DNA from: a virus
Lineage: Duplodnaviria; Caudoviricetes
DNA: 64,000 nucleotides
Reading direction: 5' to 3' (one strand)
IMG/VR virus record: IMGVR_UViG_3300034061_004620
The notes under the pieces are model-generated. The model saw only the letters and a list, made by a program, of their open reading frames with translations, ran no database searches and was not told the DNA's origin. The stretch's first letter is position 1. Each line of letters opens with the position of its first letter. Made by a program: the position numbers and the translations under genes. Below, in pieces: positions 1 through 64,000 of this stretch.

Positions 1-2
1 TC

Positions 3-317
3 ATTGCTGCTCCATTCTTGCCAGCTCCACTCAAGCCCGAGTTGGCTGTGCGTGTTTATGGAGTGGATACTCCTGAAAAAGGCCATAGAGCCATGTGTCC
101 AAGCGAAGCACAAAGAGGTGAAGCAGCCACAGCGTTTACAAAAAATGCAGTGGCCAAATCAGTCAAGCGTCAGGTAGTGCTTTACGGTTGGGACAAGTTT
201 GGTGGGCGAGTATTAGGCGACATGATTCTTGATGGACAAAGCTTGCGAGCTCAACTTATTGCCAATGGATACGCAAGAGAGTATTATGGTGAAGCCAAAC
301 AGTCATGGTGTAACTAA
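3..317 (+). CDS. Thermonuclease (SNase-like) family protein, 5'-truncated by the window edge
   Basis: Frame is open from base 3. Motifs VRVYGVDTPE, DKFGGRVLG and LIANGYAREY match the SNase fold. Confidence 0.8.
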   Translation: MAAPFLPAPLKPELAVRVYGVDTPEKGHRAMCPSEAQRGEAATAFTKNAVAKSVKRQVVLYGWDKFGGRVLGDMILDGQSLRAQLIANGYAREYYGEAKQSWCN

Positions 318-372
318 AGGACCAGACACACCTGATGACGATCGTCCGGTTGTGCCTTACAGTGATCATTAA

Positions 373-540
373 ATGAAATGGATTTTTGTTCTAATGGTGT
401 TAGTGGTTGATGATGGAGTATGGAGAGCATGGAACAGTTATCCTACTTTAGCAGAATGCGACGAAGTTATACAAGTGATAACTCATCATAGAGAAGAAAA
501 AATTAAAGCCTATTGTTTGGCCAGGCAAGTAGATGAATGA
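373..540 (+). CDS. Small hypothetical protein (55 aa) with hydrophobic N-terminus
   Basis: Read manually (below the track cutoff): MKWIFVLMVLVVDDGVWRAWNSYPTLAECDEVI...AYCLARQVDE. Overlaps the next gene by 8 nt. Confidence 0.55.
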   Translation: MKWIFVLMVLVVDDGVWRAWNSYPTLAECDEVIQVITHHREEKIKAYCLARQVDE

Positions 541-742
541 TATTGAACAATTACGAGTATTAGCTGGTATTAGTAACCGTGCAGTGATGCAGGAGTACAA
601 AGGCTTTCCGGGTAGTAATATCTCTGTTACCGGAAATGAAAAAGGCGAACTCATGAAAAAACATGACATTCGCCCCGGTACTGATGCTTGGTTTAAACTT
701 TGGTTCAGCAAGCCATATTTAACTGGTGAACGGCCAATATGA
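533..742 (+). CDS. Small hypothetical phage protein (69 aa)
   Basis: Fits operon packing (ATGA overlap with the next gene). Carries LRVLAGI and PGTDAWFK motifs shared with other ORFs in this window. Confidence 0.75.
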   Translation: MNDIEQLRVLAGISNRAVMQEYKGFPGSNISVTGNEKGELMKKHDIRPGTDAWFKLWFSKPYLTGERPI

Positions 743-1689
743 GAGTCTTAGTTGATCAACTTTATGCTCATGTTGTTCCGTCAAATTTAACATACGATTT
801 TTTAGATCAAAAGATAGATATTGATTCTTTAAATTATCAAAGTAATAAAGTAAACATAGTTGATCTATCACAGAATTGTCTTACTGAACTTGATAAACAA
901 GCTTATCATAAGTTTTTGCAAACTTCCGATTCAGTAATAATTTTACATCCTGACCCAAGAATACACGACGAGTCAGTAATTTATTATCCGTTCTGGCAAA
1001 TTTATGGAATGCGTGAATGGGAAAGAAATAATTTCACTTATTCAAGAAATTGTATAATGAGTTGTCTTAACGGGAATCCGCACGAACATCGGTGGTATAT
1101 TTACAGAAATTTAATAAAAATGGATTACAATGATGTTATGTATTCATTTCATAATAATTCTCATTACGATTTAAATTATACCAATTGCGGATCAGAACTA
1201 TCTCATTATTTCCAACAAGAAAAACATAGTTTTCCGGAACGATCCAGTAATGATTTATCAATATCTCACGACGCCTATAAAAAATCTTTTGTAAATCTTG
1301 TTACAGAAACATCAATTGAGGACAACTTGTTTATAAGTGAAAAAACATGGAAACCAATTGCAAGCGGCCAGTTCTTTATAATTGCAGGCCCAAAGGGAAT
1401 TATAAAATATTTACGCGAAACAGGAATAGATGTCTATGACGATATAGTTGATCACAGCTATGACACGATTGCAGATTGGAGAATTAGAATGGACGCGGTA
1501 CTCCAATCTGTTAATAAGTTAATCAATCAAGATCTAAATATGCTGTTTGCACAAACTTCGGCACGTAGAAAACAAAATGTTGAACATTTTTTTTCGGGTA
1601 GTATAGCACAACCCTATTTAGAAAAATTAGAAAAACTAATTAACTCTAAGCTGCCGCAGCATCTCTACCCAAATACTGATTCCATTTAG
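739..1689 (+). CDS. Hypothetical protein with a GT10/GT-B-like C-terminal domain
   Basis: NLVTET...ISEKTWKPI...FIIAG...DHSYD block resembles the EN/T...TEK motif of fucosyltransferase-like GTs. Paralogous block in 38027..39211. Confidence 0.5.
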   Translation: MRVLVDQLYAHVVPSNLTYDFLDQKIDIDSLNYQSNKVNIVDLSQNCLTELDKQAYHKFLQTSDSVIILHPDPRIHDESVIYYPFWQIYGMREWERNNFTYSRNCIMSCLNGNPHEHRWYIYRNLIKMDYNDVMYSFHNNSHYDLNYTNCGSELSHYFQQEKHSFPERSSNDLSISHDAYKKSFVNLVTETSIEDNLFISEKTWKPIASGQFFIIAGPKGIIKYLRETGIDVYDDIVDHSYDTIADWRIRMDAVLQSVNKLINQDLNMLFAQTSARRKQNVEHFFSGSIAQPYLEKLEKLINSKLPQHLYPNTDSI

Positions 1690-2176
1690 GATCTTTTACT
1701 CTAAATGGACTGTTTTTCCATGCCGCCGCTAATGCCCAATAATCCGGGCGATATGGTTTGCGAACAGGTTTCATAAAATTTTTGTCAGCTTTTTTAAAAT
1801 TACAGGCTTTGCAACTGGTTACACAATTGGTCCATTCAGTTTTGCCACCTTGACTTATAGGGGTAACGTGATCAATCGTAAGATCTTGGAAATCGAATGT
1901 ATCTTCACAATACTGGCACTGATAAAGGTCGCGTAGATACATGTTGTATCTTGTGAAGTTGACCTTGCGTTTAAAATTGAAATATTCGCGAGTGATAGCA
2001 ACACTGGGCACATTGATAGCAAGCTTTTCGCTCCTTATAATCCAGTCTGGGTATGTTTCAATCACCTGAATTCTACCCAGATACATGAGCTTGACAGCAT
2101 GTTGCCAGTGGATAACACTTAGCGGGAGTACACTAATTGGAGTGTAATCTTTATTCAAAAGTAAAGTATGTGACAT
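1646..2176 (-). CDS. HNH endonuclease (McrA-like)
   Basis: RDLYQCQYC...TIDHVTPISQGG...NCVTSCKACNFKK. Start taken at MSHTLLLN (2176). Confidence 0.9.
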   Translation of the reverse strand: MSHTLLLNKDYTPISVLPLSVIHWQHAVKLMYLGRIQVIETYPDWIIRSEKLAINVPSVAITREYFNFKRKVNFTRYNMYLRDLYQCQYCEDTFDFQDLTIDHVTPISQGGKTEWTNCVTSCKACNFKKADKNFMKPVRKPYRPDYWALAAAWKNSPFRVKDPKWNQYLGRDAAAA

Positions 2177-2187
2177 AAGTAATTTAT

Positions 2188-3756
2188 ATGAAAACCAATG
2201 ATACAACTATTATAAAGAGTCCGTACCAAAAGGTCAACTTTTCTGAGGATCAAATTGTAGAGTTTATGCGATGTGCTGATCCTGAATCGGGACCAGAATA
2301 CTTTATGAGCAACTATTTCTACATTCAGCACCCGGTTCGGGGAAAAATGCTATATCAACCTTTTGAGTATCAACGGAAACTTATAGATACTTATCACAAT
2401 AATAGATTTAGCATCAGCCTGATGCCTCGACAAACCGGCAAAACCACAAGTGCCGCAGGATACTTGCTTTGGTTTGCTATGTTTAGACCAGATTCAACCA
2501 TATTAATTGCAGCACACAAGTATACCGGTGCCCAAGAAATCATGCAACGTGTTCGTTATGCCTACGAACTATGTCCAGACTGGATCAGGGCAGGTGTTAC
2601 CAGCTATAACAAAGGATCAATTGATTTTGAAAATGGAAGTCGCATTGTAAGCCAAACAACAACAGAGACTACCGGCCGAGGTATGAGTATTACCCTACTA
2701 TACTGTGACGAGTTTGCATTCGTTAGACCCACAATTGCCAAAGAGTTTTGGACTTCAATATCACCGACACTCAGCACTGGAGGTAAAGCAATTATTACCA
2801 GTACACCTAATAGTGATGAAGATCAATTTGCGTTTATATGGAAACAGGCAAATAAAACCATTGATGAGTTTGGAAATCCACGAACAGATGGCTTGGGCGT
2901 AAATGGATTTAAAGGATATCAGGCCAGCTGGTGGGAGCATCCAGATAGAGACCAACAATGGAAACAAGAAGAGATTGGTCGAATTGGGGAAGAACGTTTC
3001 AGACGCGAGCACGGGTGTGAGTTTTTGATCTATGACGAAACCTTGATTAACTCAATTAAACTGTCAGAACTGGTGAGTAAAGAGCCGCTTGAATTACAAG
3101 GACAAGTAAGGTGGTTTCAAAAACCGCAGAGAAACAAAACATATGTGATTGGACTTGATCCCAGTTTAGGAACAGGAGGCGACTATGCAGCAATTGAAGT
3201 TTTTGAATTGCCTACGATGGTACAAGTGGCCGAGTGGCAGCACAACAAGACACCTGTGCAAAGACAAATCGCTATTCTTAAAGAAATTTGTGAGTACATA
3301 TACGATACCGTTGGTACTACCAATGACATATACTATAGTGTAGAGAATAACACCTTAGGTGAAGCAGCCTTGGTAGTTATAGCAGAATTTGGCGAAGAAA
3401 ATATTAAAGGAACGTTTTTAAGCCAACCTATAAAAGCCGGGCAAGCAAGACTTCATAGAAAAGGATTTACAACTACAAATAAAACAAAATTAGCAGTATG
3501 CGCCAAATTGAAAAATTTAATTGAAAACAACAAAATGACACTAAACAGTAAAAATTTAATTAGCGAGCTAAAAACATTTGTAGCCAGTGGCGCAGGATTT
3601 GCAGCCAAAATTGGAGAAACGGACGATTTGGTATCAAGCACTTTATTGGTACTTAGAGTAATACAGGCTTTGCAAAGTTTTGATGCAGAGCTTGATGAAA
3701 AATTACGTGACAAAACTGATGACTACTTGGCACCAATGCCATTTATATTGGTATGA
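2188..3756 (+). CDS. terL: Terminase large subunit (T4 gp17-like)
   Basis: Walker A PRQTGKTT, Walker B LLYCDEFAF, coupling motif ITSTPN, RNase H-like nuclease IGLDPSLG...GDY and DDLV. Confidence 0.97.
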   Translation: MKTNDTTIIKSPYQKVNFSEDQIVEFMRCADPESGPEYFMSNYFYIQHPVRGKMLYQPFEYQRKLIDTYHNNRFSISLMPRQTGKTTSAAGYLLWFAMFRPDSTILIAAHKYTGAQEIMQRVRYAYELCPDWIRAGVTSYNKGSIDFENGSRIVSQTTTETTGRGMSITLLYCDEFAFVRPTIAKEFWTSISPTLSTGGKAIITSTPNSDEDQFAFIWKQANKTIDEFGNPRTDGLGVNGFKGYQASWWEHPDRDQQWKQEEIGRIGEERFRREHGCEFLIYDETLINSIKLSELVSKEPLELQGQVRWFQKPQRNKTYVIGLDPSLGTGGDYAAIEVFELPTMVQVAEWQHNKTPVQRQIAILKEICEYIYDTVGTTNDIYYSVENNTLGEAALVVIAEFGEENIKGTFLSQPIKAGQARLHRKGFTTTNKTKLAVCAKLKNLIENNKMTLNSKNLISELKTFVASGAGFAAKIGETDDLVSSTLLVLRVIQALQSFDAELDEKLRDKTDDYLAPMPFILV

Positions 3757-4304
3757 AAATAACTGCTGTCGATGACAAAAAAGATTTATTTCTTGTAGAA
3801 GATATCTTACCTGACAATATAATCGGCGCGATACAACAATTGGATCTTGATAGTTTGGATTGGGAATTACAATCTGGGCAAGAAGTATGGAAAAGAAAGA
3901 AGCTGATTCCGCCCGCGTCATGTGTTTTAAACGACGTAGATCCCTATTTAAATTCAGTGCGATTGCAAATAGCTGACACGATTGGAATAGAATTAGTAGA
4001 ATATGATTGTTGGAGCAGTTTCTGGTATGATACAGAAGGTTTTACCACAGATATTCATTTAGATGGTACTTTGCCAAATGCTATGCAGCTATATTTAAAA
4101 AACGGTCCTGAAAATTTTGGAACAGTATTTTATTACAATAATAGCGTGCCGTGGAAAGTAAGGTATAAATTTAAATACAAACCAAATACAGGGTATATAA
4201 TGTTAAACAATCCTGATCAATGGCATGCTGTGCCTGTGGTTCTGGCAGCAGGACAATCCAGGTTTAGCAGTTACACTTACTTTGGTAACTATAGCCATAA
4301 ATAA
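3753..4304 (+). CDS. Putative 2OG-Fe(II) oxygenase-fold protein
   Basis: HxD (IHLDG), MQLYL, GTVFY, distal His (WHAV) and R-x-S (RFSSY) follow the double-stranded beta-helix dioxygenase pattern. Confidence 0.6.
   Translation: MKITAVDDKKDLFLVEDILPDNIIGAIQQLDLDSLDWELQSGQEVWKRKKLIPPASCVLNDVDPYLNSVRLQIADTIGIELVEYDCWSSFWYDTEGFTTDIHLDGTLPNAMQLYLKNGPENFGTVFYYNNSVPWKVRYKFKYKPNTGYIMLNNPDQWHAVPVVLAAGQSRFSSYTYFGNYSHK
4298..4303 (+). promoter_or_regulatory. T4-late-like promoter (ATAAATA)
   Basis: TAAATA 7 nt upstream of ATG 4311. Same spacing at 16070 and 49759. Confidence 0.6.
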
Positions 4305-4310
4305 TACATT

Positions 4311-5762
4311 ATGCGTGAATTAGATAAAATATCAGCTGCTTTATTTGACAAAATACGTGCTCGCTTTGATCATGTGAATATTGGCGACGAAAATGCCCAA
4401 AGAGTTACAGACCCAGAAAAAGCAAGATTTCTAAATTTTGATTACATCAGCGAAGATGGTGAGAATTTTGGTAATGTTACTATCAGTCTAATAGATGAAG
4501 ACAGTTTAAAAATCTACTTTGGCGCAAATATTACCGAAGCACTGGACGAAGAACAAGAAACAGAATGGTATAAATTTTTGCGTGGGCTCCGCGAGTTTGC
4601 AAGACGTAACATGTTGAATTTTGATGTTAGGGATATTAATCGTAGTAATTTAGATCTTAAAGACATTAAACAACAGAGTGTATCAGACGCCACTTACGAT
4701 AAAGAAGAATTGGCCATTGCCGAAGGAAGATTGTACGGACACGGCAATAACCGCAGAGTAAGTTTCGGTGATGTAGGCGAACACAAACTTATTATCAAGC
4801 ACAGAGATCAAATTGATCCAGAACGGCACGGTGCAAGAGCCAGACAAATAGAACATGTGTTCATCGAAACTCCAGTTGGAGAAAGATTCCTATTAGATCA
4901 TACCAATTTACATGGTGCCAGAGCTACAGCCAATCATTTACGCCACGGTGGTAACATTGGCGACGAAGGTAGTCAATTAATTAACGAAATGGTCAAAGAA
5001 ATGGCCAGCATGCGCCATTTTGTGCGTTCGATGAAAAATAGAACATTTGAAGATGCTGAAACTTCGGGCATGGTGGAAGCAGCCATTTATCGCTACAACG
5101 AAGTTAAAAATAATTTGAAACGTTTTCAAGGTCGAAAAGGCCATGAATTACTAATAGACATGTGTGATCGCCGTTACAATGACATGGACGAAACAGTGGA
5201 TGTAGACTCATTGCGCGAGCGTTTTGTGAAGAAAATTTACGATGATAGGTTCAACGAAGCACTACCATATGTTTATCGTGCATACAAAAACAAACAAAAA
5301 ATGGACACACCAATGACAGTGGAATTTGAGTCTTGGGCAAATGAAATTACTGAACAGACTTGGGATGAGGATAATGACGATAGAGATGAACAAGATTTAA
5401 CAGTGCTCATGCAAACTCCTATCGCAGTAGGTGTAGATGCATCAGATGGTATAGCTGCTATTTCTAACATCAATTTTTTACAAGACGATGAATTAAAACA
5501 AGCACTATTAAAATTGAGTCAGGTTCAAGGTCCAGATGCTGATGCAAGACGTACAATAGTTGGCTGGCTGGCTGCAAATGGAGAAACTGCATTAGCGAAC
5601 CAATTTATGCAAGTACTACAACAACAAAATACTAACACACAGCCAGCACCACAGCAACCGGTTCCACCACCTCAACCAGTAGGCGCAACCACAATGGATC
5701 AACCGGTAGTACAAGAAGATTTAGGATTTTTACGCAAGTTGGCAGGTTTGGTTAAAAAATAA
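4311..5762 (+). CDS. Conserved-looking hypothetical protein, probably late/virion-associated (483 aa)
   Basis: Long ORF behind a late-like promoter, acidic and Q/P-rich linker, C-terminal LRKLAGL motif. Function not recognised. Confidence 0.8.
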   Translation: MRELDKISAALFDKIRARFDHVNIGDENAQRVTDPEKARFLNFDYISEDGENFGNVTISLIDEDSLKIYFGANITEALDEEQETEWYKFLRGLREFARRNMLNFDVRDINRSNLDLKDIKQQSVSDATYDKEELAIAEGRLYGHGNNRRVSFGDVGEHKLIIKHRDQIDPERHGARARQIEHVFIETPVGERFLLDHTNLHGARATANHLRHGGNIGDEGSQLINEMVKEMASMRHFVRSMKNRTFEDAETSGMVEAAIYRYNEVKNNLKRFQGRKGHELLIDMCDRRYNDMDETVDVDSLRERFVKKIYDDRFNEALPYVYRAYKNKQKMDTPMTVEFESWANEITEQTWDEDNDDRDEQDLTVLMQTPIAVGVDASDGIAAISNINFLQDDELKQALLKLSQVQGPDADARRTIVGWLAANGETALANQFMQVLQQQNTNTQPAPQQPVPPPQPVGATTMDQPVVQEDLGFLRKLAGLVKK

Positions 5763-5773
5763 TAAATTTATTA

Positions 5774-5868
5774 TTGACTTGCTAAATACAATTGTTATAC
5801 AATTGCACGGTGCAGTTGTATATCCAGGCACAAACATTATGGCATTTTATAAGGAGAAACATTATGGC
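5774..5868 (+). promoter_or_regulatory. gp32 leader: overlapping sigma70-like and late-like promoters, hairpin and duplicated start motif
   Basis: TTGACT 5774, TAAATA 5783, hairpin TATACAATTGCA-CGG-TGCAGTTGTATA 5796-5822, AAACATTATGGC at 5832 and 5857, SD AAGGAG 5851. Confidence 0.6.
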
Positions 5869-6865
5869 CACATCTTTAGCAGAAATTCGCGCTAAACTTC
5901 AAGCGCAAGAGAACCGTTCGCAAGGCGGACAATCACAAGGCGACAACGCCATCTATGCACACTGGAACATTCCAGAAGGCTCAAGTGCAAAAATTAGATT
6001 CCTACCAGACGCTAACACACAGAACTCATTCTTCTGGGTTGAGCGACTGATGATTCGCCTGCCGTTTGCAGGCATCAAAGGACAATCAGATTCAAAACCA
6101 GTTGTGGTACAGGTACCTTGCGTAGAAATGTATGGTGACGCCTGTCCTATTTTGGCAGAAGTACGTACTTGGTTCAAGGACCCAGGACTTGAAGAAATGG
6201 GTCGTAAGTACTGGAAAAAGAAAAGTTACTTGTTCCAAGGCTTTGTAAGAGAAAATCCATTGGCGGATGACAAAACACCTGAGAATCCTATTCGTAGATT
6301 CGTTATTAGTCCCCAGATCTTTAATTTAATCAAGGCTGCACTTATGGACCCAGAATTAGAAAGCATGCCAACTGATTACACCGCTGGTTTGGATTTTACT
6401 GTGACAAAAACTTCTAAGGGCGGCTATGCAGATTACAGCACCAGTAAGTGGAGCCGCAAAGAGACTGCGCTGAACGCACAAGAACAAGGTGCAATTGACA
6501 GCTTTGGTCTTTATAACTTAAGTGACTTCTTACCCAAGCGTCCAGGTGAAGTTGAACTAAAGGTGATCAAGGAAATGTTTGAAGCAAGTGTGGACGGCCA
6601 AGCATATGATCCAGAGCGTTGGAGTCAATATTTCAAGCCCAGCGGCTTTCAAACAAAAGGCGGTGACGATACAGAAAATACTTCGGCATCTACACCTGCT
6701 GCCAAAACAGCTCCTGCTCCCGTTCAATCTGCTGCACCAATTGATGCCGATGAGGAAGATGACGCACCAGTGGCAACTGCACCTGTGCAAGCCTCTGCTG
6801 CCAAACCATCAAGTCAACGAGCTGAGGATATCTTGGCTATGATTAGGAACCGTAGCAAGCAATAA
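5864..6865 (+). CDS. gp32: Single-stranded DNA-binding protein (T4 gp32-like)
   Basis: MATSLAEIRAKL start after AAGGAG; IRFLPD, CPIL, YWKKKSYLFQGFV, DFTVTKTSKGGYADYSTSKW; acidic tail. Confidence 0.92.
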   Translation: MATSLAEIRAKLQAQENRSQGGQSQGDNAIYAHWNIPEGSSAKIRFLPDANTQNSFFWVERLMIRLPFAGIKGQSDSKPVVVQVPCVEMYGDACPILAEVRTWFKDPGLEEMGRKYWKKKSYLFQGFVRENPLADDKTPENPIRRFVISPQIFNLIKAALMDPELESMPTDYTAGLDFTVTKTSKGGYADYSTSKWSRKETALNAQEQGAIDSFGLYNLSDFLPKRPGEVELKVIKEMFEASVDGQAYDPERWSQYFKPSGFQTKGGDDTENTSASTPAAKTAPAPVQSAAPIDADEEDDAPVATAPVQASAAKPSSQRAEDILAMIRNRSKQ

Positions 6866-6872
6866 GGTAAAA

Positions 6873-7481
6873 ATGTTATCACAACTTGATAACATCATTT
6901 TTCCAGATCGTTGTGATGTGCTTGAAATAGTGCCATCACAACGATATGTCTATCCTATATACAAAAACGGAAGTAGCAGTTTATATAGTTCAGGATTCAG
7001 ACTCGTGAATAATGATGAGTTAAAGCATATACCTGTAATCGATATCTATGTTCGTAATCCGTACGATCGTTTTGTTACTGGTGTAAATACCTTCTTAAAA
7101 CATAATTCCAAATTAGATAGAGAAACTGCATTACACTTTGTAACTAATTATCTGTTTTTGAATAGACATTTTTGCCCGCAGTTTTATTGGTTAGTTAACC
7201 TACAACGATATACTGATGCAAAGATTAAAATTAATCCAATTGAGTCTTTGGCAGAAGTAACATCACTAAAATATAATGTCACCGAAGATTCTAAGTTAGA
7301 TGAAATTCTTAGTACAGACAAATTACATTTTTATTTGTCAATTGATAAAGTTTTGACAGAAGATTTATTAGGAAAAACTGTGCCATTCAACTTGATCCTT
7401 AATACCATAAAACATAGATATACTGAAATTTATAATGAAATAATTCAACGGAGTATTGACGTATGCAATGTCCTCGCTTAG
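6873..7481 (+). CDS. Sulfotransferase-family-like protein
   Basis: PIYKNGSSSL (5'-PSB-like loop) and VRNPYDRFVTG (3'-PB-like motif). Confidence 0.5.
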   Translation: MLSQLDNIIFPDRCDVLEIVPSQRYVYPIYKNGSSSLYSSGFRLVNNDELKHIPVIDIYVRNPYDRFVTGVNTFLKHNSKLDRETALHFVTNYLFLNRHFCPQFYWLVNLQRYTDAKIKINPIESLAEVTSLKYNVTEDSKLDEILSTDKLHFYLSIDKVLTEDLLGKTVPFNLILNTIKHRYTEIYNEIIQRSIDVCNVLA

Positions 7482-8410
7482 ATCATTTTGTAAGATTCAA
7501 TTCAAATGGTACAGTTAGTAGATGTGGACATATGACCAATGCTCCGCAGTTTGATACCTTACGTGAAATGGAAGACAGCTCATGGTTACTTGGTGTAAAG
7601 GCCGAATTAGAATACGGAAATTGGCCAAAAGAATGTGTGCGTTGCCAAGAAACTGAAAATATTAACAATACCAGTATAAGGCTCAATGCAATTAAATTGG
7701 ATCAAATACAAACAAAGTCAGATTATTTAATAGTAGGTGGGATTCTTGATAATACTTGTAACAGTGGTTGTTTTACATGTGATGAGACATATAGCACCAA
7801 GATTGGTAGTTTAAAATCTCGTGTATATCCTATAATAAACAATTCTAATAAATTCTGGAACTTACCCTTAGACCGAATAGTTCATTTAGACATCAACGGT
7901 GGCGAACCAAGTGCAAGTAAAAATTACAAAGAAATATTACAAAATCCTCCGTCAAATGTAAAATCAATTAGAATTAACACAAACGGATCAATTGTTATTG
8001 ATGAAATAAAACAGCTTATTGACAAAGGAATAAAGGTTACTGTGACAGTTAGTCTTGATGGTATCGAAGAGGTACATGATTTTGTACGTTGGCCCATTAA
8101 ATGGGATAAGTTTTATTTAAACCTAATGCATTATAAGGCAATCGATAAATTAGAATTGAATACATGGACAACTGTGAGTGCATTAAATATTGGTAATTTT
8201 TTAAAAATTAAAAAGTTTGTAACAAAATATCAAATTAATCATTCTTATGCATTTTTACAATATCCAGAATCAATAAATGTTAAGTATAAAAATAATCTAA
8301 CATTACCTTATAAAAATATTTTTCCAAATATAGTAGCTATTGATAAAGAAAATCAAATTGATCTTGATGAATTCATAATGAAACAAAAAAAATTGCGTAA
8401 CCTGCAATAA
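7463..8410 (+). CDS. Radical SAM protein with N-terminal Cys-rich (twitch-like) segment
   Basis: CNSGCFTC (CxxxCxxC), INGGEP, INTNGS, VSLDG. Confidence 0.88.
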   Translation: MQCPRLDHFVRFNSNGTVSRCGHMTNAPQFDTLREMEDSSWLLGVKAELEYGNWPKECVRCQETENINNTSIRLNAIKLDQIQTKSDYLIVGGILDNTCNSGCFTCDETYSTKIGSLKSRVYPIINNSNKFWNLPLDRIVHLDINGGEPSASKNYKEILQNPPSNVKSIRINTNGSIVIDEIKQLIDKGIKVTVTVSLDGIEEVHDFVRWPIKWDKFYLNLMHYKAIDKLELNTWTTVSALNIGNFLKIKKFVTKYQINHSYAFLQYPESINVKYKNNLTLPYKNIFPNIVAIDKENQIDLDEFIMKQKKLRNLQ

Positions 8411-8434
8411 TTTTTAGGAATTATACAAACTAAA

Positions 8435-8983
8435 ATGAAAATAGCAATAACTGGTTATAGTGCAGGCATTGGGCAAGCATTAGCAAAAATTTACCAACAG
8501 CAAGGACACGAAATCATTGGCCTTAGTAGACGTAATGGATATAATATCAGAAGCATCAATAAAATTGTTGCTATGGTTGAACACTGCGATATTTTTATTA
8601 ATAACGCCCAAGTAGGCTTCGCGCAGACAGAGTTGTTGTTTGCTATCTATAAGTTGTGGCATAACCAAAAAGATAAATCAATTATTAATATTAGCTCGAT
8701 GCTTACATCTTTTCCTGTATGCACACTGCCAGGAATCGAAATGACGGAATATTTTGTGCAGAAGAAATCTCTTGAAGAAGCTATTTCACAACTAAGAAAT
8801 TATCAAGCCTGGCCAAAACTTTATTTAATTAAGCCTGGTGCAGTAGCAACACAACCAGGACAGACTGATTGCACATCATATGCCAATGTAGATGAATGGG
8901 CTATTCAATTGATAAAAATTTTAGATGCTGGTCCTACCTTAGATGTTTGTGAAATAGCATTGGGTGTAAATTATGGACAGTAA
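8435..8983 (+). CDS. Short-chain dehydrogenase/reductase (SDR)
   Basis: ITGYSAGIG (TGxxxGIG), FINNA, INISS, YFVQK (YxxxK). Confidence 0.88.
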   Translation: MKIAITGYSAGIGQALAKIYQQQGHEIIGLSRRNGYNIRSINKIVAMVEHCDIFINNAQVGFAQTELLFAIYKLWHNQKDKSIINISSMLTSFPVCTLPGIEMTEYFVQKKSLEEAISQLRNYQAWPKLYLIKPGAVATQPGQTDCTSYANVDEWAIQLIKILDAGPTLDVCEIALGVNYGQ

Positions 8984-10121
8984 AGAATATTTAACTAATC
9001 GTAACTTTTGCCCAATGCCGTGGACTGGATTAATGTATAATTTTGACGGTACAGTTAAAAATTGTATAAGAAGCTCAGCACCAATTGGTAATATACAAGA
9101 AAAGTCAATTGAACAAATTATTAATAATAATACAAATATCCACACTCGATCAGAAATGATTGCAAATAGGCCTGGCCCAAATTGTAATCCTTGTTATGAA
9201 TTAGAGAAAACAAAGAATAAATTTGATATAATAAGTGATAGAGTTTTTTATTTAAAAGAATTAAAACAAGTGCCAATGAGCACATATGAGCAGACACAAA
9301 ATTTTGACTTACATACAATTGACGTTAGATGGACAAATTTATGTAATTTTGCATGTGTTTATTGCGGCCCAGAATTTAGCAGTAAATGGGCCAGTGAATT
9401 GAATGAGCAGTTACAAGTGCCAACAGATCAAGCCAAAGAAAATTTTAAAAGTTTTGTCTTATCTCGCACAAAAAATTTAAAACATGTATATCTCGCCGGC
9501 GGCGAACCATTACTCATGAAAGAAAACTTGGAGCTATTGGAAAAATTATACATAGAAAATCCTGAAGTAAACCTAAGAATTAATACAAATTTAAGTAAAG
9601 TAGATACCAGTGTATTTGATCAAGTGTGCAAATTCAAAAATGTGCATTGGACTATTAGTGTTGAAACAATAGATAAAGAATACGAATATATTAGGTACGG
9701 TGGTAGTTGGACCGACTTTGTTGATAATTTAGCTGTGGTCAAAAGTTTAAATCATAAAATAACGTTCAACATGTTATATTTTTTATTAAATTATAGTTCA
9801 ATATTTGATTGTATAGAATATCTTCAGCAAATGGGATTTCATAATAACAGTTTTGTTATAGGAGCTTTAATTGGACCTGCTTTTTTTGACGTACGGCATT
9901 TACCAGGCAGCGTTTTAAACGACGTTGCTAAAGAGCTTGAAATTCGAATTTCACAATCACCAAAATTTTTACTTGAAAATAGTTACCAAAACTTATTACA
10001 ATACATAAAAAAACCAATGAACAAAGATTTAAAAAATTCCTTTACAATGATAAAAAATATTGATAAACGACGAAATCTAAACAGCAAAGACATTTTTCCA
10101 AAATTGTATGCTTATGAATGA
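8973..10121 (+). CDS. Radical SAM protein with twitch-like N-terminal domain
   Basis: FCPMPWTGL...GTVKNC, CNFACVYC, AGGEPLL, INTN. Confidence 0.92.
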   Translation: MDSKEYLTNRNFCPMPWTGLMYNFDGTVKNCIRSSAPIGNIQEKSIEQIINNNTNIHTRSEMIANRPGPNCNPCYELEKTKNKFDIISDRVFYLKELKQVPMSTYEQTQNFDLHTIDVRWTNLCNFACVYCGPEFSSKWASELNEQLQVPTDQAKENFKSFVLSRTKNLKHVYLAGGEPLLMKENLELLEKLYIENPEVNLRINTNLSKVDTSVFDQVCKFKNVHWTISVETIDKEYEYIRYGGSWTDFVDNLAVVKSLNHKITFNMLYFLLNYSSIFDCIEYLQQMGFHNNSFVIGALIGPAFFDVRHLPGSVLNDVAKELEIRISQSPKFLLENSYQNLLQYIKKPMNKDLKNSFTMIKNIDKRRNLNSKDIFPKLYAYE

Positions 10122-11286
10122 TATAAAATCAATTGGGTTTGCATTAGATCCCAATAATATACCTGCATTTCTATTAGATTGGGAGCTTACAAAACTTTGC
10201 AATTTAGATTGTAGTTATTGTGGAGTTGGCATAGAATGGGGAGGTCATGACAATAACACAAAGCATCCGGCAAAAAAAGAATGTTTTGACACTATAGATT
10301 TTATGTATGCCTATGTTGATTTATATATGAAAAATAAGAAACCAAGTCAACGCAAAGTTATTCTTAATGTTTACGGCGGGGAAAGTTTATTTCATCCAGA
10401 TATTGTAGAAATTTTGCATGAATGCAGAAATAGATATCAAATATATAAAAATAATTGGCATCTTACAATTACTTGTACAACTAATGGGGTGGTAGGATTC
10501 AATAATTGGAGACGAATTGTTCCCTTAATTGATGAATTTACTGTGAGTTATCACTCAGAGAATTTACCTAAGCAAAAACAACAATATAAAGATAATATTT
10601 TGTTTCTTAAGAAACAAAATAAAAGGTTTAAATGTGTAATTATGATGCATAACAATAAGGAATTATTTGAAGATTCTGAATCTATAGCTCAGTTTTGCAA
10701 CACACACGGTATTCGCTACGTGCTAAAGCCTTTGGATAATACCGGAGACGAATGGAAATATTCTATAGATCAATTTGAAAAAATGAAAACTTTTTGGATT
10801 AATACTGTGCCTGAATCCAAAAAAGATAATAACCGTAAAATTTTTCAAATTTTAAATGAAGGTACAAAGGTATCAAGTATACACGAAGGACGGGCTTGCT
10901 GCGGTGGAAGAAAATTAAGTATTAACAGCGATCTTAAATCAAATGTAACATATGTACCAAAACAAGGATTTCGAGATTGGTACTGTAGTGTAAATTGGTT
11001 TTTTCTATTTGTACAACAATTAACCGGTAACATTTATACAAATAAAGATTGCCGTACAAGTACAACTGGTCGGGTAGAACCATTGGGAAATTTAAGGTCA
11101 ACTAAAGAATTATTGGATAATGTAAAAACACAACTTGACAATCACTCTATGCCTGTTATAAAATGTGTAAAAGATATTTGCCAGTGTGGCTTCTGTGCTC
11201 CAAAAGCAGATAACATGAAAGATTATAAAGAATTATTTGATAGACAATTAGACAAGGAAAAATATCATGGCAACCAAACCCTTTGA
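10108..11286 (+). CDS. Radical SAM protein with Cys-rich C-terminal (SPASM-like) domain
   Basis: WELTKLCNLDCSYC, YGGESL, TTNG, SYHSE; C-terminal WYC...KDC...LGNL...CVKDICQCGFC. Confidence 0.9.
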   Translation: MLMNDIKSIGFALDPNNIPAFLLDWELTKLCNLDCSYCGVGIEWGGHDNNTKHPAKKECFDTIDFMYAYVDLYMKNKKPSQRKVILNVYGGESLFHPDIVEILHECRNRYQIYKNNWHLTITCTTNGVVGFNNWRRIVPLIDEFTVSYHSENLPKQKQQYKDNILFLKKQNKRFKCVIMMHNNKELFEDSESIAQFCNTHGIRYVLKPLDNTGDEWKYSIDQFEKMKTFWINTVPESKKDNNRKIFQILNEGTKVSSIHEGRACCGGRKLSINSDLKSNVTYVPKQGFRDWYCSVNWFFLFVQQLTGNIYTNKDCRTSTTGRVEPLGNLRSTKELLDNVKTQLDNHSMPVIKCVKDICQCGFCAPKADNMKDYKELFDRQLDKEKYHGNQTL

Positions 11287-12337
11287 TGTATCAAAATTTC
11301 GCAAAAGTATTACAAAAAGTATTGACGGTATCTCAGTTGGATTCAACGACCCAACAGATTGGATCAGCACAAACAACTACGCTCTTAACTATCTTATATC
11401 TGGAGACTTTAACAAGGGTATTCCAATGGGAAAGGTCACTGTATTTGCTGGCGAATCTGGTGCGGGCAAATCCTTTATCTGCTCAGGAAATCTTGTCAAG
11501 AACGCTCAAGAACAAGGTATCTATGTTATACTCATTGACACCGAAAACGCTCTTGATGAGGCTTGGTTACACGCACTCGGAGTGGATACTGCTGAGGACA
11601 AACTACTTAAACTTAATATGGCAATGATTGACGATGTGGCCAAAATGATTACTGAGTTTGTAAAAGAATACAAAACACTACCGGAAGACCAACGTCCCAA
11701 GGTGTTAATCGTGTTAGACAGTTTGGGCATGTTGCTCACCCCAACTGACGTAAATCAGTTCGAAGCAGGTGACTTGAAAGGTGACATGGGCCGTAAGCCC
11801 AAAGCACTGACTGCCTTGGTTCGTAACTGCGTTAACATGTTTGGCAGTTTAAATATTGGTCTGGTAGCAACCAACCATACCTATGCCAGTCAGGACATGT
11901 TTGATCCTGATGACAAGATCTCAGGTGGTCAAGGTTTTATCTATGCAAGTTCTATTGTAGTCGCTATGCGTAAGTTAAAGTTAAAAGAAGACGAAGATGG
12001 TAATAAAATTAGCGAAGTAAAAGGTATTCGTGCAGCATGCAAGATCATGAAAACACGTTATGCTAAACCGTTCGAATCAGTACAGGTCAAGATCCCTTAC
12101 GAACAGGGAATGAATCCATACTCTGGATTAGTTGACATGTTTGAAGGAAAAGGATTATTACAGAAAGAAGGTAATAGTCTTAAATACACCTTAGCAGATG
12201 GCACTGTAATTAAGCAGTTTCGTAAGGCCTGGGAGCGTAACGAAGGTGGCAGTCTTGATAGTGTAATGACTGACTATACTGCCAATCCACATCAACATCT
12301 TGCCGCAGAACACCAAAATACAGTAGATGATGAATGA
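11267..12337 (+). CDS. uvsX: RecA-like recombinase (UvsX)
   Basis: Walker A AGESGAGKS, Walker B VLDSLG, GDMGRKPKAL, SGGQGFIYASS. Confidence 0.96.
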   Translation: MATKPFDVSKFRKSITKSIDGISVGFNDPTDWISTNNYALNYLISGDFNKGIPMGKVTVFAGESGAGKSFICSGNLVKNAQEQGIYVILIDTENALDEAWLHALGVDTAEDKLLKLNMAMIDDVAKMITEFVKEYKTLPEDQRPKVLIVLDSLGMLLTPTDVNQFEAGDLKGDMGRKPKALTALVRNCVNMFGSLNIGLVATNHTYASQDMFDPDDKISGGQGFIYASSIVVAMRKLKLKEDEDGNKISEVKGIRAACKIMKTRYAKPFESVQVKIPYEQGMNPYSGLVDMFEGKGLLQKEGNSLKYTLADGTVIKQFRKAWERNEGGSLDSVMTDYTANPHQHLAAEHQNTVDDE

Positions 12338-13022
12338 GCTTAATTTGGTCAGCTCGGCAACTGTAACTAAACATAATCCTATAGTCAAAGTTAGGCCTTA
12401 TGTGCCATGTTTACAAATTGAGTGGATGATAAGTAAACGTTGCAATTTTGATTGTAGTTATTGTCCTCCAATTTGGCACGATAAAACTTCTAAGGACTTA
12501 ACATTAGATGAATTAAAAAATGCCTGGCTAAAAATTATAAAAGTATCAGAACACAAAACAGAACAAAAAATTCATTTAACAATTTTAGGTGGCGAGCCAA
12601 GTTTAAATAAAAATTTATTACCTTTTTTGCAATGGGCAAGAAATAATTTTTCAGATAGAATAGGTCAAATTGGCACTATTACTAACGGAAGTGCTAATTC
12701 AAATTTTTACACAGAATTAGTTAGTTATTGCGATTGGGTGACATTTTCTACTCACAGTGAGTTCATGAATGAGAGAAAATTTTTTAGAAACGTAATCAAA
12801 GCACACCGAGCAAGTAAAAAAAAGAATGCAATGGTAATGGTCAATTTGATGCAAGAATCATGGTTCAATGAAAGAATACATTTGTATCAAAAATTTTTAA
12901 ACAAATTTAATATTGCTAATTATATGCATCAAATTGAATATAACGAAGGATTCAACGAATTTAACGGAAAACGTGCAGATGTAAAACCGGTGAAATTAAT
13001 AAAAAAAATGAAATTTATATGA
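12327..13022 (+). CDS. Radical SAM core domain protein
   Basis: WMISKRCNFDCSYC, LGGEPS, ITNGS, FSTHSE. Resembles the N-terminal part of 10108..11286. Confidence 0.88.
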   Translation: MMNELNLVSSATVTKHNPIVKVRPYVPCLQIEWMISKRCNFDCSYCPPIWHDKTSKDLTLDELKNAWLKIIKVSEHKTEQKIHLTILGGEPSLNKNLLPFLQWARNNFSDRIGQIGTITNGSANSNFYTELVSYCDWVTFSTHSEFMNERKFFRNVIKAHRASKKKNAMVMVNLMQESWFNERIHLYQKFLNKFNIANYMHQIEYNEGFNEFNGKRADVKPVKLIKKMKFI

Positions 13023-13348
13023 CAACACTAACTAAAGATCACCATTGTAATGCAATAGTTACTCTACGTGACGGTACTGAAATTGAAGTTTTTGCTAATC
13101 AATTGTTAGACAAAAATCTCCATCATTGGAAAGGTTGGTATTGTCACGCCGGAGTTGATAGAATTGTAATTAATGATGATTTTAGTGTGCATAGCGGAAG
13201 ATGTTTAAACGATCATCTTGGCAATTTATTAGACGACAATTTTAAACTTTTTACAGAACCCACAATATGTCGTCAACAAGAATGTTCAATATGCCACGGG
13301 GATTTGTATGTTGAAAAAAAACTTGATTGGAAAAAGGATGAAATATGA
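13019..13348 (+). CDS. Stand-alone SPASM-like Cys-rich domain
   Basis: WKGWYCHAG...SGRC...LGNL...CRQQECSIC parallels the C-terminus of 10108..11286. ATGA overlap with the upstream gene. Confidence 0.7.
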   Translation: MTTLTKDHHCNAIVTLRDGTEIEVFANQLLDKNLHHWKGWYCHAGVDRIVINDDFSVHSGRCLNDHLGNLLDDNFKLFTEPTICRQQECSICHGDLYVEKKLDWKKDEI

Positions 13349-13566
13349 GCATTGATGTTGAAGTTTTGATTGAAACTTATATAACGTTAAAAGAATACGT
13401 TCCTGCCAAAGAACGACAAGCAGCGGCTGATAACTTAGTAAGTATGCTTGTTGATAATCTGAGCGACAAGGAACTGAGAGAATTTGGCGGTGCTGATAGT
13501 TACACCAAGCGAGCACTGGAAGAATATCTTGACGACGAGGACGACGAACTTGATTACGAAGAGTAA
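13345..13566 (+). CDS. Small acidic hypothetical protein
   Basis: Translationally coupled on both sides (ATGA and TAATG overlaps), immediately upstream of uvsY. Confidence 0.75.
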   Translation: MSIDVEVLIETYITLKEYVPAKERQAAADNLVSMLVDNLSDKELREFGGADSYTKRALEEYLDDEDDELDYEE

Positions 13567-14018
13567 TGTGGTATAATCGTGTTGTGGCAGATCTTGGCGA
13601 GATTCCGGCCTTCATTGATTATTATGAAGGCGAACTCGCACAGGCAAAAACAGAAACATACATACGAGGTAATGTCGAAAAGTCCGCTGCGAATCTACCG
13701 GGTATTACAGAGCACCGATTTAACCAGCTTCAGGAGATCGAGGCTGTACTTAACTATCTTAATATACAACTTCGCAAGATTAGACGAAAGCATTTTCAAA
13801 AATACTTGGAATCTTATGCCCGAGCTCTTACAAGTCGCGACGCTGAGAAATATACAGATGGTGAGGACGAAGTCATTGACTTTGAAACTATCATTAACGA
13901 AGTTGCTTTGCTTAGAAACAAATGGCTTGGAGTTATGAAAGGTTTAGAAAGTAAAAATTTCATGTTAGGACATGTGGTAAGACTGCGTACAGCCGGGATG
14001 GAGGACATTTCGGTTTGA
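13566..14018 (+). CDS. uvsY: Recombination mediator UvsY-like protein
   Basis: 150-aa helical protein with SRDAEKYTDGE...LLRNKWLGVMKGL pattern, located near uvsX. Confidence 0.75.
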   Translation: MWYNRVVADLGEIPAFIDYYEGELAQAKTETYIRGNVEKSAANLPGITEHRFNQLQEIEAVLNYLNIQLRKIRRKHFQKYLESYARALTSRDAEKYTDGEDEVIDFETIINEVALLRNKWLGVMKGLESKNFMLGHVVRLRTAGMEDISV

Positions 14019-14269
14019 TAAATTACAAGGAACGGGCAGAACAAATATTACGAGAATGGGCATTATGCTCAAATGCCCGTCCCAAGTATAACGCTGTAGA
14101 CATACAAATTGAAAAAGATACGTGTGGTCGTTGGGCAACTAATCTTATCCATAATTTAAATTGGGGATCAGAAACTGAACTTGCCGAGGCTTGTAATCAA
14201 CTTGAATCAAGATTAAAACCTTTAAAAGAAAAAATAATTATTGAGGTAATACAAAATGGTGCAATTTAA
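14015..14269 (+). CDS. Hypothetical protein
   Basis: TTG start overlapping the uvsY stop; fills the gap in the operon. Confidence 0.65.
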   Translation: MINYKERAEQILREWALCSNARPKYNAVDIQIEKDTCGRWATNLIHNLNWGSETELAEACNQLESRLKPLKEKIIIEVIQNGAI

Positions 14270-15017
14270 AAATGCATTCGAAAGTCATCAACATAGTTTA
14301 CAAACATTGGATCTACTTTATGGATACGATAGCTTTTTAGATAGTTTGGAATTTGTGGCTGACTTTGGTTGTGGCGCTGGATTAGACACAAAGTGGTGGG
14401 CTACATTAGAAACCAGAGATGATCCCCCAGAATCAAGAAATTATAAGACCTATGCAGTTGATATCAATAAAAACATTATTGATCCCGGGTTATCTCAATT
14501 AGAAAATGTATACGTTGTTAATGAAGATTTTGATACAGCTGATTGTCCAATTTCAAGAAGTGTTGATCTCATTTGGTGCCATAATGCTTTTCAGTATGTT
14601 ACCAATCCTCTATCGACCCTTCGTACTTGGAATTCTCAATTGGTGCCCGACGGGATGCTAATTCTAATTTTTCCGCAGAACAGTCACTACTCCTATAATA
14701 GATTAAACAATCATAGCTATAATGGTTGTTACTACAATCATAATCTTGTAAATTTAATATACATGTTGGCAGTCAACGGATTTGATTGTAGAGATGCGTA
14801 TTTTCTTAAAGAGGAAAACAATCCATGGCTACACGCTGCTGTATACAAATCAAATATTGCACCAATGGACCCAAAGAAAACAACCTGGTTTGATTTAGCA
14901 GATCTTAACTTGATTAATGACAGCGTGATTGATAGTCTTAATAAATTCAGCTATGTTAAACAAGAAGAAATTATTACAACTTGGCTTGATAAAAATTTCC
15001 ACTTTCCAAAAGAATGA
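14256..15017 (+). CDS. Class I SAM-dependent methyltransferase
   Basis: VADFGCGAG motif I, YAVD, VDLIWCH, LVPDGMLILI. Confidence 0.85.
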   Translation: MVQFKNAFESHQHSLQTLDLLYGYDSFLDSLEFVADFGCGAGLDTKWWATLETRDDPPESRNYKTYAVDINKNIIDPGLSQLENVYVVNEDFDTADCPISRSVDLIWCHNAFQYVTNPLSTLRTWNSQLVPDGMLILIFPQNSHYSYNRLNNHSYNGCYYNHNLVNLIYMLAVNGFDCRDAYFLKEENNPWLHAAVYKSNIAPMDPKKTTWFDLADLNLINDSVIDSLNKFSYVKQEEIITTWLDKNFHFPKE

Positions 15018-15793
15018 AAATAGTATTGGTTACTGGTGGATTTGATCCAGTACACTCTGGACACATATCTTATCTCAATCATGCTGATCACTTAGGCGAT
15101 TGGCTAATTGTTGGTTTAAATTCAGACGCCTGGCTTGCACATAAAAAAGGTAAACCATTTATGTCATGGCATGAGCGCATGACAATTCTTGACAATCTAC
15201 ACATGGTAGATCGTGTAATTGAGTTTGATGACCGTGACGGCACTGCATGTGATGCTATACGCAAGGCAAAAGAAATGTTCCCCAACGATACTATTATTTT
15301 TGCCAATGGTGGTGACAGAAATCAAGACAATATTCCTGAAATGATTTTTGATGATGTAGAATTTGTTTTTGGAGTAGGTGGAGAGGACAAAAAGAACAGT
15401 AGTAGTGATATTCTCAAGCGATGGACTTCTACGGAAGTACAGAGAAAATGGGGATCGTACACAGTATTAAACGAAATACCAGGCGCAAAAGTTAAAACTT
15501 TAAGAGTTGATCCAGGTCAAACTCTCAGTATGCAAAGACATCAGTATAGAAGTGAATACTGGATGGTTACAGAGGGCACTTGCATGATCAATATGGCCAT
15601 GCCCGGCGATTTAGATAACCCACCTAAGATCTTGGGAAAATATGACGAATGGCGTGTACCACGCAATGCCTGGCATCAACTTACTAATCCGTTTACAAAA
15701 CCTTGTACCATTGTAGAAATTCAGTATGGAGACCGGTGCGAAGAAGAAGATATCGAACGATTAGATGACGCCGGTCAAACAACGCAAATATAA
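15014..15793 (+). CDS. Cytidylyltransferase-like domain fused to a type II mannose-6-phosphate isomerase-like cupin
   Basis: TGGFDPVHSGH (HIGH-type), FANGGDR, then RKWGSY...LSMQRHQYRSEYW...WHQL...EIQYG...EEDIER. Confidence 0.88.
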   Translation: MKIVLVTGGFDPVHSGHISYLNHADHLGDWLIVGLNSDAWLAHKKGKPFMSWHERMTILDNLHMVDRVIEFDDRDGTACDAIRKAKEMFPNDTIIFANGGDRNQDNIPEMIFDDVEFVFGVGGEDKKNSSSDILKRWTSTEVQRKWGSYTVLNEIPGAKVKTLRVDPGQTLSMQRHQYRSEYWMVTEGTCMINMAMPGDLDNPPKILGKYDEWRVPRNAWHQLTNPFTKPCTIVEIQYGDRCEEEDIERLDDAGQTTQI

Positions 15794-15836
15794 ATCTGTT
15801 TGTCTTTGTCTGTATTCTATAATTGCCTGTATAATT

Positions 15837-16001
15837 TTACGCATTTGATTTCCAGTCCCTGTGATTTTGATATGTGTACTGTTGTAACCAATGTTCAACA
15901 TCAGCGGCATTTTTTGGATTTTTTGATTCGATGTATTGTTCAACATCGCTTTTATAAGCGAAACAGTTTTGTAAACGTTTCATTAGACTTTGGCAGTCCA
16001 T
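15837..16001 (-). CDS. Small hypothetical protein (54 aa)
   Basis: AGGAG SD upstream of ATG 16001 on the minus strand; YIESKNPKNAADVEHWLQQY. Confidence 0.6.
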   Translation of the reverse strand: MDCQSLMKRLQNCFAYKSDVEQYIESKNPKNAADVEHWLQQYTYQNHRDWKSNA

Positions 16002-16069
16002 TTGATCTCCTTGTGGGTTATATGAGTATTTATTGCAACGCAACAAACATTAACATATTACAAATTCAA

Positions 16070-16075
16070 TAAATA
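16070..16075 (+). promoter_or_regulatory. T4-late-like promoter (ATAAATA)
   Basis: TAAATA 7 nt upstream of ATG 16083; no SD. Confidence 0.6.
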
Positions 16076-16082
16076 GCTTATT

Positions 16083-17546
16083 ATGCGTGATTTATTAAAC
16101 ATTATTTTAAACGAAGTTACACTTAGCAAATACGGCCCTGGACATAAATTTATTTTTAGTAACGGTGCCGCTGGGCAACAGCTGGCCAGTCAATTGGCCG
16201 CTTTGGGTTTAAACACAGATGGCGTCATTGAACTTACAAATAAATCTAAAGGCCTTGAATCCTTAGTAAACAAAAGCGATATAATAACAAGATTTGGTAA
16301 AGGAACAGATGTATATGAATTTCGTACCGAAGACGATGTGTATTTTTACGTGTTTGGAACCACAGGCACCATTGAAACAGCATTAAATCACAGCAAAGAA
16401 AGTGCCATTAGCAATCGCGGCGAAGTAAGCGAAGGTATTCTTGGTGCAGCTATGTTTGCTAAATTTACCAAACGCCAACCAGGCGAAGAAGTAGGCCAAG
16501 TTACCTCTGCAGATATCACTGGTGTATTAGATGCTCTACAATCGCAAGGCGAAGATACTTATAGTGTCACCGTTAATGATGCTGAAAGCGAAATAGCAGA
16601 TACTATTAGTTTTGTTTTGAGATTAAAAACAGCCCCGTACCAAGATCTTATGAATCCGTTAAAGCGTAAGCTTTTGACCAACGAACTGAACAGTGCCGCA
16701 GCGTATGTTAACAGTGCAATGGCCGAACGCTATAGCAAGTATTTTTATATTAATGGCAAGGCAGATGAAATTAATATCATGGCCGATGGTGCTGCCAGCG
16801 AGTCTGAAAAGAAATCAGATGTCTGGGTAGGCATTAGAGATCAAAATGGAGCAATACGTACTCTCAAACTTAATGCCAGTTTAAAAGTTGGCGGGCAAGC
16901 ACAATTTGGACAAGTTGGCGGCAGTGACACAGAGTCAATGACCAAGTTGTTTGGTTATTTTGGAATCGATGTTGCTCCGTATATTGAAAAATTTGAAAAG
17001 CAACACAAACAAGATCCACTAAAAGCGGTGGAGTATATGTATAGACAGATCACCAATGCTTTGCAATCAAAGTTATCAGGGGACGACGACACTGAAGAAG
17101 CACGATTCGTTGATAGTGTTGCTCGCGCGGTAACACATTTTGCTACACTGGGTGATAGCAATGTTGAATTGGTTGATTTTGACAAGGGTGGTTTTAAGAT
17201 TTTGAGATTTAAAAATCTCGAGTATAAGTTAAGAAATATTGATTTGACTGCGTCATATGTTTCATCTAAAACAAGACCCGAAATTAGTATTCACGACGTG
17301 GAAGATCCTAAAAAAGAACTTATTTCTATTCGTTGCAAAGTTGAACATAAAAAAGCAGGACCGTATGTACGCAACTATATCGAAAAAGGTTCTTTATTAG
17401 AGGAAATTACCAAAGTTCAAGAAAGAAGTTTTAAAGAATTAGAAACTCCTGATCCAGAGAAAACAAGGGTAAAAATTAAGCCACCTGGTAGACAAGCCTT
17501 ACCTCGAGACAAAGATACAACTCCAAGACAAAAACGCGATAAGTAA
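16083..17546 (+). CDS. Late protein with putative PD-(D/E)xK nuclease-like motifs (487 aa)
   Basis: NRGEVSEGIL ... KSDVWV ... NASLK spacing is consistent with a restriction-endonuclease-like fold. N-terminus MRDLLNIILNE. Confidence 0.5.
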   Translation: MRDLLNIILNEVTLSKYGPGHKFIFSNGAAGQQLASQLAALGLNTDGVIELTNKSKGLESLVNKSDIITRFGKGTDVYEFRTEDDVYFYVFGTTGTIETALNHSKESAISNRGEVSEGILGAAMFAKFTKRQPGEEVGQVTSADITGVLDALQSQGEDTYSVTVNDAESEIADTISFVLRLKTAPYQDLMNPLKRKLLTNELNSAAAYVNSAMAERYSKYFYINGKADEINIMADGAASESEKKSDVWVGIRDQNGAIRTLKLNASLKVGGQAQFGQVGGSDTESMTKLFGYFGIDVAPYIEKFEKQHKQDPLKAVEYMYRQITNALQSKLSGDDDTEEARFVDSVARAVTHFATLGDSNVELVDFDKGGFKILRFKNLEYKLRNIDLTASYVSSKTRPEISIHDVEDPKKELISIRCKVEHKKAGPYVRNYIEKGSLLEEITKVQERSFKELETPDPEKTRVKIKPPGRQALPRDKDTTPRQKRDK

Positions 17547-17550
17547 AAAC

Positions 17551-18399
17551 ATGCAAAGACCTACTATGGAAATAACAACCATGATTGGTTGTTCCTTGAT
17601 GTGCAATTTTTGCCCTCAAGACAATTTACGAGACATGTATGGTAACGATGTCAAATACATGACTTTGGATACATTTAAAACAGCATTATCAAAAGTACCA
17701 AAAAATACCAGAATTGATTTTAGTGGCATGGCCGAAGCCTGGATCAATCCTGCGGCCACTGACATGTTAGAACATACTTTGGTATCAGGACACAATGTAG
17801 CTATCTATACAACTTTTTACAATTGGGATATTGGGACTGCTGAACGTGTTGTGCAGTTACTTTATCGTTATCGAGCACAGATCGAAGTACTTAGTGTGCA
17901 TTTTCCTGATGAATACGGTAATATGAAGGGATGGAAATATAGCACTGAATGGGAAGCTGTATTTCACATGGTAACCTCTGCGGTACAAGATGCTAATATT
18001 AAATTAGAAGCTATGACCATGAGCGATCATGGTAAGATACATAAGGATTTGCAGCATCTTGGGATCCAATTGTACAATTGGTTTGGGCACGACCGTGCTG
18101 GAAGTTTGAATAAAGAACAAGTTAAAGAACAACCAGTTCATTTTGTTACTAAACACGAACGCCCGGTGAGTTGTAGTAAGACTGTGAATTATGATCAACA
18201 CGTACTGCTACCCAATGGTGATGTAGTATTATGCTGCATGGATTATGATCTAAAACACGTGATTGGTAATTTGGTTAACGATTCCTATTTGGATTTGTTC
18301 ACCGGTGAACCCATGATAAATCTAATACGAGAAAATCAAAAAAATTGCTACAGTGCGGCAAGTTTATGTAAAAGTTGCACTGATGCTAAAATACATTGA
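17551..18399 (+). CDS. Radical SAM/SPASM-domain protein
   Basis: GCSLMCNFCPQ, FSGMAE; C-terminal CSK...LPNGDVVLCCMDY...IGNL...CKSC. Confidence 0.9.
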   Translation: MQRPTMEITTMIGCSLMCNFCPQDNLRDMYGNDVKYMTLDTFKTALSKVPKNTRIDFSGMAEAWINPAATDMLEHTLVSGHNVAIYTTFYNWDIGTAERVVQLLYRYRAQIEVLSVHFPDEYGNMKGWKYSTEWEAVFHMVTSAVQDANIKLEAMTMSDHGKIHKDLQHLGIQLYNWFGHDRAGSLNKEQVKEQPVHFVTKHERPVSCSKTVNYDQHVLLPNGDVVLCCMDYDLKHVIGNLVNDSYLDLFTGEPMINLIRENQKNCYSAASLCKSCTDAKIH

Positions 18400-18424
18400 C
18401 TTAACTGATCAAATATTATATAAT
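18396..18424 (+). promoter_or_regulatory. Sigma70-type (early) promoter
   Basis: TTGACT-N17-TATAAT. Confidence 0.8.
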
Positions 18425-18429
18425 CAACT

Positions 18430-18609
18430 ATGACAAAAATTTATCTGGCCATGGCCGAAATGCAAAACGGCAACCGTATCTTTGAACGTGCATATCTTAC
18501 TCAAGAGCGTGCCGAGCAAGCGTGTCAAGAGATGATAAAAGATATTACGGAAAACACTGACTGGAAAGTTGTTCCTGTTGTTGAAGAGTTGGAGTTAGTT
18601 GATGAATGA
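18430..18609 (+). CDS. Small hypothetical protein (59 aa)
   Basis: Read manually: MTKIYLAMAEMQNGNRIFERAY...VEELELVDE. Directly after the promoter; overlaps the next gene. Confidence 0.7.
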   Translation: MTKIYLAMAEMQNGNRIFERAYLTQERAEQACQEMIKDITENTDWKVVPVVEELELVDE

Positions 18610-18874
18610 GCGAATCCAAGAAACTTTAGATATTTTGCAAGAAGAGTGTGCCGAAGTTATTGTTGAGATCAGCAAATGTAGAAGATTTGGATTAGATTCG
18701 TATCATTACAAAACTGGAGTTAAACATCGTGACATGCTTGAAATGGAAATTGGTGATGTTTTAGCAATGGTTGATATTTTAATAGAGCATAACTTTATAG
18801 ATCAAGATAAACTTAACAACGCCAAGGAAAATAAAAGAAATAAATTAAAGACCTGGTCTAACATTTTTAAATGA
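18602..18874 (+). CDS. MazG-like nucleotide pyrophosphohydrolase
   Basis: LQEECAEV...EMEIGDVL (EExxE...ExGD metal-binding motif). SD GGAG at 18591. Confidence 0.82.
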   Translation: MNERIQETLDILQEECAEVIVEISKCRRFGLDSYHYKTGVKHRDMLEMEIGDVLAMVDILIEHNFIDQDKLNNAKENKRNKLKTWSNIFK

Positions 18875-19683
18875 TCACTCGCATAATGATGATAGGTGCT
18901 GGTCGCATATACGAAGCGGCATGCACCTTGAGTTTTGATAAAAACTTGCATCCAACAATTGACCAGACCATAATTGTAAGTCCGTATAGTTTTGTTACTT
19001 TAACAAAAGAGTTTGAACATTTTGGTGTTGATGTATCAAAATTTAAATTCTATCATGACAACGAGGTAATAGACAAATTTAATTTACAAGCATGGGCAAC
19101 AAATCATTGGTATTTACAGCAGGGATTTAAACTAAGTCTGATGGATAGCATTGATAGCGACTTTTTAATTCAAGATTGCGATGTTCTTGCATTACAACCG
19201 TATCAATATATTCTTGATAATGATATAAATTTTAGAGTAGAAGATTTATGGAATCCTTATCAACAAGTTTATGCTGATGCAATAAAAAAATTAATTGGGT
19301 TTGATAGAGCTATAAATTACAGCTTTGTGACAGAATTCATGCCCTATAAAAAGCAAGATTGGATAGCTTGTAAAAACCAAATTGAAAATTTTACTCAATC
19401 AACATGGCAAAATGCAATAACAAATTTAGCACCGTTTGATGAAAAAAAATGGTTTAGTGAATATGAATTGTTGGGAATTTTTAAAACAAATACAGATACC
19501 AATTATAAACTAAGATATGATATTCAACCAATTATTAACAATTGGGAAGATTTTTTCCGTGCAGACTGGTCAAATATCGAAACAATAAAATTTAAGGCAC
19601 AACCTTTTAAATATATGGGACGGAAGTCCGCAATAACAATACGAGATTTTTTTATTAGGAAAGATGATGACAGAATTATATAG
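18871..19683 (+). CDS. Putative GT-A-like protein (DUF6492-like)
   Basis: WYLQQGFKL, FLIQDCD (DxD), FVTEFM, FSEYELLG. Confidence 0.5.
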   Translation: MITRIMMIGAGRIYEAACTLSFDKNLHPTIDQTIIVSPYSFVTLTKEFEHFGVDVSKFKFYHDNEVIDKFNLQAWATNHWYLQQGFKLSLMDSIDSDFLIQDCDVLALQPYQYILDNDINFRVEDLWNPYQQVYADAIKKLIGFDRAINYSFVTEFMPYKKQDWIACKNQIENFTQSTWQNAITNLAPFDEKKWFSEYELLGIFKTNTDTNYKLRYDIQPIINNWEDFFRADWSNIETIKFKAQPFKYMGRKSAITIRDFFIRKDDDRII

Positions 19684-20023
19684 AGGATTATTGTTTGTAC
19701 TCACAACTAACTTTAACAGTTTGATAGAAACTATTAGAAATCATGTGAGATCATTCAATCAAAATACTACAGACGAAGGTAATTTTTTAGATGTTGGTGT
19801 ACTTGGTTTTTGGAATTTAATGTTAGAGGTAGTTTTTACTTTGTTTGTTTTACTTAGTTTAACAACAGGAATTTTGTTAACAGCCGGGTTGGCAGTAAGT
19901 GCATATCCTTTTGTGGCATTTTTGACATATTCAAGAAACTTGCTTGTAGGTACAAGGGGAAAACAAGACAAAGATATTCAAATAATAAAGTTACCTAATG
20001 ACTCGAGTCAAGAAAAAGTCTAA
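19664..20023 (+). CDS. Hypothetical membrane protein
   Basis: Long hydrophobic stretch VLGFWNLMLEVVFTLFVLLSLTTGILLTAGLAVSAYPFVAFL. Confidence 0.65.
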   Translation: MMTELYRGLLFVLTTNFNSLIETIRNHVRSFNQNTTDEGNFLDVGVLGFWNLMLEVVFTLFVLLSLTTGILLTAGLAVSAYPFVAFLTYSRNLLVGTRGKQDKDIQIIKLPNDSSQEKV

Positions 20024-20507
20024 CCTTGCCAAAGGCAAAGATAGTTACGATGCAGAAATAGGCGGCGAATTAGTCGCCTTTTTCAATAAAAATATTACTC
20101 CTTATGCAACAGAAGTAGGCGGGCCTGCCTTTGATTTAATTCCTATACAAAAACAAAAAGATATAATGGTCAATGTTGCTCGTATGCATGCCGAGCAAGA
20201 ATATAACCGTATAATGGATTTAGTTAAAGTATTACAGAAACAAGCAGATGAAATTAAAAGAAGATTATATATAACTGATGCCGTACATGCCGCAGAATAT
20301 CAATTTCAAATCTATCATGGTCAAACATATTGGCTATGCTTTGATAGCAAAATAAATCGTACAAGATTATGTCACCAAGGACCTAAAGATTGGACTACCG
20401 GTGCACCCGAACATTATAACTATATTGCACAGGTCAAATGGTTAGGTGACTACACGTGGCAAGAAGTTACCACACAAACGTTTGGGAATAGTACTGAACA
20501 ATCTTAG
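19998..20507 (+). CDS. DUF2452-like phage protein
   Basis: Coiled-coil EQEYNRIMDLVKVLQKQADEIKRR followed by YQFQIYHGQTYWL...KWLGDYTW. Confidence 0.5.
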   Translation: MTRVKKKSNLAKGKDSYDAEIGGELVAFFNKNITPYATEVGGPAFDLIPIQKQKDIMVNVARMHAEQEYNRIMDLVKVLQKQADEIKRRLYITDAVHAAEYQFQIYHGQTYWLCFDSKINRTRLCHQGPKDWTTGAPEHYNYIAQVKWLGDYTWQEVTTQTFGNSTEQS

Positions 20508-21420
20508 CAAGTTCTACTTCAAATACAGCTCTTGGTTGCCACCCAAGAGTCTTTAGTTTTTCATCATTGATACTATACCTTACATCTTGACCAGGTCTGG
20601 TTATATCTAAATTTAAATATTTTCCGTGATCTGTAATTTGTTCAGGGCAGAACATGTCAATAATCTGCATTGCAATAACTATATTTTGCTCTTCGTGATT
20701 GCCACTTATATTGTAAATTTCGTTCTGCACTCCGGATTCAATTATAGTGAGCACAGCACTTGCTGTGTCGCTTACGTGTAACCATGTGCGACGGGGTAGT
20801 CCGGCATCGTGCAGTGCGATTGGCCTACCTAATTGTAAATGTTTAATACTTTTTGGTATAAACTTTTCTGTATATTGACCTATTCCGTAATTGTTAGTTG
20901 GTCTAACAATTACGTAAGGAACCTTGAATGTACGTGCCCACGCTAATATTAATTGGTCTGCTGCGGCTTTGGTTGCTGAATACGGATTACTTGGCTTTAG
21001 TAAATCTGTTTCAATATGACTACCAGATTCAATATCACCATACACTTCGTCTGTACTAAAATGCAACAAGGTTGGCATCTTGAAACGATGGCGTTCTTTT
21101 ATCAAGTTTAGCAAATGATGAACACCATTTACATTACTGCGTAAAAACACATCTGAACTAACAATACTGTTATCTACATGTGTTTCTGCTGCGGTATTAA
21201 TTATATAATCGCAGTCGTATAGCATATCTAAATCATTGATATCGGATTCAATGAATTTAAAACGCGAATGTTTGATTAGGTCTGGTAAGAATTGAACGTT
21301 AGCAGCATAGGTTTTTTTATCTACACCAATTACATAGTAACCCTTATCTAAACAGGCCTGGGTAACATGATAGCCGATGAATCCAAGACAGCCGGTAACG
21401 TATACAACTTTTGTCGTCAT
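20467..21420 (-). CDS. rfbB: dTDP-glucose 4,6-dehydratase-like NAD-dependent epimerase/dehydratase
   Basis: VTGCLGFIG, DKKTYAAN, AAETHVDNSI, STDEVYG, PSNPYSATKAAAD, RPGQDVRYS. Confidence 0.88.
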   Translation of the reverse strand: MTTKVVYVTGCLGFIGYHVTQACLDKGYYVIGVDKKTYAANVQFLPDLIKHSRFKFIESDINDLDMLYDCDYIINTAAETHVDNSIVSSDVFLRSNVNGVHHLLNLIKERHRFKMPTLLHFSTDEVYGDIESGSHIETDLLKPSNPYSATKAAADQLILAWARTFKVPYVIVRPTNNYGIGQYTEKFIPKSIKHLQLGRPIALHDAGLPRRTWLHVSDTASAVLTIIESGVQNEIYNISGNHEEQNIVIAMQIIDMFCPEQITDHGKYLNLDITRPGQDVRYSINDEKLKTLGWQPRAVFEVELAKIVQYYSQTFVW

Positions 21421-21899
21421 AATTTTCTTGTTAAATTTAAATATGCTGGTTCTGGTGAACCAATAAACACAGGCCAAATGTCTTCTAATTCAGCAATACT
21501 CTGTGGTTTATATAATTGAATGTTTGGCAAAGCAGCCAACACTTGTTCGTCATCATGAGCCCAATGGCTAACACCATCGTGACTATAGTCTTTGTCTCTG
21601 CCGCTGCCAATTAGTTTTACAGGAATGTTTTCGTAACTTACATAATTACGCAGAAACTCAAAAGGACGATACAATAAAAAGCTACTCATACTGTAACATA
21701 CCGGAATCAACCCTTCATTGGCCATACCAATGGCAGCACCTATCATTAGTTGTTCAGCCGCGCCCACGTTATAAAAACGTTCCGGAAAAGCATTACGTAT
21801 TTGATCCAAGATACCAAAACCTAAGTCTGCTGTGACAACTCTTATGTCATCGGTGCTGACCATGCTTTCTAATAGAAGACCGGCACATTCTTTTCTCAT
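21417..21899 (-). CDS. Transketolase-like enzyme, pyrimidine-binding (C-terminal) subunit
   Basis: TADLG, FYNVGAAEQ...AIGMA, GVSHWA. Confidence 0.88.
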   Translation of the reverse strand: MRKECAGLLLESMVSTDDIRVVTADLGFGILDQIRNAFPERFYNVGAAEQLMIGAAIGMANEGLIPVCYSMSSFLLYRPFEFLRNYVSYENIPVKLIGSGRDKDYSHDGVSHWAHDDEQVLAALPNIQLYKPQSIAELEDIWPVFIGSPEPAYLNLTRKL

Positions 21900-22510
21900 T
21901 GTGTTAACGCCTCATAATCTGATTGTTTAAGTACATAATAATGTGTGAGTAATTCTTTAGCAAAAGGCCAATTTGGCGGATTACTAAATCTCACATTGAT
22001 TCGAGGCAGAAATGCCACTAAACGATGACTCAATGTTATGGTGTCAATCATGTCGTATGCACCCATTCCGTTTAAATTGGCATAAACGTGCAAGTTATCA
22101 ATTTTGTTATCATTGATAAAGCGAAGCGCCTCCCATATTGATCCTTCGGCACATTCGCCATCGCTGATCATGCAGTAAACATTTTTATCAGGAGTAGCCA
22201 GTGCGTGTCCTACTGCAATAGGTAATCCTGACCCCAGACTACCAGTTGAGCAGTAAAGATGATTTGGTAAATCTCTACCAGGATGGATTCCATGTTTGTG
22301 CAACATTGCAACAGGATCTACTCCGTGGTATTTTTCTAAAACTACGTATAGCGCCAATCCTGCATGACCATTACTGAGAATAAAAACTTCATCATCTTTA
22401 CGTTTTGCGTAAATTTCTTCAATGATAGGCAATGCGCTCAGTGTTGAACTGAGGTGGCTGAGTTTTTCCTGATAAGTTATATCAATTATTCTACGTGTTA
22501 GTGCGTTCAT
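21896..22510 (-). CDS. Transketolase-like enzyme, TPP-binding (N-terminal) subunit
   Basis: SHLSSTLS, FILSNGHA, STGSLGSGL, ISDGECAEGSIWEA...N (GDG-like TPP motif). Confidence 0.9.
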   Translation of the reverse strand: MNALTRRIIDITYQEKLSHLSSTLSALPIIEEIYAKRKDDEVFILSNGHAGLALYVVLEKYHGVDPVAMLHKHGIHPGRDLPNHLYCSTGSLGSGLPIAVGHALATPDKNVYCMISDGECAEGSIWEALRFINDNKIDNLHVYANLNGMGAYDMIDTITLSHRLVAFLPRINVRFSNPPNWPFAKELLTHYYVLKQSDYEALTQ

Positions 22511-23214
22511 TTCCATGCCAATAGTTGATCGTGAATGACCATTTCAGTTTGATAACCGTGCCGTTGAAACAACTCTGCCAGCTGTTGTCTATTATCGCCC
22601 AAGTTACCCGGCCATGACTGTTGTTTAACATCAGTTTGATGAACTTCAACAAACCAAAATTTAACTTTGTTTGCAACAGGACCTAAAGTTGCATCTGTTA
22701 ATGCTTCCATTTCTGAACCTTCGATGTCACATTTGATAAAATCCACATGATCTAATCCTTGCATGTGTAATAGTGTTTCCAAGGTCATACATTGAACTTT
22801 GGTTTCTTTTCCGTTGCGATTAAGCATACTATTTGTAGTGCTGTTTTCGTTGATATAAAAAGAAATCATTTCATTATGCGGACCAACAGCCAATTGTAAA
22901 GGAGTAATATTGCCATGGTCCTTAACAATTTCTTGAAGTACATTAAATGTGTTTGGTGTTGGTTCAACAGCAATTACTTTGCTACAACTGTCTGCTGCAT
23001 ACAGACTAAACAATCCACAGTTTGCACCAAGGTCAAGTATAACCATGTCGCCACGACCAGCAAAAATAGGATCATACATACGATCTTCGTTGATTTGCTT
23101 TAAGATAACATCTGTATAATTTTCTGGATCGTTAAACCAGGCTTGCACATCTGCATGTTCGCTCTGATATGTATAATCTTGTTGCTGACTTGTTTTAATG
23201 GTTCGTTCTATCAT
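22507..23214 (-). CDS. FkbM-family methyltransferase
   Basis: ILDLGANCGLFS, AVEP, DFIKCDIEGSE. Confidence 0.9.
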   Translation of the reverse strand: MIERTIKTSQQQDYTYQSEHADVQAWFNDPENYTDVILKQINEDRMYDPIFAGRGDMVILDLGANCGLFSLYAADSCSKVIAVEPTPNTFNVLQEIVKDHGNITPLQLAVGPHNEMISFYINENSTTNSMLNRNGKETKVQCMTLETLLHMQGLDHVDFIKCDIEGSEMEALTDATLGPVANKVKFWFVEVHQTDVKQQSWPGNLGDNRQQLAELFQRHGYQTEMVIHDQLLAWK

Positions 23215-24037
23215 ATTTTGCCTTTAATAAAAAATCTCTAATACCTGTTTCTAAATTGTATTCGCAGCTGAAACCTAATTGTGAAGATTTGTTTATATCA
23301 CAGACCCACACTGTGTTTTCAAATGCCTTACGCATCTCTGCTACTCGTGCAACCGGTGCTCCTGCGTTTTCTGTTATTTGTACCCAAAGGTCATACAAAT
23401 CAAAATTACTAATTTGATATCCGCTACCAAAATTTACAATTTCGCCTGGTGCCAAATCCCACTCTTGTAGAACTAAATCAATTCCTCTAACAAAATCGTT
23501 TATATAGATAAAATCATGATGCCCTTGATATAATGTCATTGGTTCGTCGTAATTGAATGCTCGATATAAACGGGGAAACAACCTATGTGGCCTCTCACCG
23601 GGACCGTATACACTGTAAGGTCTCACAATCCATATGGGTAAATTTAAGTGTCGTGCCCATCCTTGACAAAGTAATGTTGCAGCACCTTTTGTGGCCTGAT
23701 AAAAATCAACAGGTTTCAGTAACGTATCTTCGGCAGTGGCATGATTGGTAGGGCCGTATTCACTGCTGCTTCCTATCTGTACCACACGACATTTTTGATC
23801 ACAATCTCGTACATATTCTAAAATAGTTTGAACCATCAATATGTTGGGTTCAAACATTTGCTCATGATCATAAATTTCTGCTGCCGAGTTTATAATAGCA
23901 TCTGGTTTGAAATTTTCTAAACACTCGCGTAAAGATTCGTGGCGTCGAAAGGCATAAACTTCATGTCCCCTTGTGGTGTAATATTGTACCAGATTTTGTC
24001 CAACAAAACCAGTGGCACCTGTTATGAAAAATTTCAT
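23195..24037 (-). CDS. NAD-dependent sugar epimerase/reductase
   Basis: ITGATGFVG, IGSSSEYG, YQATK, RPYSVYGP, HDFIYIND. Confidence 0.9.
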   Translation of the reverse strand: MKFFITGATGFVGQNLVQYYTTRGHEVYAFRRHESLRECLENFKPDAIINSAAEIYDHEQMFEPNILMVQTILEYVRDCDQKCRVVQIGSSSEYGPTNHATAEDTLLKPVDFYQATKGAATLLCQGWARHLNLPIWIVRPYSVYGPGERPHRLFPRLYRAFNYDEPMTLYQGHHDFIYINDFVRGIDLVLQEWDLAPGEIVNFGSGYQISNFDLYDLWVQITENAGAPVARVAEMRKAFENTVWVCDINKSSQLGFSCEYNLETGIRDFLLKAKYDRTNH

Positions 24038-24675
24038 CTGATCAATTGTGATAAGTGATGATTGGCTCGGCTGATACGAGTTGGCTTATAGGTTCCGGGC
24101 CAATGCACTATCCAGTCGCCCGGCTCCCATGCACCACTATTACCAAGAATGTCAAATCTGGCATCGCAATAGTCATAAATTTCTGGTTCATAACTGTTCA
24201 TATATTTTTGCGGAACAATTTTTACAATGTCTTGATATTGATCGATAGTATCGATAATAACCTGTTGTTCTGCCCATTCTATATTTTTATATGATTCTTC
24301 TTTGTCTATAATCATTTGTAGATAAGCACGACCTTGTTCACTATTACGTACTAAAAAGTTACCAGAATTGAGATTGAGACGATCAACAGGTACAATGAAG
24401 TGATAGTTGTCATCAATTCGATCCTCAATTTGAATGGTTTGATTGGTAATCATAGCATCGCATTCACTGAACAACAACCATTCTATTTCTGGATGTTGGG
24501 TGAATAAATCTAATGCGTAATGAATTTTGTTAAAACCAGTAATTGTGCTATACTTCATTTCAGTTAGCACATGAAATTGGTATCCGTATCTTGCACAATA
24601 TTCTTGTTTTGATTGATCGGTTAGTGCTGCCAAATCTGAGTAATTGGCATCATGTAAGCTTGCAACAGCATGCAT
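24034..24675 (-). CDS. GT34-like (GMA12/MNN10 family) glycosyltransferase
   Basis: KQEYCARYGY, WLLFSECDAMITN, LNSGNFLVRN, WAEQ, WIVHWPG. Confidence 0.8.
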   Translation of the reverse strand: MHAVASLHDANYSDLAALTDQSKQEYCARYGYQFHVLTEMKYSTITGFNKIHYALDLFTQHPEIEWLLFSECDAMITNQTIQIEDRIDDNYHFIVPVDRLNLNSGNFLVRNSEQGRAYLQMIIDKEESYKNIEWAEQQVIIDTIDQYQDIVKIVPQKYMNSYEPEIYDYCDARFDILGNSGAWEPGDWIVHWPGTYKPTRISRANHHLSQLIR

Positions 24676-24726
24676 AGGTGTCCTTGAAAATCATTGAGTA
24701 AGGTATTTATTATACTAAGTATTGAC

Positions 24727-25560
24727 ATGAAAATCTATGACTGTTTTACATTTTTTAACGAATTTGAGCTATTAGAACTCAGATTACGTGAGCTTTACGA
24801 TCATGTGGATCATTTTGTTTTGGTTGAAGCCAATAGAACTTTCCAAAATAAAGAGAAATCACTTTACTATAAAGAAAATGCTGCCCGCTTTGCTCAGTGG
24901 GCAGATAAAATAATTCATTGGGTCGTTGAAGATATGCCAACAGACACGGACACATGGGGCAGAGAACGTCATCAACGAGATGCCATAGTGCAAGCGGTTG
25001 CTGATGCGGAATCAGATGATATCATACTCATTGGTGATGCAGATGAAATACCCAGACCGGAAACTATTGAATATCTAAAGAAAAGTGATCAGGGTATCTG
25101 GGGCTTTAGAATGCCATTGTTCAATTTTAAATACAACTACATGTTAACAAATCAAGATTGCTATTCTGTGTGGAGCGGTGCTGTAAGAAAAAAGCTATTG
25201 GTCAGCGCAGAAGATTTTAGACGTATGCGACATGTACTTGGTGGATTAGAATACGGTTATAAAGACAACGTGGTTGAAATAGTAGAACATGCAGGATGGC
25301 ATTTTACATATCTTGGCAACGAAGAGTTTGCAAAGACCAAAATACAAAGTTTTGCACACGCAGAAACTAATACGCCAGACATAGTAGATCAGCTGGACAT
25401 AGAGGCCAGTATAGTTCGCGGCGCTGGCATTATTCAAACAGATGTTAATTATAGATTTTCTCCTGTGGCTGTTGACAATTATTTGCCGTTATCGGTACAG
25501 AAAAGTACACATATAATTCAAGGAAACTTTCCTTCTGCGAAAGAATTTTTGCCAAAGTAG
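24727..25560 (+). CDS. GT17-like glycosyltransferase
   Basis: MKIYDCFTFFNEFELLELRL, VLVEAN, ERHQRD, GDADEIP, AGWHFTY. Confidence 0.85.
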   Translation: MKIYDCFTFFNEFELLELRLRELYDHVDHFVLVEANRTFQNKEKSLYYKENAARFAQWADKIIHWVVEDMPTDTDTWGRERHQRDAIVQAVADAESDDIILIGDADEIPRPETIEYLKKSDQGIWGFRMPLFNFKYNYMLTNQDCYSVWSGAVRKKLLVSAEDFRRMRHVLGGLEYGYKDNVVEIVEHAGWHFTYLGNEEFAKTKIQSFAHAETNTPDIVDQLDIEASIVRGAGIIQTDVNYRFSPVAVDNYLPLSVQKSTHIIQGNFPSAKEFLPK

Positions 25561-25564
25561 CGTT

Positions 25565-25599
25565 TTGTAACACGCTTGTAATCTTACGATGTTTAAATA
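25565..25599 (+). promoter_or_regulatory. Putative Pho box (PhoB-type direct repeat) with downstream -10/late-like element
   Basis: TTGTAAC-ACGC-TTGTAAT (11-bp period), then TAAATA at 25594, upstream of pstS. Confidence 0.65.
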
Positions 25600-25634
25600 T
25601 TTGTGTGCAATGCACATTAAATGGAGATTACAAC

Positions 25635-26660
25635 GTGAAAAAATTATTAGCAGTTGTGTTTGCTACACTGACCGGGTATGCCGGAGCAGCAGAACTAACA
25701 GGAGCAGGAGCAACATTTCCTTTTCCTATCTATGCCAAATGGGCCGAAGCCTATAAAGCTGCCACTGGTATTGGACTTAACTATCAATCAATTGGTAGCG
25801 GTGGTGGTATCAAACAAATCAAAGCCAAGACGGTGGACTTTGGTGCCAGCGACATGCCATTGAAGCCAGAAGAGCTTGAAAAAGAAGGCTTGATGCAGTT
25901 TCCGGCTGTTATTGGAGGAGTAGTACCAGTATACAACTTAGATGGTGTTGCACCGGGTCAATTGAAGTTGACACCAGAAATTATTGCAAACATTCATCTT
26001 GGTAAAATTACAAAGTGGAACGATAGATCAATTGTAGAATTAAATGCTGGTGTTAATTTACCAGCACTCAATATTACAGTTGTACATCGTGCAGATGGCT
26101 CAGGTACTACATTTATTTGGACAAACTTCTTAGGCAAAGCAAATACAGAATTTGCTAAAACTGTTGGCGAAGGCACAGCAGTCAAGTGGCCAACGGGTGT
26201 AGGTGGCAAAGGTAATGAAGGTGTTGCTGTTCAAGTACAAAGAATCAAAGGTGCATTTGGCTATGTAGAATATGCATATGCCAAAAGAAACAAAATTGCA
26301 CATGCTCAATTACGAAATCGTGATGGTGTTTTTGTACAACCAAGCGATGACACATTCAAGGCAGCAGCAGCTAATGCAGATTGGGCTAATGCACCAGGTA
26401 TGTATTTGTTACTAACTTGGCAGACAGGTAAGGATGCTTGGCCAGCCACAGGTGCAAGTTTTATTCTCATGCACAAGCAACAGGCAGACGCATTAACAGG
26501 TCGTGCAGTTCTCAAATTCTTTGATTGGAGTTGGAAGAATGGTGCCAAGATGAGTGAAGAGTTAGAATATGTTCACTTACCACAGGCAGTTATTAAATTA
26601 AATCAGGACAACTGGAAACGAGATCTAAAAGGTCCTGATAGCAACTCAATTTGGAAATAA
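25635..26660 (+). CDS. pstS: Phosphate ABC transporter substrate-binding protein PstS
   Basis: Signal peptide; GAGATFP, YQSIGSGGG, DFGASD, HRADGSGTT, GYVE. GTG start after GGAG. Confidence 0.97.
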   Translation: MKKLLAVVFATLTGYAGAAELTGAGATFPFPIYAKWAEAYKAATGIGLNYQSIGSGGGIKQIKAKTVDFGASDMPLKPEELEKEGLMQFPAVIGGVVPVYNLDGVAPGQLKLTPEIIANIHLGKITKWNDRSIVELNAGVNLPALNITVVHRADGSGTTFIWTNFLGKANTEFAKTVGEGTAVKWPTGVGGKGNEGVAVQVQRIKGAFGYVEYAYAKRNKIAHAQLRNRDGVFVQPSDDTFKAAAANADWANAPGMYLLLTWQTGKDAWPATGASFILMHKQQADALTGRAVLKFFDWSWKNGAKMSEELEYVHLPQAVIKLNQDNWKRDLKGPDSNSIWK

Positions 26661-26669
26661 GGATCAATT

Positions 26670-28076
26670 ATGAAAACATTTACAAAAATTGCTCTTGCTA
26701 TCAGTTTAGCTTTTAGTGCACCAGCTTATGCCGACGATTATCTTGATACTTTGAAAATTTTAAAAGATAAAGGTATTTTAACACAAACTGAATATGACAC
26801 CAAAGTTCAAGCACATGAAGAAAAAGCAGAAAATAAAAAGTTTGCAGAACAGCGAATCGACAAAGATGTCAGCGACTCTGTCAAATACAGACAAGCCAGA
26901 GCTAATGACGGATCAGTTACAGAAAATGGAATTGGACTCAAAAGCAAAGATGGCAACAATACCATCCAACTTACAGGTCGATTACATATGGACTATCGTC
27001 AGTACTCCCCGGATTATGGTACAGGTCAAACCACGGATTCGTATCAGAACACCGCTGAAGCACGACGAGCCAGATTTGGAGTAAGAGGACAGTTTGCCAA
27101 AGACTTCAAATATCAATTGTTAGCAAACTTTGGTGCCAGTGACGGTTTTAGCTCAACATCAAGTACAGCAGACGAAATGTGGGTCAACTATGCTGCTAAT
27201 CCAGAAATGCAATTTCAGTTTGGATTGTTTAAAATGCCTTTCAGTTTAGAACAAATGACCAGTTCAAATAATCTGGATTTCATGGAGCGTAGTTTAATTG
27301 GCCAAAACGACAGTGAATTAATTCCTGCTAAAGAAACTGGATTCATGCTGCATGGTATTCCTAAGCCTGGGTTAACTTATGCTATTGCGGCCAGTCGCGG
27401 CAAAAGTAATAAGAGTGCCGAGTTCGATGGATTTGACTACATTGGTCGTGTAACTACAAACATTGCCGAACTGACCGGAAGCAAAGCATATACAGCACAC
27501 CTTGGTGCTGCTTATAGCACAGGTGAAATCAAGGGCGGTGTTATTCCAGTAAGCGGCAGAACAGAATCACGTATGCAGTCAGCATGGTTTACCGGATCTG
27601 CTCTCAGCGGTGCAACTACAAGAACACGCCAAGGACTTGAGGCCGCATTTGCTTATAATGCTTTCAAAGTACAAGGCGAGCAGTTTAATTTTAGATATGA
27701 TCCTGCCACTGGAGACAATCAAGAAATTCGTGGATATTATGCACAAGCTGTTTATAACCTAACTGGTGAATCTCACGCATATAAAGATGGAACATTTGGT
27801 TGGATTAAGCCAAACAACCCTGTTGACAAAGGCGGCAGCGGCGCTTGGCAAGTAGGTGTACGTATGAGTGAATTTGATGCCAGTGATATCACGGTAGCCA
27901 CAGGCAAATCAAATCGTGCTACTGCTATGACATATGGAATCACCTGGTTCTGCACAGACAACCTACGTTTTATGTTAAACTACGTGGATACAAAGTTTGA
28001 TGCATTAGTTGGCAGTTCGGGTAGTCGTGTAAATGGTGACAAAGCAGTAATGTTCAGAAGTCAGCTTAGTTTTTAA
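26670..28076 (+). CDS. OprO/OprP-family phosphate-selective porin
   Basis: Signal peptide; GRLHMDY, ARRARFGVRG, QFGLFKMPFSLE...SSNNLDFMERS; C-terminal Phe (RSQLSF); directly after pstS. Confidence 0.88.
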   Translation: MKTFTKIALAISLAFSAPAYADDYLDTLKILKDKGILTQTEYDTKVQAHEEKAENKKFAEQRIDKDVSDSVKYRQARANDGSVTENGIGLKSKDGNNTIQLTGRLHMDYRQYSPDYGTGQTTDSYQNTAEARRARFGVRGQFAKDFKYQLLANFGASDGFSSTSSTADEMWVNYAANPEMQFQFGLFKMPFSLEQMTSSNNLDFMERSLIGQNDSELIPAKETGFMLHGIPKPGLTYAIAASRGKSNKSAEFDGFDYIGRVTTNIAELTGSKAYTAHLGAAYSTGEIKGGVIPVSGRTESRMQSAWFTGSALSGATTRTRQGLEAAFAYNAFKVQGEQFNFRYDPATGDNQEIRGYYAQAVYNLTGESHAYKDGTFGWIKPNNPVDKGGSGAWQVGVRMSEFDASDITVATGKSNRATAMTYGITWFCTDNLRFMLNYVDTKFDALVGSSGSRVNGDKAVMFRSQLSF

Positions 28077-28090
28077 ATTAGATAGTAAAT

Positions 28091-28161
28091 CGGGCACAAA
28101 GATAGAGTGCCACTGGAACTCGTAACCAGAAACAAATGGGCAACCAAAGTTGCCTATTTTC
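28091..28161 (+). ncRNA. Candidate structured RNA: two adjacent hairpins plus a terminator-like hairpin
   Basis: GGCAC/GTGCC (28093-28111), CTGG/CCAG (28113-28129), GGGCAAC/GTTGCCT followed by ATTTT (28138-28160). Confidence 0.35.
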
Positions 28162-28190
28162 TTGACTTGATGCTGCGGTGCATATATAAT
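28162..28190 (+). promoter_or_regulatory. Sigma70-type promoter
   Basis: TTGACT-N17-TATAAT upstream of 28223. Confidence 0.8.
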
Positions 28191-28222
28191 TCGTTCTGTA
28201 ATTTTAAACAAGGAGAAGTAAA

Positions 28223-28792
28223 TTGAAATTAGTAAAAATTGTAGTAGTAGCAGCAATGTTGGTAGCAGGTGCAGCACAAGCAGCAGGTTATACCACATTT
28301 GAGTATCATCAAGAAGAAAAACGTAGTGATTCGACCACAAGAGACAAATTTGGTATCGTAGTTGGCACCAAAACAGAAGGTGGACAAGACTACAGCATTA
28401 AACTTGATACCAACCAAAGCGCATGGGGTACAGGTAGTGTTGGTTCTGGTGTAGAAGTACGTGCCAGACAAAATTATCAATTGATTGGCAAAGTTAATTC
28501 ATATTATGGAATTAGACTTGGACAAAAATTGGGCACGGACGAAAGCTTTAGTCACTATGCAGCCGAAGCTGGTGTTAAGTTTCCGATCGCAGGTGCCTTG
28601 AGCGGAGATGTTGGTGCTCGTTATCGTGATGCATTTTCCGGCTCACAACCTTTCGACAGCACTCGCTATCATGCCATGATTTCATATGCAGTTAGTAAAT
28701 CTGATAGTGTGGGCTTGCGTTATAGCCAAGCATACGGCAACGCAGCCGAAGAGAAAAATGCTTATCGTGTAACCTGGACACACAGCTTCTAA
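28223..28792 (+). CDS. Small outer-membrane beta-barrel protein
   Basis: AAGGAG then TTG start, signal peptide ending AQA, alternating amphipathic strands, C-terminal YRVTWTHSF beta-signal. Confidence 0.75.
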   Translation: MKLVKIVVVAAMLVAGAAQAAGYTTFEYHQEEKRSDSTTRDKFGIVVGTKTEGGQDYSIKLDTNQSAWGTGSVGSGVEVRARQNYQLIGKVNSYYGIRLGQKLGTDESFSHYAAEAGVKFPIAGALSGDVGARYRDAFSGSQPFDSTRYHAMISYAVSKSDSVGLRYSQAYGNAAEEKNAYRVTWTHSF

Positions 28793-28809
28793 TCGAACCG
28801 ATAGTTAAC

Positions 28810-28833
28810 AAAAGCCCCGCAAGGGGCTTTTTT
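28810..28833 (+). terminator. Intrinsic terminator
   Basis: AAAAGCCCC-GCAA-GGGGCTTTTTT (GNRA loop, A- and T-tracts). Confidence 0.9.
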
Positions 28834-28863
28834 ATTGCCATAAATAGAGTATATAATTCAAAA

Positions 28864-29508
28864 ATGAAACGCTCTACGATAGCTTTGTTTATACACCAGC
28901 CCCGTTGTTCTGTACAATGTGCTAACGGGATGATTCGGGCTCTATCACCGCACTATGATTTTAAAATTTTTACCAAACACGAAATTGAAGACGACTTTTT
29001 CAACGATGTGGATTTGGTAGCTTTTCCTGGAGGTGACGGGGATTCTGACAGCTATGATTATTTGTTAAAACACCATGCACAAAGAATACGCAACTACGTA
29101 GCCGACGGCGGCCGATATCTGGGAATTTGTATGGGTGCATATTGGGCAGATACAGATTATTTTGGATTGTTGGATAGCGTCAGAGCTGTACAATACATAA
29201 CACAACCTAAAACTTGCACACGACGACCCCATGCCAAAGCCATGCCTATAAATTGGCGTGGTGAGCAGATAAAGATGTATTTTTATGATGGCTGCGCCTT
29301 AGTAGGTGATACCAGTAAATTTGAAACTGTGGCTACTTATTCCAACGGCGACCCTATGGCAATTATACAAGGACGCATTGGCTTAATTGGCTGTCATCCC
29401 GAAGCAGAGTACAACTGGTATCAATTACAAAGTTGGATGAAAAAAGAATGGCAAGGTTCAAAACATAGTTATCTACTGAATTTTGTTGACGAACTAATGC
29501 GTAGGTAA
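28864..29508 (+). CDS. BPL_N-like / class I glutamine-amidotransferase-fold protein
   Basis: FPGG, YLGICMGAY (nucleophile elbow Cys), GCHPE (His-x-Glu). Confidence 0.75.
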   Translation: MKRSTIALFIHQPRCSVQCANGMIRALSPHYDFKIFTKHEIEDDFFNDVDLVAFPGGDGDSDSYDYLLKHHAQRIRNYVADGGRYLGICMGAYWADTDYFGLLDSVRAVQYITQPKTCTRRPHAKAMPINWRGEQIKMYFYDGCALVGDTSKFETVATYSNGDPMAIIQGRIGLIGCHPEAEYNWYQLQSWMKKEWQGSKHSYLLNFVDELMRR

Positions 29509-29534
29509 TATAATTACAGCAACAAAGGATATAT

Positions 29535-29774
29535 ATGAATCATACATTTGATATAGACATCGAAATGATTGGGCGCATAAGCATCACTGCAACCACTAAC
29601 ATAATTGTTGCTGCTGTTGAACGACAAACTGGTCGACAAGTGTCAGATATTAAAGCAAGATACAATGACGAGAAGTTTGACGGATTTGATATTACATTTG
29701 ATCCTAAATTAAAAAGTTATCACAATTTTAAACCCTCTAAAGAATTTGTTGTGACTAATTTTGATGAGAATTAG
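29535..29774 (+). CDS. Hypothetical protein
   Basis: AAGGA SD and ATG; 79 aa; co-oriented with neighbours. Confidence 0.65.
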   Translation: MNHTFDIDIEMIGRISITATTNIIVAAVERQTGRQVSDIKARYNDEKFDGFDITFDPKLKSYHNFKPSKEFVVTNFDEN

Positions 29775-29778
29775 TTAT

Positions 29779-29807
29779 TTGACTTTTGTTAAATAAAGTG
29801 TTAAAAT
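29779..29807 (+). promoter_or_regulatory. Sigma70-type promoter
   Basis: TTGACT-N17-TAAAAT. Confidence 0.65.
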
Positions 29808-29835
29808 AATATATCAATCTAACCAAGGATATATT

Positions 29836-29985
29836 ATGTTTGAATCAATTGAAATCCGTAAAGTGGCAAATGGCTTTGTGGTTACTGTGAACATGGAAGA
29901 CGAAACTGTAGAGTACGTGTTCGACACCGCTCGCAAAGCAATGAGTCATATCAAGCAATTTATTGCACCAAAAGCAGGCGAATAA
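29836..29985 (+). CDS. Small hypothetical protein (49 aa)
   Basis: Read manually: MFESIEIRKVANGFVVTV...APKAGE, after AAGGA. Confidence 0.7.
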   Translation: MFESIEIRKVANGFVVTVNMEDETVEYVFDTARKAMSHIKQFIAPKAGE

Positions 29986-30014
29986 ATACTTTATTCAACA
30001 ATTATTGAGGATTC

Positions 30015-31052
30015 ATGTCAAAAAAAACAGTATTAGTAACCGGCGGCGCCGGATTTATTGCACATCATGTTATTGATTTAATTTTACGTAGTACGGACTG
30101 GAACGTTGTCTGTTTAGATAGATTAGATATATCTGGAAACTTAAACAGACTGGCGGATATGTTGATGTATCATAATCCGGCAACTACCAGGAGTAGAATA
30201 CGTATTGTATTTCATGACCTAAAAGCCGAAATAAACAGTCAAATCACCCAAGACATTGGACCTGTAGATATCATTTTACATCTTGCTGCAGGCAGTCATG
30301 TGGATCGCAGTATTCAATATCCCATGGAGTTTGTACAGGACAACGTGGTAGGTACTGTTAACTTATTAGATTATGCCAGAAAGAATCTCCCTAATTTGGA
30401 GAAGTTTGTATACTTTTCCACCGACGAGATATATGGGATTGCACCACCTGGTGTGGCCTATAAGGAATATGATAGATATAACAGTACCAATCCTTACTCT
30501 GCGAGTAAGGCAGCGGCCGAAGAGTTTTGTGTGGCATATGAAAACACTTACAAGATGCCCATTGTAGTTACCCATACCATGAACGTGTTTGGTGAGCGAC
30601 AACATCCAGAAAAGTTTATTCCCAGCACAATTCAAAAGGTGAGAGATGGCGAAACAGTCATTATACATTCGGATCCCTCCAGGACCGTTGCAGGAAGTAG
30701 GATGTATATCCATGCTCGTGACGTCGCTTCGGGTCTTATGTTCATACTCGGTCTCGAGAACTATACTCATAGGGGTGACTATGGCCACGCCCACTGTCCA
30801 AAATTCAACTTGGTTGGTACTGAGGAGATTGATAATCTCACTCTTGCACAAATGATTGCCAGTGCTGTGGGCAAGGAACTAAAATACGAAATGACTGACT
30901 TTCATACCAGTCGCCCCGGCCACGACATGCGTTATGCATTAGATGGTTCGCTGTTACGAGAGCTTGGGTGGGAACCTGGTATCAAATTGAGTGATCGAAT
31001 TGAAGCTATGGTACAATGGACGCTTGCCAACGACAGATGGTTACGTAAATGA
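30015..31052 (+). CDS. rfbB: dTDP-glucose 4,6-dehydratase-like protein (second copy)
   Basis: VTGGAGFIA, AAGSHVDRSI, STDEIYG, TNPYSASKAA, RPGHDMRYALD. TAAATA at 29983 and GAGG SD. Confidence 0.9.
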   Translation: MSKKTVLVTGGAGFIAHHVIDLILRSTDWNVVCLDRLDISGNLNRLADMLMYHNPATTRSRIRIVFHDLKAEINSQITQDIGPVDIILHLAAGSHVDRSIQYPMEFVQDNVVGTVNLLDYARKNLPNLEKFVYFSTDEIYGIAPPGVAYKEYDRYNSTNPYSASKAAAEEFCVAYENTYKMPIVVTHTMNVFGERQHPEKFIPSTIQKVRDGETVIIHSDPSRTVAGSRMYIHARDVASGLMFILGLENYTHRGDYGHAHCPKFNLVGTEEIDNLTLAQMIASAVGKELKYEMTDFHTSRPGHDMRYALDGSLLRELGWEPGIKLSDRIEAMVQWTLANDRWLRK

Positions 31053-31762
31053 TAAAACATTGTTTTGTAGTAACCAGTGCTATAAATTCAAAGTTTGGTG
31101 TATATACTCCAGCAGCAAGATTACAGCAAACACTAATGACACTGGCCAGTGTTAGATCTCGTGCTCCGGGATCTAAGATAATCGTAATGGAGTGCACCGG
31201 AACACCACTAACAGACGCCCAAAGTCAACTGTTAGAAGAAAATTGTGATCTTTTGGTAGATTTCAGTCGGGACTCAGATGTTCGAGCTATCTACGACAGT
31301 ACTGATAATTGGGACATTGTAAAAAACAGTACTGAAATAATGTGTTTTGGTAAAACTTTGCGTATGTGTTTGGATGACGGTGATTTTGAAGGTGTTGACA
31401 GAATACACAAGATGTCGGGTCGTTATGTGTTAAACGACAATTTTGATTTATCAGTATATGAACAACATGCTGAAAGAATAATTATTGGACCAAAAAATCA
31501 AAGTCAATTTCCTTACGAGGTAACTGGCATTGAATTGCAATACATGGCCAGACTATGGTCATGGCCAGCCAATCAAACAGAACATGTGATTCAGACTTAC
31601 ACAGACAGTTTGAACTACATAGCTCAACGTGTGGCAGCAGGAGGGTATGCCGACATTGAACATGTGCTTTATAAATTCCTGCCACCAGATCTTGTGACAG
31701 AAATACCAGTGTTAGGTGTTGAAGGCAGCATTGCGCCCAATGGAGTAGCTATTAAAAACTAA
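31049..31762 (+). CDS. Hypothetical protein in the sugar cluster
   Basis: 237-aa ORF with ATGA coupling; RIHKMSGRY motif; function unrecognised. Confidence 0.75.
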   Translation: MIKHCFVVTSAINSKFGVYTPAARLQQTLMTLASVRSRAPGSKIIVMECTGTPLTDAQSQLLEENCDLLVDFSRDSDVRAIYDSTDNWDIVKNSTEIMCFGKTLRMCLDDGDFEGVDRIHKMSGRYVLNDNFDLSVYEQHAERIIIGPKNQSQFPYEVTGIELQYMARLWSWPANQTEHVIQTYTDSLNYIAQRVAAGGYADIEHVLYKFLPPDLVTEIPVLGVEGSIAPNGVAIKN

Positions 31763-31763
31763 T

Positions 31764-32975
31764 ATGGAAAATTGTCAAGAACTTAAACATTGTTTGGCTT
31801 GCGGCAACAAAAGTTTACAATTAGAACTTACCTTAGGCAATCAGCCTCTTGCGAATAATTTTAAGAAAAACTTAGAGGAAGAGGATCATTACCCGTTGGC
31901 AGTAAACAGATGTACGCAGTGTTGTCATTTGCAATTAACTCACATAGTTGATCCTGCTATCATTTATAAAAATTATTCTTATGTGAGCGGAACAAGTCAA
32001 ACCTATAAAGATTACATGTGGTGGTTTGCTAAATGGTGTAGAGAATACAGTAACAAATGGCGAGGAAGTGTTCTTGATATAGGCTGCAATGATGGCAGTC
32101 AACTTGATTATTTTCACACCCTTGGATATAAGACTTACGGAGTAGATCCTGCAGAAAATTTATATCTAACAAGTAGTACCAAAGGACATCAAGTGGTTTG
32201 TGGATTCTGGAATGAACAATCTATAGGGAACCTGGACAACAGAAAATTTGATATAGTAGTGTCGCAGAATGCATTTGCACACAATCCAGACCCACTCGCT
32301 TACTTGAAATTGCTATCTCCGTTGTTGAACGACGATGGCTTGTTCTTTATACAAACCAGCCAAGCCAACATGGTACGTAATGGTGAGTTTGATACTATCT
32401 ATCATGAACATGTGAATTTTTACAATGTTAACAGCATGAATGAATTGTGTTGGCGAGCCGGAATGTTTTTGATTGATGTGGTCAAAACACCAATACACGG
32501 AACAAGCTACGTATTTGTTGTGAGCAATAGGGATACTGGTTGTGAACATGTGAAAAACCTCATTGCCATGGAACATGATCTGTTACAGCAAGAAACATAT
32601 ACAAAATGGGCTGTGACTGCAAAAAGTTTGACTGATCAATTTTTAGATAAGTGCGAAACTTATCGAACACAAGGATATCAACTGATAGGATATGGTGCCG
32701 CAGCTAAAGGTAACACTTTATTAAACTATGCTGGCGTGACGCTTGATTACATCATTGATGACAATCCTATAAAACAAAATACTTATAGCCCGGGCACAAA
32801 CATACCAGTGGTGGGGATAGATTTATTAAAACAATATAATGCACAAGACAAAATATTATTTGTTCCATTGGCATGGAATTTTTATAAAGAAATCAAATCT
32901 AAGATAAAAGCTGCAAGAACAAACACCAACGATAGATTTCTAAAATATTTTCCGGAGGTTGAAGTTGAAATTTGA
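31764..32975 (+). CDS. NDP-hexose C-methyltransferase-like protein
   Basis: N-terminal Zn site CLAC...CTQCCHLQL, VLDIGCNDG, FDTIYHEH, C-terminal YGAAAKGNTLLN...WNF. Confidence 0.88.
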   Translation: MENCQELKHCLACGNKSLQLELTLGNQPLANNFKKNLEEEDHYPLAVNRCTQCCHLQLTHIVDPAIIYKNYSYVSGTSQTYKDYMWWFAKWCREYSNKWRGSVLDIGCNDGSQLDYFHTLGYKTYGVDPAENLYLTSSTKGHQVVCGFWNEQSIGNLDNRKFDIVVSQNAFAHNPDPLAYLKLLSPLLNDDGLFFIQTSQANMVRNGEFDTIYHEHVNFYNVNSMNELCWRAGMFLIDVVKTPIHGTSYVFVVSNRDTGCEHVKNLIAMEHDLLQQETYTKWAVTAKSLTDQFLDKCETYRTQGYQLIGYGAAAKGNTLLNYAGVTLDYIIDDNPIKQNTYSPGTNIPVVGIDLLKQYNAQDKILFVPLAWNFYKEIKSKIKAARTNTNDRFLKYFPEVEVEI

Positions 32976-33315
32976 ATTTCCACTCATGGAACTTGTTGAT
33001 CGCTACACAATAGCGCAGGTCAAGTATGACCAAACTGGCGCTAATCTTGAAGAGTTACTGTTTTACGAACTGCAAATGGCTCACGTTGACAAAATTTTAA
33101 TTTGGGACGAACTACAGGCGTTAAAAATTTTGCATAGTAAGATATGGAGTTTAGAAGATGACTTCAAGAAATGTCGCATTGATGGTACAGACTTATCTGA
33201 GATAGGTAGGCGTGCATTGGAAATACGGGATTATAATAATGTTAGAGCACAACTAAAAAACACAGTGGCCGAAAAACTAAATGATCCTGTGAGAGAAATT
33301 AAAACAAACGTATGA
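32959..33315 (+). CDS. Hypothetical helical protein (DUF6165-like)
   Basis: ELVDRYTIAQVK...IWSLEDDF...NNVRAQLK pattern. Alternative ATG start at 32986. Confidence 0.55.
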   Translation: MKLKFEFPLMELVDRYTIAQVKYDQTGANLEELLFYELQMAHVDKILIWDELQALKILHSKIWSLEDDFKKCRIDGTDLSEIGRRALEIRDYNNVRAQLKNTVAEKLNDPVREIKTNV

Positions 33316-34187
33316 ATATTGAACGACCTTTGCAAATATTAGTAAGACGCAGAGCCGCATTAGGTGATGTGATCATGAGCACTGGTGTTGTGCGCGAACT
33401 TAGAAAAAGATACAGTTGGTGCGAAATAGACATTGCTACAGAATTTCCTAACGTGTACGACAACAACCCTCATGTAAGAGCTGTGTATCATACCAATGCA
33501 ATGCCGGACCCTGCTGCATATGATTTGTATATTAATTTGGATGATGCTTACGAACTCAATCCGCTTAATCATTATCTTGACAGCTATTTCTATCGCGCTT
33601 TTGGCATATCAACAGTGGATAATAAAACACCAGAACTGTTCCCAACAGAGGCAGATGTAGATATTGTGAATTCTTTTGTTCAAGATAACGACCTTGACAA
33701 TTACATTGTGATTCACATTAGGCAATGGCACTGGCCTTTAAAAAATATGTCGTGGGACACATGGTATGCAGTTTTCGAGCAGTTATTTACAGAACGCACA
33801 GATTTTAAAATTGTGTGCGTTGGCACTGTACAGGATGGATACGTGGAACATCCATTATTTGTTGATGCAAGAGACAAACTAAGTGTACAACAACAACGAG
33901 TATTAATGGATCAAGCTCGATGTTTTGTTGGTATTGACAGCGGTCCTTATCATATTGCTGCAACCAGCACCACACACATTATCAGTCTGCACACACACTT
34001 ATTACCAGACCGTATTGCACCTCAGCATAAACCTTACACTGCAATCAAAGCAGATATAGATTGTGTGGGATGTAATGATGTGCAACGACGACCGGTTAGA
34101 CAAGTAATATGCAAGCACGGAGATTTCCGTTGTAGTAACAGTTTTAGTGCTAAAAGAATCGCCGACAATATATTAGAAATATTATGA
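33312..34187 (+). CDS. GT9 (heptosyltransferase-like) glycosyltransferase
   Basis: RRAALGDVIMST, FVGIDSGPYHIAA. Confidence 0.85.
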   Translation: MNIERPLQILVRRRAALGDVIMSTGVVRELRKRYSWCEIDIATEFPNVYDNNPHVRAVYHTNAMPDPAAYDLYINLDDAYELNPLNHYLDSYFYRAFGISTVDNKTPELFPTEADVDIVNSFVQDNDLDNYIVIHIRQWHWPLKNMSWDTWYAVFEQLFTERTDFKIVCVGTVQDGYVEHPLFVDARDKLSVQQQRVLMDQARCFVGIDSGPYHIAATSTTHIISLHTHLLPDRIAPQHKPYTAIKADIDCVGCNDVQRRPVRQVICKHGDFRCSNSFSAKRIADNILEIL

Positions 34188-34399
34188 AATGCGGAAATTG
34201 TTGGCGCTGTCTTGAAACCGAACGGAATGAATACGGATTTCCGGCGGCCTTTGGTAGAATGATTCTGTGCCCTGACTGTGGAAACAAAAGATGTCCACAT
34301 GCAGCAGATCATAGATTAAAATGCACTGGCAGTAACGAAGTAGATCAACCAGGCAGCATGTATTCTAATTTTAATTACAGAACAGGTTATGATTTTTAG
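34184..34399 (+). CDS. Small Cys-rich (zinc-binding) hypothetical protein
   Basis: CGNCWRC...MILCPDCGNKRCPHAADH..CTGSN; coupled overlaps. Confidence 0.7.
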   Translation: MKCGNCWRCLETERNEYGFPAAFGRMILCPDCGNKRCPHAADHRLKCTGSNEVDQPGSMYSNFNYRTGYDF

Positions 34400-35138
34400 A
34401 CACTCGGGCACATTCGGAGATTTGATTTACAGTTTATCTGTGGTCAAAAAAATGGGCGGCGGCACCTTTGCTGTGCATCTTGAAAATATAGAAAATTGTG
34501 TAGCACAATATGGTTATAGGCCCGACGAAGTAGACATAGCACATCAAGGTAGATTTCGTAATCAAGATTTTGATTTATTGAGACCTTTACTATCCAGACA
34601 AAGCTACATAGATAAAGTCACAGTGTGGACTGGTGATCACGACGTGGACTTAGACAGATTCCGTGGTGTGTTGTTTAGAGGATTCGAAGGCAATTATGTT
34701 GAAGCTTATCATCACACATTTAATTTACCTTTTGATGCTGATGTTTATAACGAAACTTGGTTAGAAGCCGATACCAAGAGAGTTGCACCTGTAGTCATAA
34801 ACAGAACATTTAGATACAGATGTCCACAGGGTACAGGTACGTGGCAAGGACTGTTAGAGCAAGCCAACATCACTAAGAATGGTATATTTGTAGGAACCCA
34901 AGACGAACACACGGACTTTGTAAACAGCACAGGATTTAGTGTACAATATTATCCTGTAAAGGATTTCAAGGAACTGGCTGATATAATTGCCGGCGCAGAT
35001 CTGTTTATGGGCAATCAAAGTGCTGCTTACAGTATAGCCATGGGATTAGGCAAAGCCGCTATATTAGAAACAATCAAAATAAAACCATTACAAAACAATG
35101 AATGTTATTTCCCAAGATCAAACTGCCAGTATTTCTAA
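34389..35138 (+). CDS. GT9-like glycosyltransferase-fold protein
   Basis: HSGTFGDLIYSL and IAGADLFMGNQS...AMGLG. Confidence 0.65.
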   Translation: MIFRHSGTFGDLIYSLSVVKKMGGGTFAVHLENIENCVAQYGYRPDEVDIAHQGRFRNQDFDLLRPLLSRQSYIDKVTVWTGDHDVDLDRFRGVLFRGFEGNYVEAYHHTFNLPFDADVYNETWLEADTKRVAPVVINRTFRYRCPQGTGTWQGLLEQANITKNGIFVGTQDEHTDFVNSTGFSVQYYPVKDFKELADIIAGADLFMGNQSAAYSIAMGLGKAAILETIKIKPLQNNECYFPRSNCQYF

Positions 35139-35877
35139 GATACAAATACTATTGGTAGGTGACAATGGTATTGATCAATATCAGTATGGTACTGTCACAC
35201 GTATCAGCCCTGAAGCACCTGTTCCGGTTGTAAACTATACGCACACTGTTACTCGGCCAGGAATGGCAGCAAACGTAAAAGATAATTTAGAAAAATTAGG
35301 TTGCACAGTAGAATTTGTTCACGGTTTAAAAACTTGTGTAAAAACACGAGTGATAGATGAACGTACAAAACAACATTTAGTTAGAATAGATCAAGACAGC
35401 CCCAGTCGTGCCGTAAAAATTGACTACAATAATATAGAACAGTATAATTGTGTTATTGTAAGTGATTACAATAAAGGATCAGTAGAGTATGAGACAATTG
35501 AAAATCTTCGCAAGAGTTACTCGGGTCCAATATTTGTTGACACAAAGAAAAGCGACCTGGCCCGCTTCGAAGGCTGCTTTGTCAAGATCAACCAAGTGGA
35601 ATACGAAGCGGCTCGAACATATCCTACTGATCTTATTGTCACCCTCGGTAGAGATGGCGTAAAGTATAAAGAACATAAGTTTTCTACTCCACAAGTAGAG
35701 GCGTTTGATGTATGCGGGGCAGGTGATACTTTTTTGTCTGCTCTCGCATACAACTACGTTTTATCTAATGATATAGCGACTGCGATCAAATTTGCTACAC
35801 GAGCGGCAAGCGTCACTGTACAGCATATTGGAGTTTACAGTCCCACATTGAAAGAAATAGAAAATGACAAGACTTGA
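35098..35877 (+). CDS. PfkB-family sugar kinase, HldE/RfaE domain I-like
   Basis: LVGDNGIDQY..G...RISPEAPVPV, PGMAANV, SDYNKG, DVCGAGDTF. Confidence 0.9.
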   Translation: MNVISQDQTASISKIQILLVGDNGIDQYQYGTVTRISPEAPVPVVNYTHTVTRPGMAANVKDNLEKLGCTVEFVHGLKTCVKTRVIDERTKQHLVRIDQDSPSRAVKIDYNNIEQYNCVIVSDYNKGSVEYETIENLRKSYSGPIFVDTKKSDLARFEGCFVKINQVEYEAARTYPTDLIVTLGRDGVKYKEHKFSTPQVEAFDVCGAGDTFLSALAYNYVLSNDIATAIKFATRAASVTVQHIGVYSPTLKEIENDKT

Positions 35878-36232
35878 AGGTTTCGTTGAAAAAGGATGGG
35901 GGCATGAATTAATTTGGGCTACAAATGATCAGTACTGTGGCAAATTAATGAAGTTCAATCCAGGTGCTCGATTCAGTATGCACTTTCATGCAGAGAAAGA
36001 TGAAACTTGGTACGTGTTAAGTGGCAAGTTCATAGTAAAATATCTTGACACCAAAACAGCTCAAGAACATGAAAAAGAATTACATGTAGGTGATGTATGG
36101 CGTAACAAACCGTTGTTTCCTCATCAGCTGATTTGTGTTGATGAAGGAGTAATTATAGAAGTTTCAACACCAGATTCCGTAGAGGACAATTATCGTGTAC
36201 AACCTGGGGATAGTCAAAAGAGTAATAGTTAA
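35864..36232 (+). CDS. Cupin (sugar isomerase-like)
   Basis: KGWGHELIW, FSMHFHAEKDETWYV, PHQL, EVSTPD. Confidence 0.8.
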   Translation: MTRLEGFVEKGWGHELIWATNDQYCGKLMKFNPGARFSMHFHAEKDETWYVLSGKFIVKYLDTKTAQEHEKELHVGDVWRNKPLFPHQLICVDEGVIIEVSTPDSVEDNYRVQPGDSQKSNS

Positions 36233-36614
36233 TGGAACCTTCGATATCTTGCATCGTGGGCATATTGAAATGCTGAACTTTGCAAAAAGTCAAGGTACCT
36301 ATCTATTAGTAGCTATAGATTCAGATCGACAAGTTCAAGAACTAAAAGGCCAACATCGCCCAGTGAACAAGCAAGAAGATCGTAAATTTCAACTTGAAAA
36401 TTTAAAGGCAGTTAATGCTGTATGGATATTCGATTCACAAGAAGAACTTGCACATATCTGTAAAATTTATAAACCACATTTAATGGTCAAAGGCACTGAC
36501 TATTATGGTAAACAAATTACCGGCCGTGAATACTGCGAAGACATCAAGTACTTTGATCTTGTAAAAAATTATTCAACGAGTAAAATAATTGAAAATATTA
36601 ATAACCGGAAGTAG
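36195..36614 (+). CDS. Nucleotidyltransferase, HldE/RfaE domain II-like
   Basis: NGTFDILHRGH, DSD..V..LKG..RP, VKGTDY, STSKII. Exact start uncertain. Confidence 0.88.
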   Translation: MYNLGIVKRVIVNGTFDILHRGHIEMLNFAKSQGTYLLVAIDSDRQVQELKGQHRPVNKQEDRKFQLENLKAVNAVWIFDSQEELAHICKIYKPHLMVKGTDYYGKQITGREYCEDIKYFDLVKNYSTSKIIENINNRK

Positions 36615-37374
36615 AGGCTTTATTGGAAGCCATGCTGTAAGTTTCTGGCACAAAATTAGTGGCCATGAGATTTATACCTATGAGTGGGATGAACGTACAT
36701 TACCACGTATTGAAGGATTAGATTGGGTATTTCACTTTGGTGCTATTAGTAGCACCACTGAACGTGATGTTGCAAAGGTAATGCGACAAAACTACGACTT
36801 TAGCGTTTGGTTATACGAGGAGTGTAGAAAGCATGACGTCAATCTTCAATGGTCGAGTTCTGCGAGCGTTTATGGCCATGGTACAGTTTTTAGCGAGTCC
36901 GCCCCCGTGGATCCCAGGAGTCCCTATGCATGGTCTAAATACCTATTCGAACGTTACGTTGATAGTCATCCGACGCATGTTCGGTGCCAGGGATTTAGGT
37001 ACTTTAATGTCCATGGTGCAAACGAAATGCACAAAGGCACCCAAGCCAGTCCGCATTATCAGTTTGCTGTTCAAGCTCAATCCACTGGTATTATAAAAAT
37101 ATTCGAAGGTAGCGATCATTTCCACAGGGACTTTGTTCCTGTCGATCAAGTGTTAGGTGTTCAGTTCCAATTTATTAATCAAGATATAGATGAGAATGGT
37201 GTTTGGAATGTAGGCACAGGAACTACTCGATCATTTGCAGATGTTGCACGAGACATAGCCAATCAATACGGGGCATTGATTCAACGAATACCATTTCCTG
37301 AACATTTGAGCTATAGTTACCAACGATATACTTGTGCAGACTTAACAAAATTACAACAAACTATTCGGACTTGA
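36589..37374 (+). CDS. hldD: ADP-L-glycero-D-manno-heptose 6-epimerase-like protein
   Basis: TGSRGFIG, FHFGAISSTTE, NYDFS, SSASVYG, YAWSK, RYFNVHG..E.HKG, RDFV, YQRYTCADLTKL. Confidence 0.8.
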   Translation: MKILITGSRGFIGSHAVSFWHKISGHEIYTYEWDERTLPRIEGLDWVFHFGAISSTTERDVAKVMRQNYDFSVWLYEECRKHDVNLQWSSSASVYGHGTVFSESAPVDPRSPYAWSKYLFERYVDSHPTHVRCQGFRYFNVHGANEMHKGTQASPHYQFAVQAQSTGIIKIFEGSDHFHRDFVPVDQVLGVQFQFINQDIDENGVWNVGTGTTRSFADVARDIANQYGALIQRIPFPEHLSYSYQRYTCADLTKLQQTIRT

Positions 37375-37399
37375 CAAATAAGGTTGTATCAGATACAAT
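37371..37399 (+). promoter_or_regulatory. Sigma70-type promoter
   Basis: TTGACA-N17-TACAAT. Confidence 0.75.
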
Positions 37400-37407
37400 A
37401 GCGAGCT

Positions 37408-37884
37408 ATGAAATATTTTGCTTACGGAATGAACACTAATTTAGAACAAATGGGACGCCGTTGTCCGACGGCTATCTGTTTGGGTCCTGCGTGTATTGAA
37501 GACTATGAATTGGTGTTCCGTACTCACGCCGACATAGCAGAATCCCCGGGCAGCATTTGTTATGGTGTTCTTTGGGACATCACAAAAGCAGATTTACAAG
37601 CATTAGATATGCTCGAAGGATATCCTTACTACTATACAAGATTTCGTGTGCGTGTAAATCTTGGAGATCATTTTGTGTATGCATTAACATACCAAATGAA
37701 TGATCAAACTTACGTTCAAGAACCCGGCGCAGGGTATTTAGAAATGGTGCGCGAAGGGTATCAAGAAAACAGCGTACCCACTTGTCAAATTGACCATGCA
37801 ATAAATATGGTATGCTCTTCATCAATCGGGACGAAAATGGAATATCCTACTACATGGTTACCAACGACGCAGGACTGTGTCTAA
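37408..37884 (+). CDS. Gamma-glutamylcyclotransferase (AIG2-like) family protein
   Basis: YFAYGMN, GVLW, LDMLEGYP..Y. Confidence 0.88.
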   Translation: MKYFAYGMNTNLEQMGRRCPTAICLGPACIEDYELVFRTHADIAESPGSICYGVLWDITKADLQALDMLEGYPYYYTRFRVRVNLGDHFVYALTYQMNDQTYVQEPGAGYLEMVREGYQENSVPTCQIDHAINMVCSSSIGTKMEYPTTWLPTTQDCV

Positions 37885-38030
37885 TTCGCACCACCAATAG
37901 AAAAATCGCCGATTATGTAAATTATTACAGTTACGGCGCTCCCTTAGATGCACAGATAGCAGTTGGTGGAGACAGTAATCATCCTGAAATTGGTCCAATT
38001 TGGCGATATAAAAGAATATCCAATCGATGA
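37812..38030 (+). CDS. Hypothetical protein
   Basis: ATGA coupling to the next gene; overlaps the GGCT 3' end by 73 nt. Confidence 0.55.
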   Translation: MLFINRDENGISYYMVTNDAGLCLIRTTNRKIADYVNYYSYGAPLDAQIAVGGDSNHPEIGPIWRYKRISNR

Positions 38031-39211
38031 TTTTTGTATTTGACACGTATGGTGAAAACGGATATGTTCCTAATTTAGTACAACGTACTGATATTGTTCC
38101 TCGCAGCAAAGAATGGTGGGATCTTGCAATAACTCCTCCTTATAGCTATGAATTTAGATTTTTACGATATCTTTACACTGAAGGAATACGCTATCGTGTA
38201 GAACTTGTATCTACAATGGCCGGCACCGGTGAAACTTGTGTATACCCAATCAACCTTAATTATTTTGATCCTGCAATAGATTATTTGGCATTAATGTCAG
38301 AACAAGCACGTGATTTGGCACGTAAAGGTCAATTGACAATTGTTTTTTACTACAGCGAAGGCGATGACGTTGATTGGCACATTAGCCCAAGACTCAAACA
38401 CATGTGTAGTGAACACCATATACCAAGAACACAGATTAGATTCATAATTGCCAATCGTGCAGCCGGTCAAGATTATTTGTACGTGGCCGACGATGAACTT
38501 TATTACCGTTATCTAAACAAAGATGCTGATTTTGTTAGAGAAGTAAATCTTGCAGCAAGATCAAAAAAATTTACCTGCCTTAATAGAATTGACAAGCCGT
38601 TTAGGCGTTTGTTTGCTGCTACTTTAGTGTCTCGCAATCTACATCTTGACTCATACTTTAGTTATACTGATAAAAAGTACGCCTTAGAATATCCAACTGC
38701 TACTACAAATGTAGAACAATGGAATACCCATTGGGATCACGCTGTACTAAACAAATTTGCACCTCCTTATTGCTGCGACGAGCTGGAAGATTATCAACAT
38801 AATACTCACCAATTGATCAATAAAGATTTTTTTAACAATGCATATTGGAACGTGGTAGTAGAAACACATATAAGTGAACATACCGTGTTTCTAACCGAAA
38901 AAACATTCAAACCTATATTAAACTTACAACCATTTGTTGTTGTTGGTGCTCCAGGTAGTTTGGCTCTACTGCACGAATTAGGTTATCAAACATTCAATCG
39001 GTGGGTCGATGAAAGTTATGATACTGTTGTTAATCCAGAATTACGATTACATAAATGCTTACACATTGTTGAAAAATTAGCAAAAATGTCGCATTTGGAA
39101 CATCAAGAAATCATGCAAGAAATGCAAACCATTCTTATACACAATCAAAAACTTTTTCTATCAAACAAACGCGACAAACTTTTGGCACTTCTGCAACAAA
39201 TAGAGAATTGA
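38027..39211 (+). CDS. Hypothetical protein with a GT10/GT-B-like C-terminal domain (paralog of 739..1689)
   Basis: NVVVET...LTEKTFKPI...FVVVG...DESYD. Confidence 0.55.
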   Translation: MIFVFDTYGENGYVPNLVQRTDIVPRSKEWWDLAITPPYSYEFRFLRYLYTEGIRYRVELVSTMAGTGETCVYPINLNYFDPAIDYLALMSEQARDLARKGQLTIVFYYSEGDDVDWHISPRLKHMCSEHHIPRTQIRFIIANRAAGQDYLYVADDELYYRYLNKDADFVREVNLAARSKKFTCLNRIDKPFRRLFAATLVSRNLHLDSYFSYTDKKYALEYPTATTNVEQWNTHWDHAVLNKFAPPYCCDELEDYQHNTHQLINKDFFNNAYWNVVVETHISEHTVFLTEKTFKPILNLQPFVVVGAPGSLALLHELGYQTFNRWVDESYDTVVNPELRLHKCLHIVEKLAKMSHLEHQEIMQEMQTILIHNQKLFLSNKRDKLLALLQQIEN

Positions 39212-39268
39212 TCAAAATTTGGATACAACAATGTTGACACAATATAGGTAATCTTATAATATAACAGC

Positions 39269-39532
39269 ATGAAAAAACAAACCGTTACAATGACCCCCGA
39301 AGGTGGCAATTGGTGGCGTATGCGTATCACCCACTGGAGCATACTGGCTGTTCTGTTTCCACCAATCTTTGCGGTACTCTGTATCTTTTTACTTAATCCG
39401 CTTTGGTTCAGAGACGATTTGCTCATTTGGTTTGAAAACCGTATCAATACTTTTAGTGTATGGCGTAATCGCTTGCTATACCGCATTTACTTGGGCGCAG
39501 ATCCAGAAATGTGGCACGCCTTAAAAGATTAA
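39269..39532 (+). CDS. Small membrane protein
   Basis: Hydrophobic helix ILAVLFPPIFAVLCIFLL; TTGACA at 39234 upstream. Confidence 0.7.
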   Translation: MKKQTVTMTPEGGNWWRMRITHWSILAVLFPPIFAVLCIFLLNPLWFRDDLLIWFENRINTFSVWRNRLLYRIYLGADPEMWHALKD

Positions 39533-39593
39533 CAACATTGCTTGAATAGCAACTGTTACAAAAGTAGCAACTTTTGTTGCAAAAATACAACGG

Positions 39594-39622
39594 TTGACCC
39601 AAATGGCCCATTTTGCTATAAT
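39594..39622 (+). promoter_or_regulatory. Early promoter cassette 1
   Basis: TTGACC-N17-TATAAT with extended -10 TG; SD AAAGGAGC. Confidence 0.85.
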
Positions 39623-39652
39623 GTATGTACAGTAAATAAAAGGAGCCAAAAA

Positions 39653-39994
39653 ATGCGTATCGTCCAAACAACAGTCGTAAATATTCGCCTCCCTAAGTTT
39701 GAAGCAGTGTGCCGTGAAATGTGGAGATCCTGTGATGGTATGTTTACTGCGGCCGAGTACCGCGCGATTGGTATCAATAAAAAGGATGCAATTGAGCGTA
39801 CCAAAACCGATCCAGTGGTTCGTGAAAAGTTTGATGCCGTATTGGCCAAACTTGCCGCCCAAAAAAATGTAAGACAAATGGATTTTTACGCCGAGCATGT
39901 GGCAATGGATGTGTTGGGCAAATTGCCTGCCCGTCACTGGATCTGTAAAGCCAACGACGACTTGACAGACAAGTTCTACCCCGAAGGCTTCTAA
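39653..39994 (+). CDS. Hypothetical early protein
   Basis: ATG after AAAGGAGC, behind its own promoter. Confidence 0.8.
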   Translation: MRIVQTTVVNIRLPKFEAVCREMWRSCDGMFTAAEYRAIGINKKDAIERTKTDPVVREKFDAVLAKLAAQKNVRQMDFYAEHVAMDVLGKLPARHWICKANDDLTDKFYPEGF

Positions 39995-40000
39995 ATTAGG

Positions 40001-40029
40001 TTGTCCAAAAAGGTCCATTTTGTTATAAT
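40001..40029 (+). promoter_or_regulatory. Early promoter cassette 2
   Basis: TTGTCC-N17-TATAAT followed by ATTGGTATAGTAA, as in cassette 3. Confidence 0.8.
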
Positions 40030-40067
40030 ATTGGTATAGTAAACAAACAACCAAAAGGAGCAACACC

Positions 40068-40340
40068 ATGACAACACACAAAGACATGCAGGGCCGGACA
40101 CTCAAGGTAGGTGACACTGTGGCCTATGTAAGCTACTACAATTCTAATAGTCTGGTAATAGGTAAGATCCTGGACCTCAAGAAAGTCCGTGCAGAGGTGA
40201 TTACCAACTTCCGGGGTTGGGTGGGCGGGGAAACCACAGAGACCGTACGATCGGATCAGCTGGTCAAAGTGGCTCCGGCCAAAACACAAAAGCCACAGAG
40301 CGCCAAAATTCTGGCCTTTCCAAACAAGACTTTGGCTTGA
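40068..40340 (+). CDS. Hypothetical early protein (SH3/KOW-like beta pattern)
   Basis: DMQGRTLKVGDTVAY...IGKILDL; SD AAAAGGAGC. Confidence 0.8.
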   Translation: MTTHKDMQGRTLKVGDTVAYVSYYNSNSLVIGKILDLKKVRAEVITNFRGWVGGETTETVRSDQLVKVAPAKTQKPQSAKILAFPNKTLA

Positions 40341-40365
40341 CCATAATTCCGTATTTTGCTATAAT
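40337..40365 (+). promoter_or_regulatory. Early promoter cassette 3
   Basis: TTGACC-ATAATTCCGTATTTTGC-TATAAT. Confidence 0.85.
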
Positions 40366-40395
40366 ATTGGTATAGTAATTAACAAGGAGCACAAG

Positions 40396-40599
40396 ATGCA
40401 ATTTGAAACTCGTGTTATTGAACTAATAACTCCTGTACTAAGTGAAGGTCGTGCTGAATTCTTTGAAGGTTCTTTGTTCCTTGAAGGTGCGAAAGAATCC
40501 ACTGCTCGCAGAGTGTTTTCCGTTTTGTGTAAAGAGTTTGACTTTAAAGTGCAGCCCAGTCGATTCGCTGATTGCTTTGTTTATGATTTTACAGCCTAA
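40396..40599 (+). CDS. Hypothetical early protein
   Basis: ATG after AAGGAGC, behind its own promoter. Confidence 0.78.
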   Translation: MQFETRVIELITPVLSEGRAEFFEGSLFLEGAKESTARRVFSVLCKEFDFKVQPSRFADCFVYDFTA

Positions 40600-40604
40600 A
40601 CCAG

Positions 40605-40633
40605 TTGACCATAATTCTGTAATTTGCTATAAT
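40605..40633 (+). promoter_or_regulatory. Early promoter cassette 4
   Basis: TTGACC-ATAATTCTGTAATTTGC-TATAAT, near-identical to cassette 3. Confidence 0.85.
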
Positions 40634-40677
40634 ACATGAATAATAACAATATAACTTTAAACCGTAAAGGAGCCGTT

Positions 40678-41715
40678 ATGAGTTTTGTACGAATCAAATC
40701 TGGTGCGTATCGCACTACCGATGTATCCAACCGTGTGTTCCAACTTGTAGAACAGTACAAGGCAGGTGCTAAAGGCGGTTATGTTACAGTCAAGAACGGT
40801 GGCCAATTCCCTGGCTTTCCGGAAGATATCCGTGTTAAAGTAAATGCCATGAGTGATTACGAATTTGTAGGCGCCGACGAGTTTGATGGCGAAGTTGCAG
40901 CCGTTGATGCAGATGTGCAGGCAGCGGTTAACGACACCAAATCGGACGAAGAACGCATGGCCGAGATTGCCGAGCGTTTTGAAATCCTTACAGAAATGAC
41001 CAAGGCTGCTACAGCCGGCGACATTCGTGCCATGATTGTGTCGGGTCCTCCGGGCGTGGGCAAGAGCTTTGGTGTTGAGCTTGAAATTGAAAAGGCCACC
41101 CTGATGGATCAGATTGCAGGACGCCGACTACGTGCTGAAGTAGTTAAAGGTTCTGCTACTGCAATTGGCTTGTATCAAGCCTTGTACAAGTATTCGGATC
41201 CCAACTGCGTGATTGTGTTTGACGACTGCGACAGTATCCTGTTGGACGATGTGTGTCTTAACTTGCTGAAGGGTGCTTTGGATTCGGGTAAGAAGCGTAA
41301 GATTTCGTGGTTGAGTGATAGTCGTATCCTACGCTCAGAAGGTATTCCAGACAGCTTCGAGTTCAAGGGTAGTGTAATCTTTATTACCAACTTGAAATTC
41401 GACAAAATGAAGAGCCAAAAGTTGCGTGATCACTTGGATGCTCTGCAGAGTCGCTGCCACTACTTGGACCTTACACTTGACACCATGCGTGACAAGGTGT
41501 TGCGTATCAAGCAGATTGCTCGTAGCGGTGAACTGTTTGCGGATCTTGAGCTCAGTGAGATTGCACAGGATGAGATCATTGGCTTTATGGATGCCAACAA
41601 GAATCGTTTGCGTGAAATGAGTCTGCGTATGGCAATCAAGATTGGTCAGCTGTACAAGAGCTTCCCTACCAAGTGGGCGGCACTGGCACAGTCGACTTGT
41701 ATGAAATCTGCGTAA
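40678..41715 (+). CDS. P-loop (AAA-type) ATPase
   Basis: Walker A SGPPGVGKS, Walker B IVFDDCD, FITN, SRCH; SD AAAGGAGC. Confidence 0.85.
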   Translation: MSFVRIKSGAYRTTDVSNRVFQLVEQYKAGAKGGYVTVKNGGQFPGFPEDIRVKVNAMSDYEFVGADEFDGEVAAVDADVQAAVNDTKSDEERMAEIAERFEILTEMTKAATAGDIRAMIVSGPPGVGKSFGVELEIEKATLMDQIAGRRLRAEVVKGSATAIGLYQALYKYSDPNCVIVFDDCDSILLDDVCLNLLKGALDSGKKRKISWLSDSRILRSEGIPDSFEFKGSVIFITNLKFDKMKSQKLRDHLDALQSRCHYLDLTLDTMRDKVLRIKQIARSGELFADLELSEIAQDEIIGFMDANKNRLREMSLRMAIKIGQLYKSFPTKWAALAQSTCMKSA

Positions 41716-41762
41716 GCAGAACATCCGGGGTTTTTGTTAGCTCCTTTTACTTCCGGAATTTG

Positions 41763-41788
41763 GCCCTACTTAGGTAGGGCTTTTTTTT
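41763..41788 (+). terminator. Intrinsic terminator
   Basis: GCCCTAC-TTAG-GTAGGGC followed by T8. Confidence 0.9.
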
Positions 41789-41815
41789 GACTTTTCTGTT
41801 ACTAAGTAATATACT
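41787..41815 (+). promoter_or_regulatory. Sigma70-type promoter
   Basis: TTGACT-N17-TATACT; spacer contains TAAGTA. Confidence 0.65.
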
Positions 41816-41821
41816 TACGCT

Positions 41822-42973
41822 ATGAGAAAATTTTCGTCGGTTGAAGACTACATCGAAGTAATTAACGGTGATCGGGATGCTACCACTGGTCGACTCTACG
41901 GTTTATTTGACAGCAGGCCGCCTATAATAAATCTTGCCAGATACGATGTTCAGATTTTAGATAGCATGAGCCAAGCTACACAAAGTGGAAGGTCCTTGAC
42001 TGATAAACAAGCAGACTTGGCTGTCAAGATAGTACTCAAATATCGTAAACAATTAGAACGACAAGATATTGATGTAAGTCCGGTGGAGACTCCTAATTTT
42101 AGATTGGGTATAAGACAGATCGATAGACGTCGGCTTTTATATATTGAAAACGATTCTATTATTCTAAAGTTTCCATACGATACTATCCTAATAAATGATC
42201 TAAGAGACTTGGCAAAGATGAGTCAAGGTCGTTGGAGATTTGATAGCGATAATCGAAGTTGGGCATTGGCCTTGACTGAAATGAATGTAGTAGCAGCCAA
42301 CGGCTTTGCACAGAATCACAAATTTGAAATAGCACCTGAGTTTGAACGATACATAGAAGCAGTAGAAGCTTGTGAACAACAGCCTTATGAGATCAAGTTG
42401 TTTCGACACAACGACGGTCAATTTGCGATTACTAATGCAGCCCGGTCTTTAATTGAAGCTATAGATGACTGGACCAATTTGGATCAATTGGTGGATAGAT
42501 CCGCTGTATATGGTTATACTGTGGATGAATTATTGAGTTTAGATATAGCCACCAAGTACGGACCGCGTGTAGCTAACTTGATGACTGCACAAGAGAGCAA
42601 GTTTGCACCGACCAGTGATGAGACTGTATTTCATGATGTAATTAAGTATGCAGATATCACTGGAAGATATCCTATCTATGTATATGAACCAGACATGAGC
42701 GAAAGGTTACACAAGCATTTTGTTACACAATGTTTTAACTCAGAGGACGTATACCAAACACAAACATTGAAACCAAAAGAACTTGCCACAGATAAGAAGA
42801 TAATTTATTTTAACAAATTTAATGCACAATGGGACAAACCTATACCGTTGCTAATCAGCGGCCAAGGTATGATGCACGGAGGCGATAAAACTATTTTGTT
42901 GCAGAAAGCAGAAAAAGTTGTATACTTTGCTACAGAAGTGTATAATGTTAATACTATGAAGCGTAAAAACTAA
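41822..42973 (+). CDS. Hypothetical protein upstream of UvsW
   Basis: 383-aa ORF coupled to the helicase (TAATG). Confidence 0.85.
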   Translation: MRKFSSVEDYIEVINGDRDATTGRLYGLFDSRPPIINLARYDVQILDSMSQATQSGRSLTDKQADLAVKIVLKYRKQLERQDIDVSPVETPNFRLGIRQIDRRRLLYIENDSIILKFPYDTILINDLRDLAKMSQGRWRFDSDNRSWALALTEMNVVAANGFAQNHKFEIAPEFERYIEAVEACEQQPYEIKLFRHNDGQFAITNAARSLIEAIDDWTNLDQLVDRSAVYGYTVDELLSLDIATKYGPRVANLMTAQESKFAPTSDETVFHDVIKYADITGRYPIYVYEPDMSERLHKHFVTQCFNSEDVYQTQTLKPKELATDKKIIYFNKFNAQWDKPIPLLISGQGMMHGGDKTILLQKAEKVVYFATEVYNVNTMKRKN

Positions 42974-44427
42974 TGCAGGCCAAATTATTAATTAAAGACG
43001 AAGTCAATGTAAAAATTGAAGGCCTTGAACTTAATACAAGAACAGCCTTGGTAAAAAAATACAAGTATGAAATACCTGGCGCTCGTTATCAACCAAGTGT
43101 TAGACTTGGACGTTGGGACGGCAAAGTGCCCTTCTTTAATCTTGGCGGTACTACTTACATCAATCTACTGCCCGAAATCTTGCCTTATTTAGATGAACAA
43201 GGTTACGACGTCAAAGTAGAAGATGCCAGAAACTATCGTACCACATTTGAGTTTGCTATTGTGGATGAAAACACATATCAACACAAGACCTGGCCGAAAA
43301 ATCATCCTCGAGCCGGCCAACCCATAGTGCTTAGAGACTATCAACCTGAAATTATCAATAGGTTCTTGACCAACCCACAGTGCGTACAAGAAGTAGCAAC
43401 AGGCGCTGGTAAAACTATTATTACAGCAGCTCTGGCCGATGCTGTCAGCCAGTACGGTCGTACCATTATTATTGTGCCTAACAAAAGCCTTGTGACACAG
43501 ACCGAGGATGACTTTGTGAATCTTGATCTTGATGCAGGTGTATATTTTGGCGACAGAAAAGAATATAATAGAACACACACTATTTGCACTTGGCAGAGTC
43601 TAAACAACTTGTTAAAGACAACCAAGAATGCCGAAGCCGAAATCACTATAGGCGAGTTTTTAGAAGGTGTGGTAGCAGTTATAGTGGACGAAGTGCATCA
43701 GGCCAAGGCCGACGCATTAAAGACCTTACTAAGCGGTCCATTCGCACAAGTGCCTATACGGTGGGGACTTACAGGTACAATACCCAAAGAAGATTATGCA
43801 AGACAGAGCATTAATTGTATGCTGGGACCAGTAGTAGGACAACTAAGTGCCAGCGAGCTACAACAAGCCGGACACCTGGCCCAATGCCATGTTAACGTGG
43901 TACAGTTAGTGGATCATAAAGAGTACACAAACTATCAAAGTGAATTAAAATATCTAATAGAAACTGAAGAAAGACTCGACTACATTAGTCGTTTGATAAG
44001 TACTATTGTTGATTCAGGAAACACACTTATATTGGTAGATCGAATAAGTGCCGGACGAGCATTAGCAGAAAGATTACCCGGCAGCGTGTTTGTATCAGGA
44101 GCAACCAAAGCCGGGGAGCGCAAAGAACACTATGACGAAGTGGCAGAGGCGACAAATAAAATTATCATCGCCACTTACGGCGTTGCTGCTGTTGGTATCA
44201 ATATTCCCCGCATTTTTAATCTTGTTCTACTTGAGCCTGGCAAATCTTTTGTGCGTGTTATACAAAGTATTGGGCGTGGAATACGCCGTGCAGAGGATAA
44301 AGACTTTGTGCAAATATGGGATATAACAAGTACCTGTAAGTTCGCAAAACGACACCTAACAAAAAGAAAAGCTTTTTATAAAGAAGCTAACTATCCTTTT
44401 ACTGTAGAAAAGGCTGAGTGGGAATGA
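42973..44427 (+). CDS. uvsW: SF2 DNA helicase (UvsW-like)
   Basis: LRDYQ, ATGAGKT, VDEVH, GLTGT, ATYGVAAVGINIP, QSIGRGIR. Confidence 0.93.
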   Translation: MQAKLLIKDEVNVKIEGLELNTRTALVKKYKYEIPGARYQPSVRLGRWDGKVPFFNLGGTTYINLLPEILPYLDEQGYDVKVEDARNYRTTFEFAIVDENTYQHKTWPKNHPRAGQPIVLRDYQPEIINRFLTNPQCVQEVATGAGKTIITAALADAVSQYGRTIIIVPNKSLVTQTEDDFVNLDLDAGVYFGDRKEYNRTHTICTWQSLNNLLKTTKNAEAEITIGEFLEGVVAVIVDEVHQAKADALKTLLSGPFAQVPIRWGLTGTIPKEDYARQSINCMLGPVVGQLSASELQQAGHLAQCHVNVVQLVDHKEYTNYQSELKYLIETEERLDYISRLISTIVDSGNTLILVDRISAGRALAERLPGSVFVSGATKAGERKEHYDEVAEATNKIIIATYGVAAVGINIPRIFNLVLLEPGKSFVRVIQSIGRGIRRAEDKDFVQIWDITSTCKFAKRHLTKRKAFYKEANYPFTVEKAEWE

Positions 44428-44621
44428 GTTTTCAAATTGAAGATCGAGGTAATGGAACAAAATGGGTGGAAATTGATAATCATCGATTGCACATGCATGA
44501 AATCGCACATTGGTGTAAATTACACCAATGCGGTAAACAAGTTAACATACGAGCAATTAGTTTTAAAAATGATGAAGAACTAACAATGTTTCTTCTTAGA
44601 TGGCAAAGTCAATTACAATGA
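44418..44621 (+). CDS. Small hypothetical protein
   Basis: ISFKNDEELTMFLLRW; coupled overlaps on both sides. Confidence 0.7.
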   Translation: MGMSFQIEDRGNGTKWVEIDNHRLHMHEIAHWCKLHQCGKQVNIRAISFKNDEELTMFLLRWQSQLQ

Positions 44622-45421
44622 GAAAAAAACTAATGATTACCGGGTGTAGTTTTTCTGCACCCAGTACCAAGCCAGAGTATAAAGGAACAAGTTGGGGTGA
44701 GAAACTGGCCACCAAGCTTGATTGGGACTTGGTGAACTTGGCCAGACAAGGGATGAGTAACGGTGGCATTCGTGTTATGATAGACGAAATTATAAGGCAA
44801 CGACCAGACTTTGCTATTGTGGCACCAACATTTCATGATAGAATGGAAATCCCTGCTATCGGTGCACCTTACAATTGGGCAACTAATACTACATCATGGA
44901 ATACTCCTCTACAGCAACATTTACAAAACATCGATATCAAGAATGGATACAACCCAGATTTAGGAATTCAAAATATTAATTTTGCCAACGGTCCCTATAC
45001 AATGATATCCGAGACAATTTTTAGTTTGGCAGAAAATTATGATCACTTTTATAGATCTGCAAAATTAAACAAAGAAACTCAATTGGCGCTTAAACAATAT
45101 ATCAATCATTTGTATGACAGCAACTGGAAGTTACAGCAAGACCGTTGGCTTATTAGCGACGGAATTTTTAGATTACATGCTGCTGGTATTCCTTTTCTTG
45201 TTGTGGCGTGTAATATTTGGACCAGTGATACTATAAGAGATGCATTTCCTGACAGCATTTCTGATATACATTTTACATTAAATTATGAAGACACACCTGC
45301 GTATTCTACAAACGCTTATCCTTTTGAAGGGGAAGATCCGGGTTATCACGGCAACGAACTGAGTCAAGAATATCTTGCTAATAGATACTATTTACATATA
45401 AGGAACAATATAAATGACTGA
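44618..45421 (+). CDS. SGNH-hydrolase-like protein
   Basis: ITGCSFS (GxS block I), NLARQGMSN (block II Gly), YHGN near the C-terminus. Confidence 0.5.
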   Translation: MRKKLMITGCSFSAPSTKPEYKGTSWGEKLATKLDWDLVNLARQGMSNGGIRVMIDEIIRQRPDFAIVAPTFHDRMEIPAIGAPYNWATNTTSWNTPLQQHLQNIDIKNGYNPDLGIQNINFANGPYTMISETIFSLAENYDHFYRSAKLNKETQLALKQYINHLYDSNWKLQQDRWLISDGIFRLHAAGIPFLVVACNIWTSDTIRDAFPDSISDIHFTLNYEDTPAYSTNAYPFEGEDPGYHGNELSQEYLANRYYLHIRNNIND

Positions 45422-46355
45422 CAACACAATTACACATTCAGAATCTGATTTTGATTGGTTTAAACACAACGGCATCTACATGCCAATGATTAATGATACA
45501 GGTAGAAATGTTTATTATAAAAAAGCAATAGAAGCTGCTGTGCCCGGTAAAGTAGTTTGCGACATCGGCACAGGAACAGGACTATTAAGCATATTGGCTG
45601 CAAAAGCTGGTGCCAAAAAAGTTTACAGTGTTGAAATGGACCCCGGACGAGCAGATTTTGCAAAAAAAATAATTGACAAAATAGGTTTGTCTGAAACCAT
45701 TGAGGTAATTAATCAAAATTTTTTCGAAACCAACATAGACGCAGAAATTTTTATATCCGAAACATTAGGGACACCAATTTTCAACGAAGATATAATTGCT
45801 ATTAGTCAACATGCAGTAAGAAAAGGTGGAACTTTTCTTCCAGGCAGTTTAGATTTGCACATAGAATTATATGATGATCATCCTATTTTTCCTTTGGTTA
45901 TGACGGAGTCTGCTGCATTTGAATTTCAGCCAGACATTGATATAGATCCAACATTTGAGAGTATAATTAATAATACGTTTCAAGCACAACATCCGTTGAG
46001 TGATACAGTATATAGAGCAGGCAAAATACATAATCTTTTTACGTTACTACCAAGGTTCACGGATCTTAAACTTAAAAAATTTTACGAAACAGAACCACTG
46101 CGAATTGATTTAAACACTAAGGTAGATATTAACAATATCAAAATTACTATTCCTGCAGACAAACTAAAGACAGGAAACACATTTGTTGCAGTTTTATTCT
46201 GGACAGCTAACATGTACCAGGACATAAGAATGAATGTTAAAGAAACTTGGTGGGGAAATCCTGCCAAAGTTATTTTACCACATGTAAGAAAGCGCGGCTC
46301 TGATCTTACAATGTGGTATGATCCTGAAATCCAGGATTGGAGATTACAATATTAA
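45414..46355 (+). CDS. PRMT-like SAM-dependent methyltransferase
   Basis: MINDTGRNVYY, motif I VCDIGTGTGLLS, double-E loop ISETLGTPIFNE, THW-like TWWGN in a beta-rich C-terminal half. Confidence 0.75.
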   Translation: MTDNTITHSESDFDWFKHNGIYMPMINDTGRNVYYKKAIEAAVPGKVVCDIGTGTGLLSILAAKAGAKKVYSVEMDPGRADFAKKIIDKIGLSETIEVINQNFFETNIDAEIFISETLGTPIFNEDIIAISQHAVRKGGTFLPGSLDLHIELYDDHPIFPLVMTESAAFEFQPDIDIDPTFESIINNTFQAQHPLSDTVYRAGKIHNLFTLLPRFTDLKLKKFYETEPLRIDLNTKVDINNIKITIPADKLKTGNTFVAVLFWTANMYQDIRMNVKETWWGNPAKVILPHVRKRGSDLTMWYDPEIQDWRLQY

Positions 46356-46356
46356 G

Positions 46357-46860
46357 ATGAGAATACTTACTTTAGATAACATAGCGTACGAGCTTAACGA
46401 AATTCCAGATGAAGTGGAAGACATGAGGTTTGCTGTATTAGACAACAGCGATCCTCGTACACCTGATTATTTTTACATACCTTTAATCTTTTTAGAAAGT
46501 TTCAATAGTCCAGCACTTGTACTAAAAATAGGAGATAATGTTATTAAAATGCCGGTTGACTGGCACGTATTAATAGGCGAACCAGATCTTGGTGATTTAG
46601 AAGTAGTGCCTTTGACAAGTATCAATGATCGAGGATTCAGTGTTTTCTGCTTCAATCCACTCACAAGTTTTAAACCTGAATTTGCTCAAATTGAAATAGT
46701 GGATATATATCAAGACGTCAAATGGTATTTTCCAAAACTCAAGCCCGGGCAACTGTTAGCTATTCCTTTAGAAACCGGAAAGTCAAAACCGTTATGTGCC
46801 TATTTTATTAAGGAAATAAGTAGACAAAGCGAGGTGGTTGATTATGCAAAATGTTGGTAA
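46357..46860 (+). CDS. Conserved-looking hypothetical protein, possibly a degenerate Hint-fold
   Basis: Beta-rich 167 aa whose strand pattern resembles Hint domains; catalytic residues absent. Confidence 0.7.
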   Translation: MRILTLDNIAYELNEIPDEVEDMRFAVLDNSDPRTPDYFYIPLIFLESFNSPALVLKIGDNVIKMPVDWHVLIGEPDLGDLEVVPLTSINDRGFSVFCFNPLTSFKPEFAQIEIVDIYQDVKWYFPKLKPGQLLAIPLETGKSKPLCAYFIKEISRQSEVVDYAKCW

Positions 46861-47389
46861 GGCAGTAGTTGTTGTAGCACATCCTGATGACTGTATAATT
46901 TTTGCACTACCTTTTATTAAAAACCATCCTCATTTTAAGTGGCATATTATATATCTGACCTATAATGAAAGAGATCCTCGAGCGCAAGAAGTAACAAAAT
47001 TTTGGAACAAACAAAATGTTTCAACTGAATTCTTGGGATTTGTTGATAATTACCAGGATCAAGAAACACAAACTCTCAACTTTTGGACACAGAATGACGC
47101 AGAAATTGCAATTACTAATTCAATTTCTCAGCATGGTCCCGATATCGTGGTCACACACAACCACGACGGTGATTATGGACACATACATCACAAAATAGTA
47201 CACTATGCAGTTGACACATTAGATATTCCGCAAGTGTATTTTGCAAGTACATTTAATCTAACTGATACATTTAAAGCCGACGATTATGATTTGAAACAAT
47301 TGCCATTACATCAAGAAGTAATACAGGGATTCCAAGATCGTTTGATTGGTAGATACATAATAACTGACCAAGCAAGGCAGTTGATATGA
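46844..47389 (+). CDS. PIG-L/LmbE-family deacetylase
   Basis: VVAHPDD and THNHDGDYGHIHH. Confidence 0.85.
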   Translation: MQNVGKAVVVVAHPDDCIIFALPFIKNHPHFKWHIIYLTYNERDPRAQEVTKFWNKQNVSTEFLGFVDNYQDQETQTLNFWTQNDAEIAITNSISQHGPDIVVTHNHDGDYGHIHHKIVHYAVDTLDIPQVYFASTFNLTDTFKADDYDLKQLPLHQEVIQGFQDRLIGRYIITDQARQLI

Positions 47390-47655
47390 GTCAGTTGACA
47401 CCAGGTGCCACTTATGTTTATGAAAGAGTTGGCGGTCGAGTATATGCTCGCAAGTTTGGTAGTACAGAGAGAATTTTGATTGGCGAAGAGTACGAGTTAG
47501 ACACAAATCAGCGCAGCATGAAAATAGCAGCAGATTGGGTGCCTATTGTAGAAGCAGCTGAACATAATCCTGCTTTACAGGATGCACTGGATCGTGCTAA
47601 ACTAATCTATATACTAAGTCAAGAACAAGATCCACTATTTCATCATCCGGTATGA
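47386..47655 (+). CDS. Hypothetical protein
   Basis: ATGA-coupled on both sides. Confidence 0.75.
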   Translation: MSQLTPGATYVYERVGGRVYARKFGSTERILIGEEYELDTNQRSMKIAADWVPIVEAAEHNPALQDALDRAKLIYILSQEQDPLFHHPV

Positions 47656-48116
47656 CAGATAAACTAAACATTGCCAACGAAATGCGAGCCTTTGATAGCA
47701 AGGATCGAATGTTTTATCGCGAATTAACCGAAGAAGAACGTCGAAAGTTTAGCACATATCTTATGATTCGGTGGGGTAGTTCAGTACAAGGTAGTACCGA
47801 ATTACAACAGTATTACCTTTTAAGTTGTAATGAAAATTTCAATAAACATTTTTTTGATTTGGCCAAGTATCCAGAATTGCAGTGGTTAAGTGCAACTACA
47901 GTAAGCCCGGGCATGGGCACGTTCAGGCACGACTGGATAAAACAAAAGAAACGTGAAAGTAGTAACAATAAAGCAGTAAAGTTTTTGAGACAGATATACC
48001 CAGATTACAAAGAGGACGAATTAGAATTATTAGCACAAATAAACACAATCAATGATTTGAAACAATTGGCTCGTGAGCATGGATGGGATGACAGAAGAAT
48101 CAAGTCCGAACTTTAA
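47652..48116 (+). CDS. Probable clamp-loader small subunit (T4 gp62-like)
   Basis: FSTYLMIRW...N..F...RHDWIK...FLRQIYP..K..EL layout and size resemble gp62. Confidence 0.55.
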   Translation: MTDKLNIANEMRAFDSKDRMFYRELTEEERRKFSTYLMIRWGSSVQGSTELQQYYLLSCNENFNKHFFDLAKYPELQWLSATTVSPGMGTFRHDWIKQKKRESSNNKAVKFLRQIYPDYKEDELELLAQINTINDLKQLAREHGWDDRRIKSEL

Positions 48117-48786
48117 GTGTAAATACTGTGAGCGACTGTTTAGGCGAGAAAGCACACTCACAGCTCATTTATGCGAGCCAAAACGCCGATGGCAACAAGA
48201 AACAGAAACAGGAGTTCAATTTGGGCTTAGAGCGTATCTGCAATTTTATGAAACTACACAAGGTAGCGCACAACTTAAAAGCTACACTGACTTCGTTGCA
48301 AGTCCGTATTACAATGCTTTTGTTAGGTTCGGTAGATACTTGGTTGCTATTCGCTGTATTAACAGCAACAGCTTTATCAGTTGGTTATTGAAGAACAATA
48401 AAAAATTAGATCATTGGTGCAAGGACAAGTTCTACGAAGAATGGCTTTATGAGTATATTAAAAAGGAAGCAGTCCAGGATGCGCTGGAACGCAGCCTCCG
48501 AACCATGGAGGAGTATGCCATTGGAGATAGTGGGATTACTACTTTCAGCCATTATTTTAAGTACGGTAATCATAATAGGATTTGTCATCATATTACCACT
48601 GCTCGCGTTAGTCCTTGGGTTGTTTACAACTGCAATAGTGGTATTGAGTTTCTTGAGCAACTTCATGAGGAGCATTTGGCCATTGTTCTTCCTTATCTTG
48701 ATCCTGATTATTGGAATCGTAAGTTCCGGGATTACGTGGCCGATGTAGAATGGTGCAAACACATCTTAAAAGCAGCAGGCTTATGA
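48073..48786 (+). CDS. Zinc-finger-containing hypothetical protein
   Basis: FKCKYCERLFRRESTLTAHLC (C-x2-C-x12-H-x-C). Exact start uncertain. Confidence 0.75.
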   Translation: MSMDGMTEESSPNFKCKYCERLFRRESTLTAHLCEPKRRWQQETETGVQFGLRAYLQFYETTQGSAQLKSYTDFVASPYYNAFVRFGRYLVAIRCINSNSFISWLLKNNKKLDHWCKDKFYEEWLYEYIKKEAVQDALERSLRTMEEYAIGDSGITTFSHYFKYGNHNRICHHITTARVSPWVVYNCNSGIEFLEQLHEEHLAIVLPYLDPDYWNRKFRDYVADVEWCKHILKAAGL

Positions 48787-49376
48787 AATTTACCAGTGAT
48801 ATTGATATTGATGTGGCCAACAGAGATCAAGCACTTGCATTGATTAAACATGTAGATGCAAGTATTATACGCGATGGCAAAATAGCTAAACATAATACAG
48901 GTGCATACTTTACAGAAATTCCCGTTGATCCTTTTACTGGACGAGCAAGTTTAGATTATGAAGAAGCAGAAAAGCGTGGGTATATCAAGCTTGATATTCT
49001 TAATGTAGGGTTATATCAACAGGTACGATCTGAAACGCATTTGCAAGAATTAATGAGTCAAGAGCCATTATGGGACTTGTTACGTGCGCCTGATTTTTGC
49101 AGTCAGTTGATACACATAGGTTCGCATCACGACACACTAATGCGAATGCCCGAGCCTGTTGATAGTATTCCAAGACTGGCCATGTTCCTTGCTATAATAC
49201 GCCCAGCAAAGCGTCATTTAATTGGAAAATCATGGGCAGAAGTTGCAGAAACTGTTTGGGAGCGACCTGCTGGAGACGAATACTATTTTAAAAAAGCACA
49301 TGCTGTAGGTTATGCACACTTGGTAGCAGTCAACATGAACTTGATTTGTGAACAAGTCAGCTACGGATACAGCTAA
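48783..49376 (+). CDS. Minimal DNA polymerase III alpha-like (family C) catalytic core, 197 aa
   Basis: SDIDID, KHNTG, GYIKLDIL, LAIIRPA and YFKKAHAVGYA correspond to the DnaE motifs PDIDxD, HAAG, KxDxL, LxRPG and FNKSHAxxYA. Confidence 0.8.
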   Translation: MKFTSDIDIDVANRDQALALIKHVDASIIRDGKIAKHNTGAYFTEIPVDPFTGRASLDYEEAEKRGYIKLDILNVGLYQQVRSETHLQELMSQEPLWDLLRAPDFCSQLIHIGSHHDTLMRMPEPVDSIPRLAMFLAIIRPAKRHLIGKSWAEVAETVWERPAGDEYYFKKAHAVGYAHLVAVNMNLICEQVSYGYS

Positions 49377-49750
49377 CCAACCTTACGTACCAAAGTAATT
49401 GATCTACGTTTGCTGCGCTTGGCAGCAATTTCTTTAAGGCTCACCTGCGGGCCAAACTTGATTTCCACATCTTTTGAGTTCATGGTTTTGACCACTGTCC
49501 TGAACGGTTGCCACTCGGCTTTTAGAAACACATTGATAGGTATCAATCTATTACTTTCCCACCACCACATTTCTGCAAGTTCTAAAAACTGCTGTTTTTG
49601 TTCAAGCGTTCGTAGAGCACCGTAATCGTAGATTGTGGTAATAACTTCATCCAAGTTCTGTATTACGCCTATGTATTCATTGCCGCCGTATACGAGGTAA
49701 GTCAAGAATGGGTATTTTTTTAGTAATTCTGTGTAATCAGGTTCTACCAT
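49373..49750 (-). CDS. Hypothetical protein
   Basis: KKYPFLT...EYIGVIQN...WWWESNRLIPINVFL; convergent with the replication operon. Confidence 0.8.
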   Translation of the reverse strand: MVEPDYTELLKKYPFLTYLVYGGNEYIGVIQNLDEVITTIYDYGALRTLEQKQQFLELAEMWWWESNRLIPINVFLKAEWQPFRTVVKTMNSKDVEIKFGPQVSLKEIAAKRSKRRSITLVRKVG

Positions 49751-49758
49751 TTTTTCAA

Positions 49759-49764
49759 TAAATA
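49759..49764 (+). promoter_or_regulatory. T4-late-like promoter (ATAAATA)
   Basis: TAAATA 7 nt upstream of ATG 49772. Confidence 0.65.
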
Positions 49765-49771
49765 CAAGATA

Positions 49772-50263
49772 ATGCAAATCCAAGCTTATTTATATCCGAA
49801 TACAGTCACGGTCCAATTATGGGATCAGAGTATTTTCACACCAAGGAACAGAGTCGTGTACAGTCGCCCCGTTAAAATTTATCAAGGCATAGATAATCCT
49901 ATGCAGATTGTTGTGCTTAATCAGGATCAAAAGCCAGTAGATCTTACTGGTTATATTGTTCAAATGGACATACAAGATCCACTTGCAGAAGGCAGCGTAG
50001 AAAGTGTAGCTGTTGGTTTTACTGACATTACAAAAGGTCGCGGTACTTTTGCTATTACCAAATCAGTTGCGAACAGTTTAGATCAACGCTTTTACAAAAT
50101 GACACTTAAACTAATTGAGCAGGCAACTAACCAAGAAAGACCGTTGTATATAGATGCCAATTGGACTGCACCCATTGACTTAGAAGTGTTACCGGGTTGG
50201 TACGAAAGCATGCCGCTTACACTAAACAGCGACGAAGTGCTTGATGCAGGAACAATACAATGA
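49772..50263 (+). CDS. BppU-like baseplate/tail-fibre anchor protein
   Basis: IYQGIDN...NQDQKPVDLTG...GRGTF pattern; directly upstream of the tail fibre. Confidence 0.65.
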   Translation: MQIQAYLYPNTVTVQLWDQSIFTPRNRVVYSRPVKIYQGIDNPMQIVVLNQDQKPVDLTGYIVQMDIQDPLAEGSVESVAVGFTDITKGRGTFAITKSVANSLDQRFYKMTLKLIEQATNQERPLYIDANWTAPIDLEVLPGWYESMPLTLNSDEVLDAGTIQ

Positions 50264-53200
50264 CTATAAATTACAGCAAACAAGTTTTAATAAAAAGGGG
50301 TAACACAGCGGCCAGCAGCAGTTATACTGGTCCACTGGGTGAAATTACTTTTGACACGGATTTAAACACTATCAGAGCACACGATGGTACAACTGCAGGT
50401 GGTCATATTCTTGCAAACGTTTCACAAATTAACAGTAATATAAATCTATCAGCAGTTAATGCTAATGTAGCTGCGGCCAATTTAACTATAGCATTGACTA
50501 ATGCAAACATTGGAGCATTTCAAACCTACGCTAACATTGAATTTACAGATTTATGGGCAAATGCCGCTGCTCAAACTATTGCCCTTGACAATTTTATAGC
50601 CGGAACTGGCTTTGCTACATCAGCTAATCTTGGTGCTTATCAAATATTTGCTAATGCAAACATTGGAGCTTATCAGAATTATGCAAATGTAACATTTGCC
50701 GAATTGAGTGCAAATTTAGGAAACATAATTGTTGGCACAGGATTCGTTACACAAACCCAATTAATAAACAATGTTAATATAATAAGTGCTAATGTTGGCA
50801 GCTTTCAAATTTTTTCAAATGCAAATGCAACACTTCAAAGTCAGGCACTGTTTCAGGCAAATATAGATCACGCGGCAAATACTATTGCAGCAAATGCATT
50901 AATTTCTGCATTGCAGACAAATGCCGCTATACAGCAAACACAGATAACTGCATTAGATGCAAATATTGGTAGTATAATCACTGGAACAGGCTTTGCCTCG
51001 TTAGATCAACTTAATGCCAATGTTGGAATATTAAACACAAAATTAAGGGTGAATGTTGAAATAATAAGTGCCAATTTAGGTGCATATCAGATATTTACAA
51101 ATGCTAACTCTATTGCTCAGAGTAATTCAATTGATGTTTTGTTGACAAACGCAGCAACTCAAGCAACTTCAATCAATTCATTAAATGCAAACATAGGTTC
51201 ATATCAAACTTTTGCTAACGCCAATGTGGTAGCCATAATGGCCAACTTAGGTGTTACACAAATATGGGCTAATGCTAATATAGCTACTATTAATTCTAAT
51301 TTAGGCGCCTATCAAACTTATGCAAATGCCAGTGTGGTAGTAATACAGGCCAATTTAGGTGCATATCAAACCTATGCCAATGCCAATGCTGCATTGCAGA
51401 CTAATGAATTAAATAATTTACTTGCTAACGCCGGAGCGCAAGCTACAAGTATAAATCTATTAACTGCCAGTGTAACTGCGGCAAATAGTGCAATTACCAC
51501 ACTAACTGCCAATGCCGCCACACAGGCTGGTCTAATTACCACTGTCAATGCCAATGTGACTGCGGCCAATGCTGCCATCACAAGCTTACAAAGTAATGCT
51601 GCGGTACAACAAGGTGTTTTAGATGTATTGTCTGGCAACGCAGTGACTTCAACACTTGAGCTGCAACAATTAACCAGTAATGCAGCGGTTCAGGCAGCAA
51701 ATCTTGTTGTATTGATTGCTAACGCAGCCACACAAGGGGCAAGCCTTACAGTGTTGGTTAGTAATGCAGCAGCACAGGCCACAGCCTTGGACAATATTAA
51801 TTCAAATATTGGTGCATATCAAATATTTGCTAATGCAAATGCCACAATCCAAGCCAATTCGATCACAACAATTGATGCCAATTTGGGCTCATTATCGCTG
51901 TCAATCGACAATTTAACTACAAACGCAGCAACACAAGGTGCTTCGTTACTAAGCTTAGATGCAAATTTAGGCACAGCCACTACCAATATAACTGCATTAC
52001 AAGCCAATGCCGCAACACAGGGTAATACATTAAACAATATTGGTGCAAACGTTGGGGCATATCAAACATATGCCAATGCCAATGCCGCAACTCAGTCTGA
52101 CTCAATTACAACACTGATTGCCAACACTGTAACCTTGACTCAATCTGTCGATTCACTGAGTGCTAATGCAGCAACACAAGGTGCAACTCTTGTTACACTG
52201 GATGCCAACTTGGGTACAGCAGCCACAAATATAACCAGCTTACAATCTAATGCTGGCAGTCAAGCAGTATCAATAAATTCTATTAGTGCCAATCTGGGTT
52301 CTTATCAAACTTATGCAAATGCAAATGCTGCCGCACAAGCAACCAGTTTAAGTTCATTAATAGCAAATACCAATGTATTAACTGCTGATATTAATGCATT
52401 GTACGCCAATGCTGCTCAACAACAAAGCGATATGGCAAACATTGTGATAGGCTCTGGATTTGCATTAATCACGCAATTGACAGCTAATGTAGATACTATA
52501 AATGCCAACATTGGTGCCTATCAAACTTTTGCAAATGCCAATGCTGCCGGGCAAACTACAGAAATAAATTCACTGCGAGGAAATATTACAGCAGCAAATG
52601 CAGCCATCACTTCTTTGCAATCTAATGCTGCTACACAAGCAACAGAAATAAATTCTTTACGAGCTAATATTACCGCGGCAAATACATTGATACCAAATTT
52701 ATCTGCGGTATCAGGAAATATTTTACCAAGCGCAAATGTAACCTATAGCTTGGGTGACGCTACACATCAATGGAAGGACCTATGGGTCAGTAACAATACC
52801 ATTTATATTGGTAACACACCTATTAGAGTAGATGGCGGAACATTATTAGTTAATAATACACCACTTAGTGGCGCTGTGAATGGAAATATTGTTGTTGGAA
52901 ATAGCGAAATAAACTTTGTGGCAAACAGTTCTGGAGACGGTTTTGGATTCGGCACTATAGAATTACGTCCTGATACCAATGCCATCGAAGACAGTTACTT
53001 AATTATTGACCCTACATATCCAAGTCACATTCATATTCGTGCCGGCGGAACACAAGACAATAGCCTTACAGAACTATATCTTGGTGGAGAGAACAGTCAC
53101 TTTAAAGTCAATAATGGGCTTAATCCTGATGTCAGTGTTGCCGCTAATAATTATGTTTGGTCGTATGGTACAGATGGAAGTTTAACTTTCCCAACCGATG

Positions 53201-54438
53201 GCAATTTGATATTTGACTCAAATGCAGTCAGCGTGATTGACGGTATTACTTCCGTTATTTTGACTGATCCGGGTTATATAAGACATACCAATCTAACTTC
53301 AGAAATTATTTTATCAGAGAACACTTTTAGATTCGAAAGCAATGCGGGAACTGGATCCTCCTATATTGAAGGGCAGCAAAACGAACTATTCTTGATGGGC
53401 AATCTTACTACCGTAATTAGTGCCATGTTCGGCAGCAGTACTTGGGAGTTCACAGCCAACGGTAATATCAATCTGGCCACTGCTGGTAATAACCCTGATC
53501 GGGGCATTGTTTTTGGTGATGGATCCTTCCAATCTACAGCCTGGCGTGGCTTTGGTAATACCATTGCTATTGGTTACAACACCGGAACAGTTTCACAAGG
53601 TGGTGGTGCAGTGGCCGTGGGATCCACTGCGGGTAATGTCAGTCAAGGAATAGGTGCAGTTGCCGTTGGTGAAGCCGCAGGCACATCAAGTCAAGGCATA
53701 GAAAGCATTGCCATTGGTAAAACAGCCGGCGAGCAAACTCAAGGTGCTTATTCAATTGCCATTGGTTCGGCCACAGCCTACTATCAGCAAGGTACTGGTG
53801 CTGTTGCCATTGGTACCAGTGCTGGCGCATTACAACAAGGTAATCATGCTATAGCAATTGGTACTGGCGCCGGCAGTGCCCTACAAGGCAACAACAGTAT
53901 CATCTTGAATGCCACTGGTTCTGCACTTGAACAAACCACAGACAACACATTCACCGTGGCACCAATTCGCAACACCAGCGGCACAGATGGTGTACTACAG
54001 TACAACAATTCTACCAAGGAAATTTCCTATAGTAGCACTCTGGTTGGTAATCTTTCAGTTACTGGCAATATCACACAACAGAGTGCATACTATGAAACTT
54101 ACGCCAATGTGGTCAATGTGGATGGCAACCTGACCTGTAACTTTGTGAACGGTGCAACATTCTATGCCACGCTCACTGCCAATGTTACAGTGAACTTTAC
54201 CAATGTTGTGGCCACAGCAGGTCAAGTAACAGGAGCTACCTTGATTGTGGATCAAGGTGCTACACCATACAGCGTGGCCAACATTCAGATCAACAGTGGC
54301 GGCGTACAAACCATCAAGTGGGCAGGTGGTACAACAAACACAGGCACAGCCAGCAACACAGACGTCATGAGCTTTAGCTTGATCAGCCTGGATGGCACCA
54401 GCTGGCGCATACTGGGACAGATTGCAAACTATGCCTAA
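50260..54438 (+). CDS. Long tail fibre/adhesin (1392 aa)
   Basis: Mtd-N-like start (QVLIKRGNT...GEITFDTD..TIRAHDG..AGGH), A/N-rich coiled-coil repeats, 14-aa AIAIG repeats, C-terminal beta domain. Confidence 0.88.
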   Translation: MTINYSKQVLIKRGNTAASSSYTGPLGEITFDTDLNTIRAHDGTTAGGHILANVSQINSNINLSAVNANVAAANLTIALTNANIGAFQTYANIEFTDLWANAAAQTIALDNFIAGTGFATSANLGAYQIFANANIGAYQNYANVTFAELSANLGNIIVGTGFVTQTQLINNVNIISANVGSFQIFSNANATLQSQALFQANIDHAANTIAANALISALQTNAAIQQTQITALDANIGSIITGTGFASLDQLNANVGILNTKLRVNVEIISANLGAYQIFTNANSIAQSNSIDVLLTNAATQATSINSLNANIGSYQTFANANVVAIMANLGVTQIWANANIATINSNLGAYQTYANASVVVIQANLGAYQTYANANAALQTNELNNLLANAGAQATSINLLTASVTAANSAITTLTANAATQAGLITTVNANVTAANAAITSLQSNAAVQQGVLDVLSGNAVTSTLELQQLTSNAAVQAANLVVLIANAATQGASLTVLVSNAAAQATALDNINSNIGAYQIFANANATIQANSITTIDANLGSLSLSIDNLTTNAATQGASLLSLDANLGTATTNITALQANAATQGNTLNNIGANVGAYQTYANANAATQSDSITTLIANTVTLTQSVDSLSANAATQGATLVTLDANLGTAATNITSLQSNAGSQAVSINSISANLGSYQTYANANAAAQATSLSSLIANTNVLTADINALYANAAQQQSDMANIVIGSGFALITQLTANVDTINANIGAYQTFANANAAGQTTEINSLRGNITAANAAITSLQSNAATQATEINSLRANITAANTLIPNLSAVSGNILPSANVTYSLGDATHQWKDLWVSNNTIYIGNTPIRVDGGTLLVNNTPLSGAVNGNIVVGNSEINFVANSSGDGFGFGTIELRPDTNAIEDSYLIIDPTYPSHIHIRAGGTQDNSLTELYLGGENSHFKVNNGLNPDVSVAANNYVWSYGTDGSLTFPTDGNLIFDSNAVSVIDGITSVILTDPGYIRHTNLTSEIILSENTFRFESNAGTGSSYIEGQQNELFLMGNLTTVISAMFGSSTWEFTANGNINLATAGNNPDRGIVFGDGSFQSTAWRGFGNTIAIGYNTGTVSQGGGAVAVGSTAGNVSQGIGAVAVGEAAGTSSQGIESIAIGKTAGEQTQGAYSIAIGSATAYYQQGTGAVAIGTSAGALQQGNHAIAIGTGAGSALQGNNSIILNATGSALEQTTDNTFTVAPIRNTSGTDGVLQYNNSTKEISYSSTLVGNLSVTGNITQQSAYYETYANVVNVDGNLTCNFVNGATFYATLTANVTVNFTNVVATAGQVTGATLIVDQGATPYSVANIQINSGGVQTIKWAGGTTNTGTASNTDVMSFSLISLDGTSWRILGQIANYA
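50500..52700 (+). repeat. Degenerate peptide repeats in the tail-fibre stalk
   Basis: 13 copies of (A/S)N(L/I/V)G(A/S)(Y/F)Q(T/I)(Y/F)ANA (one variant), many NAAxQ units and 4 G(T/S)GF(A/V) units. Boundaries approximate. Confidence 0.8.
53557..53910 (+). repeat. 14-residue YadA-head-like repeats
   Basis: 7-8 tandem xQGxxA(I/V)A(I/V)G units. Confidence 0.8.
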
Positions 54439-55174
54439 ACTTGGTAGATTCAGTGCCATTCACCAGCCCGCACAGAAGATAATTCGTCGTCGTATCGTGG
54501 TACCATCTACTCCGGTGTCTTTTGCCAATCCTACACAAAGCACAGGATCAGCAGTAAGCATTGCGGCTGTGAGTCCGTTTGCAGGTGGTGGCAACAGTCT
54601 CCAGTTCTCAAGGTCAACCAACAGCTGGATCAGTTTTGCTGGCAGCAACGACTGGGCAGTGGGCACCGGCGACTTTACTGTAGAATGGTTTGGTTATCAG
54701 ACTGACACCACCCAATTCCAGCGTGTGTTTTCAGTGGGCGATTATCCCAGTATCAAACTTGGTGTCAGTATAGAATCATCCACATTTTACTATTGGGCCA
54801 ATGACAGTTTCCGTTATAGTTCTGCAGGTGCTACCAGCACAAACACTTGGTATCATTGGGCGGTAGTTAGATCAAGCGGAACTACCTATGTTTATAGAGA
54901 TGGCACATTAAGAGGTACCAGCATTGCTGACACAAATAATATCACAGACAATACCACGTCTCTTTATATAGGCAATACTAATACACCTGCTACCAATGCG
55001 GCCTGGGTTGGATACATTACTAATTTTAGATTTGTCAAAGGACTGGCGGTGTATACAGGTAACTTTACCACACCTACCTCGGCACTTGCAGCAGAAGCAT
55101 CAGCAAACCCCTATGGTGGTTCAAATACCGCTGCCATTGGATCGGGATTTACAAAGTTGCTGCTGGTTCCTTGA
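54431..55174 (+). CDS. LamG/concanavalin A-like lectin-domain virion protein
   Basis: GTGDFTVEWF, WYHWAVVRSSGT...YRDG, YITNFRFVKG.A.YT.NFT.P. Confidence 0.82.
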   Translation: MPKLGRFSAIHQPAQKIIRRRIVVPSTPVSFANPTQSTGSAVSIAAVSPFAGGGNSLQFSRSTNSWISFAGSNDWAVGTGDFTVEWFGYQTDTTQFQRVFSVGDYPSIKLGVSIESSTFYYWANDSFRYSSAGATSTNTWYHWAVVRSSGTTYVYRDGTLRGTSIADTNNITDNTTSLYIGNTNTPATNAAWVGYITNFRFVKGLAVYTGNFTTPTSALAAEASANPYGGSNTAAIGSGFTKLLLVP

Positions 55175-55202
55175 TGGCTAAGTAATAAAACAAAGGAAAA
55201 TT

Positions 55203-55907
55203 TTGTTTTATTTAATAACAACTTTAATTCTAACACACATTACCATAGCCTGTGTGACACTATACCTACATCGCAGTCAAGCACATCGTGGTGTCACATT
55301 TCATCCTGTGGTAGCCCACTTTATGCGAGCCTGGTTATGGCTAACTACGGGCATGGTCACTCGACAATGGGTTGCTGTACATAGAAAACATCACAGATTC
55401 TGCGAACAAGCGGAAGATCCACACAGTCCGGTACATTATGGTATATGGAGAGTCTTACTAAAAGGAGCACTACTTTATAATGAAGCCAGCAAAGATAAAG
55501 CAATGGTTAGTGCTTACGGCAGCGGCACTCCTGATGATTGGATCGAGCACCATGTATACACGCCTCACAGTAGACTTGGCATTGGCCTTTGCCTTGTGCT
55601 CAATATCATCGTCTTCGGTTGGGTGGGTGCCATAATATGGTTGGTACAAATGCTGTGGATACCCTTATGGGCGGCCGGAGTAATTAATGGCGTAGGACAC
55701 TGGTGGGGTTATCGTAACGGTGACACCAGAGACCAAAGTAGAAACATTTTACCAATTGGTATCTTGATTGGCGGCGAAGAGTTGCATTCTAATCATCATT
55801 TAGACCCAGCCAGCCCTAAATTATCACTGCGTTGGTGGGAATTTGATATTGGTTGGTTCTACATTCGAGTTTTACAATCATTAAAGTTGGCTAAACTTAA
55901 AAATTAG
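55203..55907 (+). CDS. Fatty-acid (acyl-CoA/acyl-lipid) desaturase
   Basis: Three His boxes (HRSQAH, HRKHH, HSNHH), transmembrane helices, WWEFDIGW; TTG start after AAGGA. Confidence 0.92.
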   Translation: MFYLITTLILTHITIACVTLYLHRSQAHRGVTFHPVVAHFMRAWLWLTTGMVTRQWVAVHRKHHRFCEQAEDPHSPVHYGIWRVLLKGALLYNEASKDKAMVSAYGSGTPDDWIEHHVYTPHSRLGIGLCLVLNIIVFGWVGAIIWLVQMLWIPLWAAGVINGVGHWWGYRNGDTRDQSRNILPIGILIGGEELHSNHHLDPASPKLSLRWWEFDIGWFYIRVLQSLKLAKLKN

Positions 55908-55921
55908 TATACAATAACACG

Positions 55922-56947
55922 ATGTTAGACTCCGTCCAGCACCAGGTTTTGCAATTACTGCCTGCCCGCAAAAAGACAGGGCAAAACGGCTGGACCAGTT
56001 TTAATGCACCTTGCTGTGTACACAATGGAGAAACGGCTGACACAAGAGGTCGCGGTGGTGTTAAAGCAAATGCAGGGCAAGTCAGTTATCACTGCTTCAA
56101 CTGCGGGTATACCGCCAGCTTCATTCCCGGTCGCCATTTAACTTTCAAGTTTAGAAAATTGTTGGCATGGTTGGGTGCAGATGATCTAACTATACGTCGT
56201 TTAGTAATCGAAGCAGTAAGACTAAGAGAACTTGTAGCACCCGATGAACTTGAACGGGTTCCAGAAGAAGAGATTGTTTATGAAGCAAGAACATTACCCG
56301 ACCAAGCACGTAATGTTGTTGAACTGGCTAATTTTTACAGCCTTGGAGATTACAATAATGTGCCCGCAGAATTGCTGGCAGCAATAGAGTATGTACATCG
56401 CAGAGCCATTGATTTAAATAAGTACAAATTTTACTGGACTCCTGAACAAGCATACAATTTACATCGTAGGATTGTTATTCCGTACTATTATCGTGGCAAG
56501 ACGGTAGGATACACCAGTAGATCTATTGTAGACGGAATAAAACCCAAGTATTGGAGTAGTCATCCCGCAGACTTTGTGTTTAATTTAGATATGCAAAAGC
56601 CAGATAGCAAATTTGTCATTGTGTGCGAAGGACCGTTTGATGCCATGAGTGTAGATGGCGTATCAGTTAGTGGTGCAGAAATATCAGACACACAAGTAGA
56701 TCAAATTGATAGATTGCAACGTGAAGTCGTTGTAGTACCTGACACAGATCGTGCAGGACGTAAACTCGTTGATAGAGCTATAGAAGCTGGTTGGACTGTG
56801 AGTTTTCCTGTATGGCAGGACACCTGTAAAGACATTAACGATGCTGTGGTTAAATATGGTAAACTGTTTGTACTTAAGAGCATACTGGCGGCGAGGGAAA
56901 CAAGCAAGCTCAAGATTGAATTGAAGAAAAAAAAGTTATATGCTTGA
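55922..56947 (+). CDS. gp61: DNA primase (gp61-like: Zn finger plus TOPRIM)
   Basis: NAPCCVH...YHCFNC, VCEGPFDA, PDTDRAG, KDIND. Confidence 0.88.
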   Translation: MLDSVQHQVLQLLPARKKTGQNGWTSFNAPCCVHNGETADTRGRGGVKANAGQVSYHCFNCGYTASFIPGRHLTFKFRKLLAWLGADDLTIRRLVIEAVRLRELVAPDELERVPEEEIVYEARTLPDQARNVVELANFYSLGDYNNVPAELLAAIEYVHRRAIDLNKYKFYWTPEQAYNLHRRIVIPYYYRGKTVGYTSRSIVDGIKPKYWSSHPADFVFNLDMQKPDSKFVIVCEGPFDAMSVDGVSVSGAEISDTQVDQIDRLQREVVVVPDTDRAGRKLVDRAIEAGWTVSFPVWQDTCKDINDAVVKYGKLFVLKSILAARETSKLKIELKKKKLYA

Positions 56948-58397
56948 CATTGTAATCATAAACGTACCTGGCACAATCTCAAGAACTGCACCTGCTGCCC
57001 CTGCAATTTTAAAGGCGAGTATTGAAAAAAACGGATTTACATGTAAAACGATCGACTTCAATATAGAATTTTATCACTCTAAACATGCTAATCTTAAGAA
57101 TATTGAAAATTATTTTTTAACAGAGCTGAATACCGAAGTAATCCAAGAAGCTAAGAATATTGTTAGCAAATATGTTGATAGAATAATCAAGTTAAAACCA
57201 AAATTTGTTGGTATCAGTGTTTTTACGTATCAGAATAAAGTTGCTACAAAACTTTTCTGCCAAGAACTTAAAAAACACACCAATATTAAAATAATTCTTG
57301 GTGGCCAAGGATTGGCTGACGGTGGTATTTTAGGTCATCAGGGATTTGCAAAACAATTATTAAATGAAAATTTAATTGATTTTTATATCAAAAGTGAAGG
57401 TGAAAATTCAATAGTTGAGTTGCTAAAGGGCAATTTTGAATACCCAGGAATTAATTCAGACACATTTCAACAAATTGACAATTTAGATTCTTTACCGATT
57501 CCTGACTATTCTGACTATAATTTAGATATGTATGTTGATTCTTTACCTATTACAGGTAGTAGAGGATGTGTGAGATCGTGTTCGTTTTGTGACATACATG
57601 ATCATTGGTCTTACAAATTGAGAAAAGGCGAAGCAGTAGCTAATGAAATAATAGAATTATACAAAAAATATAATATAAAAAACTTTATGTTTACTGACAG
57701 TTTGGTTAATGGCAGTTTGAAAGAATTCAAAATATTTTGTAAATTATTAGCCGACTTTAATAGGCAGAATGATGTGAAATTGACATATAGTGGCCAATAT
57801 ATTGTGAGATCGCCGTCCCAGCTGGATGATGAATATTGGAAAAATTTGGCTATGTCTGGCGCTCAATCTTTGGCTATTGGAGTCGAAACCGGGAGTGATC
57901 GGGTAAGACAGCATATGAATAAAAAATTTACTAATCGGGATCTTGACTATACTATGGAAATGTTAGATAGATACAATATTACCTGTACATTTCTAATGAT
58001 CTTTGGATATCCTACCGAAACCGAAGAAGACTATCAAGCAACACTTGATATGTTCAAAAAGTACAAAAAATATGCTAATAAAATAATTACCAATATAAAT
58101 TTTGGATCTACGTTGGGTATTCTTCCTGGTACGCCATTATTTAATGGTGCTCAAGAATTTAATATTCAATTAGATAGACACGAAAACAATTGGGTCGCTT
58201 TAGACAATGAAAGTTTAACTTTGGAAGAAAGACTTAGAAGAAGAAATCATGCTAAAGAATATGTATTGTCTTTAGGCTATCAAATTCCAGATAGTGGCCA
58301 TGACAATGTATTGGACATCTTAAAAGAACATATTCCAGCTTTTGAGAAAAGAAATAAAATTAAAAAAATGATTAGAATCAAGGAGGCGATATCATGA
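56940..58397 (+). CDS. B12-binding radical SAM enzyme (class B-like)
   Basis: N-terminal cobalamin-binding domain (VGISVF...ILGG...GEGE-like), SRGCVRSCSFC, FTDSLVNG, GVETGS, FGYPTET. Confidence 0.9.
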   Translation: MLDIVIINVPGTISRTAPAAPAILKASIEKNGFTCKTIDFNIEFYHSKHANLKNIENYFLTELNTEVIQEAKNIVSKYVDRIIKLKPKFVGISVFTYQNKVATKLFCQELKKHTNIKIILGGQGLADGGILGHQGFAKQLLNENLIDFYIKSEGENSIVELLKGNFEYPGINSDTFQQIDNLDSLPIPDYSDYNLDMYVDSLPITGSRGCVRSCSFCDIHDHWSYKLRKGEAVANEIIELYKKYNIKNFMFTDSLVNGSLKEFKIFCKLLADFNRQNDVKLTYSGQYIVRSPSQLDDEYWKNLAMSGAQSLAIGVETGSDRVRQHMNKKFTNRDLDYTMEMLDRYNITCTFLMIFGYPTETEEDYQATLDMFKKYKKYANKIITNINFGSTLGILPGTPLFNGAQEFNIQLDRHENNWVALDNESLTLEERLRRRNHAKEYVLSLGYQIPDSGHDNVLDILKEHIPAFEKRNKIKKMIRIKEAIS

Positions 58398-59005
58398 TTG
58401 ATAAGACTAAACAATTTTTGAATGTGTTTTCTCCGCTTGAAATAGCACAGATCACTACTGCAATGAGCAAATTGCAGGATCAACCAAATGATGGAGCTTT
58501 TTTTGCTTACACAAATGGATTTAAACAAAATGATTATATTTTTCCATTTATAAAAAAAATTGTGCTAAACAAAATTGAAAAGTTAATTGACGAAAAGATC
58601 TGTTTAACAGTAGGTGTGTATCTAAAAGAGGAAATTCCTTGGCTCATCCACACTGATTACGTAAAAGGCGATTTGAAACCAAAAGGTGCATTTTTAATTC
58701 CGTTGTGCAATGAAAATACTCATACTGTAATCTTTAACGAAGAGTGTTTAACAAATTTTGCCCACTTTTTAGAAGAAAATAAAAAATTAGAAAACAATGC
58801 AAAAAATCTCTATAATACATTATGCGGACACGAAACAGAAAATCGTTTAGAGTATGTGAGTTTACACGCTGCATACAAATGGCACCCGGGATCAGTAATA
58901 TATTGGGATAGAAAATTATTACATTGTAGCGATAATTTTCTAATAAATGGTGTAAAACAAAAAACCGCACTTGTACTGTTTACAAATGACAATGAAAAAT
59001 TATAA
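58394..59005 (+). CDS. Putative 2OG-Fe(II) oxygenase-fold protein
   Basis: IHTD (HxD), FLIPL, GSVIYWDRKLLHCS (distal His). Confidence 0.6.
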   Translation: MIDKTKQFLNVFSPLEIAQITTAMSKLQDQPNDGAFFAYTNGFKQNDYIFPFIKKIVLNKIEKLIDEKICLTVGVYLKEEIPWLIHTDYVKGDLKPKGAFLIPLCNENTHTVIFNEECLTNFAHFLEENKKLENNAKNLYNTLCGHETENRLEYVSLHAAYKWHPGSVIYWDRKLLHCSDNFLINGVKQKTALVLFTNDNEKL

Positions 59006-60422
59006 TCCAGACGTACAACGACTATTTTTAGAAATGATGTTGGAAGACGCAGAAACATACGTGCGTGTTCAAAACATTTATAATGCAGACAACTTTGATC
59101 GCAGTCTTAGAGAAGCTGCACGTTTTATGAAAAAACACAGTGATGATCATAAAACTCTGCCTACTCGAGAACAGATACTGGCAGCTACAGGAGTAGAATT
59201 GAGATCAGTCCCAGATTTGCGTGAAGGACACTATGATTGGTTCCTTACTGAGTTTGAAGGATTCAGTCGTAAACAAGAACTGGAGCGAGCTATCTTAAAA
59301 GCCGCAGACATGATCGAACAAGGCAACTTTGATCCTGTAGAAAAATTGATCAAGGATGCTGTACAAATCAGTCTTACCAAAGACATGGGTACGGACTATT
59401 TTGAAGATCCCCGTGCTCGACTAATGAAAATCAAAAGCAACAACGGCCAAGTGAGTACAGGTTGGCCTACCATGGATCAACGATTGTTTGGCGGTATGAA
59501 TAGAGGCGAGCTTAATATTTTTGCCGGTGGTAGTGGATCTGGTAAATCTCTTTTCATGCAAAATATCGCGATTAACTGGATCACCGCTGGACTCAATGGT
59601 GTGTTCCTTACACTTGAGCTTAGTGAAGAGTTGTGTGCAATGCGTATGGATGCGATGGTTGCGAACTGTAGCACGAAAGAAATCTTTAAGGATTTAGACA
59701 CACTGGAAATGAAGATACGCATGGTAGGTAAGAAGAGTGGTAAATTGCGGATCAAGTACATGCCAGCACAAAGTAATGTTAATCATATTCGTGCATACTT
59801 AAAAGAATTAGAAATTCAAACAGGTCAAAAGACAGACTTTATTATGGTCGACTACCTTGATCTTGTGATGCCGGTAAGTGCCAAGGTTAGCCCCAGCGAT
59901 TTATTTGTTAAAGACAAATATGTGTCAGAAGAACTGAGAAACTTGGCAAGAGAATTTAACATACTAATGATTACTGCGTCGCAGTTGAACAGATCAGCAG
60001 TAGAAGAAATTGAATTTGACCATAGTCATATCTCGGGTGGTATCAGTAAAATTAACACAGCGGATAATGTGTTTGGTATCTTTACTTCAAGGGCTATGCG
60101 TGAGCGCGGTCGTTATCAAATACAGTTGATGAAAACTCGTAGTTCAAGTGGCGTAGGTCAAAAGGTAGATCTTGAGTTCAATATTGAAAGTTTACGTATT
60201 ACAGATCCTGGTGAAGATGCACAAAGTGAGAACGGTGGGCAAGGTTTTCGTACAAGTACACAAATAATGGATCAAATCAAAACATCTGCTACAACATCAA
60301 GTCCGCCCATGATTGCTGCTAAACCCAAACCAGGATTTGATATTGAAAAATCTGTACAAGCCAATGTTGATAGTACAAAACTCAAGCAAATGCTTGCAAG
60401 CCTAAAAACTAAAACCGAATAA
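58992..60422 (+). CDS. gp41: Replicative DnaB-like helicase (T4 gp41-like)
   Basis: Walker A AGGSGSGKS, TLELSE, Walker B MVDYLD, TASQLNRS, MKTR. Confidence 0.94.
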   Translation: MKNYNPDVQRLFLEMMLEDAETYVRVQNIYNADNFDRSLREAARFMKKHSDDHKTLPTREQILAATGVELRSVPDLREGHYDWFLTEFEGFSRKQELERAILKAADMIEQGNFDPVEKLIKDAVQISLTKDMGTDYFEDPRARLMKIKSNNGQVSTGWPTMDQRLFGGMNRGELNIFAGGSGSGKSLFMQNIAINWITAGLNGVFLTLELSEELCAMRMDAMVANCSTKEIFKDLDTLEMKIRMVGKKSGKLRIKYMPAQSNVNHIRAYLKELEIQTGQKTDFIMVDYLDLVMPVSAKVSPSDLFVKDKYVSEELRNLAREFNILMITASQLNRSAVEEIEFDHSHISGGISKINTADNVFGIFTSRAMRERGRYQIQLMKTRSSSGVGQKVDLEFNIESLRITDPGEDAQSENGGQGFRTSTQIMDQIKTSATTSSPPMIAAKPKPGFDIEKSVQANVDSTKLKQMLASLKTKTE

Positions 60423-60444
60423 ATATCTAATAACGGAGTAGATT

Positions 60445-60693
60445 TTGCAAAAGCGTACTCGCAGTATTCTTGACGAACTTGCCCATATGCCGGTCACAAA
60501 AGATCGGGAAAATCTTGTGGAAAGTCGCGCTGGACATGTTATACAAGGTGCTATTAATTTGATAAATTATATCAAAGAAAACTACGATGCCGAGCAGGCA
60601 GCTGAATTAGAGCGTAGATTACTTAATAGTATAAGGGCTCAGGATCCTGCTAAATTTGCTCGCGGAGTTAGGAGATTTAGACGTGAAGATTAA
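60445..60693 (+). CDS. Hypothetical late protein
   Basis: TAAATA at 60420, GGAG SD, TTG start. Confidence 0.78.
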   Translation: MQKRTRSILDELAHMPVTKDRENLVESRAGHVIQGAINLINYIKENYDAEQAAELERRLLNSIRAQDPAKFARGVRRFRRED

Positions 60694-61366
60694 AGACATT
60701 GTTAACGAAGTATTTGGAACACGACGCAAAAGAGATAAATTCGGCACTGATTATGAGAAGGATCCAGAAACTGGGGAATATACTGGAAGTACAGAAACCA
60801 ATCCAAGGTCATTTACAAACATGATCAAAGGCGTAGCTGACAGACTTGGAGCAGATTCAGGGAGCCAGTGGGTCAAAGCACCAGACGATAACTTGCCTGA
60901 CAAAGTCAAACGCTATCGTGTTCCCCCAGGACGAGTTTTGGTAGTGCAAAGCAGAAATGGGCGTAATTTTTTTAAATATGCTGCAAAGCCCACAGCCACC
61001 GACAAAACAGGTTTTTGGACAGATTCTGAAGGCAATACAATATTAGATTCTGAAACAATAAAAACATTAGAAAAATTAGCGCAAGAAAATGGCCAGCTGA
61101 CCTTTGATCCAAATACCACACAAAACGCACAATCAGCTGAGCCCGGTGCTGAAGCTCCTATAAACGACGAGCCAGTGGGGGAACCATCGACGTCAGAACC
61201 CTTGCATCCGGATGTTGCTATTGTACAATCAGTTCCACTGGTTATACAGTATAAAGGTAAAAGATTTGAAATGGACGACTACGGTGAGTTTCATCCATTT
61301 GGTACCACAAGAAAAGTTACTCCTGCTTTGCAAACTTTTTTGGCTAAAGAAAGGATGAAACTGTGA
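60683..61366 (+). CDS. Hypothetical late protein
   Basis: GTG start after AGGAG; N-terminus MKIKDIVNE. Confidence 0.78.
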   Translation: MKIKDIVNEVFGTRRKRDKFGTDYEKDPETGEYTGSTETNPRSFTNMIKGVADRLGADSGSQWVKAPDDNLPDKVKRYRVPPGRVLVVQSRNGRNFFKYAAKPTATDKTGFWTDSEGNTILDSETIKTLEKLAQENGQLTFDPNTTQNAQSAEPGAEAPINDEPVGEPSTSEPLHPDVAIVQSVPLVIQYKGKRFEMDDYGEFHPFGTTRKVTPALQTFLAKERMKL

Positions 61367-62109
61367 TGCATCTTAACGAAGGTGGGCATGTTTTTAAAAA
61401 CTCAGAAGGACAACCACTTACTCAACGTATAAATCGTGACGATGTGCCTGCTACTATCAATTGGATAGAGCATGTGAGTGGTATTCGATTTCCTGAAGAA
61501 ACCTGGTTAGGTACTACTGGAAGAAAATCAAGTTCTGGCGATTTAGATTTAGCAGTAGACGAAACCAGCATGGACAAAGATACTTTGGTGGCAGTTTTAT
61601 TATCTGCCGGAGTAGATGCCAAAGACATTAAAAAATCCGGTGACAGTGTACATGTAAAAGCACCAATAGGCGGTCGACTTGGGCAAGGTTATGTACAAGC
61701 CGATTTAATGTTTGGTGATCCTAAGTGGCAAGCGTTTAGCATGAGTGGCGGAAGTGAAGGCAGCAAACTAACTGGTATGAGTCGACATGTTATATTGGCC
61801 AGTGTTGTATCTGCCTTGCATCCTGGACTAAAGTGGAGTTACAAACACGGATTAGTTGATCGCGTAACCAATACTACCATCGAAGACGGCAAAAGTCCGG
61901 TCACCTTAAGTAAAATTACAGGTATTCCAATAGCAAAATTAAATTCGCCCGACGATATTATTGATACAATTAGTAAACGCCCCAACTACGATCAGCTGAT
62001 TGCAGCAGCGCGAGAAACTCTGGCCAAGAGTGATATACAGTTACCTGAAGCAGCACCCACACCAGGCACAGCCGCTTGGTTTAGAACATATACGGATAAA
62101 CTTTCATAA
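61363..62109 (+). CDS. Pol-beta superfamily nucleotidyltransferase
   Basis: LGTTG...SGDLDLAV (hG[GS/T]...DxD) and third Asp in VQADLMF. Confidence 0.72.
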   Translation: MMHLNEGGHVFKNSEGQPLTQRINRDDVPATINWIEHVSGIRFPEETWLGTTGRKSSSGDLDLAVDETSMDKDTLVAVLLSAGVDAKDIKKSGDSVHVKAPIGGRLGQGYVQADLMFGDPKWQAFSMSGGSEGSKLTGMSRHVILASVVSALHPGLKWSYKHGLVDRVTNTTIEDGKSPVTLSKITGIPIAKLNSPDDIIDTISKRPNYDQLIAAARETLAKSDIQLPEAAPTPGTAAWFRTYTDKLS

Positions 62110-63221
62110 TGTATTTTGAATTTGTTGAGTATTTAATGGAGGCAACTAATCCTCGCACTCCACACCCCGAAGACGCCATATTATCTGGCAGTGCTGCCGC
62201 AGCTCAACAAATTGCTGGCTTAAAAGCAGTGATATCTAATCCACGAAATCTCACAATTAAATGGGATGGTAAGCCGGCGTTGATATTCGGAAGAGACCAA
62301 GATGGCCAATTGGCAGTCATGGACAAGTATATGTTTGATGCAGGATTCCTTGCTAAAAATGTTGAAGATTGGAAACGATATGACAGTCAAAAGGCGTCAG
62401 GAAATCTCAGAGGTAGTTTATACAGTGCGCTCGAAGTGATATGGCCTGGGCTTGATGCTGCAACAAAAGGAGCAGGATTCTACTGGGGCGATCTTTTATA
62501 TGCAGGACAAATACAACCGCAACAGGGCAAGTTTGTATTCCAACCAAACTTAGTTGAATACAGAGTGGCAACTAACAGTGCATTGGGCAAACAAATCGCA
62601 GGCACAGTGGGTGGTATTGTAGTACATCAATACTTTGACCAATTGGGTGGTCAATCAACACAGTGGAATGGAAAAGGACTGGTAACAGTCCCGGGCGGCA
62701 TGGCTATTATTTCTCCAACAGCAGGTAATAAATTTAGCCTTAAAACTCCAGTACAGCAAGAACGAGCAGCAGAATCGGCGCTTAAAAAATATGGTGCTGC
62801 TGTTGACGAATTATTGGCTTCTATACCACAAAGCACCAGGGATAGAATTAAAACTTATTTTAATAAATTTATTACCAAACAAGTATCTGAACCTTTACAC
62901 ACTTGGTTGGCAGTAAATGTTAGCAAAGTACAATACAACGCTTTAGCTGGTGATGATTATACAGGTAAACTATTTGCACAAACACCTGCTGGTGAAATTG
63001 TAGAAAGTCCTGGGTATGTGGGCCTCAAAGCCATTTGGAATAGCATTTACGCTTTCAAGCAAAATTTAGCTAAACAATTAGCAGCACAAGTACAGGGCAT
63101 TGAAGAATATGTCAATGGGCAACCCGCCGGCGAAGGATTTGTTTTTCCCACCACATCTGGGCTTGTTAAAATAGTAGATAGAGAAGTGTTTAGTGCGGCT
63201 AATTTCGCCAAAATGGCGTAA
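62109..63221 (+). CDS. ATP-dependent ligase-like (covalent nucleotidyltransferase/RNA-ligase fold) protein, DUF6267-like
   Basis: Motif I IKWDG (KxDG), motif IV GEGFV, motif V VKIVDR. Confidence 0.68.
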   Translation: MYFEFVEYLMEATNPRTPHPEDAILSGSAAAAQQIAGLKAVISNPRNLTIKWDGKPALIFGRDQDGQLAVMDKYMFDAGFLAKNVEDWKRYDSQKASGNLRGSLYSALEVIWPGLDAATKGAGFYWGDLLYAGQIQPQQGKFVFQPNLVEYRVATNSALGKQIAGTVGGIVVHQYFDQLGGQSTQWNGKGLVTVPGGMAIISPTAGNKFSLKTPVQQERAAESALKKYGAAVDELLASIPQSTRDRIKTYFNKFITKQVSEPLHTWLAVNVSKVQYNALAGDDYTGKLFAQTPAGEIVESPGYVGLKAIWNSIYAFKQNLAKQLAAQVQGIEEYVNGQPAGEGFVFPTTSGLVKIVDREVFSAANFAKMA

Positions 63222-63225
63222 TTGG

Positions 63226-63274
63226 TATAAATATTAACATGCGATAACACGCAACTAATTAAGGAGAAACAAAA
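63226..63274 (+). promoter_or_regulatory. Late promoter TATAAATA plus 5' hairpin and SD
   Basis: Exact T4 late consensus; TGCG-ATAACA-CGCA hairpin; AAGGAG. Confidence 0.8.
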
Positions 63275-63703
63275 ATGCCAATCGGAGTAACAAGAGTACA
63301 CGGCAGCACAGCCGGTGTAAATAACGTAGGGTCAGGTCAGAGTTTTGCTAATGCAGCAATTATTAATACTGGTATTGCATCGCCTATCACAGCATTCAAA
63401 ATCACCACACTTGGTGTAACTGCTAACTTAGCAGCTGAATTAGATGATCCAAGTGGTGCTGGTGTAGTAGGTGCAGTTGAAACATTAATGAAAGTAATTT
63501 CAACCAATGCTTCAGTTCTGGCATATCAAGTTGATAGTTCTGGATCAACTGCTCAATTGAGCGTTATAGTTGAGCGTAGTTCATGGACTGACTCGGATCT
63601 ACAAGTATCTATTCGTGCATTAGGTGGTAATATTGGTTCGCGCGGTAATGTATTTCCTGCACTTGCAGCAGTTACATCAACTGGCGGTATTAAACTTGCT
63701 TAA
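63275..63703 (+). CDS. Probable virion structural protein (Gly/Ala/Val-rich)
   Basis: Strong late promoter, SD and its own terminator; paralog follows. Confidence 0.75.
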   Translation: MPIGVTRVHGSTAGVNNVGSGQSFANAAIINTGIASPITAFKITTLGVTANLAAELDDPSGAGVVGAVETLMKVISTNASVLAYQVDSSGSTAQLSVIVERSSWTDSDLQVSIRALGGNIGSRGNVFPALAAVTSTGGIKLA

Positions 63704-63716
63704 TTTAATTAAGTGT

Positions 63717-63745
63717 AAAAAAGCAGACTTCGGTCTGCTTTTTTT
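63717..63745. terminator. Intrinsic (likely bidirectional) terminator
   Basis: A6-GCAGAC-TTCG-GTCTGC-T7 with a cUUCGg tetraloop. Confidence 0.92.
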
Positions 63746-63754
63746 ATGAACAAC

Positions 63755-63798
63755 ATAAATATTAACATGCGGTAACGCAAACTATTTAGGAGAAAAAA
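63755..63798 (+). promoter_or_regulatory. Second copy of the late promoter/hairpin leader
   Basis: ATAAATATTAACATGCG identical to 63227-63243; TGCG-GTAA-CGCA hairpin; AGGAG. Confidence 0.8.
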
Positions 63799-64000
63799 AT
63801 GCCAACAGGATTAGACCGTAGCGCAGGCTACTTTTTTGCAGGTACTACAGGAACTTTGATCGAACCAGGTCAGAGTATTGCATTATATGTTGTTGATGCT
63901 GGTGTAAACTTATCAACCGAAGACGACGCAGCCAACGAAGCATACGAAGCAATCATTCAAGCTTTCCCACCAGTGCTTGCATATTTTGCTCATGCAACAT
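63799..64000 (+). CDS. Paralog of 63275..63703, 3'-truncated by the window edge
   Basis: Read manually: MPTGLDRSAG...NLSTEDD...AYEAIIQAFPPVLAY, aligning with MPIGVTRVHG...NLAAELD...AVETL...VLAY. Confidence 0.7.
   Translation, partial: MPTGLDRSAGYFFAGTTGTLIEPGQSIALYVVDAGVNLSTEDDAANEAYEAIIQAFPPVLAYFAHAT

Follow-up and report, generated by a model that had tools for sequence, protein, structure and literature searches.

A gene in the replication operon of a jumbo phage encodes a 313-aa protein that belongs to the protein arginine methyltransferase (PRMT) superfamily. It stands for a phage family with the PRMT fold whose catalytic motifs are intact and under purifying selection. The family departs from canonical PRMTs twice: its C-terminal barrel is missed by the Pfam PRMT_C profile and its THW loop is degenerate and variable. 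On balance, the enzyme most likely acts on arginine side chains in proteins. The window analysed here is the whole stretch of 64 kb, taken from a genome of roughly 352 kb, and its relevant features are collected in Table 1.

Table 1. Features of the methyltransferase gene, its product and its operon (positions in the window; residues are those of the methyltransferase).
Feature	Position	Strand	Basis
UvsW-type helicase, conserved upstream anchor of the operon	42973..44427	+	Pfam ResIII, DEAD, Helicase_C, UvsW_N
273-aa ORF, translationally coupled to the methyltransferase	44600..45421	+	Overlap of gene ends
Ribosome-binding site AAGGAA, 8 nt before the methyltransferase ATG	45401..45406	+	Direct reading of the sequence
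PRMT-superfamily SAM-dependent methyltransferase gene, 313 aa plus stop	45414..46355	+	ORF list and translation; PDB sequence matches; full-length fold
N-terminal SAM-binding (Rossmann) domain, residues 1-145	45414..45848	+	hhalign against canonical PRMTs; pLDDT 84-97 for residues 31-160
Pre-motif-I helix M25-x2-D28-x2-R31-x3-Y35 (PRMT helix alpha-Y)	45486..45518	+	Aligns with MLKDxxRTxxY of PRMT8, PRMT7 and PRMT9
Motif I VVCDIGTGTG, residues 47-56	45552..45581	+	Aligns with PRMT VLDVGSGTG
Post-I acidic residue E74	45633..45635	+	Invariant; aligns with Glu of PRMT8 VFGIE
Double-E loop S115-E116-x8-E125 (ISETLGTPIFNE, from I114)	45756..45788	+	Aligns with PRMT8 SEWMGYCLFYE
Motif III KGGTFLP, residues 137-143	45822..45842	+	Aligns with PRMT8 KPGGLMFP
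C-terminal beta-barrel domain, residues 146-313	45849..46352	+	Folded alone, pLDDT 88.3; top chains PRMT barrels
Helical insertion, residues about 157-200, putative dimerisation arm	45882..46013	+	Conservation; dimer model contacts
T278-W279-W280-G281, loop at the PRMT THW position	46245..46256	+	Colinear but non-significant profile alignment
phrog_11279 protein, start 1 nt after the methyltransferase stop	46357..46860	+	PHROG E 1.2e-45, from residue 14 of a longer ORF
PIG-L/LmbE-family deacetylase	46838..47389	+	Pfam PF02585, E 4.6e-13
Small DNA-polymerase-related protein (phrog_11778), downstream end of the conserved block	48750..49376	+	PHROG E 2.4e-62

One line of evidence for the PRMT assignment is sequence relatedness. 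The 60 PDB matches listed are all PRMTs, at E 8e-20 with the protein as a single query in phmmer and at E 7e-27 with the family profile. Alignment with hhalign against canonical, THW-bearing PRMTs gives a probability of 100 and an E-value of 1.3e-41 over columns 10-162. These matches lie far above chance level.

The catalytic motifs themselves were followed through 25 homologs, down to 50% identity. The M-x-x-D-x-x-R-x-x-x-Y helix described in the initial annotation is present (M25, D28, R31 and Y35), and N27, D28, R31, N32 and Y35 are invariant. So are D50, G52, G54 and G56 of motif I, and G139, F141 and P143 of motif III, with G138 nearly so. The invariant E74 occupies the post-I acidic position, which in PRMTs binds the ribose of SAM. 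The double-E loop was also recognised correctly, with S115, E116, T117 and E125 invariant, but its spacing is E-x8-E and not the x7 originally given. In the alignment with PRMT8, SETLGTPIFNE falls on SEWMGYCLFYE with x8 spacing in both, and the [ST]E-x8-E pattern is seen again in most remote matches. dN is 0.15-0.35 with dS saturated, which puts omega at about 0.05-0.16 at most, and purifying selection is strongest in the catalytic domain.

The second line of evidence is the fold. Over residues 22-313, the full-length AF2 model can be superposed on PRMT7, CARM1 and PRMT6 with Z about 21; with VIA-align, the match to TbPRMT7 has a Z of 21.0 and an rmsd of 3.3 over 252 residues (model residues 23-313). 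A Foldseek comparison with PRMTs had been proposed as a check, and with the full-length model the top 50 PDB matches, over about 320 columns, are all PRMTs. The C-terminal half is beta-rich in both predicted models, as had been claimed. When the C-terminal domain is folded by itself, the best 14 of 48,161 chains are PRMT barrels, with 108-144 of 171 residues aligned and Z-scores of 7.4-4.8 that are moderate in absolute terms, against 4.4 or less for unrelated folds. Its top 50 Foldseek matches are again all PRMTs. The beta-barrel on which the initial annotation had made its PRMT assignment depend is present in the model, both at full length and in the domain alone.

Sequence profiles miss this barrel. 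Pfam PRMT_C and PRMT5_C find no match in residues 140-313 at E up to 1, and profile-profile alignment of the C-terminal domain with PRMTs is not significant (E 0.016-0.087), giving a positional hint only. It is by this hint that the TWWG loop falls at the THW position, a loop that in PRMTs shapes the peptide site. The loop had been described as THW-like, which holds for its position; it has no His, however, and it is not conserved. Only G281 reaches at least 90% conservation, and the triplet reads TWW, TIW, CIW, CWW or TWF among the 25 homologs. Some PRMTs also deviate from THW: the PRMT7-like matches carry DHW, and SHW is another variant at this position.

The third line of evidence concerns the putative arm. 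S166-E182 is the most conserved segment of the C-terminal domain, with S166, A168, E170, F171, P173 and E182 invariant in the 25 homologs. In the homodimer model, arm residues 172-185 of one copy pack against residues 27-36, 55-64 and 86-90 of its partner, much as the arms of PRMT dimers do. The dimer runs share 65% or more of their contacts, and partner pLDDT is at least 82. The model scores 0.58 against 0.00 for the best control, although this may only reflect likeness to PRMT dimers, because such dimers have already been solved. Of 30 proteins solved as one-chain pairs, 20 reach that mark, as does 1 of 23 solved as single chains. A PRMT-style homodimer, with the arm of one copy on the Rossmann domain of the other, is what the modelling predicts.

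How close, then, is the phage protein to known systems? With eukaryotic PRMT7 and PRMT9 (also PRMT1, PRMT6, PRMT8 and CARM1) it has in common a core of Rossmann domain and beta-barrel with arm, the D..R...Y helix, motif I, the post-I Glu, motif III, the identically spaced E-x8-E and, as a prediction, the arm-to-Rossmann dimer. However, identity is about 20%, the barrel escapes both PRMT_C and profile alignment, and a variable TWW, TIW or TWF replaces THW. The phage-encoded protein also has neither an N-terminal targeting domain nor a tandem module. An uncharacterised protein of Methanocaldococcus jannaschii, MJ1452, has a compact PRMT-like fold that matches the model (TM by hit 0.73, rmsd 4.1), but is archaeal and shorter (259 aa). 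This match indicates that a PRMT-like fold exists outside eukaryotes. Indeed, the view that PRMTs are mainly eukaryotic, repeated in the initial annotation, needs softening. Structure and Atlas searches find PRMT-fold proteins in Actinomycetota and archaea, several viral clusters are filled with them, and such proteins have been predicted in Legionella (PMC10117894).

The genomic setting is conserved. Across 80 viral loci the methyltransferase gene holds a fixed position between uvsW and the mini-DnaE gene, and replication genes are its only constant neighbours. Where viral loci have enough flank, uvsW is nearly always found upstream, and the phrog_11778 gene is colinear in most of those with enough downstream flank. 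Placement in the replication operon downstream of uvsW, as first proposed, is borne out by these loci, but the two genes do not directly adjoin: a 67-aa ORF and the 273-aa ORF lie between them in the window. The 273-aa ORF precedes the methyltransferase gene in 46 of 55 loci, and in the window its stop overlaps the methyltransferase ATG (ATGACTGA). Pfam, PHROG, NCBIfam and PDB searches give no match for this ORF; its Atlas clusters are virus-only and offer a weak DUF6071 lead. Downstream, the phrog_11279 gene follows in 79 of 80 loci and the PIG-L deacetylase gene lies within 1.5 kb in 66 of 80. A promoter and terminator scan gave nothing above shuffled background except upstream of the operon, where a strong terminator (41762-41781) precedes a promoter-like site (41787). 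Elsewhere the window carries a B12 radical-SAM gene between the primase and helicase genes, several SPASM radical-SAM genes and sugar-nucleotide genes.

What does the enzyme methylate? A guanidino group is the likely substrate, and arginine held in a protein is somewhat favoured over free arginine. In the proposed mechanism, SAM would be gripped by the helix bearing D28, R31 and Y35, by motif I and by E74, within a Rossmann domain followed by a divergent PRMT barrel with its helical dimerisation arm. E116 and E125 would be placed to clamp the guanidinium, and a terminal nitrogen would then attack the SAM methyl. The enzyme would be made alongside the replication genes, because its own gene keeps a fixed place in the uvsW-to-mini-DnaE operon and is translationally coupled there, and its targets may be phage replication or recombination proteins or host proteins. 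Among all ORFs of the window, a search for RG/RGG-rich substrate candidates found nothing convincing, the only instance being a single RGRGG in the primase. In the same 64 kb no biosynthetic partner for arginine, amidino or N-N-bond chemistry was found, which speaks for a macromolecule as target rather than for a metabolite pathway.

The alternative that survives best, although it is unlikely, is a small-molecule guanidino N-methyltransferase resembling SznE/StzE. Such an enzyme would take free L-arginine, agmatine or a different guanidino metabolite, and might thereby feed a phage-directed modification or deplete or alter a host metabolite. Degeneration of the loop that shapes the peptide site would suit this reading, as would the PIG-L deacetylase gene and the enzyme-sized 273-aa ORF that often adjoin. 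The best reviewed structural match is SznE itself (A0A411EW25, the arginine N(omega)-methyltransferase of Streptomyces achromogenes; E 5.3e-18, TM 0.64/0.56, 316 aligned residues, 20% identity). Both are single-module PRMT-fold proteins of similar size, SznE being prokaryotic and 361 aa long. SznE methylates free L-arginine and is encoded in a biosynthetic gene cluster with SznF (PMC11705231), and, with a relative as guide, a gene cluster for N-methylagmatine groups has been located (PMC12637814). However, SznE, PRMT9 and PRMT7 are essentially tied as reviewed structural matches, with scores within one order of magnitude, and the comparison therefore does not discriminate between the readings. 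Moreover, the phage gene sits in a replication operon and no enzyme that would use methyl-arginine (SznF-like, amidinotransferase or decarboxylase) was found with it in the 64-kb window. The PIG-L gene and the 273-aa ORF are themselves dispensable in part of the clade, leaving only the replication genes as constant neighbours.

Considerably less probable is a PRMT fold that now serves a substrate other than arginine. This could be a different protein residue, or a nucleobase or hypermodified base in phage DNA or RNA whose exocyclic nitrogen is amidine- or guanidine-like. The position of the gene among replication genes is compatible with this, the radical-SAM and sugar-nucleotide genes of the window suggest unusual modification chemistry, and the parts that diverge, the barrel and the THW loop, are those that shape the substrate site. 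Homologs also carry the source name 'predicted RNA methylase'. However, both Glu residues that would clamp a guanidinium are invariant, and neither the 60 listed sequence matches nor the top 50 structural PDB matches include a nucleic-acid methyltransferase. The Pfam RNA and DNA methyltransferase families RrnaAD, TRM5 and FtsJ match below their cut-offs and in motif I only.

It is very unlikely that the protein is a catalytically dead scaffold, with partner binding as its sole role in the manner of the trypanosome PRMT1 prozyme. The degenerate THW loop and the tight coupling to neighbour genes of unknown function could be read that way, but the residues of the SAM-binding and catalytic motifs are all invariant in the family, whose purifying selection falls hardest on the catalytic domain.

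There remains the name under which these proteins are filed. The initial annotation expected pipelines to call the enzyme PrmA, and they do. PF06325 PrmA is the top Pfam match (37.4 bits against a cut-off of 22), and both the sources and the Atlas cluster give the name PrmA or 'predicted RNA methylase'. The targets of PrmA are lysine and the N-terminus of L11, which it binds through an N-terminal domain of its own, and the class I SAM-binding core is common to the two proteins. That the protein is simply a PrmA-type enzyme for lysine methylation of ribosomal protein L11 is scarcely credible, however, because the match covers only profile positions 161-256 of 296, a region of generic SAM core, the NCBIfam prmA model (TIGR00406) reaches 32.3 bits where its cut-off is 183.15, no PrmA occurs among the 60 listed sequence or top 50 structural PDB matches, all of them PRMTs, and the PRMT barrel and double-E loop are present. 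The labels 'PrmA' and 'RNA methylase' are wrong for the phage family. That the enzyme is of PRMT type rather than PrmA, as first suggested, is shown by the sequence, the full-length fold, the separately matched barrel, the invariant double-E and the predicted arm-mediated dimer.

The family is found in 144 IMG/VR contigs, in viruses only and in no cultured phage. The phages that carry it form an uncultured jumbo-phage clade of fresh and marine waters, met repeatedly in lake and marine metagenomes of many studies. A pattern scan of 185,579 GTDB species, one genome per species, found no relative, a result that covers the family's own motifs and not distant PRMT-like proteins. In 50,697 GenBank phage records, tblastn found no match at 1e-5, and when E was relaxed to 1, all that appeared were generic motif-I matches; a mid-distance relative (P0148) used as query against the GenBank phage records had no match either. 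Literature searches for phage PRMTs, for PRMT-like proteins together with phage, and for MJ1452 found nothing. To our knowledge, arginine methylation by PRMT-fold enzymes has been treated as eukaryotic regulation and has no known use among bacterial viruses.

What emerges is a conserved family of PRMT fold, confined to viruses, whose catalytic site is intact and whose gene keeps a fixed place in the jumbo-phage replication operon. If free arginine or a modified base is the substrate, the family points to an unknown phage metabolism. If proteins are methylated, this would be a new type of post-translational modification in phage-host biology, beside the arginine ADP-ribosylation of T4, and the 313-aa protein would offer a minimal, single-module PRMT for mechanistic and evolutionary study. 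Tentatively, this may be the first PRMT family of bacterial viruses, a core enzyme of the replication module in a widespread aquatic jumbo-phage clade that methylates arginines on replisome or recombination proteins or on host proteins. Should that be so, methylation would tune nucleic-acid binding or block arginine-directed attacks by the host, and arginine methylation would become a mechanism of phage takeover or counter-defence.

The 313-aa ORF proposed to encode a phage protein arginine methyltransferase (PRMT) is present on the + strand, and the initial annotation was right to foresee confusion with PrmA, which is the top Pfam match (37 bits). However, that match covers the generic SAM core only, and the NCBIfam prmA score, 32 bits, is far below the cut-off of 183. 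Several lines of independent evidence indicate a PRMT, and a PrmA identity is rejected. The best 60 phmmer matches among all PDB sequences are PRMTs only, in the order PRMT7 (8e-20), PRMT8, Hmt1/PRMT1, CARM1, PRMT6, PRMT9, PRMT3 and PRMT2, with alignments extending from the N-terminal helix to the double-E loop. With a 25-member family profile the E-value improves to 7e-27. When profiles are compared, 12 canonical THW-bearing PRMT homologs align with the family over columns 10-162 at a probability of 100 and an E-value of 1.3e-41.

The catalytic motifs fit this picture. The claimed pre-motif helix (M25-x2-D28-x2-R31-x3-Y35), motif I (VVCDIGTGTG), TWWG (residues 278-281) and beta-rich C-terminal half are all found. 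The double-E loop ISETLGTPIFNE is also there, but its spacing is E116-x8-E125 rather than the x7 first proposed; family member P0130 carries SETIGAHIYNE. In a 25-sequence alignment with identity down to 50%, the invariant residues are N27, D28, R31, N32 and Y35, motif I and post-I residues D50, G52, G54, G56 and E74, loop residues S115, E116, T117 and E125, and G139, F141 and P143. Together they are the complete set of PRMT residues for SAM binding and the double-E loop. Within the family, dN values of 0.15-0.35 with saturated dS put an upper bound of about 0.05-0.16 on omega, and the rate of evolution in the C-domain is roughly double that in the N-domain.

Does the protein have the PRMT beta-barrel? 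Pfam PRMT_C does not match the C-terminal domain at E up to 1, and the hhalign alignment to canonical PRMTs ends at residue 162. By sequence this domain cannot be recognised as a PRMT barrel, but its models match PRMTs clearly. With the full AF2 model (pLDDT 80.9), the best 50 Foldseek matches are all PRMTs, over about 320 columns. VIA-align gives Z 21.0 (rmsd 3.3, 252 residues) for TbPRMT7 and about 20-21 for CARM1, PRMT6, PRMT1 and PRMT9, the matches covering residues 22-313. Residues 143-313 were also folded alone from 32 homologs (pLDDT 88.3) and compared with 48,161 representative chains, with no Foldseek pre-filter. The best 14 are the C-terminal barrels of PRMT9, 7, 6, 5, 2, 1, 3, 10 and CARM1 (Z 7.4-4.8, 108-144 residues aligned), followed by unrelated Ig-like folds at Z 4.4 or less. 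Foldseek with this isolated domain again returns PRMTs as the best 50, with weak E-values (3.9e-3 at best). Structural matches without sequence recognition show that the barrel, whose absence would have spoken against a PRMT, is present yet strongly diverged.

The proposed THW-like loop corresponds to THW in position only. In a permissive, non-significant C-domain profile alignment (E 0.016-0.087), which is colinear, T-W-W-G falls on the canonical T-H-W column. However, the His is absent and family members differ in the triplet. Prediction with two copies scores 0.58 against 0.00 for the best control, and among proteins of solved structure 20 of 30 one-chain pairs and 1 of 23 single chains reach this mark; contacts agree between runs to 65% or more, and the pLDDT of the partner is 82 or higher. 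The predicted interface packs a helical insertion (172-185) on helices 27-36, 55-64 and 86-90 of the second copy, and S166-E182, in this insertion, is the most conserved C-domain segment. This arm-on-helices arrangement is the known PRMT dimer form (PRMT1 and Hmt1 structures). Because PRMT dimers are already solved, the good score may reflect mere likeness to them.

The gene is preceded by a ribosome-binding site read from the sequence (AAGGAA, 8 nt upstream). Its ATG overlaps the stop of the upstream 273-aa ORF (ATGACTGA), and the downstream gene starts 1 nt past its TAA. This tight coupling places it in a + strand operon, and probably in a transcription unit, also holding uvsW, that starts at a terminator-like hairpin followed by a promoter-like site (see the table). 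The window is a jumbo-phage segment with T4-type terminase, RecA/UvsX, UvsW, DnaB and primase. The position after uvsW among replication genes is borne out by 80 colinear viral loci: (AAA) - 383-aa ORF - UvsW - (273-aa ORF) - methyltransferase - PIG-L/phrog_11279 (either order) - orf154 - zinc-finger protein - mini-DnaE, a small DNA-polymerase-related protein. The phrog_11279 protein lies downstream in 79 of the 80 loci and the 273-aa ORF upstream in 46 of 55; mini-DnaE is colinear in most viral loci with enough downstream flank. The order of PIG-L and phrog_11279 flips between subclades, and in one related locus (L003) there is a 4-nt overlap between the PIG-L gene (6936-7484) and the stop of the methyltransferase. 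The 273-aa ORF, found in most but not all of the clade, matches nothing in Pfam, PHROG or PDB, and the lead to DUF6071 from Atlas is weak. The upstream cyclotransferase gene keeps its position in L003, a relative with 56% identity.

Coordinates of features in the window
Feature	Position	Strand	Remark
Radical-SAM ORF	7463-8410		
Radical-SAM ORF with SPASM	8973-10121		
Radical-SAM ORF	10108-11286		
RecA/UvsX-like gene	11267-12337		flanked by radical-SAM genes
Radical-SAM ORF	12327-13022		
SPASM-domain protein	17551-18399		
GGACT/AIG2-like gamma-glutamyl cyclotransferase gene	37408-37884 (L003: 1-337)		upstream of operon
Terminator-like hairpin	41762-41781		strong: 8 pairs, then T7
Promoter-like site	41787-41815		directly after hairpin
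273-aa ORF	44600-45421		translationally coupled to methyltransferase; virus-only family
Methyltransferase gene	45414-46355	+	ORF encoding 313 aa
PIG-L/LmbE-type deacetylase	46838-47389		downstream, adjoining methyltransferase in 66/80 loci
208-aa protein (mini-DnaE)	48750-49376		phrog_11778 'DNA polymerase', E 2.4e-62
Fatty-acid-desaturase-family membrane protein	55203-55907		PF00487, E 8.9e-14; just upstream of primase
Toprim primase	55922-56947		
B12-binding radical-SAM enzyme	56940-58397		between primase and helicase
DnaB-like helicase	58971-60422		

Radical-SAM genes are unusually concentrated at 7463-13022 and 17551-18399; SPASM enzymes usually target peptides or proteins. The location of the B12-binding enzyme hints at a step, amid the replication genes, that modifies nucleic acid or a cofactor.

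The methyltransferase family is viral. A word-indexed search (E up to 1e-3) yields 215 metagenome homologs, on contigs that reach 380 kb, and the family profile 29 clusters at E below 1e-30 plus thousands of remoter PRMT-like proteins. There are 144 IMG/VR loci, and lake and freshwater metagenomes of 16 studies contain DNA that is almost identical. No relative was found in 185,579 GTDB species (one genome each), nor a true homolog in 50,697 GenBank phage records. Its Atlas cluster is 95% viral, with several more viral clusters nearby.

What is the substrate? The PRMT double-E loop binds arginine guanidinium, and its invariance here argues for a guanidino substrate. Protein arginine is the reading we lean towards: the constant neighbours are replication genes only (80 viral loci), no methyl-arginine-using enzyme was found in the 64-kb window, and the predicted architecture is that of protein-modifying PRMTs. 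Arguing against a protein target, no RG/RGG-rich candidate was found in the window, and the loop at the THW position, which contributes to the form of the peptide site, has degenerated. A small guanidino compound is a less probable substrate. The top reviewed structural match is SznE/StzE (E 5.3e-18), a Streptomyces enzyme that methylates free L-arginine (PMC11705231). However, PRMT9 and PRMT7 follow within one order of magnitude, and the lack of a methyl-arginine-using enzyme in the window counts here too. The archaeal orphan MJ1452 is also among the matches. Some other substrate is improbable, a dead scaffold very much so, and PrmA is scarcely credible.

Of six testable PRMT features of sequence and structure, five are seen, the THW loop being the exception and the dimer being predicted only; sequence and models indicate an enzyme that would work like a PRMT. 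Canonical PRMTs have a recognisable barrel and THW, whereas in the phage enzyme the barrel has diverged and the THW position is non-canonical. The view that PRMTs are mainly eukaryotic needs qualification, as archaea (MJ1452) and Actinomycetota (SznE; also an Atlas cluster with PRMT_C in 52% of members) have PRMT-fold proteins too, and Legionella is predicted to have them (PMC10117894). A literature search found no paper on a phage-encoded PRMT, and a comparative jumbo-phage survey mentions none (PMC7824862). The protein represents a virus-only, single-module PRMT lineage of putative function. A second, larger PRMT-like group (P0142-P0163 and similar, about 310-345 aa) has a double-E loop of the form TET..(N/D)LW.E and lacks THW. 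In locus L005, one member (2399-3391) adjoins a 5'-3' exonuclease gene amid small phage-like ORFs. Given this group and several further viral PRMT-like clusters in Atlas, PRMT-fold enzymes may be widespread in phage replication modules.
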